Part shown: positions 1-52,601 of the stretch, piece by piece | How the letters are laid out: every line of letters begins with the position of its first letter | Numbering within the stretch: the stretch's first letter is position 1 | Notes under the pieces: generated by a model | Database searches by the model: none | Told to the model about the DNA's origin: nothing | What the model saw: only the letters and a program-made list of their open reading frames with translations | Made by a program: the position numbers and the translations under genes | Assembly (NCBI GenBank): GCA_026686805.1 | Contig: GCA_026686805.1_3949.1 | Reading direction: 5' to 3' (one strand) | Origin: a phage | Length of the DNA stretch: 52,601 nt

Positions 1-58
1 CCAAAAACTTTATAGTTTATCTCAAGCAATAATGCTTTCCTAAACTGGAGATTCAAAA

Positions 59-589
59 ATGAACAAGTTCAAAGCTATCAACTACATTCGCTCAAATAGT
101 GTCATGTCTAAGCCTGTTAAGGATACCTACGAATTTCGTTGCAATGGTGAACACTTTGCTACCATCACCAAATCAAACAACGGGGCTTATTATATCCATC
201 GTCGTAATGTTTCTACGGTTGTAGTTTCTAACTTTATGCAAGCTGTAGCGGAACTCCTCCCGCTCTTCTTAGAAAAGTATGCCGTACAGTGTGAAAGTGT
301 TCGTGAATGCACTAAAACAGTGTTAAACGGTTATCGTATGGCTTATGAGCGCTCTTTAAAGAATCTCAATAAATACTACAAAGCACCGGAAGGTACTTCA
401 TCCACAGCCTACGGGGTAGGGGGCTTCAATGTCAGCCTTTACGAAGTGGAAGAAATCGAGCTTTATGACCATCGCCCAAATGGTTACGCTAAGACACTGG
501 GAGATGGGTTAATGCTGAATATCAAGAACTTAGAAAAAACTTTAAGAGAAATTGAAAAAGATATTGACGAGACAATCAAAAGTCTGTAA
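59..589 (+). CDS. hypothetical protein (176 aa)
   Basis: ORF from track; ATG preceded by conserved motif ctaaactggagattcaaaaATG with GGAG Shine-Dalgarno. Confidence 0.6.
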   Translation: MNKFKAINYIRSNSVMSKPVKDTYEFRCNGEHFATITKSNNGAYYIHRRNVSTVVVSNFMQAVAELLPLFLEKYAVQCESVRECTKTVLNGYRMAYERSLKNLNKYYKAPEGTSSTAYGVGGFNVSLYEVEEIELYDHRPNGYAKTLGDGLMLNIKNLEKTLREIEKDIDETIKSL

Positions 590-650
590 ATTGTCAATCA
601 ACGGGGGATAACCTCCCCCACTAAATAAAATCCTAAACTGGAGATTCAAA

Positions 651-914
651 ATGGAACACGTCGAATTGACCACACTTTTACAAATTGCAACCGACAAAGA
701 GGATGTAGCACTATTCCACCGTATTGAAAGTGATTTGTTCAATGGTGAAATCATCAAAGAGTCTTACGAAGTTGTCGGATTCAAAGATGGTAAAACATTT
801 GGATTCTTTGACCTCGACAAAGGCAACGCCGTTACAAAATATGATGTTTTATCTTGTGAGATTCTGACAAAATACAACGAAAAAAGGCTTGCAACATACG
901 CCAACATGCAGTAA
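651..914 (+). CDS. hypothetical protein (87 aa)
   Basis: ORF from track; same conserved upstream cassette (hairpin + ctaaactggagattcaaaATG). Confidence 0.55.
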   Translation: MEHVELTTLLQIATDKEDVALFHRIESDLFNGEIIKESYEVVGFKDGKTFGFFDLDKGNAVTKYDVLSCEILTKYNEKRLATYANMQ

Positions 915-979
915 ATTACTAATCAACGGGAGGTAATAACCTCCCACTAGATAAAAACCTTAAACTAGGAGATTCTAAA

Positions 980-1228
980 ATGGCTACTATCCGCGCTACT
1001 GTTAATGCTTATGGCTGCTACACTCTGGACGTTAAATTTGATATTGGTGGAACTGATGAATGCTTTTCATTAGTGAAGACAGTTATCAAGCAAGTTATCC
1101 CAGATTATAACCCTACTGATGACTTCTGGAAAGACGCTGTAAAAGAGGCATTAAACGACGAGCATCACTATCATTATTGGGGTGATTTGATTGTCTCCCT
1201 GTACTACAGCAAACAAGGTTACAACTAA
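980..1228 (+). CDS. hypothetical protein (82 aa)
   Basis: ORF from track; same conserved upstream cassette (ctaaactaggagattctaaaATG). Confidence 0.55.
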   Translation: MATIRATVNAYGCYTLDVKFDIGGTDECFSLVKTVIKQVIPDYNPTDDFWKDAVKEALNDEHHYHYWGDLIVSLYYSKQGYN

Positions 1229-1266
1229 TCGACGCAGCGGGGCTAAATAGCCCCAGATACCTTTAC

Positions 1267-1317
1267 AGCCCCTTTCTCATATGGATTCGATAGAATCTAT
1301 CTCATAGGGGCTTTTTT
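1267..1317 (+). terminator. putative intrinsic terminator after rightward early genes
   Basis: stem agcccct(1267-1273)/aggggct(1306-1312) followed by T6; the large loop contains a palindromic 20-mer; a shorter hairpin ggggctaaatagcccc lies just upstream. Confidence 0.35.
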
Positions 1318-1739
1318 ACGTCTATGTAATAGCCCCTATACAATCCTTTCCCTTCCCTTTCCAGAATCTATCCCACTGATTCGATAGAATCTATCTCGTA
1401 CCTTAAAAAGCAATAACTCTATAGGTTATTCTATAGCCCCTTATCAAATCAACTTAAATAAAGCCAATAACCCCAGAAAGGGGATTGCCCATTAAAACGC
1501 TCTATAAAGCTCTATAACAGCCTTATCAACCTAACTTAAGCAATCATATTAACCCACTCTAAAAAGCCCTTTATAGAGCTTCCCAGAGCCTTAAAAGAAT
1601 CTTATAAGGGTGAAAGCTTATAGGCTGGCTAGTATCTTGTGAATAACTAAACAATCCCCTTGATAGTCACTAAAAAGCATGTTATAGGGGCTATAAAGTT
1701 ACTTCAAAGTAACGTAAAAAAGGCTATAAAGTTACGTAA

Positions 1740-2720
1740 ATGCTAGCCCCCTTAACATTTTCTTAACAATTTCTTAACAATCCCTACATAGTTATGCTTG
1801 TTAGAGACTTGTTAGCCCCTTGTTAAATCTCTGTTAAGACCACGTAAAAGCCTTGTAAGAGTCTTTGGCATAGCCTTAAAAGCTCCTGTAAAGCCCTATA
1901 AAGAGCTATCCATACAGTTGAGGGGTAAATACTAGGAAGAGACTTAAAAGAGCTTATAAGGGGCTATAGAGAGCTTTTAAGAGGCATGTTTAGAGAATCA
2001 CTAAGAGGGAAAGGGAACGATAAGAAAGAGATAGTGACCATGTTAATAGTTTGTTAAAAAGATTAAACACTTGTTAGAAACTTGTTAATTATCTTTACAA
2101 AATAACTCTTTAAAATTAACTTGTTAGCTCTTGTTAGTCATCTGTTAAGACTCTGTAAAACCTATGTATCAACTGTTAAGAAACTGTTACACCCTTGTTA
2201 GTTCTGTTAAGAATCTATTAAGACCTCTGAAGAGATGTTAAGAGGATGTGAGAACTGTTAAGAGATTGTTAAGGATATTTTAAAATTTTGCAAAGTACTT
2301 GTAAGGGAGCTGTTAAGGGCTACCAAGCAGATATACATCTTCTACAGATATTTTTCAGTTCCTTCAAAGACCCTAAAAAATGACTTGATAGTCCTATTTT
2401 ATAAAAATTTTAAGATTCTGAATAATTACCTATACAGTCTTTTAAAAATACAGGTAGAAACAGGCTTATAAGATACCTTGTTAGTACCGTGTTAGACCTT
2501 GTGAGATAAGGTCTGTGAAGATATTCCTGTTAAGTTTGTTAAAACAGTCTATATAGAGGCTTAGTAATACCTAGTGAACACCTATAGAGGGTAACATAGC
2601 TAACATAGAGATTAAGAGGTGTATAGGAGCTTCTAAGAAGGTGTAGAGAGATGGTTAAGGTGATTGTATAGGTTGTTAAGAAGGCTTGTTAGAAGAGTGT
2701 TTAGATGGCTATTTAGAAGG
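1740..2720. repeat. array of short degenerate repeats (YTTGTTAR / CTGTTAAG / TTGTTAAG) in ~10-12 bp phase, non-coding
   Basis: seen directly, e.g. copies starting 1797,1808,1819,1831 and 2120,2130,2142,2173,2184,2195,2205,2215; no ORF of 60 aa or more in the region. Confidence 0.6.
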
Positions 2721-2880
2721 GCTATACAGAGGGCTATTAAGACCACTAGATAGATACTAAGATACTATATAGTACTATATAACTATATAGAGAGTAAGAT
2801 TAAGAAGGTTGTTAAGAAGGATAGATATTTTATTCACATATGATGGTGACCCAGAGGTTGGGACAACCGATAAAATTTTA

Positions 2881-2911
2881 TAAAAATTAAAAAGCCCCCG
2901 ATTAAGGAGGC
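2881..2911 (-). terminator. putative intrinsic terminator ending the leftward gene block
   Basis: imperfect hairpin gccccc/ggaggc followed on the minus strand by a T-rich run (A-run 2881-2893 on plus). Confidence 0.3.
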
Positions 2912-2923
2912 TCTTAAGATATT

Positions 2924-3472
2924 TTAAATCAGTGTTTCCAGAACTGTTTTTAGGGATGACTTAGTTGTCTGATAAAAATGAGTGAATCCATTGTTGTTAT
3001 CGAATATCTGCATCATGATATCATCTCCCTTGATTGGGTACACTCGGATATCATAGTGAAAACCATTAAAGACACAAGAACCACTACAGAATGAACTAAA
3101 ATCGTCTACTGAGATGTACTCTTCATGTCCTGTGATTTTTATACAAATACCTTTACTCGGTCTCTTAGGGTTGATATCTTCCATCACAGACATACTCTGT
3201 CCACCAAGAGATACCATAGTGACCACTTTACGGTTCTTCTGTCTAAAGTACATCTTAACTTTCTGCAAAGTGTCTTCATAGAACGGATAAGACCTTTCTA
3301 CAAAGATTCCTTCAAGTGGCTCTTTACCATTTTCAACTTCTCTGTTATGCCGTACTGCAAAGATAATTTGTTCGAACCAGTCAAGATTTTCTTCGGAGAG
3401 TGCTTCCCGAATATCACCCCAATCAAGGACTAGGTAGTTACCTTCAACATCTTTTAAGTTATCTTTTTCCAT
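2924..3472 (-). CDS. hypothetical protein
   Basis: track ORF 2924..3517 begins with TTG and overlaps the upstream gene; internal ATG at 3472 has a GGTGTGA RBS-like sequence and removes the overlap, so the start is uncertain. Confidence 0.45.
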   Translation of the reverse strand: MEKDNLKDVEGNYLVLDWGDIREALSEENLDWFEQIIFAVRHNREVENGKEPLEGIFVERSYPFYEDTLQKVKMYFRQKNRKVVTMVSLGGQSMSVMEDINPKRPSKGICIKITGHEEYISVDDFSSFCSGSCVFNGFHYDIRVYPIKGDDIMMQIFDNNNGFTHFYQTTKSSLKTVLETLI

Positions 3473-3485
3473 AGCTATCACACCA

Positions 3486-3950
3486 TTATCGTAAAACTTG
3501 GTAAGCTGGAACTGCAAACTTGTTGCCGTTGTTCTTAATGAGGTCTTCTTCTGTTACTAAGAATGTAATCCCACACAAGTGTGTGTATTGGCTATCATAC
3601 TCAAATATTTTAAGTAAGTATTTACCATTGTGATAAACAGATTCTACTACACCTTTTGCAACAATCTTTCCAGTCTTGAAATCTTTAAGAGGGTATACAT
3701 TACCAACTTTAGGGACTGTTTTCATCTCAGGTTCTTTTAGTTTCTCACTAACTTCTACATCACCTAGTAAGTGAGAACTCTCAAACGCTACATATTGCAT
3801 ATAAGCTTCTGAGCATTCCCAGATAAAACAATGTACAAGAATCTTAGCAGCATGTCTTGAGCAATTCAACTTATCACAAATTTCTTTGTACATTTCATCT
3901 TTAGTTGAGTTGTCAAGCATTGCTTTTCGAACTGTTTCTTTAATTTTCAT
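3486..3950 (-). CDS. hypothetical protein (154 aa)
   Basis: ORF from track, tightly packed in leftward operon. Confidence 0.5.
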   Translation of the reverse strand: MKIKETVRKAMLDNSTKDEMYKEICDKLNCSRHAAKILVHCFIWECSEAYMQYVAFESSHLLGDVEVSEKLKEPEMKTVPKVGNVYPLKDFKTGKIVAKGVVESVYHNGKYLLKIFEYDSQYTHLCGITFLVTEEDLIKNNGNKFAVPAYQVLR

Positions 3951-4362
3951 AAGCTCTCCGAATAACTCTATTAAACATCTCTAAAGTCAGCTTTCCAGAT
4001 TCTAAATGTGGCATAACAAGCTTTAAAGCTTTTTCAACATCATGCACAATATCAATTATACCTTCTTCATAGGCTTCTACGAGGATATCTTTTACACTGA
4101 TATAGCCTTCATTGATAATGATTTGCATATCAAAATCTTCTGATTGCTTGTTTAACTTACCTCTCCAATACCCATCAGCATTAAAAGATATCACTTCACA
4201 CTCTTTAAAATCCATATCATCTGCATGGAATGGAGTAATTATTGTGCATTGGATTGGGTACTCTACACCAGTGGTGTCAACATCAAAGACCTTCACAGAA
4301 GTAAGTGGTTTCTTTGTTTTAGAGCAGTAAACTGTCAATCTTTTACCAATAAGCTCTTTCAT
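3940..4362 (-). CDS. hypothetical protein (140 aa)
   Basis: ORF from track. Confidence 0.5.
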   Translation of the reverse strand: MKELIGKRLTVYCSKTKKPLTSVKVFDVDTTGVEYPIQCTIITPFHADDMDFKECEVISFNADGYWRGKLNKQSEDFDMQIIINEGYISVKDILVEAYEEGIIDIVHDVEKALKLVMPHLESGKLTLEMFNRVIRRAYEN

Positions 4363-4414
4363 TTCGCTACCTTCTAAGTTTCTACAAAGGGGCTATCAAG
4401 TAACCCCTAAGTTA

Positions 4415-4639
4415 TTACTCAGACTTTTCAGTCTTCTTATCGGATTTCTTACTAGTCTTCTTCTCAGCTTTCTGTTCAGGCTCCTTCTCAGAAGTTGCCT
4501 TAATAACCATATCAAGAAGCTCTGATAAGTCACTCTTCAGCAAAGTAACAGGCTGCTCGTTGTAGAAGTTTTTGTCAAGATAAACTTTGAACTCTTCTAT
4601 AGAAGGAAATCCAAAAATTGGTACAGGTGTCTTAATCAT
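4415..4639 (-). CDS. hypothetical protein (74 aa), Lys-rich C-terminus
   Basis: ORF from track. Confidence 0.4.
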   Translation of the reverse strand: MIKTPVPIFGFPSIEEFKVYLDKNFYNEQPVTLLKSDLSELLDMVIKATSEKEPEQKAEKKTSKKSDKKTEKSE

Positions 4640-4715
4640 TGTTTAGTCTCTCCATAGGCATCTTTTAAGATTGCCTTGTTAATCATTTCAGCGATTGCAA
4701 AACGAACACATACAG

Positions 4716-5219
4716 CTATAATTGTAGGTTGCATTCTTTACTTACCTCTTCAAGTTTAACTTCAGAGTCCTTAAGTCGTTTCTTATGAACTCTGAATCTT
4801 AGTAGTGAGATTATGATACCAGCTAAAGGAACAGCATACAAGTACCAAACATCATATATCTTTGCAGTAATCTGTGTAATAGTCAAGTCTTGAGCTATGT
4901 AGCTGATTGCTGATACGGCTAGTAATGTTGCTAAGAAGAAAACCAGTATCATAGCAATATTCAGACAACCTCTGGCATGGTATTCATGCTTAATGCACTT
5001 ATTCTTCTCTTCAACAACACTGTTGTAGTCATTTGTAAAGTCTCTGTAGAAAGCTTTCAAGTATTCTTGAGTGTAGCCTTCAAAGCAACCTGTACCATAC
5101 CAATAATCACCACCAAAATGCGCTATGATACCGGTATCCCCATTTGGTTTGGTTACTCTCAAAGAGGTGTGATGACGAGTATCTTGATAGTCTATTTTGT
5201 ATCTTTCTTCATAAATCAT
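4716..5219 (-). CDS. hypothetical membrane protein (167 aa)
   Basis: ORF from track; long hydrophobic stretch (IAMILVFFLATLLAVSAISYIAQ...AVPLAGIIISLL). Confidence 0.5.
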   Translation of the reverse strand: MIYEERYKIDYQDTRHHTSLRVTKPNGDTGIIAHFGGDYWYGTGCFEGYTQEYLKAFYRDFTNDYNSVVEEKNKCIKHEYHARGCLNIAMILVFFLATLLAVSAISYIAQDLTITQITAKIYDVWYLYAVPLAGIIISLLRFRVHKKRLKDSEVKLEEVSKECNLQL

Positions 5220-5566
5220 TTTCCAATCCCTCTCAATCGTTTATTCCACTCAAGGTCAACAAGTCTTTGCAGGACTTTCCCTCTAGGTGTTACACCTTTT
5301 AAATCTGCATCGTAGCAACGGTAAAAGTCACCTTCAGCGTGTTTACCATAGCATTTTCTGATATTCTGACTCCTACGATATTGTTCTAATAGAGACAGCT
5401 TGTAGTAATCTTCAACTGTAGTTAGTTTTTTCATTCTTTCACCGTAGTGTTTCTCTAGAAACAAAAAGGGAACTACCTCTCGATAGCTCCCATCATAATC
5501 AGTGTTGTATACTCGGTCAAGAGTATTTTTTAGGCAGTAATGCGCTACGTTTGTTACTCTCTTCAC
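5216..5566 (-). CDS. hypothetical protein (start uncertain)
   Basis: ORF from track; overlaps upstream ORF, internal Met possible. Confidence 0.4.
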   Translation of the reverse strand: MKRVTNVAHYCLKNTLDRVYNTDYDGSYREVVPFLFLEKHYGERMKKLTTVEDYYKLSLLEQYRRSQNIRKCYGKHAEGDFYRCYDADLKGVTPRGKVLQRLVDLEWNKRLRGIGK

Positions 5567-6098
5567 TCAATAGTGCGATAAATTCGTCGCCTTTACCTTT
5601 CCACGGGCTGAATGAAGGGATATGCTCACGAATAGCCTCAATAACCGTCTTAAGTGCTGTATTTTTCATCCACCAATCAGAATCTGCTGATGCCACTACG
5701 TAGTATCCACCTTCATCAGTCAGAATTGGCTCTGAGATACATGGAGAAATCAAAGTTGTGACGATTGAACCATTGTTCATGTAGTATGTACGCTTAATAA
5801 CCTTTTCAAGAAGCTTGTGAAGGTCACCGAACAGTGTTACAAGTTCTTTGTGGTCAATGTCTTTTTCGAGGCTTGCTCGATACTTCAATAGTGCAGCATC
5901 AACCTCTCTGTCATTGAATTTGAAGTACTGGACTTCATCAACAAGGCAAACACTGATATTGTTGACATTCATAGTCAACTTACAGACTTTTGCAGGAGAA
6001 TTGATACTTGGTTGAAAAAGTGCAACACAACCTTCAATGTTCCCAAAATGTTGGACTAGTGTTACTTGTGGGGTAATATTCTGTTGCTCTTCGGACAT
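5517..6098 (-). CDS. hypothetical protein (193 aa)
   Basis: ORF from track. Confidence 0.5.
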   Translation of the reverse strand: MSEEQQNITPQVTLVQHFGNIEGCVALFQPSINSPAKVCKLTMNVNNISVCLVDEVQYFKFNDREVDAALLKYRASLEKDIDHKELVTLFGDLHKLLEKVIKRTYYMNNGSIVTTLISPCISEPILTDEGGYYVVASADSDWWMKNTALKTVIEAIREHIPSFSPWKGKGDEFIALLSEESNKRSALLPKKYS

Positions 6099-6442
6099 TA
6101 TAGTTTCCTCATTAAATACTTTTTAAGTTGTGTGTTAGGTTTCTCAAAAACTTCTATAGAAGATATCTTGACAGATTCACCACGCATACCTGTGTGTTTG
6201 AATATATAGTACTCTAACATCCCTATATACTTTGCTGGTAAGTCATGTTTGACATACACCGTTACAGAATCTTCAAATTCAACAACCTTTGTACCATCTT
6301 TGTAGTTAAACTCTTTAGGATGGTTGTAGTTGTCGATGTCGTACATTAAAAAGAGTCTTTTCCGTTGCATATCAAGCTTATTGGTTAAAGACTCTTTGAT
6401 GTCTGAGAAGTTTTTATACACTATGACGTGGAGCTTACTCAT
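6098..6442 (-). CDS. hypothetical protein (114 aa)
   Basis: ORF from track. Confidence 0.5.
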   Translation of the reverse strand: MSKLHVIVYKNFSDIKESLTNKLDMQRKRLFLMYDIDNYNHPKEFNYKDGTKVVEFEDSVTVYVKHDLPAKYIGMLEYYIFKHTGMRGESVKISSIEVFEKPNTQLKKYLMRKL

Positions 6443-6728
6443 CGTTAAACTCTCTGACGAAGAAGTAGTTGACTTTATTATTACCTACCATAAGGTCAAA
6501 GCAGGTATTCTCAAAAGGTTTGTTGTAGGCATCATATGAAGTATACGTATCAGCTACTTGTTTAGTGTTGAGCTTTTTACTTGATGGATTTAAGAGGCCA
6601 CCATACAGTTTCTTGATAGCCTCTTCTACAACAGACCAGATGATTTCGTCAGTAATTTCTTCGTACAGGTCAAGTTCACGCTCTAGTGAGAAGTCACAAA
6701 TAGGGAAAATAACCTGTACTTTACTCAT
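6435..6728 (-). CDS. hypothetical protein (97 aa)
   Basis: ORF from track. Confidence 0.45.
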   Translation of the reverse strand: MSKVQVIFPICDFSLERELDLYEEITDEIIWSVVEEAIKKLYGGLLNPSSKKLNTKQVADTYTSYDAYNKPFENTCFDLMVGNNKVNYFFVREFNDE

Positions 6729-7126
6729 TAACGAATCACCTGTGAGACTTGAATTGCTTCAGTTACTGACAAGTCACCTACTTTCTCTTCTTTGATAAAG
6801 GTGAAGGTAAGTTCAACAGGCTCTCGCTCTTCTTGCTCAACTGGAACACCATTAAGCTCATCAAAGATTGATTGGGTTGTCCAATCTTCACCACCATCTG
6901 GGTAGTGGATTGCGTAAAGAGGGAACTCCCTGTCAAACCAACCAAATACAGGACAACCATCTTCATCATCTCGTACTCGATGAAGTGTGCTTCCAGACCC
7001 TGTAAACTGAAGGAATAAATCTCCGTTGCACTTGTATATTACTGCATCGGCAAAACCTATATCTTCTCGACCATCATGGCCAAACGTGTCAACTTTTACT
7101 TGGATATCTCTAACATCTTTATTCAT
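6728..7126 (-). CDS. hypothetical protein (132 aa)
   Basis: ORF from track. Confidence 0.5.
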   Translation of the reverse strand: MNKDVRDIQVKVDTFGHDGREDIGFADAVIYKCNGDLFLQFTGSGSTLHRVRDDEDGCPVFGWFDREFPLYAIHYPDGGEDWTTQSIFDELNGVPVEQEEREPVELTFTFIKEEKVGDLSVTEAIQVSQVIR

Positions 7127-7517
7127 AAAAACCTCTCTCTGCTTGTTCGATTTTTGCTCTTAAAGTTTCGCAATGATGTAGATGGTAGTTAGCTTCTTGT
7201 TCATGTGTTGCTAACTGCCTTTCCAGAACAGTTTTATAGTAACCTGCAAGTTGCTCTTTTGTCAACGGGTGTTCTGAAATAATATCAAGTCCACTTTCGC
7301 CAAGAGGGTTGAATTGTCCATGCTCATTGACATTGTAAGTCTCAAACTTGAACAGACCATTGTTCACAGACTCAATAGGCGACAGCTCAACAAGCTCTAC
7401 AGTAAACCGTGTATATACCTTGTCACCTCTTGAAACCACATTGTTTCCGACAATGCGTACAAGCGAGCCATTACGAGTGTACTTAAAAGTTCCAAAGTCA
7501 CTAGCCCAAAGTTTCAT
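7119..7517 (-). CDS. hypothetical protein (132 aa)
   Basis: ORF from track. Confidence 0.5.
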   Translation of the reverse strand: MKLWASDFGTFKYTRNGSLVRIVGNNVVSRGDKVYTRFTVELVELSPIESVNNGLFKFETYNVNEHGQFNPLGESGLDIISEHPLTKEQLAGYYKTVLERQLATHEQEANYHLHHCETLRAKIEQAERGFYE

Positions 7518-7534
7518 AGTTTTCTCCTTAGAAA

Positions 7535-7558
7535 ATAAAAAAGGCTCCCGAAGGAGCC
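7535..7558 (-). terminator. intrinsic terminator downstream of lysozyme gene
   Basis: hairpin ggctcc-cgaa-ggagcc (7543-7558) with A-run on plus strand = U-run on minus-strand transcript. Confidence 0.55.
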
Positions 7559-7568
7559 TATGAAGATA

Positions 7569-8033
7569 TTACTTTGGATATAGATTGTCAAGATAAATGG
7601 CAGCTTCCATTCTACGTCTGTTTTTCAGGCCGTTTGAAGTGACCTTCTTACCTTTTACTGTAACCTTGTTCCACCACTGCATAGCTTCTGCACAACCGAC
7701 CTTATTACCAGCATTGTGGCGCTTGATAAATGTAGAGTCCTGCATAGCTGTGATACCAATGTTGTATGTTTCACTTACAAGTGCATCAAACTCGTTCTGA
7801 GAAGTTGGAACCTTGATAGCTTTGTTCACTGCTGCAACGAACTTTTCAACATCTGCGAGAAGATACTGTTCAGCTTGTTCAGCGGTAATCTTCATACCCA
7901 TCTTAACAGGTTTTCCGTCAATACGGATTGTCCCATACCCAATTGTTGGGATTCCGGCAGAGTCTTCGTAAGCCTCTAACTTCAGACCTTCGAAGAACTT
8001 AATAGCATCTAAACCTTTTCTTGAGAGTTGCAT
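7569..8033 (-). CDS. endolysin, phage lysozyme (GH24, T4-lysozyme-like)
   Basis: N-terminal motif ...FEGLKLEAYEDSAGIPTIGYGT... matches the catalytic Glu/Asp/Thr region of GH24 lysozymes (from memory); 154 aa. Confidence 0.8.
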   Translation of the reverse strand: MQLSRKGLDAIKFFEGLKLEAYEDSAGIPTIGYGTIRIDGKPVKMGMKITAEQAEQYLLADVEKFVAAVNKAIKVPTSQNEFDALVSETYNIGITAMQDSTFIKRHNAGNKVGCAEAMQWWNKVTVKGKKVTSNGLKNRRRMEAAIYLDNLYPK

Positions 8034-8917
8034 TATGCCTCCCCTGCTGGATTAACTGTAACTGTTGCTGCATTAGATGTTACAGAGCCACCTGCGCCAG
8101 TAACTACACAGGTGTAGCTTCCTGAATCAGCAGCGGTTGCTCCTTCTTTGGTGTAGGTTGCAGTAGTTGCATCGAGGATGTCTTCCTCATCTTTCTTCCA
8201 CTGATAACCTGTTGCACCTGTTGCCACAACATTCAACGTTAAGGTCTCACCTTCATTGATTTCTTGATTGGTTGGCTGTTGAGTGATGACAGGTAGTGCG
8301 TTCACAGTCACTGTTGCTGCATCTGAGGTAACACTTGTTCCACCCTCTCCAGATACAACACAAGTGTATGAACCAGCGTCAGAAGGTGCTACTGACTGTT
8401 TTGTGTAAGTTGCAGAATTGGCACTAGGGATGTCCTCACCATCCTTTTTCCATTGATATCCAGTGGCATTAGTTGCAATAACGCTTAGGGTAAGTGTACC
8501 CCCTTCATTTACTGTTTGATTGGTTGGTTGCTGAGTGATTGATGGTGGTGTGATGACATCTTTCAACTTAGCATTCAACATTGAGAACGGCTTAACTCTT
8601 GCCAACCATTCACAGTAAATTGTGTCAACATCTTTACCATTGATGATTGCATACTGCAAATCCATGAAGAAATCAGCAGTTCTCATCTGTGCACCAACAC
8701 TGTAAAGCAATTCATCACTAAATGGAACTTTGTAGTCTGGTTTGTAGTCAAACTTCTCAACTTCTGCAATATCAGCTTCAGGCCAATATGAACTATAGGT
8801 AAGTGGTAAAATAGCCTCTTGATATGTTCTAAAATCATATCTCTTACCAGCCTTTACGTTTGCAATGAAGCCCTTCACAAACTCTTTAAAGTCTGGGTAA
8901 GTCTTTGCTTTAATCAT
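8033..8917 (-). CDS. protein with N-terminal domain paralogous to the adjacent gene plus two tandem Ig-like domains
   Basis: two ~85-aa repeats (..PSITQQPTNQTVNEGGTLTLSV.ATNATGYQWKKDGEDI...SYTCVVSGEGG..VTSDAATVTVN) typical of Ig/I-set-like folds; N-terminus aligns with ORF 8914..9285. Confidence 0.6.
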   Translation of the reverse strand: MIKAKTYPDFKEFVKGFIANVKAGKRYDFRTYQEAILPLTYSSYWPEADIAEVEKFDYKPDYKVPFSDELLYSVGAQMRTADFFMDLQYAIINGKDVDTIYCEWLARVKPFSMLNAKLKDVITPPSITQQPTNQTVNEGGTLTLSVIATNATGYQWKKDGEDIPSANSATYTKQSVAPSDAGSYTCVVSGEGGTSVTSDAATVTVNALPVITQQPTNQEINEGETLTLNVVATGATGYQWKKDEEDILDATTATYTKEGATAADSGSYTCVVTGAGGSVTSNAATVTVNPAGEA

Positions 8918-9285
8918 TTCTTTTTAGCCTCTAAATGTGCGTTTAGTCTAAAATAACCTTTGTGGTGTGGAGATACATCACCAACAACAATGCCTTTAAC
9001 CTTATAACCTTTACCAATTACATACTGAATATCCATAAGGAATCTCCCAAGACCAACAATATGGAACATTGGATATAATAGGTTCTCAGAGTCTGGAATA
9101 TTGATTTCAGGTTTGTAGGTGTGTTGTTTGCTTGTTGGTGTAATATCTTCTTCAGGCCATTTACTGAGTCTCCATGTCAAAGGTGTTGGGATAACATCAT
9201 TAAGGTTGTACCTTTCACCATTTTGCACGGAATTGATATAGGATTGTAGGAAGCAATAAAAGTCTTTTGCACTCTTAGCTTTCAT
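8914..9285 (-). CDS. hypothetical protein, paralog of the N-terminal domain of 8033..8917
   Basis: shared motifs (YxxP...FMDLQY.I..GKDV / FLMDIQYVIGKGYKV; RxxxFxxLNAxL) seen by eye. Confidence 0.5.
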   Translation of the reverse strand: MKAKSAKDFYCFLQSYINSVQNGERYNLNDVIPTPLTWRLSKWPEEDITPTSKQHTYKPEINIPDSENLLYPMFHIVGLGRFLMDIQYVIGKGYKVKGIVVGDVSPHHKGYFRLNAHLEAKKK

Positions 9286-9332
9286 TAAATATCCTTATAA
9301 ATAGTTAAAGGGGCTGATGCCCCTATTCACAC

Positions 9333-9923
9333 TTAAGCTTTGGTCTTAAGTAGGTTTTTAAGTTTTTTAAGATTCATACTCTCATCAAACTTAAAACCAA
9401 ATCCATTGACATAATCAATGAACTCGGATTTCTTACTGAGTGACAATGCGTAACTCATATCGAAGTTCTTACTTGTTTCTGCGTCTGGACTAGAGTTCAC
9501 ATCAAATGAAATTTCTGTAGGTTCTTGCTTACTTTTTCTCATATTATCAACCAACAAACATGTATAGTTTGCTGGATAGAAGTTTACACTACCATCAACG
9601 TAGCTGTACTTATTATTATGGATAAGGTTTGAAAATACCTTAAGAAATGTTTCTGAGTCGTGGCAAACAAGTTTGAATTGGCTGCTCTCTCCAAGCGCAA
9701 CTAATGAGTACGGACTTTCACTATCAAAGTCATAATTTGGATTCGATGGCGTCACTGTTACACGCATCAAGTTATTAGCGATAGTCTTCTGTTTAAAAGA
9801 ATTTTGAACATAGTGAAGACCTCTATCACACTGATTGACTAGCTCTTTAAGTAGGTCATTTGCATATGGTGAGTTAATTGATACAGAGCCATCACTATTG
9901 TAATTAAAACTTACTGTTAACAT
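9333..9923 (-). CDS. hypothetical protein (196 aa)
   Basis: ORF from track. Confidence 0.5.
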   Translation of the reverse strand: MLTVSFNYNSDGSVSINSPYANDLLKELVNQCDRGLHYVQNSFKQKTIANNLMRVTVTPSNPNYDFDSESPYSLVALGESSQFKLVCHDSETFLKVFSNLIHNNKYSYVDGSVNFYPANYTCLLVDNMRKSKQEPTEISFDVNSSPDAETSKNFDMSYALSLSKKSEFIDYVNGFGFKFDESMNLKKLKNLLKTKA

Positions 9924-10150
9924 TTTTCAGTTCTCCTGCGATTTATGATTTTGCTGCAATAGAGAAACGAAGTAAACTCACTGGAAGAAACCATTAAGTG
10001 TTGTTCACTAGATTGAGCCATTGCCCTGAAATACATTCCAGTCAAAGCATCATAGTGACTATTCTTTCCAATTGAGGTTATATAGCCATGACTCTTTGCA
10101 GTTTGATATAAATCTATAATATCTGCGATTTCTAATTGGGAACTACACAT
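9917..10150 (-). CDS. hypothetical protein (77 aa)
   Basis: ORF from track. Confidence 0.4.
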   Translation of the reverse strand: MCSSQLEIADIIDLYQTAKSHGYITSIGKNSHYDALTGMYFRAMAQSSEQHLMVSSSEFTSFLYCSKIINRRRTEKC

Positions 10151-10392
10151 AGATAATCCTCTTGTCTTCTGTAATTTTGAAAGAACAGGTACAGACCAAT
10201 TTCAGAGGATGAATAGTAGATTGACTCTACCCTTTTTGATTCCTTACAGTGATTGGTATTCTTACCTTTCTTCGGTTTATTTGATTTTCTCATTAAGTCT
10301 CCTTTGTAGAACAAGGCAGACCTACAGCTTTAAGTAAGATGGTACAGTAATCCATACAACAAGTCAAGAACTATTGCAAGTTAAAAAAGTTG

Positions 10393-10416
10393 TTGACAAA
10401 GTACTTGACAAGGTGT
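10393..10416 (+). promoter_or_regulatory. conserved element gttgacaaWgtacttgacaaggtgt with tandem TTGACA boxes (copy 1)
   Basis: near-identical copy at 52541-52565; lies in divergent intergenic region upstream of the + strand gene at 10543. Confidence 0.35.
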
Positions 10417-10542
10417 AGGCTTATAAATACTTAGAAGATTACTTAAAAGGTTCCTCTAAAAAGGCTATTTAAACAGATATCTTTCTGGATATCTATCTTT
10501 TATCTTAAAAGCCTTTTAAGAGGTCTTATAAGAGGCATACCA

Positions 10543-10914
10543 ATGAAAAACAGAACAAACAAAGGCCAGTTTAAAAAAGGCCAATCTGGAAACCCATCTG
10601 GAAGACCAAAAGGCTCTCGCAACAAAAGCTCACTTGTAAAAGCTCAACTGACCATTGACAATTCTGCTGAGTTTGCTGCAAAGTTATTTGAAGCGATTGT
10701 TACAAGGGATGCTGCTAAGCTTGCAGAGTTCGGGTTAAACACAGATGACGTAACCATCAAGAGTATGATTGAGGTCGGTAAAACTATCTTTACTCACTCA
10801 GCAGGTGAGATGAAAGCACTTGCAGCAGACACTAAGAAGACTCCTGATAATGGTGGTCAACAACAGACAGATAACAAACCAACGTTCTCTGCTGTAGCGA
10901 CTCTTAAAAAATAA
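10543..10914 (+). CDS. hypothetical protein with basic N-terminal GNPSGRPKG (AT-hook-like) motif
   Basis: ORF with AAGAGG RBS; motif KGQSGNPSGRPKGSRNK suggests nucleic-acid binding (inference). Confidence 0.55.
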   Translation: MKNRTNKGQFKKGQSGNPSGRPKGSRNKSSLVKAQLTIDNSAEFAAKLFEAIVTRDAAKLAEFGLNTDDVTIKSMIEVGKTIFTHSAGEMKALAADTKKTPDNGGQQQTDNKPTFSAVATLKK

Positions 10915-10925
10915 TTTTAAAAGGT

Positions 10926-10961
10926 GTTGACAGACTCTATAAAGTTGCTCTAAAGTCTGTC
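10926..10961 (+). promoter_or_regulatory. perfect 9-bp inverted repeat (tgacagact / agtctgtca) containing a TTGACA box, between two genes
   Basis: seen directly; hairpin 10927-10961 with 17-nt loop; could be terminator-like hairpin and/or operator/promoter. Confidence 0.3.
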
Positions 10962-10995
10962 ACATCAACAAACAAATGAGAGAAGAGAGTAAAAT

Positions 10996-12411
10996 ATGAG
11001 CGAATTATTTAAACATGCGCACCTTCATGCAGGTCGAACTGAAAATGGTGCTGTAAACCATACTTCATCAATGTCTGCTCTTGTAGACTTTTACAAAGCT
11101 GCTGGTTCAAGCCGTAGCAACGTAGAAATCTTACCAGACCTGTTCTACAAAGCTTTGCGTGAGGATGTTGATGTTGTAGTTCGTATTTTGCTTCATATGC
11201 GAGATGTACGAGAAGGTATGGGTGAGCGTAAAGCCTTCAGAACTGTTTTACTTCAAGCGATTGAAGACAAAGTTTTAGAGCCTACGCAGGTTCTTCGCAT
11301 TATGGATAAGATTGCAGAACTTGGTCGTTTTGATGACTTCAAAATCTTCGTAGGTACTCGTTTCGAGACAGATGCCTTCAAACATCTAGAAGCAGCATTA
11401 CTAGACCCTGCAACAGCAGGTTTGGCGGCTAAGTGGTTACCACGAGTCAAACCACGTCATAAGCAGTTTGTAAAACGTTTCTGCAAGTTTGCCAACTTGA
11501 GTGAGAAAGAGTACCGCACACTGTTGTCTGCACTATCTGATACAGTTGAGCAAAAAATCTCTGCTAATGAGTTTGGTAAGATTGACTACAGTAAGATTCC
11601 TTCACTTGCTGCTGCACGTTACCAAAAACTGTTTAACCGCAAAGATGGAGAACGCTACAAAGCTTACATCGAGTCCTTATCAAAGGGTGAGGCTAAGATT
11701 AATGCTGGTGCTGTTTACCCATACGATGTAATTAAATCTGTTAAGCATGGTAATGCAGATGTTGCTAATGAGCAGTGGAAAGCACTACCAAACTGGATGG
11801 CAGAGGGTGAAAACATCTTGTGTATGTCTGATGTTTCAAGCTCAATGTCTTGGGTGAATTTTGGTTCAATTACTGCTCTTGATATTGGTGTTTCACTTGC
11901 ATTGTATGTAGCAGAACGTAATACAGGTTGCTTTAAGAATGAGTTGATGGTTTATTCAACAAACCCTCACTTCATCGAACTGAGTGGTGATTTACGAAAC
12001 CGTCATCGTCAGGTGATGCGACACGTTGAATATGGCTCAACTAACTTACAAGCAGCTTTTGACCGTATTCTTGAAACAGGTAAAAGAAACAACTTGACTC
12101 AGAAAGATATGCCAAGTAAGCTTATCATCTTCTCCGATATGGAGTTCAATCAGGTTGATGGAGCTAACGGTCGTACAAACTTTGAAGCAATTCGTAGTAA
12201 GTACAAAAAAGCTGGATACGAAATGCCTCAACTGGTATTCTGGTACTTAGCAAACCGTAATGGTACTTGCGAAGTGTCTGTTAAGGATAACGGTGTAGCA
12301 ATGGTATCTGGTTTTTCTCCAGCTACTTTAAAAGCTCTGCTTGGTGGTGAGAAGTTTGACCCAATCAGTGTAATGCTCAAAGCAGTAATGATTGACCGTT
12401 ATATCTGGTAA
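10996..12411 (+). CDS. von Willebrand factor A (vWA) domain protein with MIDAS motif, N-terminal helical domain
   Basis: DxSxS MIDAS-like motif (MSDVSSSMS) followed by hydrophobic strand ...LIIFSDMEFNQ; 471 aa; RBS present. Confidence 0.55.
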   Translation: MSELFKHAHLHAGRTENGAVNHTSSMSALVDFYKAAGSSRSNVEILPDLFYKALREDVDVVVRILLHMRDVREGMGERKAFRTVLLQAIEDKVLEPTQVLRIMDKIAELGRFDDFKIFVGTRFETDAFKHLEAALLDPATAGLAAKWLPRVKPRHKQFVKRFCKFANLSEKEYRTLLSALSDTVEQKISANEFGKIDYSKIPSLAAARYQKLFNRKDGERYKAYIESLSKGEAKINAGAVYPYDVIKSVKHGNADVANEQWKALPNWMAEGENILCMSDVSSSMSWVNFGSITALDIGVSLALYVAERNTGCFKNELMVYSTNPHFIELSGDLRNRHRQVMRHVEYGSTNLQAAFDRILETGKRNNLTQKDMPSKLIIFSDMEFNQVDGANGRTNFEAIRSKYKKAGYEMPQLVFWYLANRNGTCEVSVKDNGVAMVSGFSPATLKALLGGEKFDPISVMLKAVMIDRYIW

Positions 12412-12420
12412 AAAGTTTTA

Positions 12421-12457
12421 AAAAGGGTATTGACAATGTGTTTGATACCCTTTAATA
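12421..12457 (+). promoter_or_regulatory. sigma70-like promoter TTGACA-17-TAATAT embedded in a perfect 9-bp inverted repeat, upstream of the tRNA array
   Basis: -35 ttgaca 12429-12434, 17-nt spacer, -10 taatat 12452-12457; inverted repeat aaagggtat(12421-12429)/atacccttt(12444-12452). Confidence 0.45.
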
Positions 12458-12576
12458 TGTTCTACATAGAAACGAAACGAGAGCTTTTCTAAGATACTGA
12501 AAAATATTTTAAAAAAGTTCTTGACAACCACTAAAAAATAATGTTAAAGTGGTTACATAGAGTTTGAAAAGTTTAT

Positions 12577-12653
12577 CTCTGTTTAGCTCAGCTTGGTAGA
12601 GCGTTCCGTTTGGGGCGGTAAGGCCGGAGGTTCAAGTCCTCCAACAGAGACCA
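12577..12653 (+). tRNA. tRNA-Pro (anticodon TGG)
   Basis: hand-folded cloverleaf: acceptor ctctgtt/aacagag, D-arm gctcagcttggtagagc, anticodon loop ttTGGgg, T-loop ttcaagt, CCA encoded. Confidence 0.65.
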
Positions 12654-12660
12654 AATTAAT

Positions 12661-12738
12661 GTTCCAGTAGACAAAATGGTAAAGTCACCACTCTTTCAAA
12701 GTGGATATCTGAGGGTTCAAATCCCTTCTGGAACGCCA
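12661..12738 (+). tRNA. tRNA-Glu (anticodon TTC)
   Basis: acceptor gttccag/ctggaac, anticodon stem ccact/agtgg, loop ctTTCaa, T-loop ttcaaat, CCA encoded. Confidence 0.75.
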
Positions 12739-12745
12739 GTTTTGA

Positions 12746-12817
12746 CAGAAGACCAATTACAGCAAACTTAATCTACTCATCTGACACGAAATCGGACAAA
12801 GAAGATATTTGGTCTGG
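12746..12817 (+). repeat. bipartite spacer element copy a (CAGAAGACC-nnWTWCAGCAA ... GGTCTGG)
   Basis: seen directly; 5' block 12746-12765, 3' block 12811-12817; agacc/ggtct can pair. Confidence 0.5.
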
Positions 12818-12828
12818 TCATTGAGAAT

Positions 12829-12905
12829 TGCGGGTATAGAGAAAGGGCGTCTCACATGTCTCATTAGCATGGTATCGGCAGGTTCGACTCCTGCACCCGC
12901 CTCCA
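12829..12905 (+). tRNA. tRNA with CAT anticodon (Met or Ile-lysidine type)
   Basis: anticodon stem catgt/gcatg, loop ctCATta, T-arm gcagg-ttcgact-cctgc, CCA encoded; acceptor has a mismatch at one end so boundaries +/-1. Confidence 0.6.
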
Positions 12906-12911
12906 ATTTTG

Positions 12912-12971
12912 CAGAAGACCGTATTCAGCAACAAAATACTTTTTGCGGATAAAAGAAAAAACACGGTCTGG
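12912..12971 (+). repeat. bipartite spacer element copy b
   Basis: gcagaagaccgtattcagcaa ... acacggtctgg. Confidence 0.5.
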
Positions 12972-12982
12972 CAATGTATTAA

Positions 12983-13059
12983 GGTTAGGAAGCACATAAG
13001 GTATGTGCGGTCGCCTGTTAAGCGAATGGCACAGGGTTCGAATCCCTGACTAACCGCCA
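12983..13059 (+). tRNA. tRNA-Asn (anticodon GTT)
   Basis: acceptor ggttagg/actaacc, D-stem gcac/gtgc, anticodon loop ctGTTaa, T-arm caggg-ttcgaat-ccctg, CCA encoded. Confidence 0.7.
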
Positions 13060-13067
13060 AATTAAAT

Positions 13068-13155
13068 GTGTCGTTATCCCGTAGATGGTAGCGGTGGGGA
13101 CTGTAAATCCCTTGTCATTGAGACTCGGTAGGTTCGACTCCTACACGGCACACCA
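13068..13155 (+). tRNA. tRNA-Tyr (anticodon GTA), long variable arm
   Basis: acceptor gtgtcgt/acggcac, anticodon stem gggga/tccct, loop ctGTAaa, long variable arm, T-arm gtagg-ttcgact-cctac, CCA. Confidence 0.7.
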
Positions 13156-13160
13156 ATAAA

Positions 13161-13237
13161 GGCTATGTAGTTTAACTGGAGAAAATACTCCCCTGTCACG
13201 GGAGATGATGTGAGTTCAAGTCTCATCGTAGCCGCCA
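13161..13237 (+). tRNA. tRNA-Asp (anticodon GTC)
   Basis: acceptor ggctatg/cgtagcc, anticodon stem ctccc/gggag, loop ctGTCac, T-loop ttcaagt, CCA. Confidence 0.75.
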
Positions 13238-13298
13238 ATTTTGAGAGGGCTATTTAGCCCCTCCCTTAAAGAGTTCTTACGAGTATTCTTTAAAGGAG

Positions 13299-13372
13299 CA
13301 GAAGACCAAATACAGCAAGAATGTATGAAATTTCAAGCCAATTTAATTTTGAAAATTTAAAACTTGGTCTGG
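13299..13372 (+). repeat. bipartite spacer element copy c
   Basis: agcagaagaccaaatacagcaa ... aacttggtctgg. Confidence 0.5.
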
Positions 13373-13385
13373 CTCAACAAATTTA

Positions 13386-13517
13386 CAGAAGACCGTTTAC
13401 AGCAAAACTTAAACAATCTATTTCTCCGGTAAAGAAAAGGCGAAGGTTCGATTCCTTCACTCGGCAGATGTCGAGTTGGTGTAATGGTAGCACTTAAGAT
13501 GATAAACAACGGTCTGG
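13386..13517 (+). repeat. bipartite spacer element copy d, enclosing a tRNA-like relic
   Basis: acagaagaccgtttacagcaa ... aacaacggtctgg; interior holds T-arm/acceptor-like and acceptor/D-arm-like segments. Confidence 0.5.
13442..13495 (+). other. tRNA-like relic in reversed half order (T-arm + 3' acceptor strand immediately followed by complementary 5' acceptor strand + D-arm)
   Basis: gaagg-ttcgatt-ccttc + actcggc then gtcgagt + ggtgtaatggtagcac; no complete cloverleaf can be drawn. Confidence 0.35.
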
Positions 13518-13666
13518 TAATTATCTTTGTAGATAAGTTATTAAGCTTACCTGTGAGTATGCGACCACAAAGGGTGAAAGGGTAAATTCTAGATTTAAAC
13601 CCAACAAGGCACATCGCTACAGACCTTAAGCAAGTCTGGGTAGCTTATCTACAAAGGTAATTTAAT

Positions 13667-13742
13667 GGAAGTGTAGCAGAATGGTGATGCGGCAGACTTT
13701 TAATCTGACAGGCGATGGGTTCGAATCCCTCCACTTCTACCA
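13667..13742 (+). tRNA. tRNA-Lys (anticodon TTT)
   Basis: acceptor ggaagtg/cacttct, anticodon loop ctTTTaa, T-loop ttcgaat, CCA; T-stem weak in my fold. Confidence 0.6.
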
Positions 13743-13746
13743 AAAT

Positions 13747-13823
13747 GGTTCAGTCGCAGATAAGGTAATGCAAGGGTCTCATAAGCCCTATGAATGTGGG
13801 TTCAATTCCCATCTGAACCTCCA
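13747..13823 (+). tRNA. tRNA with CAT anticodon (Met, initiator or Ile-lysidine type)
   Basis: acceptor ggttcag/ctgaacc, anticodon stem agggt/gccct, loop ctCATaa, T-loop ttcaatt, CCA. Confidence 0.7.
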
Positions 13824-13831
13824 ATTTATCG

Positions 13832-14326
13832 GTGATACTTATGATTTGTGCTAACAAAGATTGCGGAAATGAAGCCGTTAAAGGTGGAAAATTTTGCTCA
13901 CGCTCTTGTTCTGCAAAAGTGAACAACAAGAAACACCCAAAGAGAAGTCAGGAAGGCTCTTGCCATTCATGCGGAAAGGTAACGCCAAAAGCAAGAAAAT
14001 ACTGTGACGAATGTATTTCAGGTGGAGTCATGAAAAAACATAAGACCCATCATGAAAAAAGCAAAGCTAAATCACTGCACGTTAAAAAGTCTCGTGATAG
14101 ACTGAAGAAGGCTTTAGTTGATTACAAGGGTGGTTGTTGTTCAATTTGTGGTTACAATAGGTGCATAAAGGCTCTAGAGTTTCACCACTTAGACCCTAAC
14201 ACAAAAGACTTCACAGTAGGTCAAAAACACTACTCACTGGCTACAATGCAGTCTGAAGTTGATAAGTGTGTCTTGCTTTGTGCAAATTGCCATAGAGAAG
14301 TACACGAAGGGGTAACAATGCTGTGA
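13832..14326 (+). CDS. HNH homing endonuclease (Cys-rich N-terminus, C-terminal HNH motif)
   Basis: C-terminal ...CSICGYNRC...LEFHHLDPNTKDF...CVLLCANCHREVHEG = HNH signature; embedded in tRNA array; stop codon overlaps start of tRNA-Ile. Confidence 0.75.
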   Translation: MILMICANKDCGNEAVKGGKFCSRSCSAKVNNKKHPKRSQEGSCHSCGKVTPKARKYCDECISGGVMKKHKTHHEKSKAKSLHVKKSRDRLKKALVDYKGGCCSICGYNRCIKALEFHHLDPNTKDFTVGQKHYSLATMQSEVDKCVLLCANCHREVHEGVTML

Positions 14327-14395
14327 AAGCACATATGGATGTGCATTCGGCTGATAACCGAAAGGTAGAAGGTTCGAATCCTTCTCACAGTACCA
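14320..14395 (+). tRNA. tRNA-Ile (anticodon GAT)
   Basis: acceptor gctgtga/tcacagt, D-stem gcac/gtgc, anticodon stem ttcgg/ccgaa, loop ctGATaa, T-arm gaagg-ttcgaat-ccttc, CCA. Confidence 0.75.
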
Positions 14396-14410
14396 ATTTC
14401 AATAAAGTTG

Positions 14411-14439
14411 TTGACATTGAGATGCGACTACTTTATAGT
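14411..14439 (+). promoter_or_regulatory. sigma70-like promoter TTGACA-17-TATAGT inside the tRNA array
   Basis: -35 ttgaca 14411-14416, 17-nt spacer, -10 tatagt 14434-14439. Confidence 0.5.
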
Positions 14440-14445
14440 AACCTT

Positions 14446-14610
14446 AGTTTTCGTTGCGTAGCGTCTATTTTGCAAATTTAAAATAAATGCAAACGACAAT
14501 GTTTTTCTGGCAGTAGCTTGATAGGCTAAACACCAGTGAGGTCTTCCAATCCCTCATCAAAGAATTTGGCGTACTAGCCCACGGTATGATTAATAAGGTG
14601 GGCATCTTTA
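14446..14610 (+). ncRNA. candidate small structured RNA downstream of promoter (no coding potential, no tRNA fold)
   Basis: hairpins tttgca/tgcaaa and gcccac(14577-14582)/gtgggc(14598-14603) followed by atcttt; purely structural inference. Confidence 0.2.
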
Positions 14611-14643
14611 AGGGCTTTCTAAGAGAGTCTTTAAAGATAATTA

Positions 14644-14725
14644 CGGGGCGTATCTCAGCGGTCTTCTAAACCGCCGTTAACCGAGTAAGTGGAGTATGCG
14701 GGTTCGAGTCCTGCCGCCTCGACCA
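14644..14725 (+). tRNA. atypical tRNA-like gene, possible tRNA-Arg (anticodon TCT); D-arm not placeable, 23-nt region between anticodon and T arms
   Basis: acceptor cggggcg/cgcctcg, perfect anticodon arm gcggt-ctTCTaa-accgc, T-arm gcggg-ttcgagt-cctgc, CCA; geometry non-canonical. Confidence 0.35.
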
Positions 14726-14868
14726 ATTTAGTTAGCAGATTACTTAGACGACCTTATCGGGTCTCCGTGTAAGGAGGTGGTCTGTATCTCATGTTTTCCA
14801 GAACATGTAAATAATCTGAGAAGGGGCTTTACAGTGTTGAGATAATACGGTAAGCTTCGAATTATAGT

Positions 14869-14951
14869 ATGGGACGATGTTAAGACTCTAAGGCATGAGC
14901 AACGGCTTCCAACACCGTTTCAAAGGGGTTCAACTCCTCCGTCCCATGCCA
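14869..14951 (+). tRNA. atypical tRNA-like gene, possible tRNA-Trp (anticodon CCA); 7 extra nt between acceptor and D-arm
   Basis: acceptor atgggac/gtcccat (7/7), anticodon arm acggc-ttCCAac-accgt, T-loop ttcaact, CCA. Confidence 0.35.
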
Positions 14952-14964
14952 AAGTCTTATTAGG

Positions 14965-15052
14965 GGTAGGTAGCGGCTAATGGTAGCCAAACTGTCTTGA
15001 AAACAGTTGCCACTGTAGAGATACGGTGAGGGTTCGACTCCTTTACTTACCG
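14965..15052 (+). tRNA. tRNA-Ser (anticodon TGA), long variable arm
   Basis: acceptor ggtaggt/acttacc, perfect anticodon stem actgt/acagt, loop ctTGAaa, 20-nt variable arm, T-arm gaggg-ttcgact-ccttt; CCA not encoded. Confidence 0.7.
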
Positions 15053-15310
15053 CCTAATAAGATTTTAAAGCCAAGCTTCATTCGGATGTTGCTTTGGTAT
15101 CCCTCGTGTATTGTCGTACACACTGATAAAACACCTAGTAGGTGTCACGGAGAAGAGATAATATCAAGCTCTCCAAAGGTTCTAGTCACCGGATTAAACA
15201 AGACTATGCAAAGACCTTTTTAGGTCTTTTTAGAGGGCTTCTAAGGTTATTACGGCTTGTTGTGGAACCTTGTTGCTTAGGTTCTTAGAAGTTCTCTAAA
15301 AAGATTTAAT

Positions 15311-15388
15311 GGGAGATTGACGGTAATTGGTAAACCTATCTCGCTTAGAACGAGATGTTTGAGGGTTCGAATCCCTTGTCTCCTACCA
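15311..15388 (+). tRNA. tRNA with TAG anticodon (Leu by anticodon), short variable loop
   Basis: acceptor gggagat/gtctcct, perfect anticodon stem tctcg/cgaga, loop ctTAGaa, T-loop ttcgaat, CCA; class I architecture unusual for Leu. Confidence 0.55.
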
Positions 15389-15395
15389 AATTAAT

Positions 15396-15471
15396 GCAGG
15401 TGTAGCAAAATGGTTATGCGGCTGACTCTTAATCAGTAAGACGATGGGTTCAATTCCCTCCACCTGTACCA
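15396..15471 (+). tRNA. tRNA-Lys (anticodon CTT)
   Basis: acceptor gcaggtg/cacctgt, anticodon stem gctga/tcagt, loop ctCTTaa, T-loop ttcaatt, CCA. Confidence 0.65.
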
Positions 15472-15476
15472 AAAAT

Positions 15477-15552
15477 GGGGTCATAGTTTATATGGTTAAA
15501 ATTCGAGTTTTGCAAACTTGGGAACTGAGTTCAATTCTCAGTGACTCCACCA
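15477..15552 (+). tRNA. tRNA-Ala (anticodon TGC)
   Basis: acceptor ggggtca/tgactcc, anticodon stem cgagt/acttg, loop ttTGCaa, T-loop ttcaatt, CCA. Confidence 0.65.
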
Positions 15553-15558
15553 ATTAGT

Positions 15559-15633
15559 GCATCCATAGTTTAAACGGGAAAATTACAGTCTTCCAAACTG
15601 AGGTTGAGGGTTCGATTCCCTCTGGATGCTCCA
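15559..15633 (+). tRNA. tRNA-Gly (anticodon TCC)
   Basis: acceptor gcatcca/tggatgc, anticodon loop ctTCCaa, T-arm gaggg-ttcgatt-ccctc, CCA. Confidence 0.7.
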
Positions 15634-15640
15634 AATTAAT

Positions 15641-15716
15641 GCTCCTATCGTATAATTGGCTATTACGGTTGCCTTGTAAGCAACTTATCAGGGTTCGAAT
15701 CCTTGTGGGAGCACCA
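15641..15716 (+). tRNA. tRNA-Thr (anticodon TGT)
   Basis: acceptor gctccta/tgggagc, perfect anticodon stem gttgc/gcaac, loop ctTGTaa, T-loop ttcgaat, CCA. Confidence 0.75.
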
Positions 15717-15718
15717 AT

Positions 15719-15811
15719 TCAGAGGTCAAGTGAAAGACCGCTGGTGTCAACTGAAGACCGTAACAAATTCCACGGAGTTGAGTTAGCGGCACAACTTCAG
15801 ACCTCTTTCAC
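15719..15811 (+). other. structured spacer element (inverted repeat agaggtc ... gacctct, internal gaagaccgtaacaaattc block)
   Basis: seen directly; related to the CAGAAGACC-containing spacer elements; function unknown. Confidence 0.3.
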
Positions 15812-15886
15812 ACTCGCTTAGTTTATATGGTAAAACATCACCCTTACAAGATGAAGAAAAAGGTTCAAGTCCTTTAGTGAGTACCA
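15812..15886 (+). tRNA. tRNA-Val (anticodon TAC)
   Basis: acceptor actcgct/agtgagt, anticodon stem tcacc/gatga (one mismatch), loop ctTACaa, T-arm aaagg-ttcaagt-ccttt, CCA. Confidence 0.65.
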
Positions 15887-15887
15887 T

Positions 15888-15965
15888 GTTCCAGTATCCC
15901 AATTGGCAGAGGATGCAAGCTCAAACCTTGTATTAGTGACGGTTCGAATCCGTCTTGGAACACCA
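15888..15965 (+). tRNA. tRNA with CAA anticodon (Leu by anticodon), short variable loop
   Basis: acceptor gttccag/ttggaac, anticodon stem gcaag/cttgt, loop ctCAAac, T-arm gacgg-ttcgaat-ccgtc, CCA. Confidence 0.55.
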
Positions 15966-15981
15966 ATTTTAGGAGAACACT

Positions 15982-16089
15982 ATGAGCAATAAGTCAATTG
16001 CAAAAAAGTTTAGAGCGTCATACCTAAACAGACGTAAAAACAAAGTTTGTGAAAAACTGTATGGTGTTCTCGTAGGTAAGCAGGATTAG
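15982..16089 (+). CDS. possible small ORF (35 aa, basic) overlapping the 5' end of tRNA-Arg
   Basis: AGGAG RBS 6 nt upstream of ATG; below the track's 60-aa cutoff; overlap with tRNA makes it doubtful. Confidence 0.2.
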   Translation: MSNKSIAKKFRASYLNRRKNKVCEKLYGVLVGKQD

Positions 16090-16155
16090 TTCAAATGGAT
16101 AGAGCAACAGTCTACGAAGCTGTTAATAGGGGTTCGAATCCCTTATCCTGCACCA
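16080..16155 (+). tRNA. tRNA-Arg (anticodon ACG)
   Basis: acceptor gcaggat/atcctgc, D-arm gttcaaatggatagagc, anticodon stem acagt/gctgt, loop ctACGaa, T-loop ttcgaat, CCA. Confidence 0.75.
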
Positions 16156-16174
16156 ATTTAAAGAGGCTATTTAG

Positions 16175-16732
16175 ATGAGATATTTGAAGTATGCTTCATG
16201 GATTTTCTTAGCTTTGTTAGAGCCATTTGCAGCAATCTTAGCAGTTATCTTAGCACCTTTTGTAGTTCCATTCTACAGTGAGAAGAAAGGACACTTACCT
16301 TTCGGGTTCAGATGGATGGAGACATATGACAACCCAATTGATGGTGATGAAGGTCACGTTAAAAGATGGGCTAATATCAGATGGATTGGTAAACTAGGTG
16401 TCTACATGCAAAGAGTCGGATGGCTCTGGAGAAACAAAGCTTATAACTTCTCTTACCATGTATTAGGAAGAGATGTAAAAGATGTTACTAAGTGGAAAGG
16501 TAATATCAACGTAAGTTCTGACCCTGAAGATAATCAGACAGGTTATCTACTAATGTGGAACAGTAATGCTTGGGGATTATTCGCTTTTATCCCATCAATT
16601 AAAATCTTTGGTAAACAATTTTACTGGAGAATTTATATTGGATGGAAACTAAAAAGTGTTGTCCCAGAAGAAAGAGCATTCTCAAGGGAAAGAGTTATGT
16701 TGGCATTCTTTATTCATCCACTGAGAAAGTAA
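16175..16732 (+). CDS. hypothetical protein with hydrophobic N-terminus (185 aa), embedded in tRNA array
   Basis: ORF from track; N-terminal hydrophobic segment WIFLALLEPFAAILAVILAPFVVPF. Confidence 0.5.
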   Translation: MRYLKYASWIFLALLEPFAAILAVILAPFVVPFYSEKKGHLPFGFRWMETYDNPIDGDEGHVKRWANIRWIGKLGVYMQRVGWLWRNKAYNFSYHVLGRDVKDVTKWKGNINVSSDPEDNQTGYLLMWNSNAWGLFAFIPSIKIFGKQFYWRIYIGWKLKSVVPEERAFSRERVMLAFFIHPLRK

Positions 16733-16740
16733 AGATTTAA

Positions 16741-16816
16741 AGGGGATTAGTTTACAAGGTTAAAACCTCGGTCTTTGAAATCGAAGAAGTTGGTTCAATT
16801 CCAACATCCCCCGCCA
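16741..16816 (+). tRNA. tRNA-Gln (anticodon TTG)
   Basis: acceptor aggggat/atccccc (1-72 mismatch), anticodon stem tcggt/atcga, loop ctTTGaa, T-arm gttgg-ttcaatt-ccaac, CCA. Confidence 0.65.
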
Positions 16817-16818
16817 AT

Positions 16819-16897
16819 GCTCCATTACTCCAATTGGCAGAGAGGCCAGACTTAAAATCTGTGTTATGTATCGGTTCGAATCCGATATGGAGTACCA
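16819..16897 (+). tRNA. tRNA with TAA anticodon (Leu by anticodon), short variable loop
   Basis: acceptor gctccat/atggagt, anticodon stem caga/tctg, loop ctTAAaa, T-arm atcgg-ttcgaat-ccgat, CCA. Confidence 0.5.
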
Positions 16898-16902
16898 AAT
16901 TT

Positions 16903-16978
16903 AGCGGCATAGCATAACTGGCAATGCAGCAGTCTCTGAAGCTGTCTTATTAAGGTTCAAATCCTTATGCCGCTGCCA
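16903..16978 (+). tRNA. tRNA-Gln (anticodon CTG)
   Basis: acceptor agcggca/tgccgct, D-stem gcat/atgc, anticodon loop ctCTGaa (stem with two G-U pairs), T-arm taagg-ttcaaat-cctta, CCA. Confidence 0.55.
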
Positions 16979-17009
16979 CTTCTAAGGATTCTTACGAGAG
17001 TCCTTAAAT

Positions 17010-17085
17010 GTGGCCTTATCATAAACGGTAATGACCCATGCTGTGAACATGGTCTATACGGGTTCAAATCCCGTAGGTCACCCCA
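17010..17085 (+). tRNA. tRNA-His (anticodon GTG)
   Basis: acceptor gtggcct/aggtcac, perfect anticodon stem ccatg/catgg, loop ctGTGaa, T-arm acggg-ttcaaat-cccgt, CCA. Confidence 0.7.
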
Positions 17086-17091
17086 ATTTAT

Positions 17092-17167
17092 AGTCCAAGT
17101 AGCTTATATGGTTAAAGCGCGTGTCTGAAAAACATGAGAAGAGTGTTCAAATCCCACTGGACTACCA
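17092..17167 (+). tRNA. tRNA-Phe (anticodon GAA)
   Basis: acceptor (t)agtcca/tggact(a), anticodon stem cgtgt/acatg, loop ctGAAaa, T-loop ttcaaat; 5' boundary +/-1. Confidence 0.6.
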
Positions 17168-17183
17168 ATTTCAAAGGTGCTTA

Positions 17184-17918
17184 ATGAAAGAGATGACAGA
17201 ACAAGGTAAGGAGATTTTCAATCTCTTAAAAACCGGTAAAGGGTTTTCTAACCCCCTTATTACTGGTGCAGCAGTTCTCGGTGGAACCGTAGCTGCCTCT
17301 ACATCACTTGTAAGCTCTATTAGCTCTGTATCAGACCCTACAGTAAAGGATAAGCTTGTTGCTGCTGGACTTACAACAGTTCTGCTTAACAGCTTTACCA
17401 CGAGTCTGACAAGCACTACATCAACTACCAAAACACTAACAGATTACGGTCAAAAATCCATTGATGAGTTTTCATCACGTATGCAGGTAGCAAAAGGTTA
17501 TTCTAATGTTATGGGTGCAGCAGGTGAACAAGTTGGCTGTACACCATTTAGTGGTATTATGGGTGTTGCTACAGAGTATGGTCAAAAAGCTATTGATACG
17601 ATTAACAGTGCACTAGATAGTGTTAATGGTGTGTTAAGTGACTTACAAGATGCTATTGACAAAGGTCTTGATACTATTTCTGATTTAGCTGAGCAAGCTG
17701 TTAGTAAGATTAATGAAGGTATTTCAAAAATTACAGCTTATGCAGATGAAGTTGTGCAGATGATTGAAGAAGAAGCTGCTCTTATTGCAGAGTACCTTAA
17801 AACGAATATCAATGGGTTCTTAGCAGGTATCTTACCAGACTGGTTTGATGATGCTTGTAAAACTGGTGTAATTGACACTATTGCAACACCAGAAATGAAG
17901 AACGCATTACAGAAATAA
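17184..17918 (+). CDS. hypothetical Ser/Thr-rich protein (244 aa), embedded in tRNA array
   Basis: track ORF 17121..17918 overlaps tRNA-Phe; ATG at 17184 has RBS aaaggtg and clears the tRNA. Confidence 0.5.
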   Translation: MKEMTEQGKEIFNLLKTGKGFSNPLITGAAVLGGTVAASTSLVSSISSVSDPTVKDKLVAAGLTTVLLNSFTTSLTSTTSTTKTLTDYGQKSIDEFSSRMQVAKGYSNVMGAAGEQVGCTPFSGIMGVATEYGQKAIDTINSALDSVNGVLSDLQDAIDKGLDTISDLAEQAVSKINEGISKITAYADEVVQMIEEEAALIAEYLKTNINGFLAGILPDWFDDACKTGVIDTIATPEMKNALQK

Positions 17919-17920
17919 AT

Positions 17921-18013
17921 GGAAGATTAACCCTAAAAGGTAAGGGAGCAGTTTGCTAAACTGCCAGTAGCTGAGAAATCGGTGTACCAGTTCAAGTCTG
18001 GTATCTTCCTCCA
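17921..18013 (+). tRNA. tRNA-Ser (anticodon GCT), long variable arm
   Basis: acceptor ggaagat/atcttcc, perfect anticodon stem gcagt/actgc, loop ttGCTaa, ~21-nt variable arm, T-arm accag-ttcaagt-ctggt, CCA. Confidence 0.75.
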
Positions 18014-18017
18014 ATTT

Positions 18018-18093
18018 GAATCCGTGACAGAAATGGCTATGTGCCTGTCTGCAAAACAGGTTTATAAGGGTTCGAGTCCCTTCGGATTCTCCA
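18018..18093 (+). tRNA. tRNA-Cys (anticodon GCA)
   Basis: acceptor gaatccg/cggattc, perfect anticodon stem cctgt/acagg, loop ctGCAaa, T-arm aaggg-ttcgagt-ccctt, CCA. Confidence 0.75.
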
Positions 18094-18255
18094 ATTTATT
18101 TTACTCTCTCTCAATTAAAATAATAATAATGCCCTGCTATAAGTATTCTTCCTTTCGCTACCGAAGAGTATTTTTAGACAGGGCTTTTTTACAGAGTTAT
18201 ACTTTATAAGAAGCCTTATACAGTATGTCTCTGACGTACATTGTGGTTTCTCCTT

Positions 18256-18279
18256 GACGGTCTCTGTACCGTCTTTTTT
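18256..18279 (+). terminator. intrinsic terminator after tRNA array
   Basis: hairpin gacggt-ctctgt-accgtc followed by T6; a second, looser hairpin (gccctg ... cagggc + T6, 18131-18190) lies upstream. Confidence 0.5.
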
Positions 18280-18315
18280 AAGGGGAAACATGATTAACTA
18301 TTTGGAGAAAACATA

Positions 18316-18516
18316 ATGAGCGAGACCGTTTATAAAGAACTTTATGAAGCTAATAAGAAGCTAGAATTTATGCAGAATACTATCATGGCAATTGCAGACA
18401 GATTGTCTGTAGCAACAGGTATTGATATTAAAGAAGCATCTATGGATGCACTTCTTGATGCTGTTGATGCAAAGTTCGAAGTTAAGAAAGAAGAGACTGC
18501 TACAGACTCTGAATAA
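18316..18516 (+). CDS. hypothetical protein (66 aa) immediately upstream of large terminase
   Basis: ORF with GGAG RBS; position is compatible with a small terminase subunit but there is no sequence evidence. Confidence 0.4.
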   Translation: MSETVYKELYEANKKLEFMQNTIMAIADRLSVATGIDIKEASMDALLDAVDAKFEVKKEETATDSE

Positions 18517-18537
18517 TTCTATTTGCGGAGGTGCTTA

Positions 18538-20139
18538 ATGGACTTAAATGCTGTTAAGCAGAAGCGAGTGGAAGATGTTAGGAAAGTCCTAGCTGGAGAG
18601 TTGGGGCTTTCTGATGAAGTAAAAGAAATTATCAAATCATTCGGTAAAGACCCCTCTAAATTCCTTCCAACTCAAATTCTGACTTTATTAAGATACACAC
18701 CAGACCAAGTTAGACTTATCTTCAAATTGATGACTGATAAGAATTATGTAGCCCCTCAGCCGGGTTCTCAAGAGGTCTTTTTAAATACTAATGCTGACTT
18801 GGTTCTCTATGGTGGTGCTGCTGGTGCTGGTAAAACTGCTGCATTGTTAATGGATTCTTTAAGGTTTATTGAAGACCCTAACTATAATGCTGTATATTTC
18901 CGTCGAAATACAACACAGCTACAAGGTGGTTTATGGCCTGCTGCAAAGAAACTATTTGGTAAGTTTGGTGGGGTTCCTCACGAGCAGAAGATGACTATCA
19001 CATTCCCTTCTGGGGCAACTATCAAGTTTACCTATCTAGAACTTGAAAAGCACGCTGAAGGTCATCAGGGTATTGAATACTCAGCTATTTACTTTGACGA
19101 AGGTACACACTTCTCTGCTTCACAGATTTCATACCTACAAACACGTCTGCGTTCTGGTGCTGAAGGTGATTCATACATGAAGATTTCCATGAACCCAGAC
19201 AGAGACCACTTTATTTATGATTGGGTAGAACCATTCTTAGATGAAGAAGGTTATCCAGACCCTGAAAAGTGTGGTCGTATTCGTTGGTATGTAATGAATG
19301 ACGGTGTGATGGTTTCTGATTGGGAGAGAGACAAGATTCTTGAAATGTTCCCTCTTGAGATTCCTCAAACATACACCTTTATCTCTGGTACGATTGATGA
19401 TAACCCAATCCTTGACTTCTTAGAGCCTAAGTACCGTGGTAAGTTGGAAAACAACACCCCTGTAAACGTTGCAAGACTTCGTTTCGGTAACTGGAAGGCT
19501 CGTGCAGAAGGTTCAAACTATTGGCAAAGACAATGGTGTGAAATTGTTGATTCACTCCCAGAAGATGTATTCGATGTTAGAGCATGGGACTTAGCAGCAA
19601 CTTTACCATCTGAGATTAACCCTAATCCAGACTGGACAGCAGGTGTTAAGATGGGTAAATCTAAAAAAGACGGTTGCTATTATATCATTGATGTAGTAAG
19701 ATTTAGAGATAGACCCTCTGGAGTCGAAACACAAATTAATTTGACTGCTGAAAGTGACGGTAAGCGAACTGGTATTTTTATCCCTCAAGACCCAGGCGCT
19801 GCTGGTAAATCCTACGCGACATCCCTCATCAGGAAACTTGCCGAGAAAGGCTATCGTGCAAGAGCTAAACCAACAAATAAAGATAAAGTTACCCGCTTTG
19901 CGGGATTTTCTGCTGCTTCTGAAGCTGGACTTGTAAAAGTCTTAAGAGGTAGTTGGAATGAAGCTTACTTTCAAGAGCTTGAAGGCTTTTGTGGTGATGG
20001 CAAAACTAAAGATGACCAAGTGGATGCTACCAGTGATGCTTTCAACAGTCTTAACGAAGTTAAATTATTCAAGCCACCATCAATGGGTGCTCACACAGAC
20101 TTAGTGAGAGGAAACCCATATGAGGGGCTTAGACGTTGA
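18538..20139 (+). CDS. terL: terminase large subunit
   Basis: Walker A P-loop LYGGAAGAGKTAALL near N-terminus; ~530 aa; directly upstream of portal-sized gene; start moved to ATG 18538 (GGAGG RBS) from track ATG 18523. Confidence 0.8.
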   Translation: MDLNAVKQKRVEDVRKVLAGELGLSDEVKEIIKSFGKDPSKFLPTQILTLLRYTPDQVRLIFKLMTDKNYVAPQPGSQEVFLNTNADLVLYGGAAGAGKTAALLMDSLRFIEDPNYNAVYFRRNTTQLQGGLWPAAKKLFGKFGGVPHEQKMTITFPSGATIKFTYLELEKHAEGHQGIEYSAIYFDEGTHFSASQISYLQTRLRSGAEGDSYMKISMNPDRDHFIYDWVEPFLDEEGYPDPEKCGRIRWYVMNDGVMVSDWERDKILEMFPLEIPQTYTFISGTIDDNPILDFLEPKYRGKLENNTPVNVARLRFGNWKARAEGSNYWQRQWCEIVDSLPEDVFDVRAWDLAATLPSEINPNPDWTAGVKMGKSKKDGCYYIIDVVRFRDRPSGVETQINLTAESDGKRTGIFIPQDPGAAGKSYATSLIRKLAEKGYRARAKPTNKDKVTRFAGFSAASEAGLVKVLRGSWNEAYFQELEGFCGDGKTKDDQVDATSDAFNSLNEVKLFKPPSMGAHTDLVRGNPYEGLRR

Positions 20140-20155
20140 TAGCTAGGTGAGAAGA

Positions 20156-21622
20156 ATGGCAGATATTACAGAAACACAAGAAAGCTTACCACCATTTAGA
20201 ATGGGTGAAGTAGGTTCTTTGGGTCTGAAGGTTAAGAATGGAAGAATCTATGAAGAACCTCGTCAGGCACTAAGGTTCCCTGAAAGTATTAAAACTTTCC
20301 AATTAATGATGCGTGACCCTGCTGTAGCAGCATCTGTAAATATTATTAAGATGTTTGTCAGAAAAGTCAACTGGAGATTCGTACCTCCAAAGGGAAAAGA
20401 GCAAGACCCTAAAATGCTTGAAAGAGCAGACTTCTTTAATTCTTTAATGGATGACATGGAGCATGATTGGGCAGATTTTATTAATTCTGTAATGTCATTC
20501 TGCACTTATGGGTTCTGTGTTAACGAGAAAGTTTATAAGAAGCGTCAGGGTAAAAAAGGAAAGTACCAGTCAAAATTTGATGATGGTCTAATTGGATGGG
20601 CTAAATTACCAATCAGAAACCAATCAACACTTGATAAGTGGTATTTTGACGAAGACTTTAGAAAAGTTACTGGTGTTAGACAGAATCTGAGAAATGTTTC
20701 ACATATTGCTGGAGCAATTAATCTCGGAGAAAGACCACTAACAAGAAAACTTCCACGAGCTAAATTCATGCTGTTCAAGTATGACGATGAATATGGAAAT
20801 CCAGAAGGTCGTTCACCATTACTTAATGCTTATGTACCGTGGAAGTATAAAGTTCAGATTGAAGAGTATGAAGCTGTTGGTGTTTCAAGAGACTTGGTAG
20901 GTATGCCAAAGATTGGTTTGCCACCAGATTATCTTGATGAAAATGCAGAACCTGAAAAGAAAGCTTTCGTACAATACTGCAAGACTGTTGTTAATGATAT
21001 GATTGCTAACGACAGAGCAGGTTTAATCTGGCCTAGATATATTGACCCAGACACTAAAGAGGATATTTTTGAGTTCTCATTAGTTTCTAGACAGGGTGCT
21101 AAAGCATACGATACAGGTTCTATTATTGACAGATATTCCAAGCAGATTATGATGGCATTTATGTCAGATGTTCTTGCTATGGGTCAGTCAAAATACGGTT
21201 CATTCTCTCTTGCAGATTCTAAGACAAGCTTACTAGCAATGTCAGTAGATATTCTGCTTAAGCAGATTAAGAACGTAATTAACCGTGATTTAGTTGCACA
21301 GACTTATGCTCTTAATATGTGGGATGATGAAGAACACGTACAAATTACATATGATGATATCGAAACTCCAGACCTTGAAGCAATTGGTTCTTATATTCAG
21401 AAAACTGTTGCAGTAGGTGCTTTGGAAGTTGACAAAGAACTATCTAACAAACTTAGAGAGCATATTGGTCTTCCTCCTGCTGATGAATCTCAGCCAGTAT
21501 CTGAAAAGCTTTCTCCAAATAGTCAAAGCCGCTCAGGAGATGGTTATAAGACCGCTGGAGAAGGTACTGCAAAGACACCTTCAGCAAAAGACCCAAGCAC
21601 AGCAAATAAGGCAAATAAATAA
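20156..21622 (+). CDS. portal protein (putative)
   Basis: ~490-aa ORF immediately after large terminase (synteny); track ORF begins with GTG at 20147, ATG at 20156 has AGGTGAGAAG RBS. Confidence 0.6.
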   Translation: MADITETQESLPPFRMGEVGSLGLKVKNGRIYEEPRQALRFPESIKTFQLMMRDPAVAASVNIIKMFVRKVNWRFVPPKGKEQDPKMLERADFFNSLMDDMEHDWADFINSVMSFCTYGFCVNEKVYKKRQGKKGKYQSKFDDGLIGWAKLPIRNQSTLDKWYFDEDFRKVTGVRQNLRNVSHIAGAINLGERPLTRKLPRAKFMLFKYDDEYGNPEGRSPLLNAYVPWKYKVQIEEYEAVGVSRDLVGMPKIGLPPDYLDENAEPEKKAFVQYCKTVVNDMIANDRAGLIWPRYIDPDTKEDIFEFSLVSRQGAKAYDTGSIIDRYSKQIMMAFMSDVLAMGQSKYGSFSLADSKTSLLAMSVDILLKQIKNVINRDLVAQTYALNMWDDEEHVQITYDDIETPDLEAIGSYIQKTVAVGALEVDKELSNKLREHIGLPPADESQPVSEKLSPNSQSRSGDGYKTAGEGTAKTPSAKDPSTANKANK

Positions 21623-22122
21623 TGGCTGAAGTTATCTCTATTTCAAATGCTACACGAGTGCATTCGTATAGAGGTGTTCTTATTATCACTGACAAATTAT
21701 CTGTAGAGGCTGGCTCAAGGGTCAGCCTTTCAGGTTATGTAAGTGATGGTGAAACCTCTGACGTTTTCACTATTTGCAGGTTACTTGATGCTCCAATGAG
21801 TGGAAAACCGTTTATTTCAGGAAATTGTAGTGAAATTGTTAAAATTCCATTTGACAGTTCATGCCTTTTGGGTGTAAAGTTATATAACTGCGAGAATAAA
21901 CGTATCAATGTTAATAGCATTGAAGCCGCTTTCATTACCCTCGACACTGCATTTCAATCTCCAATGACAGTTAATAAAGAAACAAACAGACTTGAATACA
22001 TTTTTTCACAAAATGATTACAAAGTACTTGTCAAAGGCAAAGTATATGATATGATTGTAAATGTGGTAGATGAATCTGGTAACCATTCAACAGTCCTTAA
22101 ACAAAAAGTAAGGTTTAATTAA
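21622..22122 (+). CDS. hypothetical protein (166 aa), head module
   Basis: ORF from track, overlapping stop/start with portal. Confidence 0.5.
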   Translation: MAEVISISNATRVHSYRGVLIITDKLSVEAGSRVSLSGYVSDGETSDVFTICRLLDAPMSGKPFISGNCSEIVKIPFDSSCLLGVKLYNCENKRINVNSIEAAFITLDTAFQSPMTVNKETNRLEYIFSQNDYKVLVKGKVYDMIVNVVDESGNHSTVLKQKVRFN

Positions 22123-22454
22123 TGGGAACATTAACTATTGATGGTAAGAATAAAATCCTCGCCACGCTAACCCCAACGACTATTATTTTACACAATGTAG
22201 ACCCAACGGCAGACCCTACAGCAAATAAGGTTACTCAGCCAGTGGCTATTTATTTTTCTGAACCGGATAACGGCTTAATTGCCTCAGAAGACACAGTTAA
22301 TATTACTGTTCCAGCTTCTGCAACGGTCTCACACTATAGCTTGTGGGATGCTAACGATAAATGCGTGGCAACTGGTGCTCTTAGCAAACCTCAATTCTTT
22401 GCTGAAGAAGGTATCTATGTTATCTCTTCAGTCTCTGTAGATTTAAACAAATAG
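22122..22454 (+). CDS. hypothetical protein (110 aa), head module
   Basis: ORF from track. Confidence 0.5.
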   Translation: MGTLTIDGKNKILATLTPTTIILHNVDPTADPTANKVTQPVAIYFSEPDNGLIASEDTVNITVPASATVSHYSLWDANDKCVATGALSKPQFFAEEGIYVISSVSVDLNK

Positions 22455-22465
22455 GGTGAGTAAAA

Positions 22466-23812
22466 ATGAGTTCGAATATCTTCAGACTTGCTGATAGATT
22501 ATTCAACCAACCTTTACTAGCCACTGAATCATTAGCTCACTCAGCAGCAACTTATGTGAATAACAGATTGCTGGGTGATGTCCAAGCAGCAGTAAACTTT
22601 GATAAACCCAAAGGTGACGCAAGAAGTCTTTTAAAAGTAAAAGATGACATTGCTATTATCCCTATTATGGGTGGTTTAACTCATCGTATGACGTTCATTG
22701 ATGCAATGTGTACAGGTGGATTAAGCTCTTATGAGGGTTTACGTAGAGGCTTTGACGAAGCTTTAGCAGATGAGTCAATCAAGACTATTGTTCTGCATAT
22801 TGATTCTGGTGGTGGTGAAGCTTCAGGTTGCTTTGAATTAGCACGTCACATTATGGCTTCAAGAGGCCAAAAGAAAATTATTGCTTATGTAGATGAGTTC
22901 GCTTGTTCCGCTGCATACGCTCTTGCATCTTCTGCTGAAGAAATTATTGCATCACCAGATGCAGATGTTGGTTCTATTGGTGTAATTATGGTTCATCAGG
23001 AATTAACTAAGGCATTTGAAAAGAATGGCGTAACAATTAACGTCATCAAAGCTGGTGAGTTTAAAGGTATGGGTTCACCATTCCAAGCACTCTCAGAAGA
23101 AAGCAAAGAAAGACTTCAAAAGAGAATTAATGATACCTACGCAACCTTTACAGGTTTTGTAGCTGAATCACGTAATCTCTCTGAAGAAGCTGTAAAGAAT
23201 ACTGAGGCGAATGTTTATTCTGCTCAGGAAGCTCTTGAACTTGGTTTAATTAACTCAATCATGTCTCAAGATGATTTCTTAAATTACTTACAAGGTTCTG
23301 AAGAGGCTCCTGTAAGTTTAAACGTTAACAATTCAGGTGAAGAAATGACTGAACAAGAAAAGCAAGAACTAGAGGCTTTGCGTCTTCAGGTTGCTCAAAT
23401 GAAAGCCAAAGAACAGGAAGCTGCTTTGTCAGATTTGACTAATAAGATTTCTGCTTCTGCTGAAGCTTTTGGATTTGATGCAAAAGAAGCTGCAACGACT
23501 ATTTTAGGTGCTGGTCTTGATAACCCTCTGAGTGTTCTGTTTATGAATGCTATGGAAGGTGCTAACCAGAAACTTAATGAAACTATCGCGTCCCATGCTT
23601 CTGCAATGGAAGAAAAAGAATCAGAAATTACCAAGCTGAAAGAAACTGCTGGTGCTGTTCTTGAGCATTCTAATGCTATGGAAGAAATGGGTAATAACGG
23701 TGAAGCTGATTTGGTTGAAGAAGAAAAAGAACCAGCTAAGAATGCTTCCGAAGACACCGCTGAACAACGCAAACTGGCTCTCCAGAATGCTCTAAAATCT
23801 CTTATCAAATAA
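22466..23812 (+). CDS. prohead protease, S49 (SppA/ClpP-like) family, with Ala/Glu-rich scaffold-like C-terminal half
   Basis: motifs IVLHIDSGGGEASG and ...AYVDEFACSAAYALASSA... resemble S49 peptidase core; C-terminal half low-complexity helical. Confidence 0.65.
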   Translation: MSSNIFRLADRLFNQPLLATESLAHSAATYVNNRLLGDVQAAVNFDKPKGDARSLLKVKDDIAIIPIMGGLTHRMTFIDAMCTGGLSSYEGLRRGFDEALADESIKTIVLHIDSGGGEASGCFELARHIMASRGQKKIIAYVDEFACSAAYALASSAEEIIASPDADVGSIGVIMVHQELTKAFEKNGVTINVIKAGEFKGMGSPFQALSEESKERLQKRINDTYATFTGFVAESRNLSEEAVKNTEANVYSAQEALELGLINSIMSQDDFLNYLQGSEEAPVSLNVNNSGEEMTEQEKQELEALRLQVAQMKAKEQEAALSDLTNKISASAEAFGFDAKEAATTILGAGLDNPLSVLFMNAMEGANQKLNETIASHASAMEEKESEITKLKETAGAVLEHSNAMEEMGNNGEADLVEEEKEPAKNASEDTAEQRKLALQNALKSLIK

Positions 23813-23823
23813 GGAACACAATA

Positions 23824-24201
23824 ATGGCATATCAAGGTTTTACTAAGTTAGGTAACAGAGAACCTCTGAATGATATCATTCTTTGGGAACAGGTTACACC
23901 AACAGGCCACTCTCGTAAAGAGTATACCCCACAGGCATCTACAGAGTATCGTGTAGGTGAAGTTCTGAAAGCAGACGGTACTAAGGTACAAGCGGGAGAA
24001 GAATCTCAAGCAGACTCTGTATGTATCGTTAATTTCTACGCAGACCTGCAACTGTCTTACCACGGTCAGTTGAAAGTTGTTGGTATTTACCGCGACGCAG
24101 AGCTAAAAGACATGCTTACTCTTGAATCAAGCGTTGACGCTGATGCAGTCAAGACAGCTCTGGCTGCTAAAGGTATTGATTTCGTACCAACTGGCCTGTA
24201 A
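23824..24201 (+). CDS. hypothetical head protein (125 aa; possible decoration protein)
   Basis: ORF between protease and capsid genes; position only. Confidence 0.4.
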   Translation: MAYQGFTKLGNREPLNDIILWEQVTPTGHSRKEYTPQASTEYRVGEVLKADGTKVQAGEESQADSVCIVNFYADLQLSYHGQLKVVGIYRDAELKDMLTLESSVDADAVKTALAAKGIDFVPTGL

Positions 24202-24234
24202 TAACAATAATAAGACATTCTGGAGAATTTTACA

Positions 24235-25341
24235 ATGTTGACTAATTCTGAAAAAAGCAGATTTTTCCTTGCTGACCTGACTGGTGAAGTCCAGTCTATC
24301 CCAAATACTTATGGGTATATTTCCAACTTAGGTCTGTTCCGTTCAGCACCAATCACCCAAACTACTTTCCTTATGGACTTGACTGATTGGGATGTTAGCT
24401 TGCTTGATGCGGTAGACCGTGATAGCCGTAAAGCAGAGACTAGCGCACCTGAGCGTGTTCGTCAAATCAGCTTCCCAATGATGTACTTCAAAGAAGTTGA
24501 AAGCATTACTCCTGATGAAATTCAGGGTGTACGTCAGCCAGGCACTGCAAACGAACTGACTACTGAAGCTGTAGTACGTGCTAAGAAGCTGATGAAGATT
24601 CGTACCAAGTTCGATATTACTCGTGAGTTCCTGTTTATGCAAGCTCTGAAGGGTAAAGTTGTTGATGCTCGTGGTACTCTGTATGCTGACCTGTACAAGC
24701 AGTTCGACGTTGAGAAGAAGACTGTTTACTTCGACCTTGACAACCCTAATGCTGACATCGACGCTTCTATTGAAGAACTGCGTATGCACATGGAAGACGA
24801 AGCTAAGACTGGCACTGTAATCAACGGTGAAGAAATTCACGTAGTTGTTGACCGCTTATTCTTCAGCAAACTGGTTAAGCATCCTAAGATTCGTGACGCT
24901 TATCTTGCACAACAGACTCCACTGGCTTGGCAACAGATTACTGGTTCTCTGAGAACTGGTGGCACTGACGGCGTTCAGGCTCACATGAACACTTTCTACT
25001 ACGGTGGTGTTAAGTTTGTCCAGTACAACGGTAAGTTCAAAGACAAGCGTGGTAAGGTTCACACTCTGGTGAGCATTGATAGCGTAGCGGCAACTGTTGG
25101 TGTCGGTCATGCTTTCCCTAACGTTTCTATGCTGGGCGAAGCAAACAACATCTTCGAAGTGGCATATGGTCCATGTCCTAAGATGGGTTATGCCAATACA
25201 CTTGGTCAGGAACTGTACGTATTCGAATACGAAAAAGACCGTGACGAAGGTATTGACTTTGAAGCTCACTCTTACATGCTGCCATACTGCACACGTCCTC
25301 AGTTGTTGGTAGACGTTCGTTCTGACGCTAAACCAGACTAA
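24235..25341 (+). CDS. major capsid protein (putative)
   Basis: 368-aa ORF following protease/scaffold gene with strong RBS region; assignment by synteny. Confidence 0.55.
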   Translation: MLTNSEKSRFFLADLTGEVQSIPNTYGYISNLGLFRSAPITQTTFLMDLTDWDVSLLDAVDRDSRKAETSAPERVRQISFPMMYFKEVESITPDEIQGVRQPGTANELTTEAVVRAKKLMKIRTKFDITREFLFMQALKGKVVDARGTLYADLYKQFDVEKKTVYFDLDNPNADIDASIEELRMHMEDEAKTGTVINGEEIHVVVDRLFFSKLVKHPKIRDAYLAQQTPLAWQQITGSLRTGGTDGVQAHMNTFYYGGVKFVQYNGKFKDKRGKVHTLVSIDSVAATVGVGHAFPNVSMLGEANNIFEVAYGPCPKMGYANTLGQELYVFEYEKDRDEGIDFEAHSYMLPYCTRPQLLVDVRSDAKPD

Positions 25342-25362
25342 TATTCTTAAGGAGGGTTATGA

Positions 25363-25812
25363 ATGTGTTATACAGGCGACCCAGCCAATAACCCTCTTGA
25401 TAGAGTAAGAATCCTCTGCACAGACACCAATAATGATGAAATTCTTATTGAACAGTCTGTGCTAGAGTGGTTCTATCTAGAATCTGGAAAGGATGAAAAG
25501 AAAGCAGCCATCAAAGCTCTTAAATATTTACTCTTTCAAGTAGCCAAGATGGGAGATGAGAAGGTTGGTGGTGTTTATTTACGTAACTCTTCCAGATTCA
25601 AATCTCTGAAAGCTGTTTATGACGACCTTGTTAAAAGCTCTGTTTCAGGACTACCCTATGCAGGTGGTATTAATCAGTGTGATATTGATATGCGTCGTCA
25701 GAATCCTTGCTCTGTCAAGAAATACACAGAATATGGTGATGCTGCCAGATACGAAGGCAGAGATTACTGCAACCGTGTTAATGGCGTATTTATTATCGAG
25801 CGAGATGAATAA
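25363..25812 (+). CDS. hypothetical protein (head-tail joining region)
   Basis: ORF with AGGAGGG RBS. Confidence 0.5.
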   Translation: MCYTGDPANNPLDRVRILCTDTNNDEILIEQSVLEWFYLESGKDEKKAAIKALKYLLFQVAKMGDEKVGGVYLRNSSRFKSLKAVYDDLVKSSVSGLPYAGGINQCDIDMRRQNPCSVKKYTEYGDAARYEGRDYCNRVNGVFIIERDE

Positions 25813-26294
25813 TGGTTAAAAGGGTTATTCACCCCGCTAGAGCAAAATTAGTCGGGGCTATGAAGAACTTGCAAACGGCTAATGCTCAAGTTGGGTATTT
25901 TCAAGAACAAGGTCAACATAGCTCTGGTTTTTCTTATCCTGCTTTAATGTATTTACAAGAAGTTATTGGGGTTCCTTCAGCTTCTGGTAAAGTATATCGT
26001 AGGTTGTTTGAAATCACTATGATGCTAAACAAACAGACCTTGTTAGAGCAGACTAAGAAGAATCTATATAAGCAACTTAGCAGTCTCAACACAGACCCTT
26101 CAAATACCTTAGAAGCATTTGCAAAGAATGCTCAAAAGGCAATTAAAAGAGGTTTTGGTAATTCTGCTATCCTCCCTCCTAACGCACCTTCCACAGTCAA
26201 GAAAAAAGGCTTTAATGCACCTCTTGTTGAGACAGGTGACTTAAGAGATAACCTTGCTTATAAAATTTCTACTAAGAAGGGTATTAAGAAATGA
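25812..26294 (+). CDS. hypothetical protein (head-tail joining region)
   Basis: ORF from track, start overlaps preceding stop. Confidence 0.45.
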   Translation: MVKRVIHPARAKLVGAMKNLQTANAQVGYFQEQGQHSSGFSYPALMYLQEVIGVPSASGKVYRRLFEITMMLNKQTLLEQTKKNLYKQLSSLNTDPSNTLEAFAKNAQKAIKRGFGNSAILPPNAPSTVKKKGFNAPLVETGDLRDNLAYKISTKKGIKK

Positions 26295-26692
26295 GACTCT
26301 TAAACAGACACAGCTTTGTAGTAAAGCGTAAAGTCTCTGAAGACGGTTATTACAATGATGATGGTGATTGGGTAGCTTCACAAGATATTGTAGAGGTTAA
26401 CTGCAAAGGTAATATCCAGCCATATATCAAAGGTTCTGTAAAGAATGGTACACAGATTGCTTTACCGGAAGGTATCAGGCTTACCGATACAAGAATCCTG
26501 TATACTACATATAAACTTAGAACTTCAGATGATGTAGAGTGGAATGAGTCTGACATTGTTATGATTGATGGCCATGAGTATGAAGTATTTATGACTATGG
26601 ATTGGTCACAACAATTAGCCCATACGTCCCATTATGAATATATCATTATTAGAAGGGATAAAATGAATGCAGTTAGAAACAGCAGAACTTGA
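26291..26692 (+). CDS. hypothetical protein (head-tail joining region)
   Basis: ORF from track. Confidence 0.45.
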   Translation: MRLLNRHSFVVKRKVSEDGYYNDDGDWVASQDIVEVNCKGNIQPYIKGSVKNGTQIALPEGIRLTDTRILYTTYKLRTSDDVEWNESDIVMIDGHEYEVFMTMDWSQQLAHTSHYEYIIIRRDKMNAVRNSRT

Positions 26693-27266
26693 AAAAGGTC
26701 TAGTTAGAACCTTAGTGGATGTTATTGGTCACAGACTAGCTCGTGATAAAAATAATAGACCAAACGTAATTAGAGCTTACCCTTCTGATAACTCAAATGA
26801 CAAAGGTTTAAAACCTGACCAGCCATTTATTACCGTATATTGTCAAGATGCTGCAACACCTTATGGTTGGGTTCTTGATAAGTTTGTTGAGGATGATGTA
26901 GTTTGCTACAGAATTGCTTTTCAGATTCCTGTACTAATTACGGTGAATGGTAAAGGTGCTCACAGCATCATGCTTGAGCTTAAACAACGATTAGAGATGA
27001 GTTCAGTCAGGGATTTAATTCTTGAAGAGACAGGAGCTACAGTTTTAGACACTGGAGCTATCCCAAATGACTATACTTATCTTAATACAGATTTCGAAAA
27101 TTCTGCGCCTCTTGTTGTAACTCTTGTAAAAAATTCAGTCCTGAAAGATGAACGTGGAGGTATTATTGAACGTGTCATTGTTGATGGTGAATTAGTTTAC
27201 GAAGAAGGACAAGAGCCACCAGAATATACTATCCATCTAGATGTAGACTCCAAAGGGGTAAAATAA
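26667..27266 (+). CDS. hypothetical protein (head-tail joining region)
   Basis: ORF from track. Confidence 0.45.
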   Translation: MQLETAELEKGLVRTLVDVIGHRLARDKNNRPNVIRAYPSDNSNDKGLKPDQPFITVYCQDAATPYGWVLDKFVEDDVVCYRIAFQIPVLITVNGKGAHSIMLELKQRLEMSSVRDLILEETGATVLDTGAIPNDYTYLNTDFENSAPLVVTLVKNSVLKDERGGIIERVIVDGELVYEEGQEPPEYTIHLDVDSKGVK

Positions 27267-28619
27267 ATGTGGAATCCAATTGTTAATGTAGATATTACAT
27301 TGAACACCGCAGGAACTACAAGAGAAGGTTTTGGGCTGCCACTATTTTTAGCTTCAACAGATAACTTTGAAGAAAGAGTCCGTGGTTACACTTCCTTAAC
27401 TGAAGTTGCTGAAGATTTCGATGAAAACTCTGCTGCATATAAGGCTGCTAAACAACTTTGGAGTCAGACTCCTAAAGTAACTCAGCTTTATATTGGTAGA
27501 CGTGCTATGCAGTACACTGTATCAATTCCTGATGAGGTTACTGAGAGCACTGATTATTCTTTAACTGTAGCTGTTAGTGGTGGAGTTTCTCAGCCATTCC
27601 AGTACACTTCACAGTCAGAAGATACTGCTGAGAAGGTGTTACAGCAGCTTAAAACACAGATTGAAGCAGAACCTTCTGTAAAAGACCTTGTTACCGTTAA
27701 TGTAACTGGTTCTGGCGGTTCAGCAACAATGGTAATTACCAAAGCTGGTGACAATGACTTCGTGAAGGTGACTTCTACAGCACAAACAGTATCAATTGCA
27801 AGTACTACTGCTGACACAGCATCGACTGCTCTGGCAGCTATTGAAGCTTACTCAACTGACTGGTATTTCATTGCAGCAGAAGACAGAACTCAACAGTTTG
27901 TCTTAGCAATGGCTTCTGAGATTCAAGCTCGTAAGAAAATTTTCTTTACAGCTAACTCTGATGTAACAGCCCTACAAGGTACAGAATTAGCTAGTGCAAA
28001 TGATGTTCCAGCACAGCTTGCTAAGAGTCAGTACACTCGTACCGTTTGCTTGTGGCATCACACAGCAGCAGAAGACTATCCAGAAATGGCATACATTGCT
28101 TATGGTGCTCCGTATGATGCAGGTTCAATTGCTTGGGGTAATGCACAGTTAACTGGCGTAGCTGCTTCTCTACAGCCATCTAATCAGAGACCTCTGACGA
28201 GTATTCAGAAGTCAGCTTTAGATGCACGTCACTGTAACTTTATTGACCTTGATGGTGGTGTTCCAGTGGTTCGTAGAGGGATTACTTCTGGTGGGGAATG
28301 GATTGATATCATCCGTGGTGTTGACTGGTTAGAATCAGACCTGAAAACTTCTCTGAGAGACTTGCTAATTAACCAGAAGGGTGGTAAGATTACTTATGAT
28401 GATACTGGTATTACCCGTATTCGTCAAGTCATTGAAACCTCTCTGCAAAGAGCAGTCAACAGAAACTTCCTGTCATCTTACACAGTTAATGTTCCTAAAG
28501 CCTCTCAAGTTGCTTTGGCAGACAAGAAAGCTCGTATCCTGAAAGACGTTACCTTCTCAGGTATCTTAGCAGGGGCTATCTTGGATGTTGACTTGAAAGG
28601 TACAGTGGCTTACGAATAA
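27267..28619 (+). CDS. tail sheath protein (putative)
   Basis: 450-aa ORF directly upstream of a ~150-aa tube-sized gene, chaperones and tape measure (canonical contractile-tail order). Confidence 0.5.
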   Translation: MWNPIVNVDITLNTAGTTREGFGLPLFLASTDNFEERVRGYTSLTEVAEDFDENSAAYKAAKQLWSQTPKVTQLYIGRRAMQYTVSIPDEVTESTDYSLTVAVSGGVSQPFQYTSQSEDTAEKVLQQLKTQIEAEPSVKDLVTVNVTGSGGSATMVITKAGDNDFVKVTSTAQTVSIASTTADTASTALAAIEAYSTDWYFIAAEDRTQQFVLAMASEIQARKKIFFTANSDVTALQGTELASANDVPAQLAKSQYTRTVCLWHHTAAEDYPEMAYIAYGAPYDAGSIAWGNAQLTGVAASLQPSNQRPLTSIQKSALDARHCNFIDLDGGVPVVRRGITSGGEWIDIIRGVDWLESDLKTSLRDLLINQKGGKITYDDTGITRIRQVIETSLQRAVNRNFLSSYTVNVPKASQVALADKKARILKDVTFSGILAGAILDVDLKGTVAYE

Positions 28620-28634
28620 TAGAGGTAAATTGGA

Positions 28635-29081
28635 ATGGCTATGTATCAGCAATATTCCCCTAAAGACGTTGTGTGTAGCTGGAATGGTATTGCCATTGAA
28701 GGCTTTGCCCCAGACTCATTCTTACGTCTACAGAGAACATCACCACTTGTGACACCAGTTGTAGGTGCGGGTGGTCAAGTTGCTCTGACAAGAAATGCAG
28801 ACAAGACAGGCACTATTGAGATTGAGCTAATGCAGACTTCTCTCTCTAACCAGATGCTTTCTGCAATTCAAGCTAAACAAGACAATATGGAACTTGAAGA
28901 AGATATCTCTTCTAACTTCGTAATCTACGACCCATCAGGCTCTGTTCTGGCAACTGGTATTAATGCTTGGTTGCAGGAATTACCGCAGATTGAACTTGGT
29001 CGTGACCAGAACTCTAAAACTTGGATTTTTGGTTGTGAGAAGCTAGACTACACTTCTACAATTCCAGCGTCAAGTGTTTAA
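28635..29081 (+). CDS. tail tube protein (putative)
   Basis: 148-aa ORF between sheath-sized gene and terminator; synteny. Confidence 0.5.
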   Translation: MAMYQQYSPKDVVCSWNGIAIEGFAPDSFLRLQRTSPLVTPVVGAGGQVALTRNADKTGTIEIELMQTSLSNQMLSAIQAKQDNMELEEDISSNFVIYDPSGSVLATGINAWLQELPQIELGRDQNSKTWIFGCEKLDYTSTIPASSV

Positions 29082-29093
29082 TAAATCCTATAA

Positions 29094-29126
29094 GGGGGAG
29101 ACTTTAAAAGGTCTTCCCCTTTTTTG
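29094..29126 (+). terminator. intrinsic terminator after tube gene
   Basis: hairpin gggggagac...gtcttcccc followed by tttttgtttctttt. Confidence 0.55.
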
Positions 29127-29154
29127 TTTCTTTTAAAAGTATTAAGGAATCACA

Positions 29155-29553
29155 ATGAAAACAGAATCTAGAGTAATTAATGGTAAGAAAGTAAATATCG
29201 TTCTGCTTGGGGCAAGAGATGGTATTAAGATGTCTATGAAGTTGGGTAAAATTGTTGTTCCAACCTTTGCACAGATGCTGTCAAGTCTGACTGATAAAGA
29301 CAAGAAAGAAGCTCCAATGGTTCCATTTAAAGAACTTGTTGAAGCTTGTTTTGACAGAATTGAAGAAATTAACCTTGAAGAAATGGCTACATTACTATTT
29401 CAAGGGGCAACTGTCGATGACTTCCCACTTAATATTGATACGTACTTCCAAGCAAACTACGGTGAGTTTATTGATTACTTAGCATTTGCGCTGGAGGCAA
29501 ACTTCGGAAGTTTTTTCGAAGCAAGCATTTTCAAAAGCCTAACTTCTCAGTAA
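29155..29553 (+). CDS. tail assembly chaperone (putative)
   Basis: 132-aa acidic ORF immediately upstream of tape measure gene. Confidence 0.45.
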   Translation: MKTESRVINGKKVNIVLLGARDGIKMSMKLGKIVVPTFAQMLSSLTDKDKKEAPMVPFKELVEACFDRIEEINLEEMATLLFQGATVDDFPLNIDTYFQANYGEFIDYLAFALEANFGSFFEASIFKSLTSQ

Positions 29554-29555
29554 AC

Positions 29556-29794
29556 ATGGGTAACACTCTACAGACACCACTAACTGATGCTGCTGTAGAG
29601 GCAACCTATGAAGAAGCAGACGAGATGAAATTTGTGCTTGCTATTTATGGTATGGAAGGGTGTAAAGAAACACTTGACCAACTCTTTGCTATGACATTCT
29701 CTGATTTATTATCATTGAGACAATTTCTTGAGATTCAGAGGTCGTATAAAGAGGAAATTGCTTACAACGAACTTAGAAGAGCAGGAAAAATGTA

Positions 29795-29795
<1 letters not shown>
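29556..29795 (+). CDS. hypothetical protein (79 aa; possible second chaperone)
   Basis: ORF from track. Confidence 0.4.
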
Positions 29796-35179
<5,384 letters not shown>

Positions 35180-35180
<1 letters not shown>

Positions 35181-36649
35181 TGGCAGGATTAACTACAACA
35201 GGATTACAAACTCTAAGATATCAGGAAATTTTTGATAATATCAAATCAAGACTTCTTAGAGATATTTCACCAAACCTTGACGTTTCTGAAGATAGCCAAT
35301 TAGGTCTCTTCCTAGCTTCAATTGCAAGGTCTTTAGCAGATACACATGAGATTCTATCAGAAATCTATGACGGCGGGACAATTGACAAGGCTGAAGGATT
35401 TAACCTTGATGATATTACAGCTTTGAATGCTGTATACAGATATGTTGCTCAGGCAACAAGGGGTCAGGTTGAGTTCACTGGAACAACTGGTGCTACCATC
35501 TCTTCAACAACAAGATTGAGAAGTACTGCTGGAAATATCTTTTATCCAGTTAACAATATTACCCTTACCCCATCATATTGTGTTGAAGCTGTTCTTGAAG
35601 TTAACTCTTTACGAACTGATGCAGATTATGTTATTATTATTGATAACATTATTTTCTCATATAAACCAACCTCATCAGACACAATTACCACACTACTAAC
35701 TAAATTAGCAGAGGCTATTAATGGTGGTATTGTAGCAAAAGCAGAAGTTATCAATGATGGAGCCTCATTAAGAATCTATAAAGACGAGGGTGATATCATT
35801 GCAAGAACAAACCCTATGGTTGTTACTGCGACAACGTTTCTGACCTTTACAAAGATTACAACTATCTCAGATGTAGTGGCTGAAGAGGTTGGTGCTATTC
35901 CTGCTTTAGCTGGGACTCTTATTGAGATTGAGACAACTGTTGATGGTCTTGACAGCATCTATAACAGGTATGACTTAACAACTGGTAGAAACGAAGAAAC
36001 TGACACAGAACTTAGACAGAGATATTTAGAATCCTTAGCAGTTACTGGTGTAGGGACTTTGGATGCAATTGTAGCTGCTGTTAAAAGAGTTCAAGGGGTC
36101 TCAGATGCTTCAGGTGTTGAAAATGATACTGAAGAGACGGACTCAGAAGGTCTTCCACCAAAATCTTTTAAGATTGTCGTAGTTGGTGGTCAAAATGATA
36201 ATGTTGCTCAAGCAATCTGGGATACAAAACCTGCTGGTATTAGGGCTTATGGCTCAATTTTTGGTACAGCCCATGATTTAGGTGGTTTAGCACATAATAT
36301 TTATTTTAGCAGACCAACACCAAAATACGCATTTGTTAAAGTCTCTTACTCTTTATATGACGAAGAGAGCTTGACAATCCCTGAAGAGGATATCAGAGAC
36401 AGTATTGTACAAGGTATTAATGCCTACGGAAGAACTCTTAAGGTTGGTAATGACGTTATCCCTAACAGAATCTACGGATATATCTATGACGTAATTAAAG
36501 GTATTGAGATTAACGAGGTTAAAGTAGCCTTATCAAACAGCCAATCAGTTCCACCTAGTGACGGACAATATACTACAGCAAGAATTACTGTTGACGGTGA
36601 CCAATATACTGTTTGGGAAAGCAGCCAGTATACCATCACTAAGGAGTAA
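35180..36649 (+). CDS. baseplate J-like protein (putative)
   Basis: 489-aa ORF in baseplate cluster; synteny. Confidence 0.45.
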
Positions 36650-36651
36650 CA

Positions 36652-37506
36652 ATGTTTGAAAAGATTGATAGTGTTTATTATAAAACACTTGATGAAAGAA
36701 CTGTAACACAGTTTAAAGATAAGTTTATCTATACAAGCATCTTGAAAGCAATCACTGATGAGCTACAAACCTTAGAAGATGTTTGCTGGCAAATGCACAC
36801 AGAGAGGAATATTAGGACGTCAGTAGGCCAACAACTTGATAATATTGGCTCACTGATTAAAGTTCCTAGACCTTTAGGTGCTGATGATGAAACATATAGA
36901 GCTATGCTTTATATCCAAATCTTCCTAAGACGTTCTGACACTACTCCAACATTCTTGCAAAAAGCAATTATGACATTGTATGGTGCAACTTTCTCTCAGA
37001 TTTTTGAGCATATTACCCCTAAGACTGGTGGTATCGTTATCCGTATTAACACCAGAAGAAGCGTTCTTGATGCTGCATATACACTGTCAAAGATTTCTGC
37101 AACAACCACTGGTTCCGCTGTTATCTTAAGAGATGTTACTTTAAATGGGACTGCTTGGACACCTGTAGAGGTTGCTGATTCATCACTTGCTATTGTTGAT
37201 GATAAAGAGAACTGGTTTGTAACTGATGCTAACAGAGGTCTGGTCACAAATAACACTGGCGGCTCTCTGGAGTCCAACCTAGTAGGGAGTCTTGCAGATG
37301 CTGGTGTTATTGATGGTTACTTTAAGGTTGACAGAACAGCAAACTCGCAGAGCGATGATTATATGACTGTAGATAGGTCTAATAATAGCGGCTATTTCAT
37401 TGCTGGTAAAGAAGCTATTGCAGGTAGTGCATATGGAATCATGGCTGAGGTTGCACAAATTGTCAAAGGCAGAAAAGATAAATCACAACAAGAAGGAAAT
37501 TCTTAA
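36652..37506 (+). CDS. baseplate/tail protein (gpI-like, putative)
   Basis: 284-aa ORF following J-like gene. Confidence 0.4.
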
Positions 37507-37808
37507 TGGCAGTTTTAAATTGGTCTACAAATGAAGTAGATACTGATGGTAATCAGTTAAAAGTTTTACCACCACCGGAAGTTCAAGAGACAGGTCTTTT
37601 AAAGGGTGAGCCTATGGGTAGACAGTGGTTCAACTATATTATCAACTACCTGCTGAATAAAGTAAATGGCACTGTTGGTGAAGTTCGTTCATATGCAACT
37701 GAGCAACCAGATTTAGTGGCTAATGGCTGGAACCTCATTAAGTCTGAGACAGGGACTGCATCAACAAGTACAAGAAACCTTTACACATATGAATATGTAG
37801 GAGCTTAA
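37506..37808 (+). CDS. hypothetical tail protein (100 aa)
   Basis: ORF from track. Confidence 0.4.
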
Positions 37809-37810
37809 TA

Positions 37811-38986
37811 ATGGCAGTAGGTGAAATTCAAATTAGTGCCTTGCCACAAGCGGCCTTACCAATCGATTTGAGTGATATCTTCCACCTTAAGCAAGGTGTT
37901 GAGGATAAAAGATGTACGCTTGAGCAGTTGTTAGCACCTCACACATCTTTGAGGAATAACCCTCATGGTGTAACTAAATCACAAGTAGGTCTTGATAATG
38001 TTATTAACTCTCTTCAATTAGTTGCAGCTAATAACTTGTCAGACATTGTAAATGTTGCTGAGGCAAGAGCAAATCTACAAATTATGTCGTCAGAGGAAGT
38101 GAATAACTTAATTCAGCAACATATTGACGATAAAAGCAACCCACACAACACAACGAAAGCACAGGTTGGTTTAAGTAATGTTCAGAACTGGACAACATCT
38201 AATCTGTACAATGAAGATGCTGATAAGTATGCTACAGCGAGAGCAGTGAATAATCTATACAAAGCTATCCAAGCATCATATCCAGTGGGTACTATTCATC
38301 TATCTGTTAACTCTGCTAACCCATCCACTTACTTGCTTTGTGGAGGTACTTGGGAGTTAGTTTCTAAAGGTAGAGCACTAGTTGGTTATGATACAGATTC
38401 TAGACCTGTTGGTTCAACGTTTGGTTCTCAGACTGTAGCATTAACAAATAATAATTTACCAGCGCATACTCACTCTATCTATCTAACAGGTGGTGGTCAT
38501 ACACACTCTGCAAGTGTATCTATCTCTAGTTTTGATTATGGTTCAAAAAGTACATCAACTTTTGATTACGGTACAAAAACGACTAATAGTGCTGGTGCTC
38601 ACACTCACACGTTTAGTGGCACAACAAGTAATGCTGGTAACCACAACCATAGAGTCCCTATGAGGGGTAATGATAGGGGTGGCACAAACGCTATTACTGC
38701 ATCTGCTGATGCTGGTGTTGGTAATGCTATGTATACTGATTTAGCTGGTGCTCACACCCATAGCTTCTCAGGTACAACTGCATCATCTGGTGCTCATAGC
38801 CATACTGTCGCAATTGGTGCTCACAGCCACACTGTTAATATTGGTTCGCACAGTCATACAGGCACTGTTACTGTTTCTAGCTCTGAGCACACACACTCAG
38901 GGACATCTGGTTCTGTTGGTGGTGGTCAAGCTTTCAGTGTTGAGCAGCCATCTTTTGTAGTGTATGTGTGGCAGAGAACAGCTTAA
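37811..38986 (+). CDS. tail fiber protein with multiple HxH repeats
   Basis: C-terminal half contains repeated HTHS/HSHT/HNHR motifs and ends ...QAFSVEQPSFVVYVWQRTA, paralogous to the C-terminus of the next gene. Confidence 0.65.
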   Translation: MAVGEIQISALPQAALPIDLSDIFHLKQGVEDKRCTLEQLLAPHTSLRNNPHGVTKSQVGLDNVINSLQLVAANNLSDIVNVAEARANLQIMSSEEVNNLIQQHIDDKSNPHNTTKAQVGLSNVQNWTTSNLYNEDADKYATARAVNNLYKAIQASYPVGTIHLSVNSANPSTYLLCGGTWELVSKGRALVGYDTDSRPVGSTFGSQTVALTNNNLPAHTHSIYLTGGGHTHSASVSISSFDYGSKSTSTFDYGTKTTNSAGAHTHTFSGTTSNAGNHNHRVPMRGNDRGGTNAITASADAGVGNAMYTDLAGAHTHSFSGTTASSGAHSHTVAIGAHSHTVNIGSHSHTGTVTVSSSEHTHSGTSGSVGGGQAFSVEQPSFVVYVWQRTA

Positions 38987-38996
38987 TTTCTTTACA

Positions 38997-39018
38997 GGGG
39001 CTATAAAGCCCCTTTTAA
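38997..39018 (+). terminator. hairpin between the two tail fiber genes
   Basis: aggggc-tataaa-gcccct followed by ttttaag (short U tract). Confidence 0.3.
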
Positions 39019-39032
39019 GAGGAAAATTCATA

Positions 39033-41582
39033 ATGGCAGATTACAAATTGAGTCAATTAAACTCAATCGACACAATTCGTTCAGAAGACCTATTGCACAT
39101 CAGAGTTAAGAAAAGACCTGAAATGTTGGGTGATGAAGACCGCAGAATGACCTATCAAGACTTCTTAGCTTCCTTCAAACTAGAAAGGTTTGTTCAGATT
39201 GCTGGAAGTAATATGACTGGGGATTTAGGTATTGTCAAGTTACTTTATGGTGGTAAGGCAGTATTTGACCCTACAGGTTCTTCTGAAATTACTATTGGGG
39301 ATGTTTTAAAGACTTTTAAACTTAATGCAAATGGTCTTAAACTAACTATTGCAGATGCTTCAAGGTCAGCAACTGTTTATCATACTCTGAATAAGCCAAG
39401 TCCTAATGAGCTTGGTATGAGAACTAATGAAGAGAATGACGCAAGATATGCAAGACTTGCTATCACAAACACATTCTCTGGAACTCAAAATATTCAAGGT
39501 GATGCTAACTTACTTCGCCTTAGAAACCAAAATGCAAATAATGCACAATACATCGAAGGTGTAAACCTAGATGGTTCGGCTAGATGGTGGGTTGGTATTG
39601 GTAGTAATGGCTCTGATGAAGTAAAGCTGTACAATAACAAATACAACTCAGCCTTGACTGTTGCAAGTAATGTCTCTGTTAATAAGTCTTTAGCAATCAC
39701 TGGTCAAGTTCAACCTTCAGATTTCTCTAACTTAGATGCTAGATACTTCACTCAGACAGTTGCTAATCAGAGATTTGCACAGTTAGCTGCTAATAATAAT
39801 TTCACGGGCACTAACACGTTTAGTAGAAATCTAACCATCATTAGTGACAGTGCTGCTTTAAGGTTGAAAAATGCAACAGCTAGCTCACTATTCATTCAGG
39901 GTGTTGACTCTCAGAACACTAACAGGTGGTATGTAGGGAACGGGGATAACACAGCCTCTGTGCTGCTACACAACTATGTACACGGTTCAAATATCAGGCT
40001 TGATAATGGCTATATCTCAGTCAACCAGAACTTCAGAATCACTGGTCAAATTCAACCTTCGGATTGGACTAATATTGACTCTAGATATATTCCGGCAGCA
40101 ACATTAAGTACGATTGCAAGGACTAATGCACAAAATACTTTTAATGGTGTACAGAAAGTTGTTACGGATAATGAAGCCCTAATTGTGAAAAACTCTACTC
40201 AGAACAGACCATTGTATATCCGTGGTGTGGACACTGCTAATGTGTCAAGGTGGTGGGTAGGTGTTGGTGGGGCAGATACTAATGATGTAACCCTAAATAA
40301 CAGTTATTCTGGAACCCAATTGGTTCTCGGGAATACAACATCATACATTAACAAAACATTGACTATTGCTGGACAAGTTCAACCTTCAGATTTCTCTAAC
40401 TTAGATGCTAGATACTTTACGCAAAGTGCTAGTGATAGTAGATACCTAAGAATCAGAAGCACTAGCTTCAATGTGGGAAACACTGATAAGTGGGCTAAAA
40501 TTGCCACTGTTGTGATGCCACAATCAGCATCCACTGCTGTTATTGAGGTATTTGGTGGGTCAGGTTTTAATATTAATACACCAAACCAAGCAGGTAAATG
40601 TGAAATTGTTCTGCGAACTTCAAATAACAATCCAAAGGGCTTAAATGTTGTTGCTTGGAGAACATCAGAGAACACCATTATCAGGGATATTGGTTATGTG
40701 AATACTTCTGGAGACACCTATGATATTTACTATCTTGCTGGTACGTATCAAAACAGCACAACGACAAGGGTTCAGTCTTCTAGTAATGCAAGTGTACAGT
40801 TGTTTGAAGTCCCACAGACATTTGATGATGCTCCACAAGGTATTGTGAAGGGTACAATTGCAAAATACTACACAAGTTTGCAAAAACCAACCCCTTCAGA
40901 TATTGGTGCATACACTAAAGCAGAAACTGACCAGAAGATTGCAGAAGCAATTAGTGACTCTACAGACCTGAATAAAATCTATCCAGTAGGTATTGTGACG
41001 TGGTTTAACAGTAATGTCAACCCTAATACAGCACTTCCTGGGTTAACTTGGACGTACCTGAACAATGGTGTTGGTAGAACTATTAGAATTGCAGCAGCAA
41101 ACGGTTCAGATGTTGCTACAACTGGTGGTTCAGACTCTGTAACGTTGTCTGTTGGTAACTTACCTTCACACACGCACAGCTTCTCTGCTACTACTTCATC
41201 ATTTGACTATGGTACTAAGACTTCTAGCACAACTGGTAACCACAACCACAACAGAGGTACTATGGAGATTACTGGTTCATTTGGTTACTTCAGAAGTGAC
41301 GCTAGTAGCTTCTACACAGCAAGTGGTGCATTCTACCTCGGTAGTCAGGCAGGTTCTAAAGGGTATACTGGTAACAACTTTACTAATGGTATCCCTGTCA
41401 ACTTCAACGCATCAAGAAACTGGTCTGGTGTAACGAATACAACAGGTAACCACAGCCACACTGTTGGTATTGGTGCTCACAGCCACACAGTTAGCGGTAA
41501 CACAGGTGGTACTGGTTCTGGTTCAGCATTTAGTGTTACTAACCAGTTCTATAAGTTAATGGCTTGGGTAAGAACTGCTTAA
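39033..41582 (+). CDS. tail fiber protein with three internal tandem repeats and HxH-rich C-terminus
   Basis: start set at ATG 39033 (AAGAGGAAA RBS) instead of track 38964; three ~100-aa repeats each ending ..ITGQVQPSDFSNLDARY..; C-terminus ...GNHSHTVGIGAHSHTV...SAFSVTNQFYKLMAWVRTA. Confidence 0.7.
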   Translation: MADYKLSQLNSIDTIRSEDLLHIRVKKRPEMLGDEDRRMTYQDFLASFKLERFVQIAGSNMTGDLGIVKLLYGGKAVFDPTGSSEITIGDVLKTFKLNANGLKLTIADASRSATVYHTLNKPSPNELGMRTNEENDARYARLAITNTFSGTQNIQGDANLLRLRNQNANNAQYIEGVNLDGSARWWVGIGSNGSDEVKLYNNKYNSALTVASNVSVNKSLAITGQVQPSDFSNLDARYFTQTVANQRFAQLAANNNFTGTNTFSRNLTIISDSAALRLKNATASSLFIQGVDSQNTNRWYVGNGDNTASVLLHNYVHGSNIRLDNGYISVNQNFRITGQIQPSDWTNIDSRYIPAATLSTIARTNAQNTFNGVQKVVTDNEALIVKNSTQNRPLYIRGVDTANVSRWWVGVGGADTNDVTLNNSYSGTQLVLGNTTSYINKTLTIAGQVQPSDFSNLDARYFTQSASDSRYLRIRSTSFNVGNTDKWAKIATVVMPQSASTAVIEVFGGSGFNINTPNQAGKCEIVLRTSNNNPKGLNVVAWRTSENTIIRDIGYVNTSGDTYDIYYLAGTYQNSTTTRVQSSSNASVQLFEVPQTFDDAPQGIVKGTIAKYYTSLQKPTPSDIGAYTKAETDQKIAEAISDSTDLNKIYPVGIVTWFNSNVNPNTALPGLTWTYLNNGVGRTIRIAAANGSDVATTGGSDSVTLSVGNLPSHTHSFSATTSSFDYGTKTSSTTGNHNHNRGTMEITGSFGYFRSDASSFYTASGAFYLGSQAGSKGYTGNNFTNGIPVNFNASRNWSGVTNTTGNHSHTVGIGAHSHTVSGNTGGTGSGSAFSVTNQFYKLMAWVRTA

Positions 41583-41661
41583 TCCCTTGTTGACTGATTG
41601 TTAAGATGGTGTTAATATTCTTTATGGGTATTCTCACCATCTTGGCTGATGAGGTGATTAA

Positions 41662-41856
41662 ATGCCTACAATCCTAGCAATTCTTCTAAAAAATCTAGGT
41701 AGCTTCTTCTGGAAACTCATTTTATCCCTTCTAAGTGAATACATGATTGAGAAAGTGTTCTTTAAGCTTGCAAGATACCTTGCGAGTAAAACAGACACAC
41801 CTATTGATGATGAGTTCGTAGATAACTTAGAGAAAGCTTTTAAAGGGGAGAAATAA
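41662..41856 (+). CDS. small protein with hydrophobic N-terminus (64 aa)
   Basis: ORF with GAGGTGA RBS. Confidence 0.45.
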   Translation: MPTILAILLKNLGSFFWKLILSLLSEYMIEKVFFKLARYLASKTDTPIDDEFVDNLEKAFKGEK

Positions 41857-42228
41857 ATGAAGTGGCTAGAGGAAGCTTTTAAAAATAATATTGGTGCAAT
41901 TGTAGTTGGTATTTTTAGTGTTATCGGGATGTATACCACTATGCAAGTTTCAAGTGGTAAGCAAGAAGTGTCTGTCACAACAAAGTTACAGCAGCTAGAT
42001 AATTATTCCAAAAGTAACTATTCAGCTATTCGTGATTTACAGTCTGACATGAGACTGATTCAGCTAGGGATGGAGAACCAGAAAGTCCAGTTAGAGAATG
42101 TTAAGGGTGAGAATGCAAAACTTACCAAAACTCTTGATAAATTCTCTGACAGTGTGAACAATCTGGCTCAATCAGTATCAGCCTTGCAAGCTATTACTGA
42201 AAAGAACACAAAGAATACTGAAAAATAA
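41857..42228 (+). CDS. membrane-anchored coiled-coil protein (123 aa)
   Basis: N-terminal TM-like segment IGAIVVGIFSVIGMYTTMQV then heptad-like helical region; GGGGAG RBS. Confidence 0.45.
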   Translation: MKWLEEAFKNNIGAIVVGIFSVIGMYTTMQVSSGKQEVSVTTKLQQLDNYSKSNYSAIRDLQSDMRLIQLGMENQKVQLENVKGENAKLTKTLDKFSDSVNNLAQSVSALQAITEKNTKNTEK

Positions 42229-42234
42229 AATTTA

Positions 42235-42262
42235 AGGCTCCTTTTTACGGGAGCCTTTTTGT
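42235..42262. terminator. bidirectional intrinsic terminator between convergent gene blocks
   Basis: hairpin ggctcc-tttttacg-ggagcc flanked by A-run upstream and tttttgttttt downstream. Confidence 0.6.
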
Positions 42263-42264
42263 TT

Positions 42265-43164
42265 TTACTTGCCTACTGACAGAGGTGCTTCAATCTTTCC
42301 TGCATGTTGGTAGTTGTAAATGCCACCAATAAAATCACTTGCAGTAAGGTGTTTTAGGTCACTTAGTGTGTTAAGTGGTACACCAATCTCAAAAGTAGGT
42401 GCATGGAACTCTTCATTGTTCATCAGTTCATAAACCTGCTTCATATGGTTCTGATAAATCTGGGTATCCCCAAAGACACCTATCAAGTACCGTGGAGTGT
42501 ATCCAGTCATCTTACAAAGAACTTCTAAGATGAAACCATAAGACGCAATGTTAAATGGAAGTCCTAAAAAGGTGTCTACAGAACGCTGATACCATTGCAA
42601 ATCCACTTCACCTTCATTAGTGATATAAATCTGAAACAGAACATGACAAGGTGCTAAAGCCATTGAGTTTGCTGCAATATCTGCTGCATTCCAAGCATTA
42701 ACAAGCATGTAACGGTCTGTGATATCACCCTTCATCTTCGTTACTAAGGTCTCTAGTTGGTCTACAACACAACCATTATGACCTTCAAAGTTTCTCCACT
42801 GAACCCCATAGATTCTCCCACCTGCATCATCTAACCAATCTTGTTCAGAAGAATAATTAGAGCTTAACCAGCGTTTAAAATCATCTGACCAGATAGTCCA
42901 GCGTTCCCCATCATTTTCACCCCAAGTACGGTAACGGAGTTCACCCAGCTTATTCTCACCATTCAGGAACCATAAAGCTTCCCCAATAACTTGCCGTGTA
43001 AACACCTGTTTAGATGTTAAAAGCGGGAAACCAGTTCGCATATCAAAACGAAACTGAGGTGGAGCAAAAGCAGAGATGACATCTCCAGTTCGTGTGGTAC
43101 GCAGTTCACCGACTGATAAAACATGGTTCAGGATATTTTTGTAACTCAAATCAGCTTGTGACAT
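42265..43164 (-). CDS. thyA: thymidylate synthase
   Basis: conserved ThyA motifs: ...LAPCHVLFQ... (active-site Cys) and ...QRSVDTFLGLPFNIASY...; 299 aa. Confidence 0.9.
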   Translation of the reverse strand: MSQADLSYKNILNHVLSVGELRTTRTGDVISAFAPPQFRFDMRTGFPLLTSKQVFTRQVIGEALWFLNGENKLGELRYRTWGENDGERWTIWSDDFKRWLSSNYSSEQDWLDDAGGRIYGVQWRNFEGHNGCVVDQLETLVTKMKGDITDRYMLVNAWNAADIAANSMALAPCHVLFQIYITNEGEVDLQWYQRSVDTFLGLPFNIASYGFILEVLCKMTGYTPRYLIGVFGDTQIYQNHMKQVYELMNNEEFHAPTFEIGVPLNTLSDLKHLTASDFIGGIYNYQHAGKIEAPLSVGK

Positions 43165-43165
43165 A

Positions 43166-43711
43166 TTAAAAGTGTCCTTTTACTTGTGGAACATAAATTT
43201 CAAAGGTTGCTTTACCATCTTCTGAAAGTCTTGACTGAACCTTTGCAAATACACGGTTATCATACAGCTTATCGAAGAAGTTTTCAAAAGGTAAATGCAC
43301 AGTGGCCTCTTCAGTCACTTTATGGAAGACTGTGTGGAACACTACATCAGCATACGGTAAAGCACTGACAAGAATACCTGCACCACCAATTACAAAAACA
43401 TCTTCATCAATAGAGCTATCAAGATACTTCAAAAATGCTCCAAAGGACTCTTTACTGGCCTTAGCATACATTACATCATCTTTGTCAAAATCTATACCTA
43501 AATATGGCACAGAATTTGTTAAGATAAGGTTTTCACGGTCAGGTAAAGGCTTACTACCCAGAGTCTTAAAAGTCTCATTACCCATGACTACTAAATTTCC
43601 TTTAGTGAGTCTCTTAAACTCTTGCATGTCCTGTTTATGTCTAGGCCACGGCATACCAGTTGGAGTACCGAACTCCCCATGTTCACCACTTGCAAAGATT
43701 AATTTAATCAT
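43166..43711 (-). CDS. folA: dihydrofolate reductase
   Basis: DHFR motifs: MIKLIFA..GEFG..GMPW, VVMGNETFKTLGSKPLPDRENLILT, VFVIGGAGI; adjacent to thyA. Confidence 0.85.
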   Translation of the reverse strand: MIKLIFASGEHGEFGTPTGMPWPRHKQDMQEFKRLTKGNLVVMGNETFKTLGSKPLPDRENLILTNSVPYLGIDFDKDDVMYAKASKESFGAFLKYLDSSIDEDVFVIGGAGILVSALPYADVVFHTVFHKVTEEATVHLPFENFFDKLYDNRVFAKVQSRLSEDGKATFEIYVPQVKGHF

Positions 43712-43968
43712 TTTGTAAATCCTTTCTTAATGAACCAGTTGATAACATTCTTCACAGCTTTATTGCTATGGTAGATTAAGTGTGGTGTAGGTTGGTATGA
43801 ACCATAAGCCCAGAAAGCAATGATTTCATTGCACTCTGTACACCTTGTACTCTCTTCAGCAATATGACCGTTGACTATTTCACTTACCTCACCTTGTAAG
43901 TCTGTACATCCACAATGTGGACATCGGATAGGTGTTCCATCAGACTCATAGCAGTGTTCAATTTCCAT
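43708..43968 (-). CDS. zinc-ribbon protein (86 aa)
   Basis: two Cys pairs CPHCGC ... CTECNE. Confidence 0.5.
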   Translation of the reverse strand: MEIEHCYESDGTPIRCPHCGCTDLQGEVSEIVNGHIAEESTRCTECNEIIAFWAYGSYQPTPHLIYHSNKAVKNVINWFIKKGFTK

Positions 43969-44484
43969 TTACTTAACCTCAAAAACTGGCTCAAGAACCA
44001 ATATAAAGTCTACACAGTCATCTTCTTCATCCAGAATACCATCAAAGTTCTTAGGAACGAAGTCGAAGAGACTCATAACAAAACAGTCAGAAGTGACCTT
44101 GATAGTTCCTCCCATGTTCTCTACAGTTAACACTGTACGACTTTCTTTTACCTCCCTCAGAAGATTACCCACAAAGTCATCTAAGAAGTACTTCATCAAT
44201 GACTTAAAACCTTTAGGATAATCTGTACCAGAGTATGTTTCAATCTGTGGTACAAGCTTAACATTTATACTAGTCTTTGTTAAGAACGTTTTAGAGAACA
44301 TACTATCAGGTAACTTACAAACAGTCTTTCCAGTACCTTCATGTTCAATCTCAACAAAACCAGCTTCATCGCCACATGTAACTATTTTAAAAGATGCTTC
44401 ATTTTCATACTGTGAAGCCATAAACTTTTTAAGCATCTCCTTAAGGAAATCTGCATGAGCATCTTGTAAGTAGACATCAATCAT
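43969..44484 (-). CDS. hypothetical protein (171 aa)
   Basis: ORF from track. Confidence 0.5.
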   Translation of the reverse strand: MIDVYLQDAHADFLKEMLKKFMASQYENEASFKIVTCGDEAGFVEIEHEGTGKTVCKLPDSMFSKTFLTKTSINVKLVPQIETYSGTDYPKGFKSLMKYFLDDFVGNLLREVKESRTVLTVENMGGTIKVTSDCFVMSLFDFVPKNFDGILDEEDDCVDFILVLEPVFEVK

Positions 44485-44497
44485 AGTTAATCACCTA

Positions 44498-44857
44498 TTA
44501 TGGGAACAGACACTTAATGTCATCGTTTTTGAAAACAAAACTTGTGTAGTTGTGACCATCAACATCCAACCAAACAGCCTGAACATCTACACCATCAAGA
44601 TTCTGGTAAAGCTCTTTGATGAAGTGGTCTTTCACAATCTGACTGCTAGTTGTTTCCAGCTTAATGTTCGAGATTGCTGAACCTACAGCCATATAGCCCA
44701 TGACACGTTTCTTCTCAGTATGCTTAATCTTACCATCTTTGTAAGCCATAATGAGATTGGAAAGAATTTTTACACCATAATACTTTTCAAGGTGAGTAGG
44801 TACACCATAAAAACCTAATGCGAAGTTTTCAGAGTGGATAATGTTTTCACGTTTCAT
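44498..44857 (-). CDS. hypothetical protein (119 aa)
   Basis: ORF from track. Confidence 0.5.
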   Translation of the reverse strand: MKRENIIHSENFALGFYGVPTHLEKYYGVKILSNLIMAYKDGKIKHTEKKRVMGYMAVGSAISNIKLETTSSQIVKDHFIKELYQNLDGVDVQAVWLDVDGHNYTSFVFKNDDIKCLFP

Positions 44858-44858
44858 A

Positions 44859-45188
44859 TTAATCTGCCAACCTTAAATTAAAATTAACACCAAATTTTTC
44901 ACATACTTCCAACATATACTCAAGGGAAACATTCCCAGTGAGGTGGATTATGTTGGATACACGAGCCTGAGAGATACCACAAATTTTAGCAACTTGCTCT
45001 TGAGAAAGACCTCTGGATTTAATCTCTCTCTTAAAACGATGTGCAACGAAGTCTCTCATTTCATCTACATCCATTGGACAAATATAACTCTCCATTTCAG
45101 CCTCTCTATCAGCCTCCCAATCATCTTGTGGGGCATAGGGGTCAAAAACCTCATTCATCTTTCTTCTTCCGTTTGCGTGAAGTGTCAA
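44859..45188 (-). CDS. helix-turn-helix DNA-binding protein
   Basis: C-terminal HTH-like segment RGLSQEQVAKICGISQARVSNI. Confidence 0.5.
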   Translation of the reverse strand: MTLHANGRRKMNEVFDPYAPQDDWEADREAEMESYICPMDVDEMRDFVAHRFKREIKSRGLSQEQVAKICGISQARVSNIIHLTGNVSLEYMLEVCEKFGVNFNLRLAD

Positions 45189-45363
45189 TTAATGAATCTA
45201 TGTTTGTAGCCCTAACCTTTTCACGTTCATCGTTAAGATAATCATCAAGAGCCTTTTCAATTTGTGAATCATCTTGACAGATGACTGTAAAGACTGTAAA
45301 GCCGTCTGTATCGTCAATTATCTTACCATAACCGCTTCTGGGATGTAACTTTTTAAGAGACAT
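45151..45363 (-). CDS. hypothetical protein (70 aa)
   Basis: ORF from track; overlaps neighbour. Confidence 0.35.
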   Translation of the reverse strand: MSLKKLHPRSGYGKIIDDTDGFTVFTVICQDDSQIEKALDDYLNDEREKVRATNIDSLIDTSRKRKKKDE

Positions 45364-45364
45364 A

Positions 45365-45748
45365 TTAGATACCTGTGCAGCTTCTGTTTTCTAAGAAATA
45401 TTCAACACCGTACATAGCTTTTTGCATCAAATCTTCTTTAAACTGGATACGATGGTTGAGCATAGCCTGTACATCAATATCATCATGGTGCTTCTCTTTA
45501 ATATTTGCAGATTGCAGGAAATACTCTGCAAGAACACGATACTGGTAGTCAGTCACCTTATCGGTCATCTCTGTCAAAGACTCTTCAGAGATTGGTTTAA
45601 GTAGCTCACCTTTAGATAGAGCAACACCTTTAACAATCTGGCAAGTGTCTTCTGGAACACCTGATAAGTCCACATTTGGGAGTTCTGTTGCATTGACTGG
45701 TAAATTCATTGCCATAACCATTGCAGCAGCTAATAAAATCTTTTTCAT
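45365..45748 (-). CDS. secreted/periplasmic protein with signal peptide
   Basis: N-terminus MKKILLAAAMVMAMNLPVNA looks like a Sec signal peptide. Confidence 0.5.
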   Translation of the reverse strand: MKKILLAAAMVMAMNLPVNATELPNVDLSGVPEDTCQIVKGVALSKGELLKPISEESLTEMTDKVTDYQYRVLAEYFLQSANIKEKHHDDIDVQAMLNHRIQFKEDLMQKAMYGVEYFLENRSCTGI

Positions 45749-46029
45749 AATGACCTCAAAGTTATATTAAATTTTGTATTACATTGAGTATAAAAATAAG
45801 CTATAACACCTGACTTGTCAACAGATTTTATAGCTTATTTGGCAGATTTTTTATAAGGCTACTGCCATCCTTCCATACCAGACTACACCATGCCAGACCA
45901 GACTTCACATCACCTTACCGTGCAATACATGACTTAAAACCCTTTTAGAAGACTCTTAAGTGATGCTGGTGAGTACCCGTTGGTTTATGCTGCTCAGTAT
46001 ACTCACCATATTTTCTATGTCAACAACTT

Positions 46030-46176
46030 TTATATAAAAGCCCTGATAGCTATATGTGTTGCAAAACAGAAGATTGTGAACAAGAAACCCATTGCAAAGG
46101 ATGTGTTCAAAAGCTTACTTGTGATGTAAGATAACACAAAGATAACTAATGCAAACAGAATGATTGTACTTAACAT
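46030..46176 (-). CDS. possible small hydrophobic protein (48 aa)
   Basis: hand-translated ORF (MLSTIILFALVIFVLSYITSKLLNTSFAMGFLFTIFCFATHIAIRAFI) below the track's cutoff; weak RBS. Confidence 0.25.
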   Translation of the reverse strand: MLSTIILFALVIFVLSYITSKLLNTSFAMGFLFTIFCFATHIAIRAFI

Positions 46177-46179
46177 AGT

Positions 46180-47283
46180 TTACTCATAATCCCTAATAAC
46201 TAGCCCGACAGGGAACTGTAAAGAACCCTTACGAGTCATCTTCTGGAACTGAACCGTTAAAGGCTTCCCGATAAACTCTTCAGGATGTTCAGCAAGATAC
46301 TTTTTCTTCTCATGAGTAGTCTTCCATGAGACATCTACAAAGACGTTAGGAAGAGTCTCTACAACGAACTTACCGTGACCACGTTTATCAGTCTTGACAC
46401 CAGTCACTTTAAACTCTTCAGTGTGCATCTTCTTGTGCTTAATCAAGAAGTATGAACGGTGACAACACTCATAGAAAGATTCTTCAGAGATTGAACGGTA
46501 CATTGCACCTTCAAACTGAGCTTCAACCCACTTATCATGGGCTTCATCAAACTCTTCCCAAGAATTTACACGACGAGACTTAACAGGAACAACTTTACAG
46601 CCGTCTCTGAAGTCATTCAATGGTGAAGTCTCAATAATATCTCTACGCTCAGGCCACGTCTTAGTACTGTCACAGATATCATACCAGTAAAACTTGAGTA
46701 GATGTCGGTCAGGATTGTCTTCATTTTTAATCATGGAGACAATATCTTCTAAGTCCAACCCATGAGCATAGATTTCACCATCAAATTCATCAACATCTTT
46801 ATGGAGCCTCAACATTGCCATAATGTCAGGTATTAGCTCAGTAGGAATTTTATAAATAGTGTTCTCACGAGAATATGCTGTAAATACACTACCAATACTT
46901 AAGTGTCTTGAAATTCTACAACGTACACCATCCAGTTTCGGTTGAGCATCAGCAGGGAACTTCAGATACTTTGCATGACTAACCTTTGCAGCATCATGAG
47001 CAAGCTGTACACCTACCTTCTCAGTATTCTGTGCAGACTCTTTTGTGTAAGCATAACCTTTACGGTCAACTTGCTTTTTATACTTAGCAGTAACTTCAAA
47101 GAGAGCTTGCTGTTCAGCGTTACGCTCATTCTTTTTACCGATGTTCTTAGGCTCTGCTGTGTACTCTTCAAACATCATCTTGCCATTTTCTTTACCGTAG
47201 GTTGTAATAACTTTGTCACCTACAGCAACGCATGACCAGACGTTAAAAGAGCCGTCTTTATTTTGTTTGTACAGAATTGTCAT
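46180..47283 (-). CDS. ATP-dependent DNA ligase
   Basis: adenylation motif I KLDGVR; motif III-like FDGEIYAHG; EGAMYRS; LIKHK; start set at second ATG (47283, AGAGGA RBS) rather than track start 47319. Confidence 0.75.
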   Translation of the reverse strand: MTILYKQNKDGSFNVWSCVAVGDKVITTYGKENGKMMFEEYTAEPKNIGKKNERNAEQQALFEVTAKYKKQVDRKGYAYTKESAQNTEKVGVQLAHDAAKVSHAKYLKFPADAQPKLDGVRCRISRHLSIGSVFTAYSRENTIYKIPTELIPDIMAMLRLHKDVDEFDGEIYAHGLDLEDIVSMIKNEDNPDRHLLKFYWYDICDSTKTWPERRDIIETSPLNDFRDGCKVVPVKSRRVNSWEEFDEAHDKWVEAQFEGAMYRSISEESFYECCHRSYFLIKHKKMHTEEFKVTGVKTDKRGHGKFVVETLPNVFVDVSWKTTHEKKKYLAEHPEEFIGKPLTVQFQKMTRKGSLQFPVGLVIRDYE

Positions 47284-47284
47284 T

Positions 47285-47476
47285 TTATTCCTCTGAGTGA
47301 TACCAAGTGTTGCAAGCATTACATGCGTAAAGCTCTAAGTCATTTTTATCTGGTTTATGGAAACAGTTTGCTCCGCAGTGGCAACGAAACGGCTTTCCAC
47401 CAACTGTCAGGATGAAGGATTGAACCTTTCCATCAGGGGTCCGTACAGCATTTTTATGCTTATCTTCTTTGTTCAT
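47285..47476 (-). CDS. small Cys-rich zinc-ribbon protein (63 aa), paralog of 47801..48004
   Basis: shared pattern KNAV.T.DG...FIL.V.GK.FRC.CG.NCFHKPD...L..Y.CN.C. Confidence 0.5.
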   Translation of the reverse strand: MNKEDKHKNAVRTPDGKVQSFILTVGGKPFRCHCGANCFHKPDKNDLELYACNACNTWYHSEE

Positions 47477-47555
47477 TTATCTCTTGCCTCACAAGCTATG
47501 CAGCCTTTTGAGTAGAAGGAGTGCCAAGCATGTCCACCAAAGTCTTCTTTGGTAA

Positions 47556-47804
47556 TTAAATTGAATTTATAGCTTCCATGTGTTTTCCGTAGAAATCTAA
47601 ACATTTTTCATCTTGCTCCTTTATGTAACTATCATAAAATTCAGGTGATTCTGGTCTTTCACCAAAGGAAATAACCTTCAGGTAGTACTTACCATATGTG
47701 GAGCTGTCTAACCAAGAATCAAATAGTAATTTCTTAGTATTAGTCTTTGGAGGGATTACCAAGCTTTTCTCATACAATTCCTTCATCTCTTGAGTTATCT
47801 TCAT
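47556..47804 (-). CDS. hypothetical protein (82 aa)
   Basis: ORF from track. Confidence 0.45.
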   Translation of the reverse strand: MKITQEMKELYEKSLVIPPKTNTKKLLFDSWLDSSTYGKYYLKVISFGERPESPEFYDSYIKEQDEKCLDFYGKHMEAINSI

Positions 47805-48004
47805 TGCATACCCTTAATCTTACCTAAGAACCTTACACCACAATTATTACACTCGTATATGTCTAAATTTGTGTTATCAGGTTTATGAAAACAGTTTGAC
47901 CCACAACGACACCGGAATAGCTTACCATCAACACGAAGAATGAATGTTTCAAGCTCACCATCTTCTGTAAGAACTGCGTTCTTAAATTTATTATCTTTAC
48001 CCAT
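47801..48004 (-). CDS. small Cys-rich zinc-ribbon protein (67 aa), paralog of 47285..47476
   Basis: see paralog. Confidence 0.5.
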   Translation of the reverse strand: MGKDNKFKNAVLTEDGELETFILRVDGKLFRCRCGSNCFHKPDNTNLDIYECNNCGVRFLGKIKGMQ

Positions 48005-48160
48005 TTGTACTCTCGCCTGTGTCAGATTTCATATAAGACCTATCACTACGTCTTTTAATGAAATGTACAACGCATTTCGGTGTATCTTTTGCATCTTTGA
48101 TGTGCAACCTTTCGAAACTACGCACTGTGAAGGTTGCATCTGTCATTGTTTGCTTAGATT

Positions 48161-48418
48161 TCATTTTCTCTTACCTCCAATCTCTACATCAATAACTTGA
48201 ACATCACCAGCAACATCAAAATTATGAATGATGCTCTCCACAGTGTAAGTCCAACCATCAATGCGAACCAACTCACCTTCTCGTGGGACTATTGGGTTAC
48301 GTTGAGCTACGGTTGTAGTGGAGTGAACAACATCATAACAATAGATGTAGTTTACTAAGACTTCCATCGCGAAAACCTCACTCAATAACCGTAGTGTGTG
48401 ATTGTCCATTTTTGCCAT
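48161..48418 (-). CDS. hypothetical protein (start uncertain)
   Basis: ORF from track; overlaps upstream lipoprotein ORF by 41 nt. Confidence 0.4.
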   Translation of the reverse strand: MAKMDNHTLRLLSEVFAMEVLVNYIYCYDVVHSTTTVAQRNPIVPREGELVRIDGWTYTVESIIHNFDVAGDVQVIDVEIGGKRK

Positions 48419-48635
48419 AGTTGTAAGATGTTGTTGTTTGAGAATTTGGACATCTTACAACAACAATATCTCTGCTTATAGCATCACCATTGAGTTTGTA
48501 GATTTTGCAGTCTTGCATCTCTGGAGGGAGGCTGTAAGAAGCATCTTTGTTTTCATAAGATGGGTTGCAGCCAGATAGAAAAATTACTCCAAGTGCAACC
48601 ATTGCTTTCACACAAATCTTAACCTTATTGTTCAC
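48378..48635 (-). CDS. putative lipoprotein
   Basis: signal peptide ending in lipobox-like LSGC (..MVALGVIFLSGCNPS..). Confidence 0.45.
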   Translation of the reverse strand: MNNKVKICVKAMVALGVIFLSGCNPSYENKDASYSLPPEMQDCKIYKLNGDAISRDIVVVRCPNSQTTTSYNYGKNGQSHTTVIE

Positions 48636-48767
48636 GATAGTCTATCTCTCTGTATGTTTTTAAATAGTGAGTGATGAGTTCTGGTAATTCACTACGTTTA
48701 ACGTTTGAACGAAGAAGTGTCCAGTCAAAACCTTTACCAACCCTTCCCCAGAGGCTGTACATTTTCT

Positions 48768-49001
48768 TCATAGCAACTCCAGAATATCAATACGTTCGCC
48801 TTTGAGTACTCCAGTACGGTCTTTTGCAATCTTACCGTCAACGATAAGGATGTGTGTAGACCTTAAAGCGTCGTTGTTAAAGGTTTTTACGAACTTGCTA
48901 GGCATGACTACAATGGACATCTCCTGAATTAACTCTGGAGTGTAGCAGTTATCATGAAGTTGCTGAATAACGTCTGCAAGTGTCATTTTTGATGTCTCCA
49001 A
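48768..49001 (-). CDS. hypothetical protein (77 aa)
   Basis: ORF from track. Confidence 0.4.
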   Translation of the reverse strand: METSKMTLADVIQQLHDNCYTPELIQEMSIVVMPSKFVKTFNNDALRSTHILIVDGKIAKDRTGVLKGERIDILELL

Positions 49002-49198
49002 TATTCAATATCTACAAGTTCTTGTGCAACACTTTTAAGGTTACTTTTAAGGAAAACTTTCTCACCACCAGGCAGGGAAGTGTTATCAATGAGTCTATTC
49101 ATTCTCTCAAACAACTTCTGCTTACGGTTCTTGATAGTTTCCTTTGAAGCACCTTTCATCATTGCTGCATGGGTTCTTCCACGGTGGCTCATAATCAC
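48983..49198 (-). CDS. hypothetical protein (71 aa)
   Basis: ORF from track. Confidence 0.4.
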   Translation of the reverse strand: MIMSHRGRTHAAMMKGASKETIKNRKQKLFERMNRLIDNTSLPGGEKVFLKSNLKSVAQELVDIEYWRHQK

Positions 49199-49243
49199 TC
49201 CTATATAAGATACAGTATAAGGTACTCTTCCATGAGCACCTTG

Positions 49244-49810
49244 TCAACTTAGTTTTGCAAACTCTCCGTGGAGTTTTACAGCAGCTTCACAGTAAGCTTT
49301 ATGGGCTTCTTCAGGTGTGTCATAGTAGCCTAATGACATCTTTTTACCTTTATAGCTTATTTGCGCAAACCACCTACCAGACTTCTTCTTCAGGCTTACA
49401 CCCTTATAGCCTGATTTATTGGTGGATAGTTTGCTTTTATTCCAAGCACTTTGGTAGTCATCTGCTTCTCTTAAGTTTACAATCCTGTTATCAAGGGAGT
49501 CTCCATTAATGTGGTCAATAACACCTTTCGGTAACCTACCATACACGTACAGCCATGCGAGTCTGTGTGCTTTATGTGCTTTCTTGTCAAAATAGATAGT
49601 AATCTGCTTATGACCAGTTGAGTCAATCTGGATGCTCCCCGCTACCTGTCCTGCGTACTTACTATTAAAGACTTTAACAGCCCTTGAGTCACCCTCTCTA
49701 CGAAGCCAAGTAAAGACCCCTGTTTCGGGGTCATAGTGTAGTAGCTCCTTTAAACGTTCTTGTGTAATCATTTTGTCACCATTAATGCACTTCCAACCAC
49801 GATTTACCAA
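49244..49810 (-). CDS. HNH homing endonuclease with C-terminal AP2-type DNA-binding domain
   Basis: HNH core ...KAHRLAWLYVYGRLPKGVIDHINGDSLDNRIVNLREA..; AP2-like ...GYKGVS...GRWFAQISYKGKKMSLGYYDTPEEAHKAY..; track start overlaps the polymerase 3' end, alternative ATG at 49771. Confidence 0.7.
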   Translation of the reverse strand: MVNRGWKCINGDKMITQERLKELLHYDPETGVFTWLRREGDSRAVKVFNSKYAGQVAGSIQIDSTGHKQITIYFDKKAHKAHRLAWLYVYGRLPKGVIDHINGDSLDNRIVNLREADDYQSAWNKSKLSTNKSGYKGVSLKKKSGRWFAQISYKGKKMSLGYYDTPEEAHKAYCEAAVKLHGEFAKLS

Positions 49811-52481
49811 CCTTACCAGTACCAGTTACCAGTGTTTCACTCTTTAGTCCTAAGTTCTTAGAGGCTTGCCCGTAATACCAATCAGTGACAGCCTTCACCT
49901 CTGCCGTCATACTTTCTGGGCATTCCCAACTCGTCTCGTCGTGATAGGAGCACAATAAACGAGCACCTATAGCTGGTTTGCGACCGTTCAACTTCATCAA
50001 ACCTTCGTCAATCATACGACGGCAAGCAAGGTTAATTGCCTCGTTCTGAATCTGACTTTCCGAACCCATGAGCAAATAATTCAACAACTTATGTGGAGAT
50101 TTACACCACAACCAAGCTCCAGCAACCTTTACAAAACCCCCTTTAGAGATTGCAGCAGTCTTACCAAACACCTCTTCAAGTGCCTTTTTAGTTGCTTTGT
50201 AGTCAGCTTCCAAGTCATCTAGCAGCTTCTTAATTTTAGGCAAACGAATAAAGTAAGTCTGTTTAGTCAGTGCACCTTCCTGAGTAGTTGCAGCTTTAAT
50301 CGTCTTAGCAAACTTCTCATCACCTGCACCGAACAGCAGTGCATAGATACCATTCTTAGCTTTTTTACGACCCTTACTAATCTCATGGAGAAGATTCTCA
50401 TCCTGAGTGGCTCGACAAGTCAAGATATCCTGCTCATCATTCAAGCTAAAGTAAATACTGTTCAGTGTGTGTGCATCAGTCCCTGAATAGACAACGTACA
50501 GGTCATTCTCAGAGTCATAGCGGAGGTACTTATCAATCTCTGGGTTGAGGTACTCATCAAAGTGTTTGCAGTAATAGCGTCCATCTTCTTGACGAATAAA
50601 CTCAATCTCTTCTTTACCTTGCGTTACCGCTTTGGTGAAGTCTTTGTCACCCATAAAGTTACAAAGAAGAACTAGCTGGGCTGAGTTCATATCTACAGAG
50701 ACGACGTTAGTACCTTCTTCACAAATCCACACTGCCCTCATTGGTTCCCCATAGACAGCAGCACCAGACGGTACGTTTACAATACCATATTGTGTCATAC
50801 GCCCAGTTGAAGTACCAAATACCATTGCACCAGCACTAAGGCGACCATCTGGACGAATCTGGTTTAACCAACCTTTTTCATCATCCTTTGAGTTCTCAAT
50901 GGTTCTGCGTCGGTGCATCAAAGTATAGTATTTAGCAATCTTCTGTCCAAGCTCACCTTCAATCGTATCATAAGAAGATTCAGTAAGTTTTGGTGAAGTA
51001 CGGATTAAGCAAGGTTCAAGCAAATCCGTGTACTTCTTCACAGACCAGTTATGTTCAATGTACTGGACACCTTCATGTTCAACATAACTCAAGCCACACC
51101 GTTCAACCATCTCCTGCCACTTAGGATGCTTTGTAATCATCTTTTTGTTGTCTTTGAAACGACAAACTTTGACAGGGCGACCATCTGAGTCTTTCTTGTA
51201 GTTCCAGTCATCTGGAATCCAACCAACTGACTTCAAGTAGTCTTTAACAACTGCTACCTGAGTCATACGAGAAACTTCAAACTCAATTGGTGTATATGGT
51301 GCATCAATCAATCCTGTGTAGCGACTTGACTCAAGTTCAAAGTGGTTAACAACATGGCTGTTATAGTACTTCACAGTTTTAACAGTTTTTACTGGCTTCC
51401 AGTCTTTGCATTTCTTACCAATCTTTGCATTCAACTCGTTGCAAATTGCACGAGCATCCTTCATTGCTACAAAACCTTCCTTGTACTCTTCACCAGTTAC
51501 AGAGTTGGTTGGTGTGTAGCAATTTCTCTTTTCAATGTTAAAAATCTTTGTAGTTGGCTTACCAAATGGCTTGATTTCGTATGTCTGCATCTCACCGTTA
51601 CGCACCTGTTGACGATACTTTGTCTTAGGATACTTGGTAATTCTCTTCAGTCCATCTGCATGACCAAATGTTTCAACATACTCATTCCAAGCTTTTGCAA
51701 ACTCTTCTCCAGTGACTTTACCTTTGGTCTTAATAGTTGGAGGAAGGTGTGGTTCAACCTCTGAAGCAAGCTCATTAGTCAACTTGTCAAGTTCCTTTAC
51801 ATGGAACTCCATAAGCTCTTTATCAGCTTTCCAACCATTGATAGCTTGTTGGCTCATCCAGAAAGATGTCTCTTTAGCTCGCATGTAAGTTTCATAAGTG
51901 TCTATACCACACTTCTTAAGCTTGAGATACTCGTTATCAAGTGCCCGTTTAGTTTTGGCGTTAATACGGATATCTTCTACAACACGAGTGAAGATTTCTG
52001 CATTCCACACACCCCAATGTTCAATCTCTGGTTTACGAACACCAACACGAGCACCCCATGCAGCCAAACCATGAGCACCTTTATAACCCTTTGGAGTTGG
52101 TCTATCCATCCACTGAACACGAGACTGGATAAGAGAGTCCTGAAAGAAATTACTCCACGGCTTACATTTTGGATTATCAAAGTTCCATAAATCCGGTGCA
52201 ATGTGATTGAAAACCCACCAGTCATAACCGAGACCATTATGGATACAAAGTCGTTTTGCCTTCAACGCAAACTCAATACCTTCACGTAAACCACCCTTAA
52301 TGTACTTAGTGTACTTGTGGCCGAGGATAGGCTCATCTGTGAAGACCCATACAGGTGGCTCTTCATCGTCAGATTTATAGTCTGCAAAAGCCATTACGTG
52401 AACTTTAGTGAACTCAAGGAGTAAACCATCAGTTTCTGTATCACCAACTAAATGTAAGTTTTTAAAATCTACGTTTTCCAT
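49782..52481 (-). CDS. DNA polymerase, family A (Pol I-like) with 3'-5' exonuclease domain
   Basis: exo motif I LVGDTETDGL near N-terminus; polymerase motifs VSVDMNSAQLVLL (A-like), RKKAKNGIYALLFGAG (B-like), CSYHDETSWE (C-like); start set at ATG 52481 (GAGGGAG RBS) rather than track 52511. Confidence 0.8.
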   Translation of the reverse strand: MENVDFKNLHLVGDTETDGLLLEFTKVHVMAFADYKSDDEEPPVWVFTDEPILGHKYTKYIKGGLREGIEFALKAKRLCIHNGLGYDWWVFNHIAPDLWNFDNPKCKPWSNFFQDSLIQSRVQWMDRPTPKGYKGAHGLAAWGARVGVRKPEIEHWGVWNAEIFTRVVEDIRINAKTKRALDNEYLKLKKCGIDTYETYMRAKETSFWMSQQAINGWKADKELMEFHVKELDKLTNELASEVEPHLPPTIKTKGKVTGEEFAKAWNEYVETFGHADGLKRITKYPKTKYRQQVRNGEMQTYEIKPFGKPTTKIFNIEKRNCYTPTNSVTGEEYKEGFVAMKDARAICNELNAKIGKKCKDWKPVKTVKTVKYYNSHVVNHFELESSRYTGLIDAPYTPIEFEVSRMTQVAVVKDYLKSVGWIPDDWNYKKDSDGRPVKVCRFKDNKKMITKHPKWQEMVERCGLSYVEHEGVQYIEHNWSVKKYTDLLEPCLIRTSPKLTESSYDTIEGELGQKIAKYYTLMHRRRTIENSKDDEKGWLNQIRPDGRLSAGAMVFGTSTGRMTQYGIVNVPSGAAVYGEPMRAVWICEEGTNVVSVDMNSAQLVLLCNFMGDKDFTKAVTQGKEEIEFIRQEDGRYYCKHFDEYLNPEIDKYLRYDSENDLYVVYSGTDAHTLNSIYFSLNDEQDILTCRATQDENLLHEISKGRKKAKNGIYALLFGAGDEKFAKTIKAATTQEGALTKQTYFIRLPKIKKLLDDLEADYKATKKALEEVFGKTAAISKGGFVKVAGAWLWCKSPHKLLNYLLMGSESQIQNEAINLACRRMIDEGLMKLNGRKPAIGARLLCSYHDETSWECPESMTAEVKAVTDWYYGQASKNLGLKSETLVTGTGKVGKSWLEVH

Positions 52482-52540
52482 TTTTACTCCCTCTAAAATC
52501 ATTAACCTCATACATTACTGCAAAAAATTATAAAAAGCAA

Positions 52541-52565
52541 GTTGACAATGTACTTGACAAGGTGT
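52541..52565 (+). promoter_or_regulatory. conserved element gttgacaaWgtacttgacaaggtgt with tandem TTGACA boxes (copy 2)
   Basis: near-identical to 10392-10416; upstream of polymerase start in a divergent region. Confidence 0.35.
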
Positions 52566-52601
52566 TAATCTTTGCGAAGTGGGTTTTTACTTAAAAGGTT
52601 A

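Follow-up and report, generated by a model that had tools for sequence, protein, structure and literature searches.

A stretch of phage DNA that carries no annotation was found to hold one copy of an RNA family, here called the half-tmRNA, which combines a tmRNA-like tag reading frame, helix 5 and pseudoknots with a 5' domain that is reverse-complementary to the tag region of the host tmRNA gene, ssrA. This copy runs from 14446 to 14603 and is followed by a 16-bp hairpin that extends to 14638. We give a probability of roughly 0.5 to the reading, drawn from sequence comparison, that the half-tmRNA docks on the host tmRNA, hides the tag encoded there and provides a tag template of its own; the fuller picture, of a chimeric RNA that hijacks the host tmRNA to form a trans-acting two-piece tmRNA of virus and host, is put forward more tentatively. 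All positions refer to the window, i.e., the whole 52,601-nt stretch of DNA that was analysed, and the features at and beside the half-tmRNA are as follows.

14411 to 14439, plus strand: sigma-70-type promoter (-35 TTGACA, 14411-14416; 17-nt spacer; -10 TATAGT, 14434-14439)
14446 to 14482, plus strand: 5' antisense domain AGUUUUCGUUGCGUAGCGUCUAUUUUGCAAAUUUAAA; its nt 1-26 are reverse-complementary to E. coli ssrA nt 81-105
14466 to 14485, plus strand: predicted hairpin UAUUUUG/UAAAAUA, just 5' of the resume codon (minimum free energy, MFE, fold)
14483 to 14488, plus strand: linker AUAAAU, which places U(-5) and A(-4) ahead of the resume codon (invariant alignment columns)
14489 to 14524, plus strand: tag frame GCA AAC GAC AAU GUU UUU CUG GCA GUA GCU UGA UAG, encoding ANDNVFLAVA
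14507 to 14536, plus strand: hairpin equivalent to tmRNA helix 5 (helices 1 and 2 of the model), with outer stem CUGG/CCAG, inner stem AGCU/GGCU and the stop codon UGA in the loop
14537 to 14569, plus strand: pseudoknot A, UGAGG (14537-14541) with CCUCA (14552-14556), and loop CCAA (14546-14549) with UUGG (14566-14569)
14570 to 14603, plus strand: pseudoknot B, CGUACU (14570-14575) with GGUAUG (14583-14588), and GCCCAC (14577-14582) with GUGGGC (14598-14603)
14604 to 14638, plus strand: 16-bp hairpin AUCUUUAAGGGCUUUC-UAA-GAGAGUCUUUAAAGAU, with no U-tail (MFE fold)
14644 to 14725, plus strand: tRNA-like RNA that lacks a D arm, with a UCU anticodon loop and with its CCA encoded (Rfam tRNA, 31.7 bits)

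Genomic setting and distribution of the RNA family

The window derives from a Felix O1-like myovirus (Felixounavirus), and its closest record is Escherichia phage garuso, with 99.4% identity over 14300-14800. The half-tmRNA locus lies inside a plus-strand tRNA cluster (25 tRNAs called by ARAGORN, 12577-18093), with tRNA-Ile (14320-14395) upstream and the tRNA-like RNA downstream; the latter is probably a co-transcribed neighbour and not part of the half-tmRNA.

The promoter noted in the initial annotation is present, matching the consensus at 11 of 12 positions and ranking as the best of 17 promoter-like sites between 12000 and 19000. It is also the sole site in the 52.6-kb window that, with a 17-nt spacer, departs from the consensus at no more than one position; shuffled sequence holds 0.70 such sites on average, with at least one in 47 of 100 shuffles, so that the match alone is not significant. 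The promoter is credible because its position recurs in independent lineages, not because of its match score: phages swi2, Sf11, VLCpiS13c and Hena2 and an SSU5-like plasmid each carry a sigma-70-like promoter with a start at, or a few nucleotides before, the conserved AGUUUUCG. We infer a transcription start at A14446 in the window. A discrete RNA of ~160-190 nt, reaching from 14446 to ~14603 or 14638, is predicted to be made from this strong sigma-70 promoter, and the promoter probably drives the downstream tRNAs as well.

A sensitive blastn search with 14396-14964 revealed matches of 72-81% identity to ~14480-14604 in many unrelated phages, none of them lying under an annotation. The carriers recovered were Ackermannviridae (Det7, S118, CBA120, EspM4VN), N4-like Schitoviridae (UTK0002, Pollock), 46-48-kb siphoviruses (swi2, Sf11, VLCpiS13c), Erwinia phage Hena2 and a 110-kb Klebsiella phage; all matches were intergenic and, where tRNAs exist nearby, on the same strand as these. 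A pattern scan of IMG/VR returned at least 120 viral contigs, with at least 85-100 distinct versions of the half-tmRNA. A main-type copy matched 752 of 50,697 phage records, the hosts of which are all Enterobacterales (Salmonella, Escherichia, Klebsiella, Erwinia, Shigella, Citrobacter, Serratia, Enterobacter). The groups that carry the half-tmRNA are Felixounavirus, Ackermannviridae, N4-like phages, 47-kb siphoviruses, P1/P7, SSU5-like phage-plasmids and lambdoid prophages, and it is very likely that their copies represent one RNA family.

The position of the half-tmRNA differs among these carriers. In P7, it is found in the leader of the C1-controlled ban operon, upstream of tRNA-Asn and tRNA-Thr, and in an SSU5-like phage-plasmid it adjoins tRNAs; in a lambdoid prophage of E. 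coli O26:H11 11368, it lies between the Q antiterminator and holin genes, with no tRNAs nearby. Within E. coli, 329 of 5426 complete genomes hold the half-tmRNA, in 97 chromosomal places and 237 places on plasmids of ~95-125 kb.

Structure, tag reading frame and the missing tRNA-like domain

Two checks that the initial annotation had proposed, RNA folding and a covariance search in relatives, both supported a structured RNA. The fold of 14446-14645 has an energy of -57.9 kcal/mol (z = -4.57), with 0 of 200 shuffles as good. Six helices were tested against 85 distinct sequences, which MAFFT had aligned without regard to any structure; 91.0% of cells pair in this model, vs. 28.7-42.6% when the partners are slid, both sides have changed at 18 of the 28 pairs, and the observed values were reached in 0 of 500 shuffles.

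As in tmRNA, the stop codon lies within a helix 5 and the tag is followed by pseudoknots, and covariation supports both. The helix 5 equivalent displays a compensatory GC-to-AU change at pair 36-59 (49 vs. 33 sequences) and further compensatory changes at pairs 41-52 and 44-49; its Felix-type inner stem is off by one column in the MAFFT alignment. Pseudoknot A (helices 3 and 4 of the model) is paired in 99.1% of cells, with both-side changes at 3 of the 5 pairs of helix 3 and at 3 of the 4 pairs of helix 4. Pseudoknot B, with its conserved loop AUUAAUAA, comprises helices 5 and 6 of the model, paired in 99.8% and 83% of cells, respectively, and in the latter both sides have changed at all 4 pairs. 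Linkers elsewhere in the half-tmRNA tolerate indels. Outside the six helices, the hairpin at 14466-14485 is uncertain, having no informative covariation; by forming it in the MFE fold, part of the antisense block of the window can also pair within the molecule, which competes with part of the antisense pairing. The 16-bp hairpin at 14604-14638 corresponds to longer hairpin modules that follow the half-tmRNA in other phages and is probably a processing signal or a boundary before the next RNA.

These results bear on the hairpins described in the initial annotation. The gcccac/gtgggc stem is real, but it constitutes one helix of pseudoknot B; its description as terminator-like does not stand, as the terminator scan does not list the site and the atcttt, which is not a U-tail, forms the 5' strand of the 16-bp hairpin that follows. 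The option of a small RNA fared better, since conservation over unrelated phage families, covariation and an own promoter strongly support a discrete functional RNA. The tmRNA-like tag ORF, the two pseudoknots and the reverse complementarity of the 5' domain to host ssrA had gone unrecorded.

Sequence upstream of the resume codon plays a role in frame choice in tmRNA (PMC2481249). In the window, the context of the putative resume codon resembles that of E. coli tmRNA (AAUAAAU-GCA in the window vs. AAUAGUC-GCA in E. coli ssrA), and U(-5) and A(-4) stand at the same distance from the resume codon as U85 and A86 of E. coli ssrA. Preceded by a 10-nt linker, the resume codon opens, without a start codon, an ORF that runs to a stop (GCA...UGA, 14489-14521), as in tmRNA. 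The window tag ANDNVFLAVA and the E. coli tag ANDENYALAA both comprise 10 encoded residues. Among the matches listed, the tag frame has exactly 10 codons followed by a stop in all 85 distinct versions, whereas the other two frames range from 1 to 32 codons; over the same listed versions, the stop codon is UAA in 77, UGA in 6 and UAG in 2, all four Ala codons are used at codon 10, and codon 7 is CUG or UUG. Other tags include ANDDVVLMAA, ANEEMYLAVA, ANDEQFLAVA, ANDNTFLAVA, ANDDLMLAAA and, in P7, ANDDLMMAAA. For pairs of tag ORFs that are one nucleotide apart, pairs that are not phylogenetically independent, 16 of 19 differences fall at codon position 3; within the unstructured tag codons 1-6, there are 7 synonymous vs. 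3 non-synonymous differences, against an expected synonymous share of 18%. From these substitution patterns, the tag looks to be evolving as a translated frame.

No tRNA-like domain accompanies this frame. ARAGORN detected the control tmRNAs of two unrelated contigs that the pattern scan had caught (L052 and L066) and none in the window or at 29 related loci; Rfam 15 at gathering thresholds detected a canonical phage tmRNA as a control and no tmRNA at the half-tmRNA. At gathering and at permissive thresholds alike, Rfam searches of the window and of 14 related loci returned nothing but tRNAs and tmRNA matches below threshold, with the tmRNA models scoring 11.4-21.1 bits over the tag region only, vs. 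a gathering score of 47. The statement in the initial annotation that the non-coding stretch has no tRNA fold is correct according to both ARAGORN and Rfam. At the 5' end, a promoter start falls at or a few nucleotides before AGUUUUCG in the Felix-, swi2-, Hena2- and SSU5-type copies and a hairpin ends there in the other types; because a promoter or hairpin abuts nt 1, there is no room for a 5' acceptor strand. At the 3' end, the half-tmRNA closes with pseudoknot B, without a G:U at pair 3 or a CCA. No covarying pseudoknot 1 (PK1) was found upstream of the resume codon, and this region is the one that is reverse-complementary to host ssrA nt 68/81-105. Since the half-tmRNA lacks the defining tRNA-like domain, it is not classed here with tmRNA or two-piece tmRNA.

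Several candidate elements were considered and rejected. Pseudoknot B was set aside as a TYMV-like acceptor mimic, given that it has no G:U at pair 3 and no consistent CCA. An acceptor built from the downstream AGCUCCACGA and the upstream GGGGCAG of the L014-type loci is not conserved in L012 or L037, and local closing stems fit better. The upstream helix GGACUCA/UGAGUCC of the Ackermannviridae covaries but has no G3:U70 and no CCA, and an ARAGORN tmRNA call in L003 is spurious, borrowing the T arm of a tRNA-Met. A minus-strand 46-aa ORF and an AUG-frame mini-ORF were both dismissed as genes, their lengths not being conserved; the initial annotation, which had seen no ORF here, is right in that the minus-strand ORF (14465-14605) is not conserved, but small ORFs do exist mechanically.

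Complementarity to the host tmRNA and its proposed consequences

The main-type 5' domain is the reverse complement of ssrA nt 68-105. The target within ssrA begins in the linker or, in the main type only, in the 3' half of PK1 and extends over the resume codon to tag codons 1-5 or 1-6; the antisense length is about 26-37 nt in the window and ~40-50 nt in most relatives. With ssrA of the E. coli K-12 genome as the reference, the best duplex was computed for each of 51 distinct 5' domains, the computation being restricted to this domain because RNAduplex on the whole RNA is meaningless (huge loops). All 51 domains have their best duplex on overlapping stretches of ssrA nt 49-139, 36 of them on nt 54-106. 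Aligned to the ssrA reverse complement, the window scored 26 (null 14.4 ± 2.1, maximum 22 in 500) and the related copy L014 scored 36 over nt 68-105 (null 14.4 ± 2.0), whereas alignments of the 5' domains to the ssrA sense strand scored only 12-13.

For the window, the predicted duplex comprises 23 bp over host nt 77-105 at -26.0 kcal/mol, an energy that is modest (z = -2.2, with 6 of 200 dinucleotide shuffles as good). It would join 14446-14456 to host 95-105 (tag codons 2-6), 14461-14463 to host 89-91 (resume codon), 14465-14468 to host 84-87, and 14469-14473 to host 77-81 (PK1 3' strand); when the window RNA and ssrA nt 45-140 are cofolded with only nested structures allowed, the same pairs form, with a ddG of -20.2 kcal/mol. 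Main-type duplexes reach -40 to -48 kcal/mol, vs. -23 to -35 ± 3 kcal/mol for dinucleotide shuffles; z is -5.8 for L014 and -6.3 for L004 (0 of 200 shuffles as good) and -3.3 for Det7. In L014, ~41 of 49 nt are paired, through AGUUUUCGUC/GACGAAAACU (host tag codons 3-6), GCGAC/GUCGC (host -3 to +2), UUUGCGG/CCGCAAA and CUUUUUA/UAAAAAG (PK1 3' half). An extended, above-chance complementarity at one conserved ssrA site, as is characteristic of antisense RNAs, was therefore noted across the family and is weaker for the version in the window.

The 5' domains pair much more weakly with the tag regions of their own phages (-14.7 to -27.9 kcal/mol). The phage tags are unlike the host tag at codons 3-6, with the host GAA-AAC present in none, and the phage upstream sequence is altered where self-pairing would occur (host CCGC...GUCGC vs. 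phage CCAC...AAUGC). The host target is near-invariant in Enterobacterales (...GCCGCAAAAAA(A)UAGUCGCAAACGACGAAAACU... in 117 tmRNAs), and no host-specific co-variation was found; its Enterobacterales-wide occurrence matches the host range of the carriers. A pattern search for a Yersinia-adapted version returned only a P-loop protein gene and chance matches. Conservation within the 5' domain is no higher at paired than at unpaired positions, a comparison that is uninformative here. The first 6 nt of the half-tmRNA are unpaired in the MFE fold (a nested fold, without pseudoknots), and the host tag codons are single-stranded in the established tmRNA structure. Functional pairing of the half-tmRNA with the host tmRNA is considered probable from these comparisons. 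The 5' domain probably arose when the PK1-tag region of an ssrA gene was duplicated in inverted orientation, and the complementarity could be a relic of such a duplication and not a working interaction.

In the proposed mechanism, the single-stranded 5' end AGUUUUCGU would seed on the single-stranded host tag codons GAC-GAA-AAC-U, from which pairing would spread towards PK1, producing a heteroduplex that covers the host resume codon and tag and replaces PK1. Because the duplex would be antiparallel, the phage linker and resume codon would exit at the end where host helix 2 and the tRNA-like domain lie; the phage resume codon would emerge beside these, ~10 nt from the duplex end, a spacing close to the normal distance between PK1 and the resume codon in the host tmRNA. 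Host Ala-tmRNA/SmpB would still enter stalled ribosomes and translation would resume on the phage tag, such that rescued proteins would end in the phage tag (...LAVA, ...LMAA) and not in ...ALAA, which would alter or blunt their delivery to ClpXP/SspB. The tags keep AANDxx(F/Y) in many lineages and end in LAVA, LMAA or LAAA, and recognition by ClpX, ClpA or SspB could be altered accordingly. The minimum outcome would be a block of host tagging, and the half-tmRNA probably either redirects or obstructs ribosome rescue in the host. Interruptions in the duplex may limit cleavage by RNase III, or a long duplex might instead be cut by this enzyme, which would amount to pure inhibition. We know of no precedent for a heteroduplex rod of ~25-50 bp in the place of PK1 being compatible with the ribosome, and the use of the phage tag in place of the host tag is given odds that approach even without quite reaching them. 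Such a template hijack would explain the missing tRNA-like domain, the coding constraint on the tag, and the divergence between phage and host tags where self-pairing would be harmful.

The main rival explanation is a pure antisense inhibitor, in which the host tmRNA would be inactivated through masking of the resume codon, unfolding of PK1 or RNase III, and the tag-like half would be a stabilising scaffold or a left-over that is never translated. This explanation draws on the same ssrA complementarity and does not call for an unusual geometry of the ribosome. There are known phage RNAs that inactivate small RNAs of the host by base-pairing, such as the anti-sRNAs of EHEC prophages. It covers the pairing but not the codon-level constraint: the codon-periodic substitutions, the fixed length of 10 codons, the changes from stop to stop and the retained U(-5)A(-4) are unexpected of an untranslated scaffold, and the other linkers of the half-tmRNA tolerate indels, unlike the tag frame. 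Pure antisense action is therefore regarded as unlikely, at something over one chance in five.

A decoy of tmRNA's mRNA-like domain, titrating a host factor that binds there (SmpB at secondary sites, S1, RNase R) or else a tmRNA-targeting nuclease or sensor of a defence system, would be consistent with the retention of the resume region, helix 5 and pseudoknots, and with neighbours that are cargo of an accessory or anti-defence type (tRNAs, homing endonucleases). A decoy role leaves unexplained the reverse-complement 5' domain and the synonymous-site pattern, and beyond the tag region there is no sequence similarity to enterobacterial ssrA (only 329 of the 5426 genomes match); it is considered improbable. 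Less probable again is that the half-tmRNA is the coding piece of a phage two-piece tmRNA, with an acceptor piece such as the tRNA-like RNA at 14644-14725. Natural two-piece tmRNAs exist (PMC4131195), and this neighbour has the alanine identity pair G3:U70, A73 and CCA in the present phage. It was nevertheless rejected as the acceptor partner: it has a covarying anticodon stem with a UCU anticodon, its slot alternates with a canonical tRNA-Arg(UCU), and the pair is G3-C70 in ESCO9. Outside Felixounavirus, the neighbour and the half-tmRNA occur in different phage groups, no complementarity joins the two, and many carriers have no tRNA-like gene nearby. That the stretch is an ordinary leader or spacer of the tRNA operon, decaying ssrA-derived junk or a 46-aa minus-strand gene is hardly credible despite its location between a promoter and tRNAs and its mechanical ORF, as compensatory changes recur across at least six unrelated phage groups, the longest stop-free minus-strand stretch measures anything between 26 and 48 aa, the 5' domain has indels whose lengths are not multiples of three, and the suggestion in the initial annotation of just a leader for the downstream tRNAs is untenable because the same RNA is found in phages and prophages where no tRNA genes are nearby.

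Implications and comparison with known systems

Trans-translation is the main bacterial pathway of ribosome rescue and protein quality control; it matters for P22, Mu and lambda hybrids, and how phages handle it is poorly understood. The half-tmRNA family is present in ~750 phages, including P1/P7, Felix O1 relatives, CBA120 and other Kuttervirus therapy candidates, as well as in prophages of pathogenic E. coli, and it is apparently built to engage the host tmRNA, suggesting a widespread and unrecognised route of host takeover. The template-hijack model predicts AANDNVFLAVA on non-stop products. If the model is true, tmRNA can receive its tag template in trans, and the half-tmRNA would be the first instance in which a virus rewrites the ssrA degron, with rescue continuing under a viral tag; a possible tool would be the programmable change or block of this degron. 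Unexplained non-coding stretches in many phage genomes could now be labelled. In the searchable full-text literature, no description was found of a tag RNA without a tRNA-like domain, or of an anti-tmRNA RNA, in phages, and as far as we can tell the half-tmRNA is undescribed so far.

Compared with tmRNA (SsrA, RF00023), the half-tmRNA shares a GCA resume codon after an A-rich linker containing U(-5)A(-4), a tag starting with ANDx and ending with hydrophobic-A-x-A, a stop codon in the loop of helix 5, and H-type pseudoknots downstream. In contrast to tmRNA, it has no acceptor stem, T arm, CCA or D-loop and can therefore neither be charged nor bind EF-Tu/SmpB as a tRNA mimic; it measures ~160 nt, with two pseudoknots and with a host-antisense domain replacing PK1.

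The two-piece tmRNAs of alpha- and beta-proteobacteria and cyanobacteria (RF01849-51, RF04321) are similar in that tag template and acceptor end reside on separate, base-paired RNAs. In those systems, a single gene yields both pieces, which are paired by way of helices 1 and 2, whereas the partner of the half-tmRNA would be a complete host tmRNA, paired at PK1, the resume codon and the tag. The best match of an Rfam permuted-tmRNA model to the half-tmRNA covers the tag region only, and directly upstream of the half-tmRNA no two-piece acceptor piece was found, with only tRNA-Ile and then the promoter there.

The phage tmRNAs on record are either complete (mycobacteriophage Bxz1 group, Bacillus phage G) or consist of the tRNA-like domain only (DS6A), the latter being thought to interfere with host trans-translation (PMC4131195, PMC11915505); the pipeline of the tmRNA database explicitly discards truncations (PMC11915505). 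Like these, the half-tmRNA is a phage-borne tmRNA derivative. Unlike the tmRNAs of the Bxz1 group, phage G and DS6A, it represents the opposite half, fused to an antisense domain, and it is missed by the standard tools that detect the L066 tmRNA.

Phage-encoded anti-sRNAs are exemplified by AgvB and AsxR of EHEC prophages. The half-tmRNA resembles them in its extended, interrupted complementarity to an abundant host non-coding RNA and in occupying a moron position, e.g., between Q and the lysis genes. It differs from AgvB and AsxR in that its target is tmRNA, in that its copy in the window has no Rho-independent terminator or obvious Hfq module, and in that it bears a translatable tag template. 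Considered against these systems, the half-tmRNA would act in part as an antisense RNA and in part as the tag-coding piece does in two-piece tmRNAs.

tRNA-like elements beside the tag RNA

Two stretches in the tRNA cluster of the window resemble tRNAs without a canonical fold:

14644-14725, D-armless tRNA-like RNA (Rfam tRNA match, 31.7 bits)
14868-14951, second non-canonical tRNA-like fold

The first, which ARAGORN does not call, has an acceptor stem (CGGGGCG/CGCCUCG) that includes G3:U70, only UAUCUC in the place of the D arm, the anticodon loop CUUCUAA (UCU), a variable region of 22 nt, a normal T arm and an encoded A73-CCA. In other Felixounaviruses its slot is occupied by a canonical tRNA-Arg(UCU). 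Copies of the D-armless form that are 82-90% identical occur in phages of Asteriusvirus, Sugarlandvirus and Justusliebigvirus; their acceptor and anticodon stems show compensatory changes, and the copy of ESCO9 carries G3-C70. This RNA may be a variant tRNA-Arg that evades a tRNA-targeting defence.

The second fold is called by neither ARAGORN nor Rfam. Its acceptor-like stem has 9 bp and is accompanied by a short D-like hairpin, by a stem of 5 bp whose 9-nt loop reads CUUCCAACA, and by a T arm (GGGGUUCAACUCCUC); the 3' end is GCCA.

Hairpins and an inserted ORF in the cluster

Two further features lie within the same cluster:

13832-14326, ORF for an HNH homing endonuclease (164 aa), lying as an insertion between tRNA-Met and tRNA-Ile
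15216-15315, long hairpin (about 100 nt, near-perfect) that ends on base 1 of tRNA-Leu (15311)

The stop codon of the HNH ORF overlaps the start of tRNA-Ile, and insertions of this kind are present in some relatives and absent in others. The stem of the long hairpin (UUUAGAGGGCUUCUAAG) is similar to the hairpin at 14604-14638, and this hairpin type may be a recurring processing signal within the tRNA cluster. Plant-miRNA matches from Rfam at this position are spurious, being produced by the long hairpin itself.

Arrays of long hairpin modules were also seen within about 250 nt on each side of the tag RNA in five other loci (L012, L014, L021, L037 and L042), which are 40-60-kb contigs, mostly of temperate type. 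The modules share common ends (ACAGGUAAGAGCAUU ... AGUGCUCUUUCCNG) around variable inserts, some of which contain T-arm-like hairpins (GGUUCGAnUCC), and a further conserved unit ends in ...GCCGUYAGCUCCACGAAACG. Modules and unit may be additional phage RNAs not described so far, or may serve as tRNA-like punctuation for processing.

Tag RNAs in further settings and a canonical tmRNA

Full copies of the tag RNA, none of the three annotated, were found in further settings:

1498-1680 of phage P7 (L135), tag ANDDLMMAAA, in the P1/P7 ban-operon leader
2500-2660 of E. coli plasmid pRM9975-1 (L132), tag ANEEVYLAVA, in an SSU5-like phage-plasmid
2501-2621 of an O26:H11 prophage (L133), lambdoid, between Q and holin

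Additionally, a 158-kb viral contig (L066) encodes a one-piece canonical tmRNA at 328-633, whose tag is ANDDIEAMGEVALAA. In the resume region (CUAUAAAUGCAAACGAUGAU) this tmRNA is nearly identical to the tag RNAs, and it may be related to the ancestor of the tag module.

What the first reader, a model, noticed from the sequence alone, without database searches (positions are those of the whole stretch)
14644..14725. tRNA-like gene with perfect TCT anticodon arm but no placeable D-arm
Acceptor (cggggcg/cgcctcg), T-arm and a perfect anticodon stem-loop (gcggt-ctTCTaa-accgc) are present, but only 7 nt separate the acceptor from the anticodon stem and 23 nt separate the anticodon stem from the T-arm. 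It is either a structurally unusual Arg tRNA, a pseudogene, or my fold is wrong. It is the only TCT candidate in the array.
Basis: seen in the sequence. Interest (0 to 1): 0.45.

Follow-up and report, generated by a model that had tools for sequence, protein, structure and literature searches.

The report
Rewired phage arginine tRNA lacking D-arm
This 82-base gene is not a broken tRNA but one member of a large, mostly unannotated family of phage arginine tRNAs whose D-stem strands sit on either side of the anticodon arm, an architecture I could not find described for any tRNA.

Summary
At 14644-14725 there is a 7-bp acceptor stem, a perfect TCT anticodon arm, a canonical T arm and an encoded CCA, but no D hairpin. 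ARAGORN misses it; Rfam's tRNA model scores just above threshold with the D-arm deleted.

It is not a pseudogene. About 260 copies in unrelated phages share the plan. All stems covary, including a new 3-bp helix (14654-14656 with 14683-14685) that pairs the "7-nt linker" with the "23-nt variable region"; it is paired in 48 of 48 subfamily sequences with no one-sided change. The next bases, UAAGUGGAGUAU, resemble a tRNA-Arg D-loop (A14, R15, G18, G19, A20).

In an anticodon-blind census, 258 members read arginine codons and 2 carry GAT. Multi-copy contigs carry non-redundant Arg anticodons.

Related Felix O1-like phages hold a canonical tRNA-Arg(TCT) at exactly this locus (137 records canonical, 121 this form). 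AGA is 48% of arginine codons in this window, and no other TCT tRNA is present.

Best reading: a working tRNA-Arg(UCU) with a rewired D/anticodon domain. Charging, decoding and the three-dimensional model are inferred, not shown. Seven literature searches found no description.

The parts
14411..14439 (+). Sigma-70-like promoter (TTGACA, 17 nt, TATAGT; 11 of 12 matches) about 205 nt upstream, same strand as the tRNA array
   Evidence: This is a consensus match only; function is not shown.
14644..14650 (+). Acceptor stem, 5' strand (CGGGGCG)
   Evidence: Pairs with 14715-14721. All 7 pairs show changes on both sides; 99.4% of cells are paired in 48 sequences.
14651..14653 (+). U8-A9-U10 connector
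   Evidence: Invariant in the 48-sequence subfamily. In 177 broad-family members positions 8-10 read TAT 125, TAA 27, TAC 16, TAG 8 and GTC 1, so T8 and A9 hold in 176 of 177 while position 10 varies.
14654..14656 (+). X helix, 5' strand (CUC), running straight into the anticodon stem. Inferred to be equivalent to canonical positions 23-25.
   Evidence: Pairs with 14683-14685 in 144 of 144 cells, with 26 double-change cells. No shuffle of 500 reaches this; slid controls give 12-41%. RNAalifold finds the helix unaided.
14657..14657 (+). Single A between the X helix and the anticodon stem. Inferred to be equivalent to position 26.
   Evidence: Position in alignment A1. It pairs with column 39 in only 9 of 48 sequences.
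14658..14674 (+). Anticodon arm GCGGU-CUUCUAA-ACCGC; anticodon UCU at 14665-14667
   Evidence: All 5 pairs covary and 95% of cells are paired. There is a compensatory G-C to U-A change even within Felixounavirus copies (rows L001_629 and L005_9982). Anticodons across the family are 258 Arg and 2 GAT.
14675..14682 (+). Linker CGUUAACC between the anticodon stem and X3'. Inferred to be equivalent to positions 44-47.
   Evidence: C32, T34, A36 and A37 are invariant in the subfamily. Other subfamilies have shorter linkers of about 3-5 nt.
14683..14685 (+). X helix, 3' strand (GAG). Inferred to be equivalent to canonical positions 10-12.
   Evidence: Across 177 broad-family members the X pairs are 86% paired against 49% in shuffles (0 of 1000 shuffles reach it).
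14686..14697 (+). D-loop mimic UAAGUGGAGUAU. Inferred assignment: A14, R15, N16, U17, G18, G19, A20 ... A21, U48.
   Evidence: T43, A44 and A45 lay outside the search pattern and are invariant. In a scan that left this region free, 97 of 113 sequences have TAA.TGGA and all 16 others listed keep TA-R..GGA; AT precedes the T stem in 106 of 113. The motif resembles the D-loops AACUGGACA and AAUUGGAUA of the canonical alleles.
14698..14714 (+). T arm GCGGG-UUCGAGU-CCUGC
   Evidence: 97.9% of cells are paired and two pairs show double changes. GGTTC.A.TCC was part of the search patterns, so its conservation is not independent evidence.
14715..14721 (+). Acceptor stem, 3' strand (CGCCUCG)
14722..14725 (+). 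Discriminator A73 and encoded CCA
   Evidence: The discriminator is G or A in 46 of 48 subfamily sequences and in 105 of 113 sequences from the independent scan.

Best explanation
The gene encodes a functional arginine tRNA (anticodon UCU, reading AGA and probably AGG) from a phage-borne structural class. The acceptor stem, T arm and anticodon arm are standard, but the D hairpin is absent. Instead, three to four bases just after U8-A9 pair with bases lying 3' of the anticodon arm. This forms a short helix (X) that extends the anticodon arm by about the height of a D-stem. The strand leaving X on the 3' side is a D-loop-like sequence (A-R-N-U-G-G-A ... A-U) that runs directly into the T stem. 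Relative to a standard tRNA, the blocks [10-21] and [22-47] appear to have swapped order, which amounts to an internal circular permutation of the D/anticodon domain.

Shown: the secondary structure, its conservation, the restriction to arginine anticodons, the non-redundant isoacceptor sets, the exchange with a canonical tRNA-Arg(TCT) at the same locus, and the high AGA usage of this phage.

Inferred: the GG contacts the T loop as G18 and G19 do; the following A acts as the ArgRS determinant A20; host ArgRS charges the RNA; it works on the ribosome; and the L-shape is preserved. Why phages keep this form alongside the canonical one is unknown. My leading guess is escape from a host or competitor factor that recognises standard tRNA-Arg.
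For: Structure: 48 distinct subfamily sequences are 94.2% paired overall (0 of 500 shuffles reach this; slid controls give 34-47%). The X helix is paired in 144 of 144 cells, with pair types UA 30, GC 11, AU 5 and CG 2 at 12:41 and no one-sided change. RNAalifold predicts it independently. It holds in 177 broader members (86% paired against 49% shuffled).

Identity: an anticodon-blind census gives TCT 208, ACG 24, CCT 15, TCG 9, CCG 2, and only 2 GAT. C35 is invariant in the subfamily alignment and position 36 is U or G in all Arg-anticodon members. The discriminator is A or G in 46 of 48 and 105 of 113. GGA is kept in all 113 sequences of the scan that left it free. These match the published bacterial arginine determinants A20, C35, U/G36 and A/G73 (PMC9976931).

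Function: all 13 loci with two or more members carry different anticodons. Arrays of up to 28 canonical tRNAs lack a canonical Arg(TCT) while holding other Arg isoacceptors; 1 exception in 41 loci. VpaE1 and TP15 have a canonical Arg(TCT) cassette at the identical site with conserved flanks. The canonical form is in 137 records and this form in 121. AGA is 48% and AGG 10% of Arg codons in 47 window ORFs, and the window has no other TCT or CCT tRNA.

Context: the gene lies on the same strand as the array, a promoter-like site lies upstream, and no ORF longer than 27 aa crosses it.
Against: There is no expression, processing, charging or decoding data. Nearest-neighbour energy does not favour the X helix (mean +0.8 kcal/mol; -22.5 against -23.7 kcal/mol for the window copy), and the single-sequence fold is no better than shuffles (z = 0.04). 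X is only 3 bp in the window copy. In some subfamilies the third pair is a mismatch. The equivalence of the GGA adenine to A20, and the whole three-dimensional model, rest on sequence resemblance. Part of the motif conservation is circular, because search patterns included TGGAGTATG or TAANTGGA; only (columns 43-45) and 68 are free of this. Two members with a GAT anticodon do not fit a purely arginine family. The sequences are related, so the shuffle controls overstate significance.
Confidence: 0.75

Rival explanations
1. It is a tRNA-shaped RNA that is not used for decoding. For example, it could be a decoy or sponge for a tRNA-Arg-specific anticodon nuclease, for ArgRS, or for a modification enzyme, presenting an authentic Arg anticodon arm and acceptor end on a non-standard body.
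For: The anticodon loop is very strongly conserved (CTTCTAA in 38 of 48). The body departs from every tRNA known to work on bacterial ribosomes. Phage tRNAs are documented counter-measures to tRNA-cleaving defences (abstracts of PMC10264068, PMC11555353, PMC11464382 and PMC12445682). The element coexists in tandem with a canonical Arg(TCT) in L058.
Against: It replaces the canonical Arg(TCT) at the same locus in about half of the relatives. In this window that leaves no other decoder for a codon that makes up 48% of Arg codons. Multi-copy contigs carry complementary isoacceptor sets, which is the pattern of a decoding repertoire. The acceptor/T domain (7 + 5 bp), discriminator and CCA are kept as EF-Tu and ArgRS would need.
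Confidence: 0.13
2. It is a recoding tRNA that is charged with an amino acid other than arginine (for example by a class-II-type synthetase that reads the long extra region), so that AGA is read differently in phage genes.
For: It has a long region between the anticodon and T arms, superficially like Leu, Ser and Tyr tRNAs. One record, 121Q, annotates its copy as tRNA-Leu (H135). Allo-tRNAs with unusual cloverleaf structures are described in PMC5389517 (abstract). Two family members carry GAT.
Against: The extra region forms no covarying hairpin of its own: 38-40:47-49 shows no compensatory change and 21% broken cells. All five bacterial Arg anticodon types occur and essentially nothing else. 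That is what ArgRS identity through C35 and U/G36 predicts, and not what reassignment of one codon predicts. The element is interchangeable with a canonical Arg(TCT) between near-identical phages, which would be lethal if the meaning of AGA changed.
Confidence: 0.04
3. It is a decaying tRNA pseudogene: a former tRNA-Arg(TCT) that lost its D-arm by deletion and gained an insertion.
For: ARAGORN does not call it. The Rfam score is marginal. Some GenBank records label it tRNA-OTHER/NNN.
Against: The same 78-79-nt plan recurs at 83-90% identity in Felix O1-like, 350-kb jumbo, T5-like, phi92-like, Mydo-like and Streptomyces phages, and in over 250 metagenomic viral contigs. Compensatory changes occur in every helix and the single-stranded motifs are invariant. 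Its sequence is unrelated to the canonical allele it replaces.
Confidence: 0.02
4. It is a canonical cloverleaf with different boundaries or a short intron that the reader mis-drew.
For: ARAGORN calls three relatives as 94-98-nt 'tRNA-Arg(tct)' starting 14-17 nt upstream (L029, L047, L073).
Against: Those upstream extensions are not conserved between relatives. Rfam's own alignment deletes the D-arm. The alternative pairings of the spacer regions show no covariation.
Confidence: 0.01

Closest known systems
Canonical bacterial and phage tRNA-Arg(UCU), for example the VpaE1, TP15 and Sf14 allele at the same locus
   Same: Same anticodon loop (CUUCUAA), a 7-bp acceptor stem, a 5-bp T stem with a UUCGAnU loop, an A/G discriminator, an encoded CCA, and a D-loop-like A-A-N-U-G-G-A motif. 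It occupies the same genomic slot between tRNA-Ile(GAT) and tRNA-Ser(TGA).
   Different: There is no D hairpin between positions 9 and 26. The D-stem-like helix is formed by strands on either side of the anticodon arm, and the D-loop-like motif lies where the variable loop should be. The sequence is otherwise unrelated to the canonical allele.
D-armless mitochondrial tRNA-Ser(AGY/UCU) of animals (PMC7609411, PMC9427863)
   Same: There is no D hairpin, only a short connector after the acceptor stem. Some of the mitochondrial examples even share the UCU anticodon.
   Different: The mitochondrial forms replace the D-arm with an unpaired connector. By my recollection they also have a short variable loop and lose the G18/G19 interaction with the T loop. 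Here the connector is paired (X helix), the region before the T arm is 12-20 nt long, it carries a conserved GG-A motif, and the T arm is fully canonical. The setting is phages of bacteria rather than organelles, and the identity is Arg rather than Ser.
Class II tRNAs (Leu, Ser, Tyr) and allo-tRNAs with novel cloverleaves (PMC5389517)
   Same: Extra nucleotides lie between the anticodon arm and the T arm, and the total length is about 80 nt.
   Different: Class II tRNAs keep a normal D-arm, and their extra region is a self-contained covarying hairpin. Here no such hairpin is supported and the extra region pairs back to the 5' connector. The acceptor/T configuration is 7/5, not the 8/4 or 9/3 of allo-tRNAs.
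Permuted and split tRNA genes (Cyanidioschyzon merolae, Nanoarchaeum); recalled from my own knowledge, not checked here
   Same: The order of tRNA sequence blocks differs from the standard order.
   Different: In those cases processing restores a standard mature tRNA. Here the acceptor ends are in the normal places, so the mature RNA itself would keep the permuted connectivity.

Membership tests
tRNA (Rfam RF00005) | Score at or above the curated gathering threshold | tested here: met
   31.7 bits against 29. The margin is small, and it is met only by deleting the D-arm positions.
tRNA (Rfam RF00005) | 7-bp acceptor stem, 5-bp T stem with a T-Psi-C-type loop, and a 5-bp anticodon stem with a 7-nt loop carrying U33 and a purine at 37 | tested here: met
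   Sequence. All three helices covary.
tRNA (Rfam RF00005) | D-arm hairpin between positions 9 and 26 | tested here: not met
   Only 7 nt lie there. Rfam aligns 4 nt to 15 model positions. ARAGORN makes no call.
tRNA (Rfam RF00005) | Aminoacylation and use on the ribosome | not testable with these tools
   Needs tRNA sequencing, charging assays and translation assays.
Bacterial tRNA-Arg identity set (PMC9976931: A20, C35, U/G36, A/G73) | C35 and U36 or G36 | tested here: met
   The window copy has UCU. 258 of 260 family members have NCU or NCG anticodons.
Bacterial tRNA-Arg identity set (PMC9976931: A20, C35, U/G36, A/G73) | A or G at position 73 | tested here: met
   The window copy has A73. 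Family counts are 46 of 48 and 105 of 113.
Bacterial tRNA-Arg identity set (PMC9976931: A20, C35, U/G36, A/G73) | A20 in the D-loop variable pocket | tested here: inconclusive
   An A directly follows GG in all 113 sequences of the scan that left this region free, as in the canonical alleles. Whether it occupies the spatial position of A20 is inferred, not shown.
Mitochondrial-type D-armless tRNA | D-arm replaced by an unpaired connector, with a short variable loop | tested here: not met
   The connector pairs with the downstream strand, and 23 nt precede the T arm.
Class II (long variable arm) tRNA | Self-contained variable-arm hairpin together with a normal D-arm | tested here: not met
   The candidate hairpin 38-40:47-49 has no compensatory change and 21% broken cells. 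There is no D-arm.
tRNA pseudogene | Lack of constraint: no compensatory changes, lineage-restricted, decaying | tested here: not met

The most novel reading that the evidence does not exclude
Phages maintain a dedicated, topologically permuted tRNA body for arginine only, and they exchange it horizontally, often next to homing-endonuclease genes. On this reading the body stays chargeable by host ArgRS, which needs little beyond A20, C35, U/G36 and N73, but is invisible to a host or rival-phage factor that recognises or cleaves standard tRNA-Arg. The roughly even split between canonical and rewired alleles within Felix O1-like phages would then reflect an ongoing arms race. The molecule would also be the first natural tRNA fold in which the D and anticodon domain is circularly permuted yet still works on a bacterial ribosome.
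Probability: 0.25. Interest if true: 0.92.

Novelty: new variant of a known kind. Interest (0 to 1): 0.8.

Why it matters
Outside organelles, tRNAs are regarded as nearly invariant in architecture. The 2020 review of non-canonical tRNAs (PMC7609411) never mentions phages and places D-arm loss in mitochondria only.

A family of hundreds of phage genes that apparently decode arginine with the D-stem strands rewired around the anticodon arm would show that the tRNA core tolerates a change of strand topology. It would also give a natural test case for what ArgRS, EF-Tu, RNase P, modification enzymes and the ribosome really require.

There are practical consequences. ARAGORN misses the gene or mis-bounds it, and database records carry no feature or labels such as 'tRNA-OTHER', an unnamed 'tRNA' or 'tRNA-Leu'. 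Phage tRNA repertoires and codon-usage analyses therefore undercount Arg(UCU) decoders in many well-studied phages, including Felix O1-like, phi92-like, 121Q-like and T5-like phages.

The clean allelic exchange with a canonical gene inside one genus provides isogenic-like pairs for testing whether the odd body protects against tRNA-targeting defences. A compact Arg tRNA with unusual recognition surfaces could also interest genetic-code engineers.

Tried and rejected
- **Single-sequence folding.** It gave acceptor, anticodon and T arms plus a 3-bp CCG/UGG hairpin, with z = 0.04. That hairpin has no covariation, so I rejected it.
- **CUC pairing with the second GAG (GGAG, columns 49-51).** Rejected: the partner is invariant while column 12 varies, which breaks 18 of 48 sequences.
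- **A mini D-like hairpin (U43-A44 with U52-A53, plus or minus G42.U54).** It cannot be tested in the invariant subfamily, and I saw no consistent pairing when reading the other subfamilies' sequences. I left it out.
- **An alternative anticodon arm hidden in the 23-nt region (CGUUA-ACCGAGU-AAGUG).** By hand it gives a weak stem with C at position 33. I rejected it.
- **Alignment A2 from the covariance model.** It mixed in canonical tRNAs at 22-33 bits, so I did not use it for pair counts and parsed members by landmarks instead.
- **Non-Arg anticodons from my loose detector (TTT, CAG, AAG, TAG, AAT).** These turned out to be ordinary tRNAs mis-parsed. Only two GAT members are real.
- **Rfam beyond tRNA.** Nothing meaningful.
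- **Literature.** Seven searches and three papers read with find-in-text found no description of this fold. The library covers open-access papers only, so an older or paywalled report cannot be excluded.
- **Not attempted.** Protein tools (no coding potential), the metagenome-wide scan, and any three-dimensional RNA modelling (no tool available).

Full report
**1. The observation**

The window is a Felix O1-like phage (Felixounavirus), 98-99% identical to phages garuso, OPT-SAL01 and others. It carries a tRNA array on the + strand.

ARAGORN finds 25 tRNAs but not this one, and none of them has a TCT or CCT anticodon.

Rfam's tRNA model reaches 31.7 bits against a threshold of 29. It does so only by deleting the D-arm (4 nt in place of 15 model positions) and inserting about 20 nt before the T arm. 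Other annotators have met the same 82 nt and left it unresolved: 'tRNA-OTHER / NNN' in REP8-12, FSL SP-010 and Antha, an unnamed 'tRNA' in VpaE1_ev035, and 'tRNA-Leu' in 121Q. Most other listed records carry no tRNA feature over it.

**2. It belongs to a large family**

blastn of 111 nt found near-full-length copies at 83-90% identity in unrelated phages:
- ~350-kb jumbo phages (SE_PL, fENko-Kae01, BF17, 121Q);
- T5-like Demerecviridae (AmPh_EK80, Spivey, Kamaji);
- Mydo- and BIS47-like Vequintavirinae;
- phi92-like Stephanstirmvirinae;
- phage W70 and an Ounavirinae phage labelled Listeria phage LPML1;
- Streptomyces phages (Genie2), as a shorter match of about 64 nt at 81% identity.

A pattern covering only the 3' half (TGGAGTATGNNGGTTCRANTCC) recovered 48 distinct sequences of 78-79 nt from IMG/VR and a few MAG contigs. 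They revealed diverged subfamilies of 74-84 nt with the same plan. A covariance model built from the 48 scores the window copy at 97.6 bits and every canonical tRNA in the window at 31.4 bits or less. The candidate is therefore the only member in the window.

**3. Structure**

On the 48-sequence alignment (A1), the acceptor, anticodon and T stems all covary. Overall 94.2% of cells are paired, no shuffle of 500 reaches this, and slid controls give 34-47%.

The new result is a helix I call X. Columns 11-13 (window 14654-14656, CUC) pair with columns 40-42 (14683-14685, GAG). X is paired in 144 of 144 cells. Pair types are UA 30, GC 11, AU 5 and CG 2 at 12:41; CG 41, GC 5 and UA 2 at 13:40; and one C-G to U-A switch at 11:42. 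There is never a one-sided change. No shuffle of 500 reaches this, and slid controls give 12-41%. RNAalifold predicts X without being told.

In 177 broader members the three X pairs are 86% paired against 49% in shuffles (0 of 1000), with many distinct pair sets: CTC/GAG, CGG/CCG, CCC/GGG, ACC/GGT, GCC/GGC, CAC/GTG, CGC/GCG and CTG/CAG. Some subfamilies have a mismatch or a bulge at the third pair.

Two rival pairings show no compensatory change and 16-22% broken cells: the MFE hairpin 38-40:47-49, and CUC with the second GAG. Nearest-neighbour energy is neutral on X (+0.8 kcal/mol on average). The support is therefore comparative, not thermodynamic.

**4. The D-loop mimic and the rewiring model (inference)**

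Right after X3' comes U-A-A-N-U-G-G-A-G-U-A-U and then the T stem. Columns 43-45 (T-A-A) were outside the search pattern and are invariant.

In a scan anchored only on the 5' half and the T arm, 97 of 113 distinct sequences have TAA.TGGA. All 16 others listed keep TA-R...GGA. AT precedes the T stem in 106 of 113. The canonical tRNA-Arg(TCT) alleles of sister phages have D-loops AACUGGACA and AAUUGGAUA, which is the same motif.

I therefore propose these equivalences:
- X3' corresponds to canonical 10-12(13), followed by A14, R15, N16, U17, G18, G19, A20 ... A21 and U48.
- X5' corresponds to (22)23-25, followed by one nucleotide (position 26) and the anticodon arm.
- The linker after the anticodon arm corresponds to 44-47.

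That is a swap of blocks [10-21] and [22-47], in effect a circular permutation of the D/anticodon domain. The stack height is preserved: 5 bp of anticodon stem, the 14.39 layer, 3 bp of X and the 10.43 layer make 10 layers, the same as a standard tRNA. No tool here can test the three-dimensional claim.

**5. Arginine identity and function**

The first pattern did not constrain the anticodon, yet all 48 sequences are Arg (TCT 45, ACG 1, TCG 1, CCT 1). A wider anticodon-blind census gives TCT 208, ACG 24, CCT 15, TCG 9 and CCG 2, against 2 GAT. All other apparent exceptions were ordinary tRNAs mis-parsed.

The published bacterial arginine determinants are A20, C35, U/G36 and A/G73, with A20 the strongest for E. 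coli ArgRS (PMC9976931). The family keeps C35, U/G36 and an A/G discriminator (46 of 48; 105 of 113), plus an invariant A after GG.

Every one of 13 loci with two or more members carries different anticodons, for example TCT+CCT+ACG and TCT+CCT+CCG. Arrays with up to 28 canonical tRNAs hold other Arg isoacceptors but lack a canonical Arg(TCT). The one exception among 41 loci is L058, where a canonical copy lies directly downstream.

In this window AGA is 48% and AGG 10% of arginine codons (20.5 and 4.3 per 1000 in 47 ORFs). From my own knowledge, AGA and AGG are rare codons in E. coli.

**6. Allelic exchange**

In VpaE1 and O157 typing phage 15, a canonical 77-nt tRNA-Arg(TCT) lies at exactly this site. 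The flanks are conserved up to a few bases from the gene ends. Megablast finds the canonical cassette in 137 phage records and the rewired one in 121, of which 117 are at 95% identity or more. Both forms occur in Escherichia and Salmonella phages.

Moogle-like phages (Sf14, 3HA14) and Pectobacterium phage Wc4-1 have the canonical form (PMC12482277). The canonical gene is therefore probably ancestral in Ounavirinae, and the rewired gene is probably a horizontally acquired replacement. Two near-identical genomes differing by this swap is the strongest available argument that the two genes do the same job.

HNH endonuclease genes lie directly downstream of the gene in AmPh_EK80 and Kamaji and are annotated at or beside it in heid and SME50. 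This may be a vehicle for spread; I did not test it.

**7. Context**

The gene is on the + strand within the array. A near-consensus promoter-like site (TTGACA-17-TATAGT) lies at 14411-14439. No terminator-like site was found in 14300-15100, and no ORF longer than 27 aa crosses the gene.

**8. Comparison with what is known**

It works like a tRNA-Arg(UCU). It passes Rfam's tRNA threshold and has three of the four arms, but it fails the defining D-arm feature.
- It is not a mitochondrial-type D-armless tRNA, because its connector is paired and it has a long GG-containing region and a full T arm.
- It is not a class II tRNA or allo-tRNA, because it has no self-contained variable hairpin and its acceptor/T configuration is 7/5.
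- It is not a permuted-gene tRNA, because the mature ends are in the normal places.

A 2020 review of non-canonical tRNAs never mentions phages and places D-arm loss in mitochondria only (PMC7609411). Seven full-text searches found no description. The library holds open-access papers only.

**9. Verdict**

The pseudogene and mis-fold readings are rejected.

This is a new structural variant of tRNA, widespread in phages and tied to arginine. My confidence that it is a selected, structured tRNA-type RNA is very high. My confidence that it is charged with Arg and decodes AGA is about 0.75-0.8, and my confidence in the permuted-core model is about 0.5. Why the form exists is open. Evasion of a factor that targets tRNA-Arg is the most interesting untested idea.

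Noticed in passing
window 14867-14952 (+): A second unannotated tRNA-like element. It has a 7-bp acceptor (ATGGGAC/GTCCCAT), then G-CCA, a T loop TTCAACT, and an anticodon arm AACGG-C-TTCCAAC-A-CCGTT, which is either a 9-nt loop or a C.A-closed 7-nt loop with anticodon CCA (Trp). The region between the acceptor and anticodon stems is aberrant, about 24 nt. ARAGORN and Rfam do not call it as a tRNA (best hit tRNA-Sec, 16.9 bits). It is conserved in 236 Ounavirinae records, and none of the 30 records listed annotates it as an RNA gene. The anticodon stem covaries (ACGG/CCGT, GTAAG/CTTAC, GTAGG/CCTAC). Trp is the only amino acid with no ARAGORN tRNA in this array. TP15 has an odd 71-nt tRNA-Trp in the same slot..
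   Followed up: partly
L058 about 1500-1700 (IMGVR_UViG_3300044475_000188): A rewired Arg(TCT) and a fully canonical 77-nt tRNA-Arg(TCT) lie in tandem, about 15 nt apart. This is the only co-occurrence among 41 loci scanned.
   Followed up: partly
L204 10605-10681 and L215 193-271: Two members with the full rewired architecture but anticodon GAT (loops CTGATAC and CTGATAT). They may be a switch to isoleucine identity, or non-functional copies.
   Followed up: no
L017 1598-2107 (AmPh_EK80); L026 684-1247 (Kamaji); phages heid and SME50: HNH homing-endonuclease genes sit immediately downstream of the rewired tRNA gene in AmPh_EK80 and Kamaji, and are annotated at or beside it in heid and SME50. 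This may explain its horizontal spread at 83-90% identity.
   Followed up: no
L236 2260-2346: A family member (TCG) with what looks like a roughly 10-nt duplication inside the anticodon arm (CTAGTCTTCGAAACTTTCGAAACTAG), giving an 87-nt gene. It may be a damaged copy.
   Followed up: no
L018 1063-1137, L019 2136-2211, L033 262-337, L096 1770-1845: ARAGORN reports tRNAs with two-base 'anticodons' (tRNA-???), that is, odd anticodon loops, in several phage arrays. The GenBank records name the first two tRNA-Ser and tRNA-Lys.
   Followed up: no
L089 2109-2182; L067 6424-6703: ARAGORN calls a CTA-anticodon (amber-reading, labelled tRNA-Pyl) tRNA in a 231-kb viral contig, and a tmRNA gene inside a phage tRNA array.
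   Followed up: no
window 14411-14439 (+): A near-consensus sigma-70 promoter-like site (TTGACA-17-TATAGT) lies just after tRNA-Ile. About 200 nt of non-coding leader separate it from the rewired tRNA. Parts of that leader (181-305 of the 801-nt query) match Vi01-like, HK633-like and Klebsiella phages at 72-81% identity.
   Followed up: no
LR699048.1 (VpaE1_ev035) versus KM657822.1 (VpaE1): Two records with nearly the same phage name carry different alleles: rewired in VpaE1_ev035 and canonical in VpaE1. This suggests recent recombination at this locus.
   Followed up: no

Follow-up and report, generated by a model that had tools for sequence, protein, structure and literature searches.

Positions 14869–14951 (+ strand) of the window, by which we mean the whole 52,601-nt stretch of phage DNA analysed here, hold an 83-nt tRNA-like gene with a CCA anticodon, a discriminator G and a CCA end encoded in the genome, which is probably a real and selectively maintained, non-canonical tRNA-Trp(CCA) gene of Felix O1-type phages. 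As judged from its sequence and that of its relatives, the element is most likely the phage's working tRNA-Trp. The first-pass annotation had proposed a tRNA-Trp carrying an insertion, and this reading is supported by covariation in four helices, an invariant CCA anticodon, G73 and CCA end, and the Trp identity set, and further by its rescue in ARAGORN on deletion of six bases and by its distribution, which is complementary to that of a canonical tRNA-Trp in a sister genus. The host genome is that of a Felixounavirus (Felix O1), and the gene lies within the tRNA cluster, whose format it shares, as 25 of the 26 other tRNA genes have an encoded CCA followed by an A/T-rich spacer. The best-fitting architecture appears to be an 8-bp acceptor stem with a 4-bp T-stem ("8/4"), a 9-nt connector, AUGUUAAGA, and a 3-bp D-stem.

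The gene escaped standard detection. ARAGORN made no call at the element and returned 25 tRNAs for 19 amino acids in the window, with Trp absent, and Rfam yielded no tRNA-clan match for it at the gathering score, its sole addition being an odd element at 14644–14722. The element thus remains the only Trp candidate, as had been claimed, and neither program assigned another canonical fold to the intact sequence. It is unannotated in all GenBank records examined, and the genome paper of Felix O1 gives 22 tRNAs and makes no mention of Trp. When the stretch alone was compared with the tRNA clan, the best-scoring model was tRNA-Sec (Rfam RF01852) at 16.9 bits, below the gathering score of 47, with about 22 bits for the Moogle and Sf15 copies. 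Both share a long acceptor stem, but the element lacks the UCA anticodon, long variable arm, 6-bp D-stem and 13-bp branch of tRNA-Sec, its own branch comprising 12 bp. Once any six nucleotides of the connector were removed, ARAGORN recognised the window copy as tRNA-Trp(cca), and with six connector bases removed 13 of 15 natural variants were called tRNA-Trp(CCA), compared with none of the 15 when intact. Relaxed ARAGORN thresholds applied to the intact sequence gave spurious calls only, such as a tRNA-Pyl(cta) displaced by 14 nt. The members of the family scored 90–110 bits against a covariance model made from them; the other matches of this model were genuine tRNAs only, aligned end to end, among them the canonical tRNA-Trp of phiEa21-4 at 35.1 bits. 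The case exposes a systematic gap of tRNA finders at insertions in positions 8–9.

The 5′ strand of the acceptor stem, AUGGGACG (8 nt, 14869–14876), pairs with its complement CGUCCCAU at 14940–14947, and the minimum-free-energy fold contains the same 8 bp. This agrees with the perfect 7-bp helix atgggac/gtcccat described in the first-pass annotation; g-cca follows it in the sequence. Acceptor pairs 1 and 2 covary (AU/GU/GC and UA/CG, respectively), pair 8 (G:C) is formed in all 15 variants, and the 3′ strand contains one additional bulged base in the Pectobacterium/Yersinia copies. The single-stranded connector AUGUUAAGA follows at 14877–14885, where canonical tRNAs have 2 nt; only one of its nine columns varies among the 15 variants, by a lone U-to-C change in PC79-13, and the Pectobacterium/Yersinia phages are identical. 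The D-arm (14886–14899) consists of the stem CUC/GAG (14886–14888 with 14897–14899) and the loop UAAGGCAU, which includes G18–G19. Its middle pair is U:A in eight variants and A:U in seven, its first pair is C:G or U.G, and all cells are paired; across variants the D-stem has 3 bp, the D-loop has 8–10 nt and the GG is invariant. The plausible D-arm noted earlier is borne out, including by covariation; it reads cuc-uaaggcau-gag with a GG dinucleotide.

A lone unpaired and invariant C at 14900 links the D-stem to the anticodon arm (14901–14919), in which the stem AACGG/CCGUU is topped by a C.A layer that closes the loop UUCCAAC, with the anticodon CCA at 14909–14911. Four of the five stem pairs covary, the combinations found being AACGG/CCGUU, GACGG/CCGUU, GUAAG/CUUAC and GUAGG/CCUAC. 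The C.A layer is C.C in two variants and a standard pair in none. U33, CCA and A37 are invariant among the variants, within a 7-nt loop of the pattern Y-U-CCA-A-M. The anticodon arm and its CCA were thus identified correctly in the earlier proposal, but the stem drawn there, acggc/accgt, ends in the C.A mismatch, and the Watson-Crick stem is AACGG/CCGUU. A 5-nt variable loop, UCAAA (14920–14924), is invariant in 15/15 variants. It is followed by the T-arm (14925–14939), with the 4-bp stem GGGG/CCUC and the loop UUCAACU, which conforms to the T54-Psi55-C56-R57-A58 pattern; as first T-stem pair, 13 variants have G:C and two have U:A, and the loop reads UUC(A/G)A. The discriminator G73 and the CCA end encoded in the genome (14948–14951) are invariant.

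Two readings of the acceptor branch were compared. The fifth T-stem pair of the 7/5 reading would be an A.C mismatch in all 15 variants, whereas G8:C is formed in each of them, so that the 12-bp acceptor branch is retained as 8 + 4 standard pairs in every variant. As neither the eighth acceptor pair nor the A.C alternative varies, the preference for 8/4 rests on pairing potential and not on covariation. The T-arm noted at first is present and has the loop uucaacu, but the 5-bp stem implied in that note needs the A.C mismatch, and the T-stem has 4 bp as the acceptor helix extends to 8 bp. The unpaired nucleotides after the acceptor stem number nine with an 8-bp stem and ten with a 7-bp stem, compared with the two canonical nucleotides 8–9. 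The extra bases amount to six to eight depending on how the D-stem is drawn, with ARAGORN requiring a 6-nt deletion; the insertion between acceptor stem and D-stem proposed initially therefore stands, although as part of a 9-nt connector and not exactly as tgttaag. An alternative D hairpin, AUGUU/GGCAU, which recruits the connector, would bury G18–G19 and is incompatible with CUC/GAG, was discarded; it had zero double changes among the variants and is disrupted in PC79-13. The D-stem gact/agca drawn by ARAGORN in the deletion variants was likewise rejected, as it disagrees with the covarying pairs. In the adjacent tRNA-Ser(UGA), the positions that separate 8/4 from 7/5 do not vary.

The comparative sample comprised 15 distinct natural variants from four lineages of one subfamily (Ounavirinae), namely Felixouna-, Moogle- and Suspvirus plus Pectobacterium/Yersinia phages, and many of the changes are inherited rather than independent. 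The 8/4 cloverleaf fits all 15, with 99.3% of 300 cells paired. Double-sided changes were found at eight of the 20 pairs (35 cells), distributed over the acceptor stem (two), D-stem (one), anticodon stem (four) and T-stem (one), so that all four helices are supported by covariation among these variants. The covariation score was matched by none of 500 shuffles, and six slid controls had zero double changes each. Four combinations of D-stem and anticodon-stem states were found, which implies repeated compensation or recombination. Variable columns number 20 of 41 in the stems, one of nine in the connector, none of five in the variable loop and none of four in G73-CCA. Folding energy taken alone was not significant (z = −1.56; 15 of 200 shuffles equally stable), and chance is excluded by the comparative evidence, which we consider decisive, rather than by energy.

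These data bear on whether the element is a dead tRNA-Trp, disabled by the insertion and preserved merely by close phage kinship, a reading that is already disfavoured and that we consider very improbable. It would account for the gene having been missed by all detectors, for the mismatches or bulge in some lineages and for a decaying relative in Kolesnikvirus. Shallow conservation is, moreover, cheap: within Felix/Moogle/Susp the flanks are 87% conserved compared with 90% for the gene, so raw conservation there is uninformative and only a comparison at greater distance can carry the argument. The gene retains 75–76% identity from Felix O1 to the Pectobacterium/Yersinia phages, whereas the 120 nt upstream have 46.9% in the same comparison, against 50.3 ± 2.3% when shuffled, which leaves an island of 75% identity amid flanks at random level. 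A dead gene would also be hard to reconcile with the double-sided changes that left pairing intact at eight helix positions, in contrast to the slid controls, or with the invariance of anticodon, discriminator and CCA end. The tolerated defects are a G.A in the acceptor stem of the REP8 lineage and a U.U in the T-stem of L226, while the Pectobacterium/Yersinia copies have a bulged base and G1:C72 replacing A1:U72. The truly decaying copy looks different: the only relative of the scaffold in Kolesnikvirus has no CCA loop, uncompensated acceptor changes and no stable fold, and it carries eight uncompensated changes in 86 nt compared with one in about 200 nt adjoining. From its sequence, we take it to be a decaying relic of the scaffold. 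Beyond these copies, pattern scans of IMG/VR returned mainly chance matches and, after filtering, gained a few near-identical Ounavirinae variants and nothing beyond the subfamily; the 14-mer used in scanning, GGGACGATGTTAAG, also encodes WDDVK in coding sequence. BLAST with the most divergent copy retrieved the same 236 records and none new.

The functional assignment follows from the nucleotides that are kept. The bacterial Trp identity set consists of G73, C34-C35-A36 and the first acceptor pair, with A1-U72 and G5-C68 as minor elements (PMC9976931), and all of these were found in the window copy. The anticodon C34-C35-A36 and G73 are present in 15/15 variants, as is G:C at pair 5:68, while pair 1:72 is A:U in nine (window included), G.U in four and G:C in two. 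Canonical features are retained as well, namely G18–G19, the T-Psi-C-R-A T-loop, a 7-nt anticodon loop with U33 and a purine at 37, and CCA. For this gene we infer transcription, processing, charging and decoding, together with a three-dimensional role of the connector, as follows. The 8-bp acceptor stem would stack on the 4-bp T-stem and preserve the usual 12-bp branch, and the connector AUGUUAAGA, in place of nucleotides 8–9, would lead into a D-arm of three Watson-Crick pairs, whose G18–G19 would remain free to meet the UUCRA T-loop at the elbow. With its five Watson-Crick pairs and the C.A layer, the anticodon helix would present a standard 7-nt loop, and the connector would presumably be looped out or packed in a remodelled core beside the equally invariant variable loop. 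The RNA would be co-transcribed with the neighbouring genes of the tRNA cluster, cut at its 5′ end by RNase P, trimmed at its 3′ end back to the encoded CCA and charged by host TrpRS via G73, the CCA anticodon, A1:U72 and G5:C68. Delivered by EF-Tu, it would read UGG and thereby complete the phage tRNA set for 20 amino acids.

The distribution of the gene is consistent with this role. The Felix O1 window, Arno162 and Sf14 carry the element and otherwise have tRNAs for each of the 19 remaining amino acids (PMC12482277), whereas in phiEa21-4, of the sister genus, a canonical tRNA-Trp stands between Gly and Thr and the element is absent, a decaying relic of the scaffold being all that this genus has; in the window, the Gly and Thr tRNA genes adjoin each other. 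Carriers that lack only tRNA-Trp, and decay of the scaffold beside a canonical tRNA-Trp, are as a translational role predicts. A 15-nt core of the anticodon stem-loop, CGGCCUCCAAAACCG, including the C.A layer, is common to the phiEa21-4 tRNA-Trp and the Moogle/VpaE1 copies. Compared with canonical tRNA-Trp(CCA) (phiEa21-4, NC_011811: 24577–24652; E. coli trpT), the element shares the loop YU-CCA-AA, G73, A1:U72 and G5:C68, and the canonical T-loop UUCGAAU counts among the likenesses; with phiEa21-4 it further shares the anticodon core with its C.A closing layer and a similar phage tRNA cluster. It differs in its connector of nine nucleotides rather than two, in being 8/4 rather than 7/5 and in its 3-bp D-stem, is only 60–65% identical overall, was missed by ARAGORN and Rfam, and sits behind the Arg-UCU slot of the cluster, not between Gly and Thr.

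We also weighed the possibility that the element is a structured tRNA-like RNA with a non-translational job rather than a decoding tRNA; as a decoy or sponge it could divert TrpRS or a host defence nuclease aimed at tRNAs, or it could act as a polycistronic processing signal or as a partner of the tag-like RNA nearby. This reading, which we regard as unlikely, finds an argument in the connector, which is conserved like the anticodon, as a mere tolerated insertion would not require, and in the two further unusual RNAs that adjoin the element. In addition, an acidobacterial 8/4 extra-loop tRNA was uncharged in vitro, and some irregular tRNAs are charged but unused in translation (PMC5389517). 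However, the element strictly keeps every Trp identity element together with U33, A37, the G18–G19/T-loop elbow motifs and its encoded CCA, of which a decoy needs only some. Carriers that lack exactly tRNA-Trp, and a phage with a canonical tRNA-Trp that lets the scaffold decay, also speak against a non-translational job.

Alternatively, the gene may be a working tRNA-Trp with a hinge (connector, 3-bp D-stem and C.A layer) remodelled as an adaptation to altered decoding, that is, near-cognate reading of UGA in the manner of the Hirsh G24A and A9C suppressors or of tRNA-Trp with a 4-bp anticodon stem; we consider this highly unlikely. The Hirsh-type tRNA-Trp variants (PMC13092985) are of the same species and altered in the same hinge, comprising position 9, the D-stem and the top of the anticodon stem. 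Read-through of UGA by tRNA-Trp(CCA) rises with A9C, with G24A and when one anticodon-stem pair is lost, in each case via this hinge, whose residues 9–12, 23–26 and 44–45 correspond to the region remodelled in the phage element (PMC13092985). The known variants are point changes in a canonical cloverleaf with demonstrated UGA read-through, whereas the element has a 7-nt expansion known from sequence. Moreover, known UGA readers are unpinned at the top of the anticodon stem, where the phage element is paired and covaries, and the C.A layer, being also found in the canonical phiEa21-4 tRNA-Trp, is not specific to the scaffold and counts against altered decoding. Stop-codon usage in the window gave no signal of UGA suppression: avoidance of TGA is no stronger than an AT-rich genome gives (TAA 44, TGA 8, TAG 4), and six of the eight TGA-terminated ORFs have another stop within 0–13 codons. 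In broader terms, there is a small chance that the 9-nt connector is an adaptive remodelling of the hinge, defining a class of working "extra-loop 8/4" tRNAs with a property that the host tRNA lacks, such as Hirsh-like reading of UGA, or the ability to escape a host defence directed at tRNAs or to be recognised by a phage factor. Such a tRNA may act jointly with the neighbouring alanine-type tRNA-like gene and the tmRNA-tag-like RNA.

For the plain working tRNA-Trp, precedents for the architecture exist, as (8/4) tRNAs have already been described from phages (Mukai et al. 2017, NAR 45:2776; PMC5389517). That set includes phage and bacterial (8/4) tRNA-Ser and tRNA-His, and an acidobacterial 8/4 "E-loop" tRNA1, and stem swaps were used in the same study to set 7/5 against 8/4 in tRNA-Cys (PMC5389517). 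Shared with the element are the 12-bp branch split 8 + 4 and the presence in phage tRNA clusters, but those tRNAs are Ser, His or unassigned species and none is Trp. Allo-tRNAs have a long variable arm and a Sec-like long D-stem with a tetraloop, in contrast to the 5-nt variable loop and 3-bp D-stem found here. The E-loop tRNA1 has an additional element between acceptor stem and D-stem, where the 9-nt connector lies here, a likeness that is drawn from its description and behind which the structures may differ. It originates from soil metatranscriptomes, has no known host and was uncharged by E. coli GlyRS or ThrRS. Among tRNAs with an extra loop there, it alone had been tested earlier, and its failure to be charged by E. 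coli enzymes counts against a working tRNA-Trp (PMC5389517). By contrast, all Trp identity elements of the E. coli type are present in the phage element, which occurs in cultivable E. coli/Salmonella phages.

Felix O1, for decades a reference Salmonella phage, and about 236 sequenced relatives are annotated with tRNAs for 19 amino acids. The 2025 analysis of tRNA function in Sf14 was reportedly built on that count. If functional, the gene would give a complete phage tRNA set for 20 amino acids, which would alter analyses of codon usage and of why phages carry tRNAs. It would also be a tRNA in which natural selection has kept an 8/4 branch together with a 9-nt connector. Since E. coli TrpRS is the synthetase predicted for it, a standard host would allow direct study of how it is charged, bound by EF-Tu and accommodated in the ribosome, and of the structural limits of the tRNA core, unlike with the soil-metatranscriptome E-loop tRNAs.

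Of the neighbouring RNAs, a conserved tmRNA-tag-like RNA (tag ANDNVFLAVA, followed by two stops) lies a short way upstream of the element, at 14444–14643. ARAGORN called it a permuted tmRNA, an assignment of domains that was rejected because the call appeared only at -ps80 and the tRNA domains were borrowed from tRNA-Ile and the odd tRNA. The latter is an alanine-type tRNA-like gene at 14644–14725, near the element, which matched Rfam over 14644–14722. In Felix O1, part of the connector (UUAAGAC) can pair with the 3′ trailer (GUCUUA), which was treated as coincidence, as ESh19, CHB7 and the Pectobacterium phages have a different trailer. Finally, a promoter-like site at 14837–14865 (9/12 matches) was rejected as the promoter of the tRNA-Trp since transcription would begin inside the tRNA, and the likelier start of the transcription unit is the promoter-like site at 14411–14439 (11/12 matches).

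The window belongs to a Felixounavirus. Around the tRNA-Trp(CCA)-like element, a 101-base stretch shows 100% identity with Salmonella phage Felix O1, and a stretch of 1,001 bases aligns with many Felix O1-like phages at 98–99%. The element (14869–14951, +) lies within a dense tRNA cluster (12577–18093, +), in which ARAGORN called 25 tRNAs for 19 amino acids, Trp being the only one missing. It reads AUGGGACG-AUGUUAAGA-CUC-UAAGGCAU-GAG-C-AACGG-CUUCCAACA-CCGUU-UCAAA-GGGG-UUCAACU-CCUC-CGUCCCAU-G-CCA, with the CCA anticodon at 14909–14911 (+), and re-reading confirmed the first-pass annotation's description of this sequence. Its format is that of the cluster, as 25 of the 26 other tRNA genes likewise encode a CCA end followed by an A/T-rich spacer. 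ARAGORN did not call the element in the window, Rfam gave no match to it at the gathering threshold, and a permissive Rfam search of 14400–15320 left it unmatched. When 14855–14960 was compared alone with the Rfam tRNA clan, the top model was tRNA-Sec at 16.9 bits (gathering score 47), in an alignment that omitted the connector, i.e. the bases between acceptor stem and D-stem (14877–14885). The element is not a tRNA-Sec. By the criteria of tRNA-finding software it falls outside the canonical tRNA family, from which it departs in three defining features. No tRNA was annotated at its site in the GenBank records of relatives inspected, BLAST tables labelled the site "none" or as a spurious "hypothetical protein", and the Felix O1 genome paper gives 22 tRNAs, with Trp absent from its text (PMC3185647).

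The minimum free energy (MFE) of the element was −24.1 kcal/mol (z = −1.56), with equally good folds in 15 of 200 shuffles. Thermodynamics by itself thus says little on whether the element beats chance, and it is the comparative evidence that counts. BLAST located the element in 236 phage records at 76–100% identity, across Felixounavirus, Mooglevirus, Suspvirus and a Pectobacterium/Yersinia group. Fifteen distinct variants, from a single subfamily and of shared ancestry, were gathered from GenBank and IMG/VR loci and aligned with MAFFT. The connector was ungapped, the D-loop differed in length by 2 nt, and the Pectobacterium/Yersinia group had one additional base in the 3′ acceptor strand. 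A cloverleaf with acceptor, D-, anticodon and T-stems of 8, 3, 5 and 4 bp was scored on this alignment; 99.3% of its 300 cells were paired, a few lineages having mismatches or a bulge, and both sides had changed in 8 of the 20 pairs (35 cells). This covariation score was reached by none of 500 shuffles, and all six slid controls, with 3′ partners shifted by 1–3 columns, gave zero double changes. Every one of the four helices contributed: acceptor pair 1 (A:U in nine variants, G.U in four, G:C in two) and pair 2 (U:A in 13, C:G in two), the middle D-stem pair (U:A in eight, A:U in seven), T-stem pair 1 (G:C in 13, U:A in two) and four of the five anticodon-stem pairs (AACGG/CCGUU, GACGG/CCGUU, GUAAG/CUUAC, GUAGG/CCUAC). 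D-stem and anticodon-stem states occurred in four combinations, so the helix changes do not reflect a single inherited event. Variable columns were concentrated in the helices (20 of 41 helix columns), compared with one of nine in the connector, none of five in the variable loop and none of four in G73-CCA. Shallow conservation is not evidence here, because in Felixouna-, Moogle- and Suspvirus the flanks are almost as conserved as the gene (87% versus 90%). Between Felix O1 and the Pectobacterium/Yersinia phages, the gene was 75–76% identical and the 120 nt upstream 46.9%, similar to shuffled sequence (50.3 ± 2.3%).

The first-pass annotation implied a canonical 7/5 acceptor/T branch, which fits less well: it needs an A.C at the base of the T-stem, unpaired in 15/15 variants, and in all 15 G8 pairs with the same C, a choice also made by the MFE fold. 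The branch is therefore best read as 8/4, i.e. 12 bp, a preference that rests on pairing potential rather than covariation because both alternatives are invariant. The connector, AUGUUAAGA, comprises nine unpaired bases 3′ of the 8-bp stem and varies among the lineages only by a single U-to-C change, seen in phage copy PC79-13. The CUC/GAG D-stem gains a fourth pair, A:U, in the Pectobacterium/Yersinia group, and the D-loop keeps its GG dinucleotide. A rival hairpin using the connector (AUGUU/GGCAU) was rejected: it shows no double changes, it is disrupted in PC79-13, and the covarying CUC/GAG excludes it sterically. The anticodon helix consists of five Watson–Crick pairs plus a C.A layer, never standard (C.C in two variants), which closes the 7-nt loop Y-U-CCA-A-M. 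None of the 15 intact variants was called by ARAGORN; deletion of 6 nt anywhere in tRNA positions 9–19 yielded a tRNA-Trp(cca) call for the window copy and for 13 of the 15 natural variants, the exceptions being REP8 (G.A acceptor mismatch) and Arno162 (bulge plus U.G pair). As this 6-nt deletion restores the call, the original count of seven extra nucleotides between acceptor stem and D-arm is off by at most one, according to the way the D-stem is drawn. In ordinary tRNAs the core is formed by nucleotides 8, 9 and 44–48; here it is probably rebuilt from the connector and the UCAAA variable loop, which is just as invariant.

According to Giegé and Eriani 2023 (PMC9976931), bacterial Trp identity is set by G73, the first acceptor pair and the anticodon C34-C35-A36; A1-U72 and G5-C68 contribute as minor elements. 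G73, the CCA anticodon and G5:C68 were each found in 15/15 variants, and A1:U72 in the window copy and eight others. A family covariance model scored its own members at 90–110 bits; its non-member matches were genuine cluster tRNAs aligned end to end, and the canonical tRNA-Trp of Erwinia phage phiEa21-4 (35.1 bits) was within the top two. We consider it likely, judging from sequence, that the element is the working tRNA-Trp of these phages. It would be transcribed with neighbouring cluster genes (an 11-of-12 sigma-70-like site lies at 14411–14439), matured by RNase P and 3′ trimming, and charged by host TrpRS, and would decode UGG, a codon accounting for 1.23% of those in the long ORFs of the window. 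A hinge-adapted tRNA-Trp with altered decoding seems highly improbable: the tRNA-Trp variants A9C, G24A and a 4-bp anticodon stem do raise UGA read-through via the same hinge (PMC13092985), but stop-codon usage in the window (TAA 44, TGA 8, TAG 4) carries no such signal, and in the element the anticodon stem is paired at its top.

A 76-nt tRNA-Trp(CCA) of ordinary form lies between tRNA-Gly and tRNA-Thr in phage phiEa21-4, a Kolesnikvirus of the same subfamily, in which the connector motif was not found. In the window, tRNA-Gly adjoins tRNA-Thr across a 7-nt gap. The Felix O1 window, Pectobacterium phage Arno162 and Sf14 (Mooglevirus) carry the element and tRNAs for precisely the remaining 19 amino acids, without a canonical tRNA-Trp. 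This complementary distribution is the strongest functional argument for the proposed tRNA-Trp role. Because the phiEa21-4 tRNA-Trp and the Moogle/VpaE1 copies of the element share A1:U72, G73 and the 15-nt anticodon stem-loop core CGGCCUCCAAAACCG, C.A layer included, the comparison points to common ancestry. Phage phiEa21-4 (NC_011811) carries an unannotated tRNA-like relic at 23959–24044, 3′ of tRNA-Arg(UCU), scoring 20.6 bits with the family model. It shows an acceptor helix and a T-arm of 4 bp, ends in GCCA, and contains a connector (UGUGAAG) resembling Felix O1 AUGUUAAGA; neither a CCA anticodon loop nor a stable fold (z = 0.09) was found in it. Between phiEa21-4 and M7, the relic shows eight substitutions in 86 nt, uncompensated acceptor changes included, versus one in the adjoining ~200-nt RNA. 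Given these uncompensated changes against the covariation of the element, the scaffold decays in the phage that has a canonical tRNA-Trp and is kept by compensatory evolution where there is none. That the element is itself a pseudogene is contradicted by its covariation and by the contrast with this truly decaying copy, and we give the idea very little credence.

Mukai et al. described tRNAs with a 12-bp acceptor branch split 8/4, including tRNA-Ser and tRNA-His of phage tRNA clusters, and an 8/4 tRNA from acidobacteria that bears an "extra loop (E-loop)" and was not charged by E. coli GlyRS and ThrRS (PMC5389517). The element resembles these in branch geometry and in having an extra segment at the position of the E-loop, from which it may differ in structure. 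It differs from them in being a Trp species; its identity set is of the E. coli type, and the phage that carries it is cultivable. It has neither the long variable arm nor the Sec-like D-arm of allo-tRNAs. The uncharged E-loop precedent and the strict conservation of the connector would suit a non-translational tRNA-like RNA (decoy, regulator or processing signal), a reading that is nevertheless unlikely, as it leaves unexplained both the complementary distribution and the retention of all decoding and identity features.

Within the cluster, tRNA-Ser(UGA) (14965–15054, +) is the sole tRNA without an encoded CCA. It scores higher with Rfam tRNA-Sec (39 bits) than with tRNA (33.2 bits). An 8/4 reading is possible, pairing GGUAGGUA with UACUUACC in an 8-bp acceptor stem next to a T-stem of 4 bp, and makes it resemble the (8/4) tRNA-Ser that Mukai et al. 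described in phages; the deciding positions are invariant among relatives. At ~13440–13500 (+), apparent tRNA pieces called by no tool occur in permuted order: a T-arm and 3′ acceptor strand (GGCGAAGGTTCGATTCCTTCACTCGGCA), 3 nt, then the matching 5′ acceptor strand and D-arm (GTCGAGTTGGTGTAATGGTAGCAC). A spacer motif, cagaagaccNNNtacagcaa, followed tens of bases on by ggtctgg, recurs between tRNA genes at 12745, 12912, 13299, 13386 and ~15750 (+); it may represent a small RNA or a repeat element that forms a hairpin. An HNH-type homing-endonuclease ORF of 161 aa (13841–14326, +) also lies in the cluster, its TGA stop overlapping the first bases of tRNA-Ile (14320); relatives in which tRNA-Met adjoins tRNA-Ile lack it. 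Directly 5′ of tRNA-Leu(UAG), a near-perfect hairpin of ~100 nt (15216–15315, +) is annotated as a small hypothetical protein in some records; its Rfam match to the plant microRNA precursor MIR473 (32.8 bits) is spurious.

Upstream of the element, a conserved structured RNA (14444–14643, +), preceded by the promoter-like site at 14411–14439, contains a tmRNA-like tag frame at 14489–14524, GCA AAC GAC AAT GTT TTT CTG GCA GTA GCT TGA TAG (ANDNVFLAVA, two stops). The frame has no in-frame ATG, and a TAA lies three codons upstream. Across Felixouna-, Moogle- and Suspvirus the frame is preserved, differing by no more than one synonymous and one stop-to-stop change; the Kolesnikvirus tag, ANDAQFLAVA with two stops, shows four synonymous third-position changes, one stop-to-stop change and two replaced codons. 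RNAalifold gave 48 pairs, eight with compensatory changes, in a fold that encloses the tag by a long-range helix and places the stop codons in a hairpin. No tRNA-like domain was found in this RNA, Rfam tmRNA models scored 15–30 bits (under gathering), and an ARAGORN "permuted tmRNA" was discarded, as it arose only at -ps80 with borrowed tRNA domains; a Felixounavirus genome announcement reported no tmRNAs. The 3′ end of the RNA is always 0–1 nt from a tRNA 5′ end. In the window, a D-arm-less tRNA-like gene follows at 14644–14725 (+), with a UCU anticodon loop, an alanine-type acceptor stem and a 23-nt variable insert: CGGGGCG-UAUCUCA-GCGGU-CUUCUAA-ACCGC-[23 nt]-GCGGG-UUCGAGU-CCUGC-CGCCUCG-A-CCA. 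It was missed by ARAGORN, scores 31.7 bits with Rfam tRNA and appears as tRNA-OTHER in some records. In the REP8 copy, the anticodon stem is kept by compensation (GCGGU/ACCGC to GCUGU/ACAGC), and a canonical tRNA-Arg(UCU) occupies this slot in Moogle-, Susp- and Pectobacterium phages. The gene bears the alanine identity signature G3:U70 plus A73 and might serve either as a UCU tRNA charged with Ala or as an acceptor domain, tmRNA-like, beside the tag-like RNA.

Follow-up and report, generated by a model that had tools for sequence, protein, structure and literature searches.

Arm-less (type I) tRNA-Leu genes with UAG, CAA and UAA anticodons in the tRNA cluster of a Felix O1-like myophage

Results

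The stretch of DNA analysed here (the window; 52,601 nt, contig GCA_026686805.1_3949.1) belongs to a Felix O1-like myophage and is 98% identical to Escherichia phage garuso. It contains a cluster of 25 tRNA genes on a single strand, among which small ORFs and a gene for an HNH endonuclease are interspersed (Table 1). Three genes of this cluster had been highlighted in a first-pass annotation as tRNAs with the Leu anticodons TAG, CAA and TAA and short, class I-type variable loops, and ARAGORN returned identical coordinates and anticodons for all of them. The three genes carried a tRNA-Leu annotation before. As they lie only 1-7 nt from the adjoining tRNA genes, they are probably parts of polycistronic precursors. 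Odd tRNA-like elements are also present within the cluster, and a gene for a predicted RNA-binding protein is located directly upstream.

Table 1 Type I tRNA-Leu genes and internal controls in the tRNA cluster of the window (tRNA genes as predicted by ARAGORN).
Feature	Position	Strand	Length (nt)	Variable region	Other characteristics
tRNA gene cluster	12577..18093	+			25 tRNA genes
tRNA-Tyr(GUA)	13068..13155	+	88	15 nt	internal control
tRNA-Ser(UGA)	14965..15054	+	90	20 nt	discriminator G; class II internal control with arm
tRNA-Leu(UAG), type I	15311..15388	+	78	TGTTT (5 nt)	G1-U72; A73-CCA
tRNA-Leu(CAA), type I	15888..15965	+	78	ATTAGT (6 nt)	A73-CCA
tRNA-Leu(UAA), type I	16819..16897	+	79	GTTATGT (7 nt)	G1-U72; A73-CCA; A36A37A38
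tRNA-Ser(GCU)	17921..18013	+	93	21 nt	discriminator T; internal control

A long variable arm is regarded in textbooks and recent reviews as a constant of bacterial tRNA-Leu. Counted with the standard 5-bp anticodon stem, the variable regions of the three Leu genes all fell within the 5-8 nt claimed for them at first, and the long class II arm is absent from each. That the software detects long arms where present is evident from the variable regions assigned to the two Ser tRNAs and the Tyr tRNA of the same cluster (Table 1); for the Leu genes, it proposed neither other anticodons nor long arms. A mis-registered fold, which had been considered as one explanation, does not account for the short loop, as the latter was obtained from two programs, from the minimum free energy (MFE) fold and from covariation over 56 related genes. 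The scores against Rfam RF00005 were 44.5, 44.0 and 47.5 bits for the UAG, CAA and UAA genes, respectively (E-values 5e-8 to 4e-7), all above the gathering score of 29 bits.

The D arm of Leu(CAA) consists of a 3-bp stem (TCC/GGA) and an 11-nt loop, CAATTGGCAGA, and the UAA gene has a 3-bp stem with the same loop. The D arm of Leu(UAG) is atypical: three bases separate the acceptor and D stems, the D stem comprises four positions (C-U mismatch, G-C, G-C, U-A) and the loop has 9 nt (AATTGGTAA). T5-like homologues of this gene have a canonical D arm with a 3-bp stem and an 11-nt loop, relative to which the gene in the window is shifted. Its MFE fold is a cloverleaf in the ARAGORN register with -19.6 kcal/mol. 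A D arm modelled on the T5-like homologues (A10-U25, C11-C24 mismatch, G12-C23) reached -12.2 kcal/mol, 7.4 worse than the shifted register, and was rejected. The Rfam register for this gene (start at 15312, 6-bp acceptor stem, U73) was also discarded, since the 7-bp acceptor stem and A73-CCA of ARAGORN fit the MFE fold and the homologues; the variable loop is 5 nt under both registers.

All three Leu genes possess A73-CCA, U8, A14, A15 with U48, G18G19 and A20a, and the T loop TTCGAAT (U54-A58) is common to them. These elements match the identity set of E. coli LeuRS as described in PMC9976931 and PMC6614811, and all published recognition elements of this enzyme outside the arm are kept, apart from the departure of Leu(UAG) from the 3-bp D stem and 11-nt D loop. 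Since E. coli LeuRS can do without the arm according to published work (Asahara 1993/1998, Larkin 2002, as summarised in PMC9976931), we regard the long arm as a class marker and not as an identity determinant. Pair 3-70 is G-C in the UAG gene and U-A in the other two, which leaves the genes devoid of the G3:U70 of tRNA-Ala, and the short loops and A73 are at odds with tRNA-Ser identity, for which SerRS needs the long variable arm and, in published work, reads G73 as discriminator as well.

The E. coli type II genes leuW (UAG), leuX (CAA) and leuZ (UAA) have the same anticodons as the phage genes and share with them A73, U8-A14, A15-U48, G18G19 and A20a. In E. coli K-12, the D arms of leuQ/P/V, leuZ, leuX and leuW consist of a 3-bp stem and an 11-nt loop of the form (G/A)AAT(T/C)GGTAGA (for comparison with the phage loops, GAATTGGTAGA), the same architecture as in the phage CAA and UAA genes, and leuZ has G1-U72, as the phage UAG and UAA genes do. 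The host genes differ from the phage genes in length (85-87 nt versus 78-79 nt) and in having arms of 12-15 nt instead of loops of 5-7 nt. In addition, the host UAG isoacceptor has the anticodon loop UUUAGGU with G37, the m1G37 site, whereas the phage UAG gene has CUUAGAA and accordingly A37.

For a quantitative comparison, we used a six-feature Leu signature consisting of A73, U8, a 3-bp D stem, a 10-12-nt D loop, A14A15 and U48. This signature was found in 46/50 type I and 115/138 type II tRNA-Leu versus 7/696 non-Leu tRNAs, and it is carried in full by the CAA and UAA genes. Among the matches listed, A73, U8 and U48 are each present in 41 of 41 viral type I tRNA-Leu genes, and A14 and A15 are invariant in the alignments.

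A family covariance model (R1), built from other arm-less tRNA-Leu genes with the window sequences excluded, ranked the three Leu genes first to third of the 25 tRNAs of the cluster (UAA 76.2, CAA 75.8 and UAG 65.7 bits), with a margin of approximately 10 bits for UAA and CAA, but of just 0.4 bits over tRNA-Glu for UAG. In published tRNAscan-SE isotype scores for the homologues of phage Sf14 (PMC12482277), Leu came out top for all three (67.4, 49.1 and 60.2), with Lys, Ile2 and Arg close below; for the Leu(UAG) homologue, which is 90% identical, the lead over Ile2 was 1.7 bits. Together with the core elements described above, these rankings support the earlier suggestion that the genes encode unusual leucine tRNAs. 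They fit the type I definition, in which a Leu anticodon and a variable loop of less than about 10 nt are combined with a scaffold that is otherwise Leu-like.

Two further classifiers, both of low power, did not recover Leu as the isotype of the three genes. A naive-Bayes classifier on structural positions, which reached 85% in leave-one-out tests on the reference set yet correctly called just 10 of the 22 non-Leu tRNAs in the window, ranked Lys on top for each of the three genes, Leu following in second place for UAA and in third place for CAA; its Leu class, trained on GC-rich type II genes, penalises AT-rich phage stems. The other one relied on global alignment of arm-excised and anticodon-masked tRNAs to 1,032 reference tRNAs. 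Leu was among the ten nearest neighbours 8, 3 and 5 times for UAG, CAA and UAA, respectively, and this assignment was dropped because most control tRNAs of the phage were not given their own isotype either. In practice, these genes obtain only marginal Leu scores from annotation pipelines and from isotype models that have cellular tRNAs as training set.

The three Leu genes are near-invariant over several hundred phage records. Leu(UAA) and Leu(CAA) are at least 99% identical in 216 and 160 phage records, respectively, the latter being 100% identical in Felix O1, wV8, Moogle, SUSP2 and Sf14. Leu(UAG) matches 343 phage records, including T5-like phages at ~76% identity, and the sole difference of its Sf13 allele is a compensatory swap in the anticodon stem. 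The genes were not found in 5,426 E. coli genomes (chromosomes and prophages). In the covariation analysis of 56 related genes, 98.2% of the cells were paired, changes on both sides occurred in 19 of the 20 pairs, and the covariation score was 1.056 compared to at most 0.19 with the partners slid. The genes are under strong purifying and structure-preserving selection and are members of a large family of tRNA-Leu without long arm, which shows covariation and is enriched in phage tRNA clusters.

T5-like phages and phages of Erwinia, Acinetobacter, Aeromonas, Lactobacillus, Enterococcus and Mycobacterium likewise encode type I tRNA-Leu, which is present in at least five unrelated phage lineages. 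T5 itself was considered as a second example and rejected, its single tRNA-Leu being of type II with 85 nt. In an arm-neutral sample anchored on the D loop, the type I share of tRNA-Leu among the matches listed was 41/179 for viral versus 7/122 for bacterial genes (p=4e-5), i.e. about a fifth of the viral genes are arm-less, and the share rose with the size of the tRNA cluster from 1/40 to 24/59 (p=1e-4, again among the matches listed). The premise that bacterial tRNA-Leu is normally long-armed is correct, yet the short form is common among phage-encoded tRNA-Leu. Arm loss is specific to Leu, as 28/28 Ser and 9/9 Tyr tRNAs at loci with type I Leu keep their long arms.

Discussion

We consider it likely, judging from sequence, that the three genes encode functional type I (arm-less) leucine tRNAs, which would be charged by the host LeuRS and supplement the leucine tRNA supply. 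Most likely, they are ordinary leucine acceptors for this enzyme. The LeuRS of the host (E. coli or Salmonella) would put leucine on the three tRNAs by reading A73 and the core formed by D loop, T loop and Levitt pair; it does not read the anticodon and, according to published mutagenesis, does not read the long arm either. SerRS should be unable to mischarge them because it requires the long arm, a requirement that would also account for the retention of the arms by the phage Ser tRNAs. The phage Tyr tRNA likewise keeps its long arm.

Once charged, the UAA tRNA would decode UUA and UUG, the CAA tRNA UUG, and the UAG tRNA CUA and CUG. In the phage, which has a GC content of 39%, the codons TTA, TTG, CTA and CTG contribute 27.8, 15.3, 12.3 and 12.3% of the Leu codons, respectively, and together 68%. 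Since the host is built around CUG, the trio is expected to top up the supply for TTA, TTG and CTA during infection by this AT-rich phage. Opposite TTA, TTG and CTA codons of the terminase, the homologues have Leu or other hydrophobic residues.

Two published observations bear on the proposed charging. E. coli LeuRS failed to charge the type I tRNA-Leu(CAA) of Streptomyces and was described as charging the long-arm type II only (PMC6614811); in our own reading, this failure may be explained by C48 in place of the needed U48. Furthermore, because the C-terminal domain of E. coli LeuRS contacts the arm residues 47f-47i in crystals (PMC6614811), the charging efficiency of tRNAs devoid of these contacts could be reduced.

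In the searchable literature, type I tRNA-Leu is described solely in mitochondria and Streptomyces, and mitochondria and some Streptomyces are also the exceptions to the long arm listed in the single dedicated study (NAR 2019; PMC6614811). We did not find an earlier description of arm-less phage tRNA-Leu in the full-text literature, a coverage that does not extend to subscription-only papers. The type I tRNA-Leu(CAA) of Streptomyces coelicolor (PMC6614811) resembles the phage genes in being of bacterial type, in its 5-nt variable loop and in U8-A14 as identity element, and its loop ACAGC is similar to the loops NCAGU of one subfamily with phage and bacterial members (phiEa104, LpeD, Bop, Gordonia, Herbiconiux). 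It differs in having C48, whereas U48, paired with A15, is present in all phage genes examined. In addition, A73 is not an identity element for Streptomyces LeuRS and a Streptomyces-specific feature of the leucine-specific domain is needed (PMC6614811), whereas an enterobacterial LeuRS has to serve the phage genes. In animals, mitochondrial tRNA-Leu(UUR/CUN) have a short variable loop and A73 and A14 as identity elements as well, but these tRNAs are relaxed in structure and served by a dedicated mitochondrial LeuRS, whereas the phage genes form canonical, well-paired bacterial cloverleaves with G18G19 and the T loop TTCGAAT. A parallel in logic is a minimalist E. coli tRNA-Leu stripped of its variable arm (Larkin et al. 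2002, as cited in PMC9976931), which according to that citation is a LeuRS substrate given intact A73 and D/T-loop interactions, as we propose for the natural phage genes. This RNA was made in the laboratory and has no anticodon arm either, whereas the phage genes are natural, complete and presumably functional on the ribosome.

Three arm-less tRNA-Leu genes are present in a classical Salmonella/E. coli phage. If the host LeuRS charges their products, these would prove by a natural example that an enterobacterial LeuRS can dispense with the arm in vivo, and they would offer ready substrates for studies of the purpose of the arm.

Compatible with a role as leucine acceptors is a further proposal, which addresses why the arm was lost. 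If the long arm serves as a handle for defence enzymes, an arm-less tRNA-Leu would stay intact when anti-phage nucleases or nucleotidyltransferase toxins attack class II arms. Arm loss in phage tRNA-Leu would then be an adaptive immune evasion, the phage genes providing replacement adaptors that escape enzymes recognising or cutting the arm. This route would be open to Leu alone because LeuRS is the sole synthetase for class II tRNAs that has no need of the arm. We judge this proposal to be rather unlikely. AbiEii and MenT3 do favour long-armed class II tRNAs (bioRxiv 10.64898/2026.01.19.700257), and the enrichment of arm-less Leu in phages, its rise with cluster size and its occurrence in unrelated lineages would be expected, as would the departure of the UAG gene from its host counterpart in the anticodon loop (C32, A37, A38). 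A precedent for the variable arm as a defence target is the tRNA-Tyr of T5, a class II-family tRNA whose changed variable loop, unlike that of the host, confers resistance to retron-Eco7 (PMC13096335); in this case, the arm is altered and not deleted, the amino acid is a different one, and the function is demonstrated, whereas for phage Leu it is hypothesised. On the other hand, the literature yielded no defence system for which the variable arm of tRNA-Leu is a demonstrated target, T5 and many other phages keep a type II tRNA-Leu, and relaxed constraint combined with deletion bias in small AT-rich genomes could equally give the enrichment. Within the window, nothing ties the tRNAs to any defence. 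If the proposal is true, undiscovered defence systems aimed at the tRNA-Leu arm should exist, and the arm-less genes allow a concrete test of variable arms as a battleground between phages and tRNA-targeting defences.

The first-pass annotation had also raised the possibility that the Leu anticodons sit on another identity scaffold, in which case the tRNAs would carry a different amino acid or be poorly charged and lead to deliberate mis-incorporation or act as regulators. The narrow margins of the profile-based scores, the proximity of Lys, Ile2 and Arg to Leu in Sf14, the preference of the naive-Bayes classifier for Lys and the resemblance of the Leu(UAG) D arm to a class I D arm are in line with such a scaffold, but we consider it very unlikely. 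By established identity rules (PMC9976931), LysRS, ArgRS, IleRS, MetRS, ValRS and PheRS need anticodon bases that are missing here, AlaRS would find no G3:U70 and SerRS no long arm with G73. The CAA and UAA genes hold the full Leu-specific signature, the terminase alignment assigns hydrophobic residues, Leu included, to the respective codons, and mis-incorporation at 55% of the Leu codons would be costly for the phage, while the genes are near-invariant.

Even less probable is a role outside translation, such as that of decoys for enzymes that target tRNAs or of precursors of regulatory fragments: nothing specific favours it apart from the odd tRNA-like elements in the cluster and the predicted RNA-binding protein encoded just upstream, whereas conservation extends to the whole set of aminoacylation determinants and to the CCA end, and the anticodons fit the preferred Leu codons of the phage. 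Least credible are decaying pseudogenes or software artefacts, since, although their Cove and Rfam scores are mid-range and the Felix O1 paper labels two further tRNAs of this cluster pseudo, the Leu genes show 100% conservation across genera, compensatory stem changes, intact CCA ends and pairing in every stem.

Three tRNA-Leu genes without a long variable arm

The first-pass annotation had placed three tRNA genes with the Leu anticodons TAG, CAA and TAA and short variable loops in this phage. We found them, here Leu(UAG), Leu(CAA) and Leu(UAA), at exactly those positions, each terminated by A73-CCA; neither other anticodons nor long arms appeared, and the variable regions, counted from a standard 5-bp anticodon stem, were 5-7 nt long. 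These short loops are not a habit of the software, since the class II controls in the same cluster, two Ser tRNAs (20 and 21 nt) and a Tyr tRNA (15 nt), received much longer variable regions. The register is in doubt for Leu(UAG) only, where the Rfam match starts one base later and leaves a 6-bp acceptor stem. The ARAGORN register, with seven acceptor pairs and A73-CCA, is the minimum-free-energy fold and fits the homologous genes, and the loop is 5 nt under both registers, so that the suggested mis-registration of the folds was dismissed.

Features of the window (positions without a locus handle) and comparison loci in other genomes
Feature	Location	Strand	Remarks
Leu(UAG)	15311-15388	+	variable region TGTTT, 5 nt
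Leu(CAA)	15888-15965	+	variable region ATTAGT, 6 nt
Leu(UAA)	16819-16897	+	variable region GTTATGT, 7 nt
tRNA cluster	12577-18093	+	25 genes, ARAGORN
tRNA-Glu(UUC)	12661-12738	+	
HNH homing-endonuclease ORF	13832-14326	+	PHROG 2255; inside tRNA cluster
471-aa ORF	10996-12411	+	Pfam DUF2828 + DUF7788; PHROG 850 'RNA-binding protein'; directly upstream of cluster
tRNA-like element	14644-14722	+	31.7 bits, Rfam only; no ARAGORN call
tmRNA-like matches	14337-14642	+	gap between tRNA-Ile and Arg-like element
Hairpin-forming stretch	15216-15315	+	immediately upstream of Leu(UAG)
Terminator-like stem and T run	near 15205-15235		before hairpin stretch
tRNA with anticodon UCA, Aeromonas phage AhP_Mru1	L001:796-875		annotated suppressor
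Four-base anticodon call (tttg), Lactobacillus phage LpeD	L003:5574-5645		
Arm-less tRNA-Leu, Gordonia	L145:491-566		chromosomal
Arm-less tRNA-Leu, Herbiconiux	L181:2732-2806		chromosomal
Arm-less tRNA-Leu, Planctomycetota MAG	L193:3550-3794		chromosomal; three in tandem (CAG, UAA, GAG)
Arm-less tRNA-Leu, one further genome	L237:4733-5008		chromosomal; two genes
Leu(UAG) allele, Shigella phage Sf13	L251:301-378		
T5-like gene, Tequintavirus GEC_vB_N3	L249:3997-4073		U30-U40 mismatch

Leucine identity

According to reviews, leucine identity in E. coli is set by A73, A14, A15-U48, G18G19, A20a and U54-A58 and requires neither the long arm nor the anticodon (PMC9976931, PMC6614811). This whole set, and with it the LeuRS determinants, is retained in all three genes. 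The tRNA-Leu genes of E. coli K-12 (leuQ/P/V, leuZ, leuX and leuW) are all 85-87 nt long with a 3-bp D stem, U48, A73 and an 11-nt D loop of the form (G/A)AAT(T/C)GGTAGA. Leu(CAA) and Leu(UAA) have the same architecture (3-bp D stem, loop CAATTGGCAGA with A14, A15, G18G19 and A20a, U48 and A73) and lack solely the long arm. They also carry the complete Leu signature of six features (A73, U8, 3-bp D stem, 10-12-nt D loop, A14A15 and U48), which among the tRNAs gathered was present in 46/50 arm-less Leu, 115/138 long-arm Leu and only 7/696 non-Leu tRNAs. Leu(UAG) retains A73, U8, A14, A15, U48 and G18G19 and has a shifted D arm (3-base acceptor-to-D-stem spacer, 4-position stem, 9-nt loop); its T5-like homologues, about 76% identical, show a canonical Leu D arm, the same T arm and compensated acceptor stems.

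A covariance model of arm-less tRNA-Leu, built from 52 genes of other sources with the window sequences excluded, put the trio at the top of the 25 cluster tRNAs with 76.2, 75.8 and 65.7 bits; UAA and CAA led the other tRNAs by about 10 bits, UAG by a negligible margin. Two isotype classifiers of our own had too little power to place the trio, as they failed on most other tRNAs of the phage as well. For Sf14, a related phage, published tRNAscan-SE isotype scoring ranked Leu first for the homologues of all three genes (PMC12482277), of which CAA is 100% identical to Leu(CAA). As a side observation, tRNA-Glu(UUC) scored 65.3 bits with the arm-less model; it shares with Leu(CAA) the 5' acceptor strand GTTCCAG, a 3-bp D stem, an 11-nt D loop and a 6-nt variable loop, and is unlike it in G73 and the anticodon.

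The first-pass annotation had also considered Leu anticodons on a scaffold of another identity, with mis-incorporation as a consequence. Neither the Ala element G3:U70 nor the Ser identity (long arm with G73) is present in the three genes. There was likewise no sign of codon reassignment when the terminase was aligned with Erwinia and Acinetobacter phage homologues: TTA, TTG and CTA fall on positions with Leu or another hydrophobic residue, and CTT, CTC and CTG behave in the same way. Mis-incorporation is thus unsupported and, given the full identity set and the first ranks with the covariance model, the alternative reading as unusual leucine tRNAs is correct.

Arm-less tRNA-Leu in other phages and bacteria

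BLAST with the three genes revealed arm-less tRNA-Leu in unrelated cultured phages, namely Aeromonas phage AhP_Mru1 (Demerecviridae; UAG, CAA and UAA, each 77 nt), Tequintavirus GEC_vB_N3 (T5-like; 77 nt), Salmonella phage 6S (Demerecviridae; 77 nt, plus a long-arm gene of 86), Erwinia phage phiEa104 (Kolesnikvirus; 77, 78 and 77 nt), Acinetobacter phage phiAbaA1 (78 nt), Lactobacillus phage LpeD (76, 77 and 74 nt), Enterococcus phage Bop (76 nt, plus a long-arm gene of 86) and Mycobacterium prophage prophiGD54-2 (76 and 76 nt). Phage T5 itself has tRNA-Leu with a long arm. The arm-less-Leu clusters of AhP_Mru1 and LpeD also contain the suppressor tRNA and the four-base anticodon call, respectively, listed in the table.

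IMG/VR and GTDB were scanned with a pattern that used the Leu D loop, the anticodon and GTTC as anchors and accepted any variable region of 4-25 nt, and ARAGORN was run on the 120 loci listed per collection. Among the matches listed, which rest on one D-loop motif and naming by anticodon and make the fractions indicative and no census, the variable region measured 9 nt or less in 41/179 viral (31 of the 41 exactly 5 nt) and 7/122 bacterial tRNA-Leu (Fisher p = 4e-5; by locus 27/118 versus 4/112). Arm-less tRNA-Leu are enriched in phage tRNA clusters, their share among the matches listed climbing from 1/40 at 1-2 tRNAs per locus to 24/59 at 11 or more. A73, U8 and U48 were found in 41/41 viral arm-less genes of these matches and a 3-bp D stem in all 40 that could be parsed, a result that covers 16 genes not selected by the anchor pattern itself. 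Aligned with each other, 56 distinct arm-less Leu genes formed a cloverleaf in which 98.2% of cells were paired and 19/20 pairs had changes in both partners; covariation scored five-fold higher than in every slid control.

Bacterial chromosomes of four genomes carry arm-less tRNA-Leu as well (see table), and bacterial type I tRNA-Leu is therefore not confined to Streptomyces. These genes have A73, U48 and a D arm of CC-CAATTGGCAGA-GG or a close variant.

Probable charging and codon supply, and loss of the arm

Host LeuRS would leucylate the trio, which, once charged, would supplement the decoding of UUA, UUG and CUA/CUG. According to published logic, neither the anticodon nor the arm matters to LeuRS, and SerRS requires the arm; hence, only Leu can drop the arm and keep its identity, and arm-less Leu cannot be mis-serylated. 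Arm loss is specific to Leu: wherever arm-less Leu occurred, the Ser (28/28) and Tyr tRNAs (9/9) of the same loci had kept the long arm. Against leucylation by the host enzyme counts that type I tRNA-Leu(CAA) of Streptomyces is not charged by E. coli LeuRS, which is described as charging only type II (PMC6614811). However, the Streptomyces tRNA has C48, whereas every phage gene keeps U48 of the A15-U48 pair needed by E. coli LeuRS, and, judged from this comparison, C48 is the likely reason for the failure. What sets the phage trio apart from the type I tRNA-Leu of Streptomyces and mitochondria is that its enterobacterial identity set is complete (U48, A73) and that it has to be served by a LeuRS to which only long-arm substrates have been ascribed.

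Across the window's long ORFs, TTA, TTG, CTT, CTC, CTA and CTG account for 27.8%, 15.3%, 26.3%, 6.1%, 12.3% and 12.3% of Leu codons, respectively, so that about two thirds would be read directly by the trio; the Felix O1 genome paper names Leu[TTA] among the codons likely helped by phage tRNAs. The genes are very highly conserved: at an identity of at least 99%, Leu(UAA) occurs in 216 phage records (Felixounavirus, Suspvirus, Mooglevirus) and Leu(CAA) in 160. In a search of 5,426 complete E. coli genomes, no match to any of the three appeared. Leu(UAG) has two alleles, those of the window and of Sf13, which differ only in the anticodon stem (TCTCG/CGAGA exchanged for CCATC/GTTGG, with compensation in four pairs and a single U-U mismatch). 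This U30-U40 mismatch of the Sf13 allele, whose stem resembles that of the T5-like genes (e.g. in GEC_vB_N3), is shared by them. These stems suggest that tRNA modules may have recombined between phage families.

With regard to why the arm was lost, relaxed constraint and deletion bias would suffice. Evasion of defences that use the long arm appears unlikely: the toxins AbiEii and MenT3 do prefer long-arm tRNAs (bioRxiv 10.64898/2026.01.19.700257), but our literature search found no defence system that attacks the arm of tRNA-Leu.

The Felix O1 genome paper already annotates the genes as tRNA-Leu, and the variable arm is unmentioned there, in the Sf14 tRNA study (PMC12482277) and in a worldwide survey of tRNA genes in viruses. 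No account of arm-less tRNA-Leu in phages turned up in a full-text literature search, and the phrase "type I tRNALeu" came from a single paper, on Streptomyces (PMC6614811). For this phage the trio are ordinary working parts; what has been under-reported is how common arm-less tRNA-Leu are in the tRNA clusters of phages.

The phage and its tRNA cluster

By megablast of positions 12400-18300 against 50,697 phage records, Escherichia phage garuso was 98.4% identical and Salmonella phage Felix O1 96.2%; by these identities, the window is a Felixounavirus (Ounavirinae) genome segment. Rfam RF00005 confirmed 23 of the 25 tRNA genes at the gathering threshold. The cluster is broken up by small ORFs, among them one for an HNH endonuclease and several whose products have domains of unknown function. 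Similar endonucleases are present in T5 and T4-type tRNA regions, and the tRNA content near the HNH ORF varies among relatives, Felix O1 being reported with 22 and the window having 25. The product of the 471-aa ORF could be a partner of the tRNAs or of odd tRNA-like RNAs; DUF2828 is presumably a relative of the TROVE/Ro60 fold.

The tRNA-like element has the anticodon loop CUUCUAA (UCU, Arg), only some 4 nt of D arm and, in place of the variable loop, a stretch of roughly 20 nt; it matches the position of 'Arg_TCT' listed for Sf14 and may be an aberrant Arg tRNA, perhaps one that lacks the D arm. The sub-threshold Rfam matches next to it (permuted tmRNA, 23.6 bits; tmRNA, 15.4 bits) may reflect a structured non-coding RNA or noise. 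The long hairpin-forming stretch gave spurious microRNA-precursor matches (32.8 bits) and is preceded by the terminator-like stem, which was read by eye and is absent from the terminator-scan list; the stretch may mark the limit of a transcription unit or a point of processing where the second tRNA group starts.

Follow-up and report, generated by a model that had tools for sequence, protein, structure and literature searches.

Two protein genes in the tRNA array of a Felix O1-like phage belong to the DUF7338 and DUF7217 families

Results

Organization of the locus

The window analyzed here (the whole stretch of DNA, 52,601 nucleotides) is assigned from its sequence to Felixounavirus, the Felix O1-like phages, and the region shows 96-98% nucleotide identity to Felixounavirus genomes. 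ARAGORN detected 25 tRNAs across positions 12577-18093, on the + strand only, and 2 protein genes, hereafter ORF-A and ORF-B, are embedded in this array (Table 1). An earlier reading of the letters alone (the sequence-only reading) had described them as genes for a hydrophobic protein of 185 amino acids and a Ser/Thr-rich protein of 244 amino acids, with tRNAs on each side; the arrangement was confirmed by the ORF listing and ARAGORN, and the composition of both products agrees with the description (peak hydropathy of 2.38 and 20% Ser+Thr, respectively). A DUF5681 gene is located 5' of the tRNA array, and the endolysin gene lies at 7569-8033, 8 kb away from ORF-A and on the opposite strand.

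Table 1. Features of the tRNA array and its surroundings (positions in the window)
Feature	Position	Strand	Evidence and remarks
Two sigma-70-like promoters, perfect TTGACA	12430-12458, 12521-12550	+	Just 5' of the first tRNA
Sigma-70-like promoter within the array	14411-14439	+	TTGACA, 17 nt, TATAGT; 11/12 positions
tRNA-Arg(acg)	16080-16155	+	ARAGORN; left neighbor of ORF-A
Spacer ATTTAAAG and ORF-A RBS AAGAGG (16161-16166)	16156-16174	+	Read from sequence
ORF-A, 185 aa, DUF7338 / phrog_2143, Felix O1 ORF48 ortholog	16175-16732	+	ATG start
Spacer with ATTTAAA, repeat of the spacer left of the ORF-A cassette	16733-16740	+	
tRNA-Gln(ttg)	16741-16816	+	ARAGORN; right neighbor of ORF-A
Five inter-ORF tRNAs: Gln(ttg), Leu(taa), Gln(ctg), His(gtg), Phe(gaa)	16741-17167	+	ARAGORN
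tRNA-Phe(gaa)	17092-17167	+	ARAGORN; left neighbor of ORF-B
ORF-B RBS AAGGTG	17174-17179	+	Read from sequence
ORF-B, 244 aa, DUF7217 / phrog_2114, Felix O1 ORF49 ortholog	17184-17918	+	
tRNA-Ser(gct)	17921-18013	+	ARAGORN; right neighbor of ORF-B
tRNA-Ser(gct) and tRNA-Cys(gca), final tRNAs of the array	17921-18093	+	ARAGORN
Intrinsic-terminator hairpin GCCCUG...CAGGGC, then U6; strong	18131-18190	+	RNA fold
Second terminator-like hairpin and T6	18256-18279	+	Directly 5' of the small ORF/terminase
Small 66-aa ORF, phrog_4397	18316-18516	+	Between ORF-B and terminase
Terminase large subunit	18538-20139	+	Pfam Terminase_6N and Terminase_6C

The sigma-70-like promoters are consensus matches only, and their total number is not above that in shuffled sequence. 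At the other end of the array, folding of the RNA of 18094-18300 gave -64.3 kcal/mol (z = -7.55); the strong hairpin in this segment closes the tRNA/ORF-A/ORF-B unit, and ORF-B, which is part of the tRNA operon, is separated by this terminator from the terminase gene. The Felix O1 orthologs of the 2 genes, ORF48 and ORF49, were assigned to the 5-min class by RT-PCR (PMC3185647).

The ORF listing gives ORF-B as 17121-17918 (+) with a GTG start and 265 amino acids, and with an internal ATG at 17184 that yields 244 amino acids. Because the GTG extension overlaps tRNA-Phe, we take 17184 as the true start. ORF-B is annotated with 244 amino acids in Felix O1, VpaE1, and Moogle, and the context of its RBS, AGGTGCTTAATG, is identical to that at the terminase ATG (18538). 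Both ORFs are intact genes under purifying selection, with dN/dS values of 0.04-0.07 for ORF-A and 0.10-0.25 for ORF-B.

ORF-A is a DUF7338 protein with a predicted membrane helix

No obvious homology had been seen for either gene in the sequence-only reading. This did not hold, since both products are full-length members of Pfam families, DUF7338 and DUF7217, respectively; both families are uncharacterized, and literature searches for the 2 names retrieved no papers. ORF-A scored 208 bits against DUF7338 (PF24027; gathering cut-off 27), with residues 1-184 aligned to model positions 1-176 of 180, and matched phrog_2143 in PHROGs (E = 6e-80; function label unknown). Its ortholog is Felix O1 ORF48 (NP_944875, "phage conserved protein"), which also lies between tRNA-Arg and tRNA-Gln, and its length and motifs are the same as in hundreds of phage proteins. 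The conserved motifs are LAPFVVPF, T-x-D-N, WLWRNxAY, and GWKLK, and invariant polar residues are found in the soluble domain. The peak 19-residue Kyte-Doolittle hydropathy is that of the window from residue 9 (9-27). The protein has 11 Trp and a pI of 9.85, and the tail after the helix (pI 9.9) has 11 Trp and no Cys. In the AlphaFold model (pLDDT 94.9, pTM 0.85) a helix spanning residues 2-33 is followed by an alpha/beta domain. The predicted layout of ORF-A is a transmembrane helix at the N terminus, covering about residues 7-34, with the conserved alpha/beta domain behind it. Membrane insertion and topology are predictions, and the strongly conserved helix together with the pTM of 0.85 could also mean that the helix packs into the fold.

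Searches outside the family returned noise. The ORF-A profile against PDB sequences gave the JEV M protein at E = 0.65, the PDB fold search gave no match at E <= 0.001 (best E = 0.58, TM-score <=0.14), and the BFVD fold search recovered the protein's own family only, some members of which are mislabeled "envelope protein". This label and that of "holin" are untested guesses for DUF7338. A GIY-YIG-like reading of the "GVY...AYN" stretch was discarded, as the model shows helices and no nuclease fold was matched. By eye, V-P-L-D followed by about 10 hydrophobic residues and A-P in ORF-A is like the TolR/ExbD transmembrane helix with its essential Asp, and in both proteins the N-terminal helix is followed by an alpha/beta domain. 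Homology was rejected (hhalign probability 0.1%, no match to Pfam ExbD, PF02472, and no significant PDB fold), and the likeness is limited to this one helix.

In a published CRISPRi knockdown screen, agp134, the ORF-A ortholog of phage SUSP1, was classified as Semi-Fit (1.24, p = 0.087; 3 guides); a screen of the same type placed T4 imm in the Fit class and T4 t among the Semi-Fit genes (PMC11879866). The agp134 phenotype is weak, and because the guides bind beside tRNA-Arg it could reflect a polar effect on the processing of the tRNA transcript.

ORF-A is an accessory gene shared between phage lineages

Both genes had been proposed to be accessory genes of the tRNA island. This is borne out for ORF-A, whose slot is empty in Moogle and other Felix O1-like phages, but not for ORF-B, which is a conserved gene (see below). 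In Moogle, 7 nt separate tRNA-Arg from tRNA-Gln(ttg), leaving no gene in the junction, and ORF-A is absent from the syntenic slot also in Erwinia phage Panisse and in the divergent Felix O1-like contigs checked (L104 and L105). Outside this group, ORF-A shows 55-63% amino-acid identity to copies in T4-like phages and 78% to that of phage Av-05. The phage L056 carries an 83%-identical nucleotide copy between nrdD and nrdG, and the limits of homology are exactly the ORF-A RBS and the stop codon; in its relative Mangalyan, an HNH endonuclease is annotated in the stretch matching the L056 copy. Altogether, ORF-A is an accessory cassette that is shared horizontally.

A same-strand tRNA was found within 12-1100 nt at 46 of the 47 IMG/VR loci with >=55% identity to ORF-A. 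Members of the family are located within the tRNA arrays of the Pseudomonas phages phiPsa267 (Otagovirus) and KoPa-4, of Av-05, and of several T4-like phages, and copies in or beside tRNA clusters occur in at least 4 myovirus lineages. Distant DUF7338 members (29-42% identity) are mostly located away from tRNAs, and the linkage may stem from few transfer events followed by descent. Co-transfer of the flanking tRNAs was rejected: in blastn comparisons, homology to T4-like and other loci ends at the ORF, and the scattered tRNA-to-tRNA matches are not adjacent to ORF-A copies. Phages with near-identical tRNA arrays exist that do not carry ORF-A.

ORF-B is a core gene whose homologs are found in virions

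ORF-B scored 297.6 bits against DUF7217 (PF23854; gathering cut-off 29), with residues 8-243 aligned to model positions 2-238 of 238, and matched phrog_2114 (E = 2e-111; function label unknown). Its Felix O1 ortholog is ORF49 (NP_944879). The protein (25.6 kDa, pI 4.43) has 2 near-invariant cysteines, C119 and C225, and is all-alpha in the AlphaFold model (pLDDT 95.5). Its profile matched PDB sequences at noise level only, the hits being coiled-coil proteins or designed bundles of helices; the best matches in the PDB fold search were generic helical bundles (E >= 0.26). Two further matches were set aside. The ZorA match (PADLOC, NCBIfam) is a compositional one to a coiled-coil tail, with about 15 bits against cut-offs of 100-500. 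The phrog_289 "GTP-binding domain" match (E = 3e-17) apparently represents the same family under a transferred label; this label is given to DUF7217 homologs in some Klebsiella phage records, in phage allotria the "GTP-binding domain" gene is a separate gene (155 aa) 2 genes 5' of the DUF7217 homolog, and no GTPase motif was seen in the ORF-B family alignment.

Gene order was compared across Felixounavirus, Suspvirus, Mooglevirus, Kolesnikvirus, and 2 divergent metagenomic phages. The order DUF5681, tRNAs, DUF7217, small ORF, TerL, and Portal_Mu is kept across these Felix O1-like phages, with the phrog_4397 ORF always between ORF-B and terminase. ORF-B is located 5' of the small ORF, terminase, and portal genes in all Felix O1-like phages examined, even in those with no tRNA 3' of it. 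ORF-B is thus a core gene that heads the packaging/morphogenesis block and not a passenger of the tRNA island.

Homologs of ORF-B have been recovered from virions of Ackermannviridae. LIMEstone1 ORF129, a full-length homolog (E = 3e-28), was reported as a "confirmed structural protein" (25.03 kDa, 18% coverage, 2 peptides), with a predicted late promoter of the T4 type (PMC3296691). Sajous1 gp166, also homologous (E = 2e-29), yielded 8 spectra from virions purified with CsCl, as many as the tail completion protein; the Sajous1 authors warn that low spectral counts can be contaminants (PMC10892097). The Sajous1 "ferritin" trio gp215-217 was considered and discarded, since these are different genes and gp166 is the true homolog. 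LIMEstone1 ORF129 and Sajous1 gp166 share with ORF-B its length, 27% full-length identity, and conserved N-P, Cys, Cys, and Glu positions. In Ackermannviridae the DUF7217 gene lies beside a gp3-like tail-completion gene, with a predicted late promoter and no tRNAs nearby, whereas ORF-B lies in a tRNA operon 5' of the terminase gene.

Felix O1 itself gave no clean detection of the protein in virions, and a literature search for Felixounavirus proteomes brought up nothing of relevance. The product of ORF49 is not in the shotgun list of 17 Felix O1 virion proteins (PMC3185647), and the "Gp49" band of that phage was discarded as structural proof: it runs at 51 kDa, against 25.6 kDa for the ORF49 product, and is discussed as sheath. 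It looks like a numbering error, unless it is a dimer of the ORF49 product; the obvious owner of the band is gp63 (48.9 kDa). Genes of structural proteins are not usually transcribed early, as ORF-B apparently is along with the tRNAs; ORF49 transcription was maximal at 5 min, in a class that also holds capsid genes (PMC3185647). In SUSP1, knockdown of the ORF-B ortholog agp133 was scored Not Fit (-0.12) (PMC11879866).

Discussion

We lean toward a joint explanation in which ORF-A and ORF-B are unrelated genes that happen to share one transcription unit with the tRNAs, ORF-A being an accessory protein that acts on the envelope and ORF-B a conserved virion protein. ORF-B would mark the start of the packaging/morphogenesis block, around which the tRNAs would have accreted; its product, acidic, probably elongated and all-helical, would most likely be a low-copy virion component, as are its Ackermannviridae homologs, and dispensable or nearly so under laboratory conditions. 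ORF-A would be a membrane protein anchored by its single N-terminal helix and exposing a conserved, basic, Trp-rich alpha/beta domain, most likely made early and inserted in the inner membrane to act on the envelope of the infected cell. This would place it in the functional class of T4 Imm, Sp, or RI, that is, in superinfection exclusion or lysis-timing control. The likeness to these proteins and to the T holin is one of functional analogy only: each of them is small, with a membrane segment at its N terminus and the rest globular, as predicted for ORF-A, and no sequence or fold similarity of ORF-A to Imm, Sp, RI, or T was detected. The T4-like phages among the carriers of ORF-A also have imm, sp, rI, and t genes of their own. 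A bolder version of this proposal, in which DUF7338 represents a new class of phage inner-membrane effectors, a single-gene cassette that spreads between unrelated virulent myoviruses by landing in tRNA arrays and at hot spots of homing endonucleases and takes part in lysis or envelope control of Felix O1-like phages, strikes us as unlikely. If true, the effector could have a holin-like or lysis-timing role or could interfere with a host membrane complex through its conserved acidic transmembrane helix.

A rival for ORF-A is that it serves Felix O1-like phages as their missing holin or as another membrane protein of lysis timing, which would build up in the inner membrane and give the soluble endolysin access to the cell wall. 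Neither Felix O1 nor SUSP1 has a known holin, and the supplement of the CRISPRi paper calls Ounavirus lysis "a mystery" (PMC11879866). The small size of ORF-A (185 aa) and its one strong N-terminal transmembrane segment, followed by a C-terminal domain of ~150 amino acids, would fit. The T4 T holin has the same layout, with an N-terminal transmembrane segment and a C-terminal domain. In addition, the SUSP1 ortholog falls in the same Semi-Fit class as T4 t, the orthologs in the Mushroom, UPEC07, and HP1 records are labeled "holin", and in Aeromonas phage phiAS5 the ORF-A homolog ends one base 5' of the start of the lysozyme gene, an abutment seen in phiAS5 only. However, Moogle, Panisse, and the divergent Felix O1-like phages must lyse their hosts with no ORF-A in the syntenic slot, and T4-like phages, whose genomes include a t holin gene, carry ORF-A as well. 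ORF-A lies in an apparently early, sigma-70-type tRNA operon far from the endolysin gene and on the other strand; it is thus neither present in all close relatives nor linked to late expression or to the endolysin. No holin family was matched at E <= 1 in Pfam, NCBIfam, or PHROG, the PDB fold search gave nothing below its threshold, the invariant polar residues of the soluble domain are unusual for holins, and gp48 is not among the holin candidates of the Felix O1 authors. Taken together, we regard a holin function as quite unlikely. We consider it very unlikely that ORF-A is tied functionally to the tRNAs, by processing, modifying, repairing, or protecting them. Its genes lie within tRNA clusters or next to them in Ounavirinae, Otagovirus-like phages, Avunavirus, and several Straboviridae genera, and the distance to a tRNA on the same strand is often no more than 12-70 nt. 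However, an RNA enzyme would not be expected to combine a strongly hydrophobic helix at the N terminus with a basic domain rich in Trp, and no RNA-related family or fold was matched in Pfam, PDB, or BFVD. Moreover, the flanking tRNA species vary by lineage (Arg/Gln, Gln/Trp, Phe, Met, Gly), the distant relatives and the copy between nrdD and nrdG are located away from tRNAs, and near-identical tRNA arrays do without ORF-A.

For ORF-B, it seems extremely improbable that the protein is an unrecognized small terminase or another packaging factor. Such a role would fit its all-helical model and its constant place immediately 5' of the small ORF, itself followed by TerL, in every Felix O1-like phage examined, and the Felix O1 paper found no TerS. 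Nevertheless, in the SUSP1 screen the ortholog scored Not Fit, against Semi-Fit for TerL and Fit for the portal gene, and the terminase operon is set apart from ORF-B by a strong terminator. Ackermannviridae have a separately annotated second terminase gene beside the large one, which the Sajous1 proteome table lists as the small subunit (PMC10892097), while their DUF7217 gene lies elsewhere, next to the tail-completion gene, and its product is present in virions. The DUF5681 gene 5' of the array, whose SUSP1 ortholog is among the top Fit genes, could be a candidate instead. We give equally little credence to ORF-B being an integral protein of the membrane, although the GenBank records of Pinkbiff, mistaenkt, and GEC_vB_BS label it "(putative) membrane protein". 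The hydropathy of residues 25-43 reaches 1.62, which is borderline; this segment is rich in Ala, Gly, Ser, and Thr, and in the model it forms one of the helices of a bundle predicted with confidence. In addition, ORF-B is acidic (pI 4.4), and homologs of it were recovered from purified virions. The sequence-only reading had raised a third possibility, that one or both ORFs are anti-defense or host-takeover factors carried in the tRNA island. Nothing was found in support of this, PADLOC and NCBIfam having given no significant matches, and we consider it unlikely. ORF-A is accessory and horizontally mobile, its homolog in Klebsiella phage Roth26 lies 2 genes from an annotated anti-CBASS acb2, and the CRISPRi authors speculate that genes located among the tRNAs of Ounavirus could be adaptations to host defenses (PMC11879866). 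For ORF-B, the variant would be a protein packaged in the virion and injected with the DNA, like the internal proteins of T4, its homologs being low-abundance virion proteins and its SUSP1 ortholog dispensable. The T4 internal proteins are likewise virion-borne and non-essential. However, aligned N-termini of the ORF-B family showed by eye no obvious T4-type capsid-targeting or cleavage motif, and ORF-B is a core gene of conserved position and not a variable island gene. The mild phenotype of the ORF-A ortholog in NEB10beta, the host of the CRISPRi screen, which we take to be poor in defense systems, suggests a general rather than a defense-specific role. Neither ORF matched a characterized anti-defense family in Pfam, NCBIfam, PHROGs, PDB, or BFVD, and no similarity in sequence or fold to any characterized protein was found for either. 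That reading had itself held that homology to ordinary functions would speak against it, and ORF-B comes near to this with homologs that are virion components.

Both genes are already catalogued and probably do not constitute a new anti-defense system. The practical value of the analysis is better annotation: the public labels "265-aa membrane protein" and "holin" are unsupported, and ORF-B is better described as a gene conserved in Felix O1-like phages, with a probably virion-associated product, than as cargo of a tRNA island. Two leads only are worth following, the link between DUF7338 and tRNA arrays and the identity of the Felix O1 holin. Felix O1-like phages are widely used in diagnostics and biocontrol of Salmonella and E. 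coli, yet have no identified holin, for which ORF-A is a cheap but unlikely candidate.

DUF7338, having landed repeatedly in tRNA clusters of at least 4 myovirus lineages, is a good marker with which to study the exchange of cargo between the tRNA arrays of phages. The mobile unit would be a discrete cassette of RBS and ORF that moves between unrelated virulent myoviruses of Gram-negative hosts, and tRNA clusters may receive it because they are strongly transcribed and prone to recombination and also house homing endonuclease genes, rather than because the protein acts on tRNA. Like ORF-A, T4 segB and the Felix O1 HNH endonuclease gene ORF47 are protein genes lodged in tRNA clusters; unlike them, ORF-A has no nuclease motif or fold match, and it more likely hitchhikes on recombination at these insertion sites than drives it. 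An HNH endonuclease-like ORF is also present in the same tRNA array of the window.

ORF-A and ORF-B lie inside the tRNA array and belong to known families

The sequence-only reading had described two protein genes with tRNAs on either side, one encoding a hydrophobic and the other a Ser/Thr-rich protein, and both descriptions held up. Their placement was borne out by an ORF list (14.5-19.5 kb) and by ARAGORN, which predicts 25 tRNA genes, all on the + strand. ORF-A is flanked by tRNA-Arg(acg) 19 nt upstream and tRNA-Gln(ttg) 8 nt downstream, and ORF-B by tRNA-Phe 16 nt upstream and tRNA-Ser(gct) 2 nt downstream. The longest version of ORF-B (265 aa) starts at a GTG and overlaps tRNA-Phe; the internal ATG at 17184, which is preceded by a Shine-Dalgarno sequence of its own (AAGGTG), gives the 244-aa protein and is the start annotated for Felix O1, VpaE1, and Moogle (Table). 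The ORF-A protein (22.0 kDa, pI 9.85) has 11 Trp residues, lacks Cys, and is very hydrophobic in a single segment near its N-terminus, and the ORF-B protein (25.6 kDa, pI 4.43) is 20% Ser+Thr. The dN/dS ratio was 0.04-0.07 for ORF-A and 0.10-0.25 for ORF-B, and both genes are under strong purifying selection.

The earlier statement that neither protein has obvious homology did not stand, as both are full-length members of curated families: ORF-A of Pfam DUF7338 (208 bits, cut-off 27) and phrog_2143, and ORF-B of DUF7217 (297.6 bits, cut-off 29) and phrog_2114. Over 2.7 kb, the sequence shares 96-98% identity with more than 200 Felixounavirus genomes from Escherichia and Salmonella phages and 95.9% with Felix O1, in which the orthologs are ORF48 ("phage conserved protein") and ORF49. 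Near-identical versions of the two genes are present in hundreds of genome records, and curated DUF families cover both. A literature search on DUF7338 and DUF7217 returned no paper naming either family, and searches of both proteins with NCBIfam and PADLOC gave nothing meaningful.

Table. Positions of the features discussed in the text
Feature	Position	Strand	Remarks
Endolysin	7569-8033	-	Phage_lysozyme
294-aa protein	8033-8917	-	two or three Ig-like domains; directly after endolysin, same strand
DUF5681 protein	10543-10914	+	123 aa
DUF2828 + DUF7788 protein	10996-12411	+	471 aa; phrog_850 "RNA-binding protein"; directly upstream of tRNA array
Sigma-70-like promoters	12430, 12521, 14411		perfect -35 hexamer; leads only
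tRNA array	12577-18093	+	25 tRNA genes
HNH homing endonuclease-like ORF	13832-14326	+	164 aa; phrog_2255, E = 4e-37; inside tRNA array
tRNA 3' ends with CCA-ATTT(A), examples	15963-15969, 16153-16159, 17083-17089, 17165-17171, 18011-18017, 18091-18097
ORF-A	16175-16732	+	185 aa; ATG start
ORF-B, GTG start	17121-17918	+	265 aa
ORF-B, ATG start	17184-17918	+	244 aa
First hairpin	18131-18190	+	strong, followed by U6; directly after tRNA-Cys
Second hairpin	18256-18279	+	terminator-like
Terminase large subunit	18538-20139		downstream of ORF-A and ORF-B

Among the predicted genes are a second tRNA-Met and tRNA-Ser genes with the anticodons tga and gct; in the tRNA table for Felix O1 there are 22, with those for Tyr and His marked as pseudo-tRNAs (PMC3185647). 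Most of the tRNA genes (12577-18100) encode the terminal CCA, with ATTT(A) after it, and the ATTTAAA after the tRNAs may be a processing signal or provide microhomology for array rearrangements. The HNH-like ORF, which has no Pfam match, is located between tRNA-Met (13747-13823) and tRNA-Ile (14320-14395), and its last codons overlap the start of the latter.

ORF-A is a mobile single-gene cassette

ORF-A is a mobile accessory cassette that encodes a predicted membrane protein and has a notable habit of residing in tRNA arrays, and this placement is the most interesting pattern that we found. That it is a self-contained, horizontally moving single-gene cassette follows from its empty junctions, its spread across phages, and the sharp limits of similarity in one distant copy. 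In Moogle, a Citrobacter phage of the Ounavirinae, the same Arg(acg) and Gln(ttg) tRNAs are only 7 nt apart with no intervening gene, and the gene is also absent from the syntenic slot of the Erwinia phage Panisse (Kolesnikvirus) and of two divergent metagenomic phages of the Felix O1-like type. ATTTAAA(G), the ordinary inter-tRNA spacer of the array, stands on both sides of the cassette in the window. Many T4-like phages (Dhakavirus, Gaprivervirus, Gelderlandvirus, Pseudotevenvirus, and Klebsiella phages among them) encode proteins 55-63% identical to ORF-A; the copy of phage Av-05 is 78% identical, and phages of Pseudomonas (Otagovirus), Aeromonas, Vibrio, and Rhizobium carry more distant copies. 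A 121-kb contig distantly related to Phapecoctavirus-type phages (IMG/VR 3300045988_157310) carries a copy with 83% nucleotide identity between nrdD and nrdG (9917-10554 of locus L056), and this similarity extends from the RBS to the stop codon only. In this copy a 1-nt deletion/frameshift splits the gene into ORFs of 101 and 120 aa, so that the copy either was transferred recently and is now decaying or was misassembled.

ORF-A homologs accompany tRNA genes in many phages

The gene lies inside tRNA arrays in Felixounavirus and Suspvirus, within arrays of 18-24 tRNAs in several T4-like phages, and in Av-05 with 5 tRNAs upstream and 9 downstream. In the Pseudomonas phages phiPsa267 (Otagovirus) and KoPa-4 the homolog is found approximately 20 nt after tRNA-Gln and before tRNA-Trp, and in other T4-like genera 0.2-1.1 kb downstream of a small tRNA cluster. 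In an IMG/VR scan, 46 of the 47 loci at least 55% identical to ORF-A had a tRNA on the same strand at a distance of 12-1100 nt. At 29-42% identity, most relatives lack a tRNA within 10 kb; jumbo phages, Vibrio and Rhizobium phages, and phiAS5 carry such tRNA-free relatives. The tRNA species beside the homologs vary by lineage, and no nucleotide homology of the ORF-A loci into their flanks was detected. We infer that tRNA arrays, as well-transcribed and recombination-prone regions, would collect cassettes of this kind; homing endonuclease genes are also found in the arrays of the window (the HNH-like ORF), Felix O1, and KoPa-4. In the T4-like Klebsiella phage Roth26, an annotated anti-CBASS gene, acb2 (4246-4527 of locus L014), is located two genes upstream of the DUF7338 gene and downstream of tRNAs, a placement indicating that the DUF7338 neighborhood gathers accessory and counter-defense genes.

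ORF-A is a candidate envelope-acting membrane protein

An alignment of 32 homologs showed a hydrophobic N-terminal helix that bears a conserved acidic residue (E15) and an LAPFVVPF motif, a T-x-D-N-x-x-x-G loop, and the elements WLWRNxAY and GWKLK. The AlphaFold2 model is very confident (pLDDT 94.9, pTM 0.85) and combines a five-stranded sheet with a helix at residues 2-33 and several short ones. Foldseek found no relative in the PDB (best E = 0.58) and only members of its own family in BFVD, and the ORF-A profile matched nothing among PDB sequences. Inspection by eye suggested a likeness between the helix motif and the transmembrane helix of TolR and ExbD, which bears an Asp; homology was rejected, with a profile-profile probability of 0.1% against the E. 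coli proteins.

Among the roles considered, we rank first that of a putative early inner-membrane protein acting on the envelope, of the exclusion or lysis-timing class. Some records label the protein a holin, and a recognized holin is missing in Felix O1-like phages; however, no holin family was matched, the operon is apparently early, and the gene is absent in close relatives and present in T4-like phages, which encode their own holin, so that we regard this assignment as improbable. The sole lysis-gene linkage seen for DUF7338 is in the Aeromonas phage phiAS5 (locus L010, 4989-6014), where the gene ends at 5516 and a T4 e-type lysozyme gene starts at 5517. A tRNA-related function, which the placement of the gene might bring to mind, is more improbable still: a functional tie to tRNA is unlikely because the protein is predicted to be membrane-anchored and is Trp-rich. 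In a dCas13d knockdown screen of phage SUSP1, the ORF-A ortholog agp134 was classified as "Semi-Fit" (1.24, p = 0.087, 3 guides; PMC11879866 supplement), and in a like screen of T4 the holin gene t was Semi-Fit and imm Fit (PMC11879866). Because the guides bind beside tRNA-Arg, the agp134 score may reflect a polar effect on the tRNA transcript. In the window, the Ig-like protein encoded next to the endolysin is orthologous to Felix O1 gp36 ("tail protein") and is encoded far from other structural genes.

ORF-B is fixed in position and probably virion-associated

Among 1.8 billion representative proteins, an exhaustive search with HMMER retrieved only 23 relatives, all of 170-270 aa, and ORF-B therefore represents a stand-alone family. 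Few positions are invariant in the alignment (N23-P24, C119, G133, I194, E197, and C225). The protein is confidently modeled as an all-alpha elongated bundle (pLDDT 95.5), for which sequence-profile and fold searches of the PDB gave no specific match. Weak matches to tape-measure PHROGs were dismissed as compositional. The label "membrane protein" derives from a borderline Ala/Gly/Ser/Thr-rich segment (hydropathy 1.62) that is inside the bundle in the model.

The order ORF-B, small ORF of 60-75 aa, large terminase, and Mu-type portal is kept in Felixounavirus, Suspvirus, Mooglevirus, Kolesnikvirus, and two metagenomic phages in which ORF-B is just 33-40% identical. Because this order is constant while the number of tRNAs after ORF-B is zero (Panisse and the metagenomic phage L104), one (the metagenomic phage L105), or two (Felixounavirus and Moogle), ORF-B is fixed in position and the surrounding tRNAs are variable. 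The earlier interpretation of both genes as accessory, with candidate host-interaction or anti-defense functions, was half right: the genes are real and placed as described, and accessory status holds for ORF-A, with its empty slots, but the conserved order makes ORF-B a position-fixed core gene and not island cargo, and no evidence supporting anti-defense was found for either gene. ORF-B (17176-17186) and the large terminase gene (18530-18540) share an identical translation-start context, GGTGCTTAATG.

Full-length ORF-B homologs were found by tblastn in approximately 330 Ackermannviridae genomes, and two of these homologs, from LIMEstone1 and Sajous1, have been detected in virion proteomes. 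In these phages the gene adjoins a gp3-like tail-completion gene and a lipoprotein gene. LIMEstone1 ORF129 (27% identity, E = 3e-28) was detected among virion proteins by ESI-MS/MS (25.03 kDa, 18% coverage, 2 unique peptides); it carries the annotation "confirmed structural protein", and a late promoter is predicted ahead of its gene (PMC3296691). Sajous1 gp166 (E = 2e-29) gave 8 spectra in CsCl-purified virions, as many as the tail-completion protein and more than a prohead core protein (PMC10892097). In Felix O1, "Gp49" was reported as structural from a major band of 51 kDa, tentatively the sheath (PMC3185647, section 2.7, Table 4A), whereas the predicted ORF49 product has 244 aa and 25.6 kDa. 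The shotgun list of the same study contains gp63 (48.9 kDa) and not gp49 (PMC3185647), and "Gp49" is probably a numbering slip that was carried into the structural-protein list of the abstract; the mass of gp63 fits the 51-kDa band. Altogether, ORF-B is a conserved gene of Felix O1-like phages, with a product that is probably virion-associated, and tRNAs have accumulated around it.

Knockdown of agp133, the ortholog in SUSP1, was classed as "Not Fit" (-0.12, 3 guides; PMC11879866), which argues against an essential role such as that of the small terminase and is compatible with an accessory virion component. The small terminase of Felix O1-like phages could be the DUF5681 protein, so far unrecognized as such; the order DUF5681, tRNAs, DUF7217, small ORF, and TerL is retained in distant relatives.

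Transcription context of the array

The sigma-70-like sites are leads only because the total of promoter-like matches was not above that of shuffled sequence. Two hairpins lie between the array and the small ORF with the terminase gene, and the fold of 18094-18300 (z = -7.55) has a very stable first hairpin. This first hairpin is absent from the terminator table of the Felix O1 paper (PMC3185647), and a sigma-70-like site (18175-18203) overlaps its T-tract. The tRNAs, ORF-A, and ORF-B may thus form a single unit read by the host polymerase, which would fit poorly with a purely late structural role of ORF-B. By RT-PCR, Felix O1 ORFs 45, 46, 48, and 49 were assigned to the 5-min class and ORFs 51 and 53 to the 60-min class (PMC3185647); this timing is weak evidence because capsid genes are also listed as early there. 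Upstream of the array, the DUF2828/DUF7788 protein is a possible RNA-related partner of the tRNAs. SUSP1, whose copy of this gene (agp131) was Not Fit, and divergent Felix O1-like contigs likewise have the gene followed by tRNAs.
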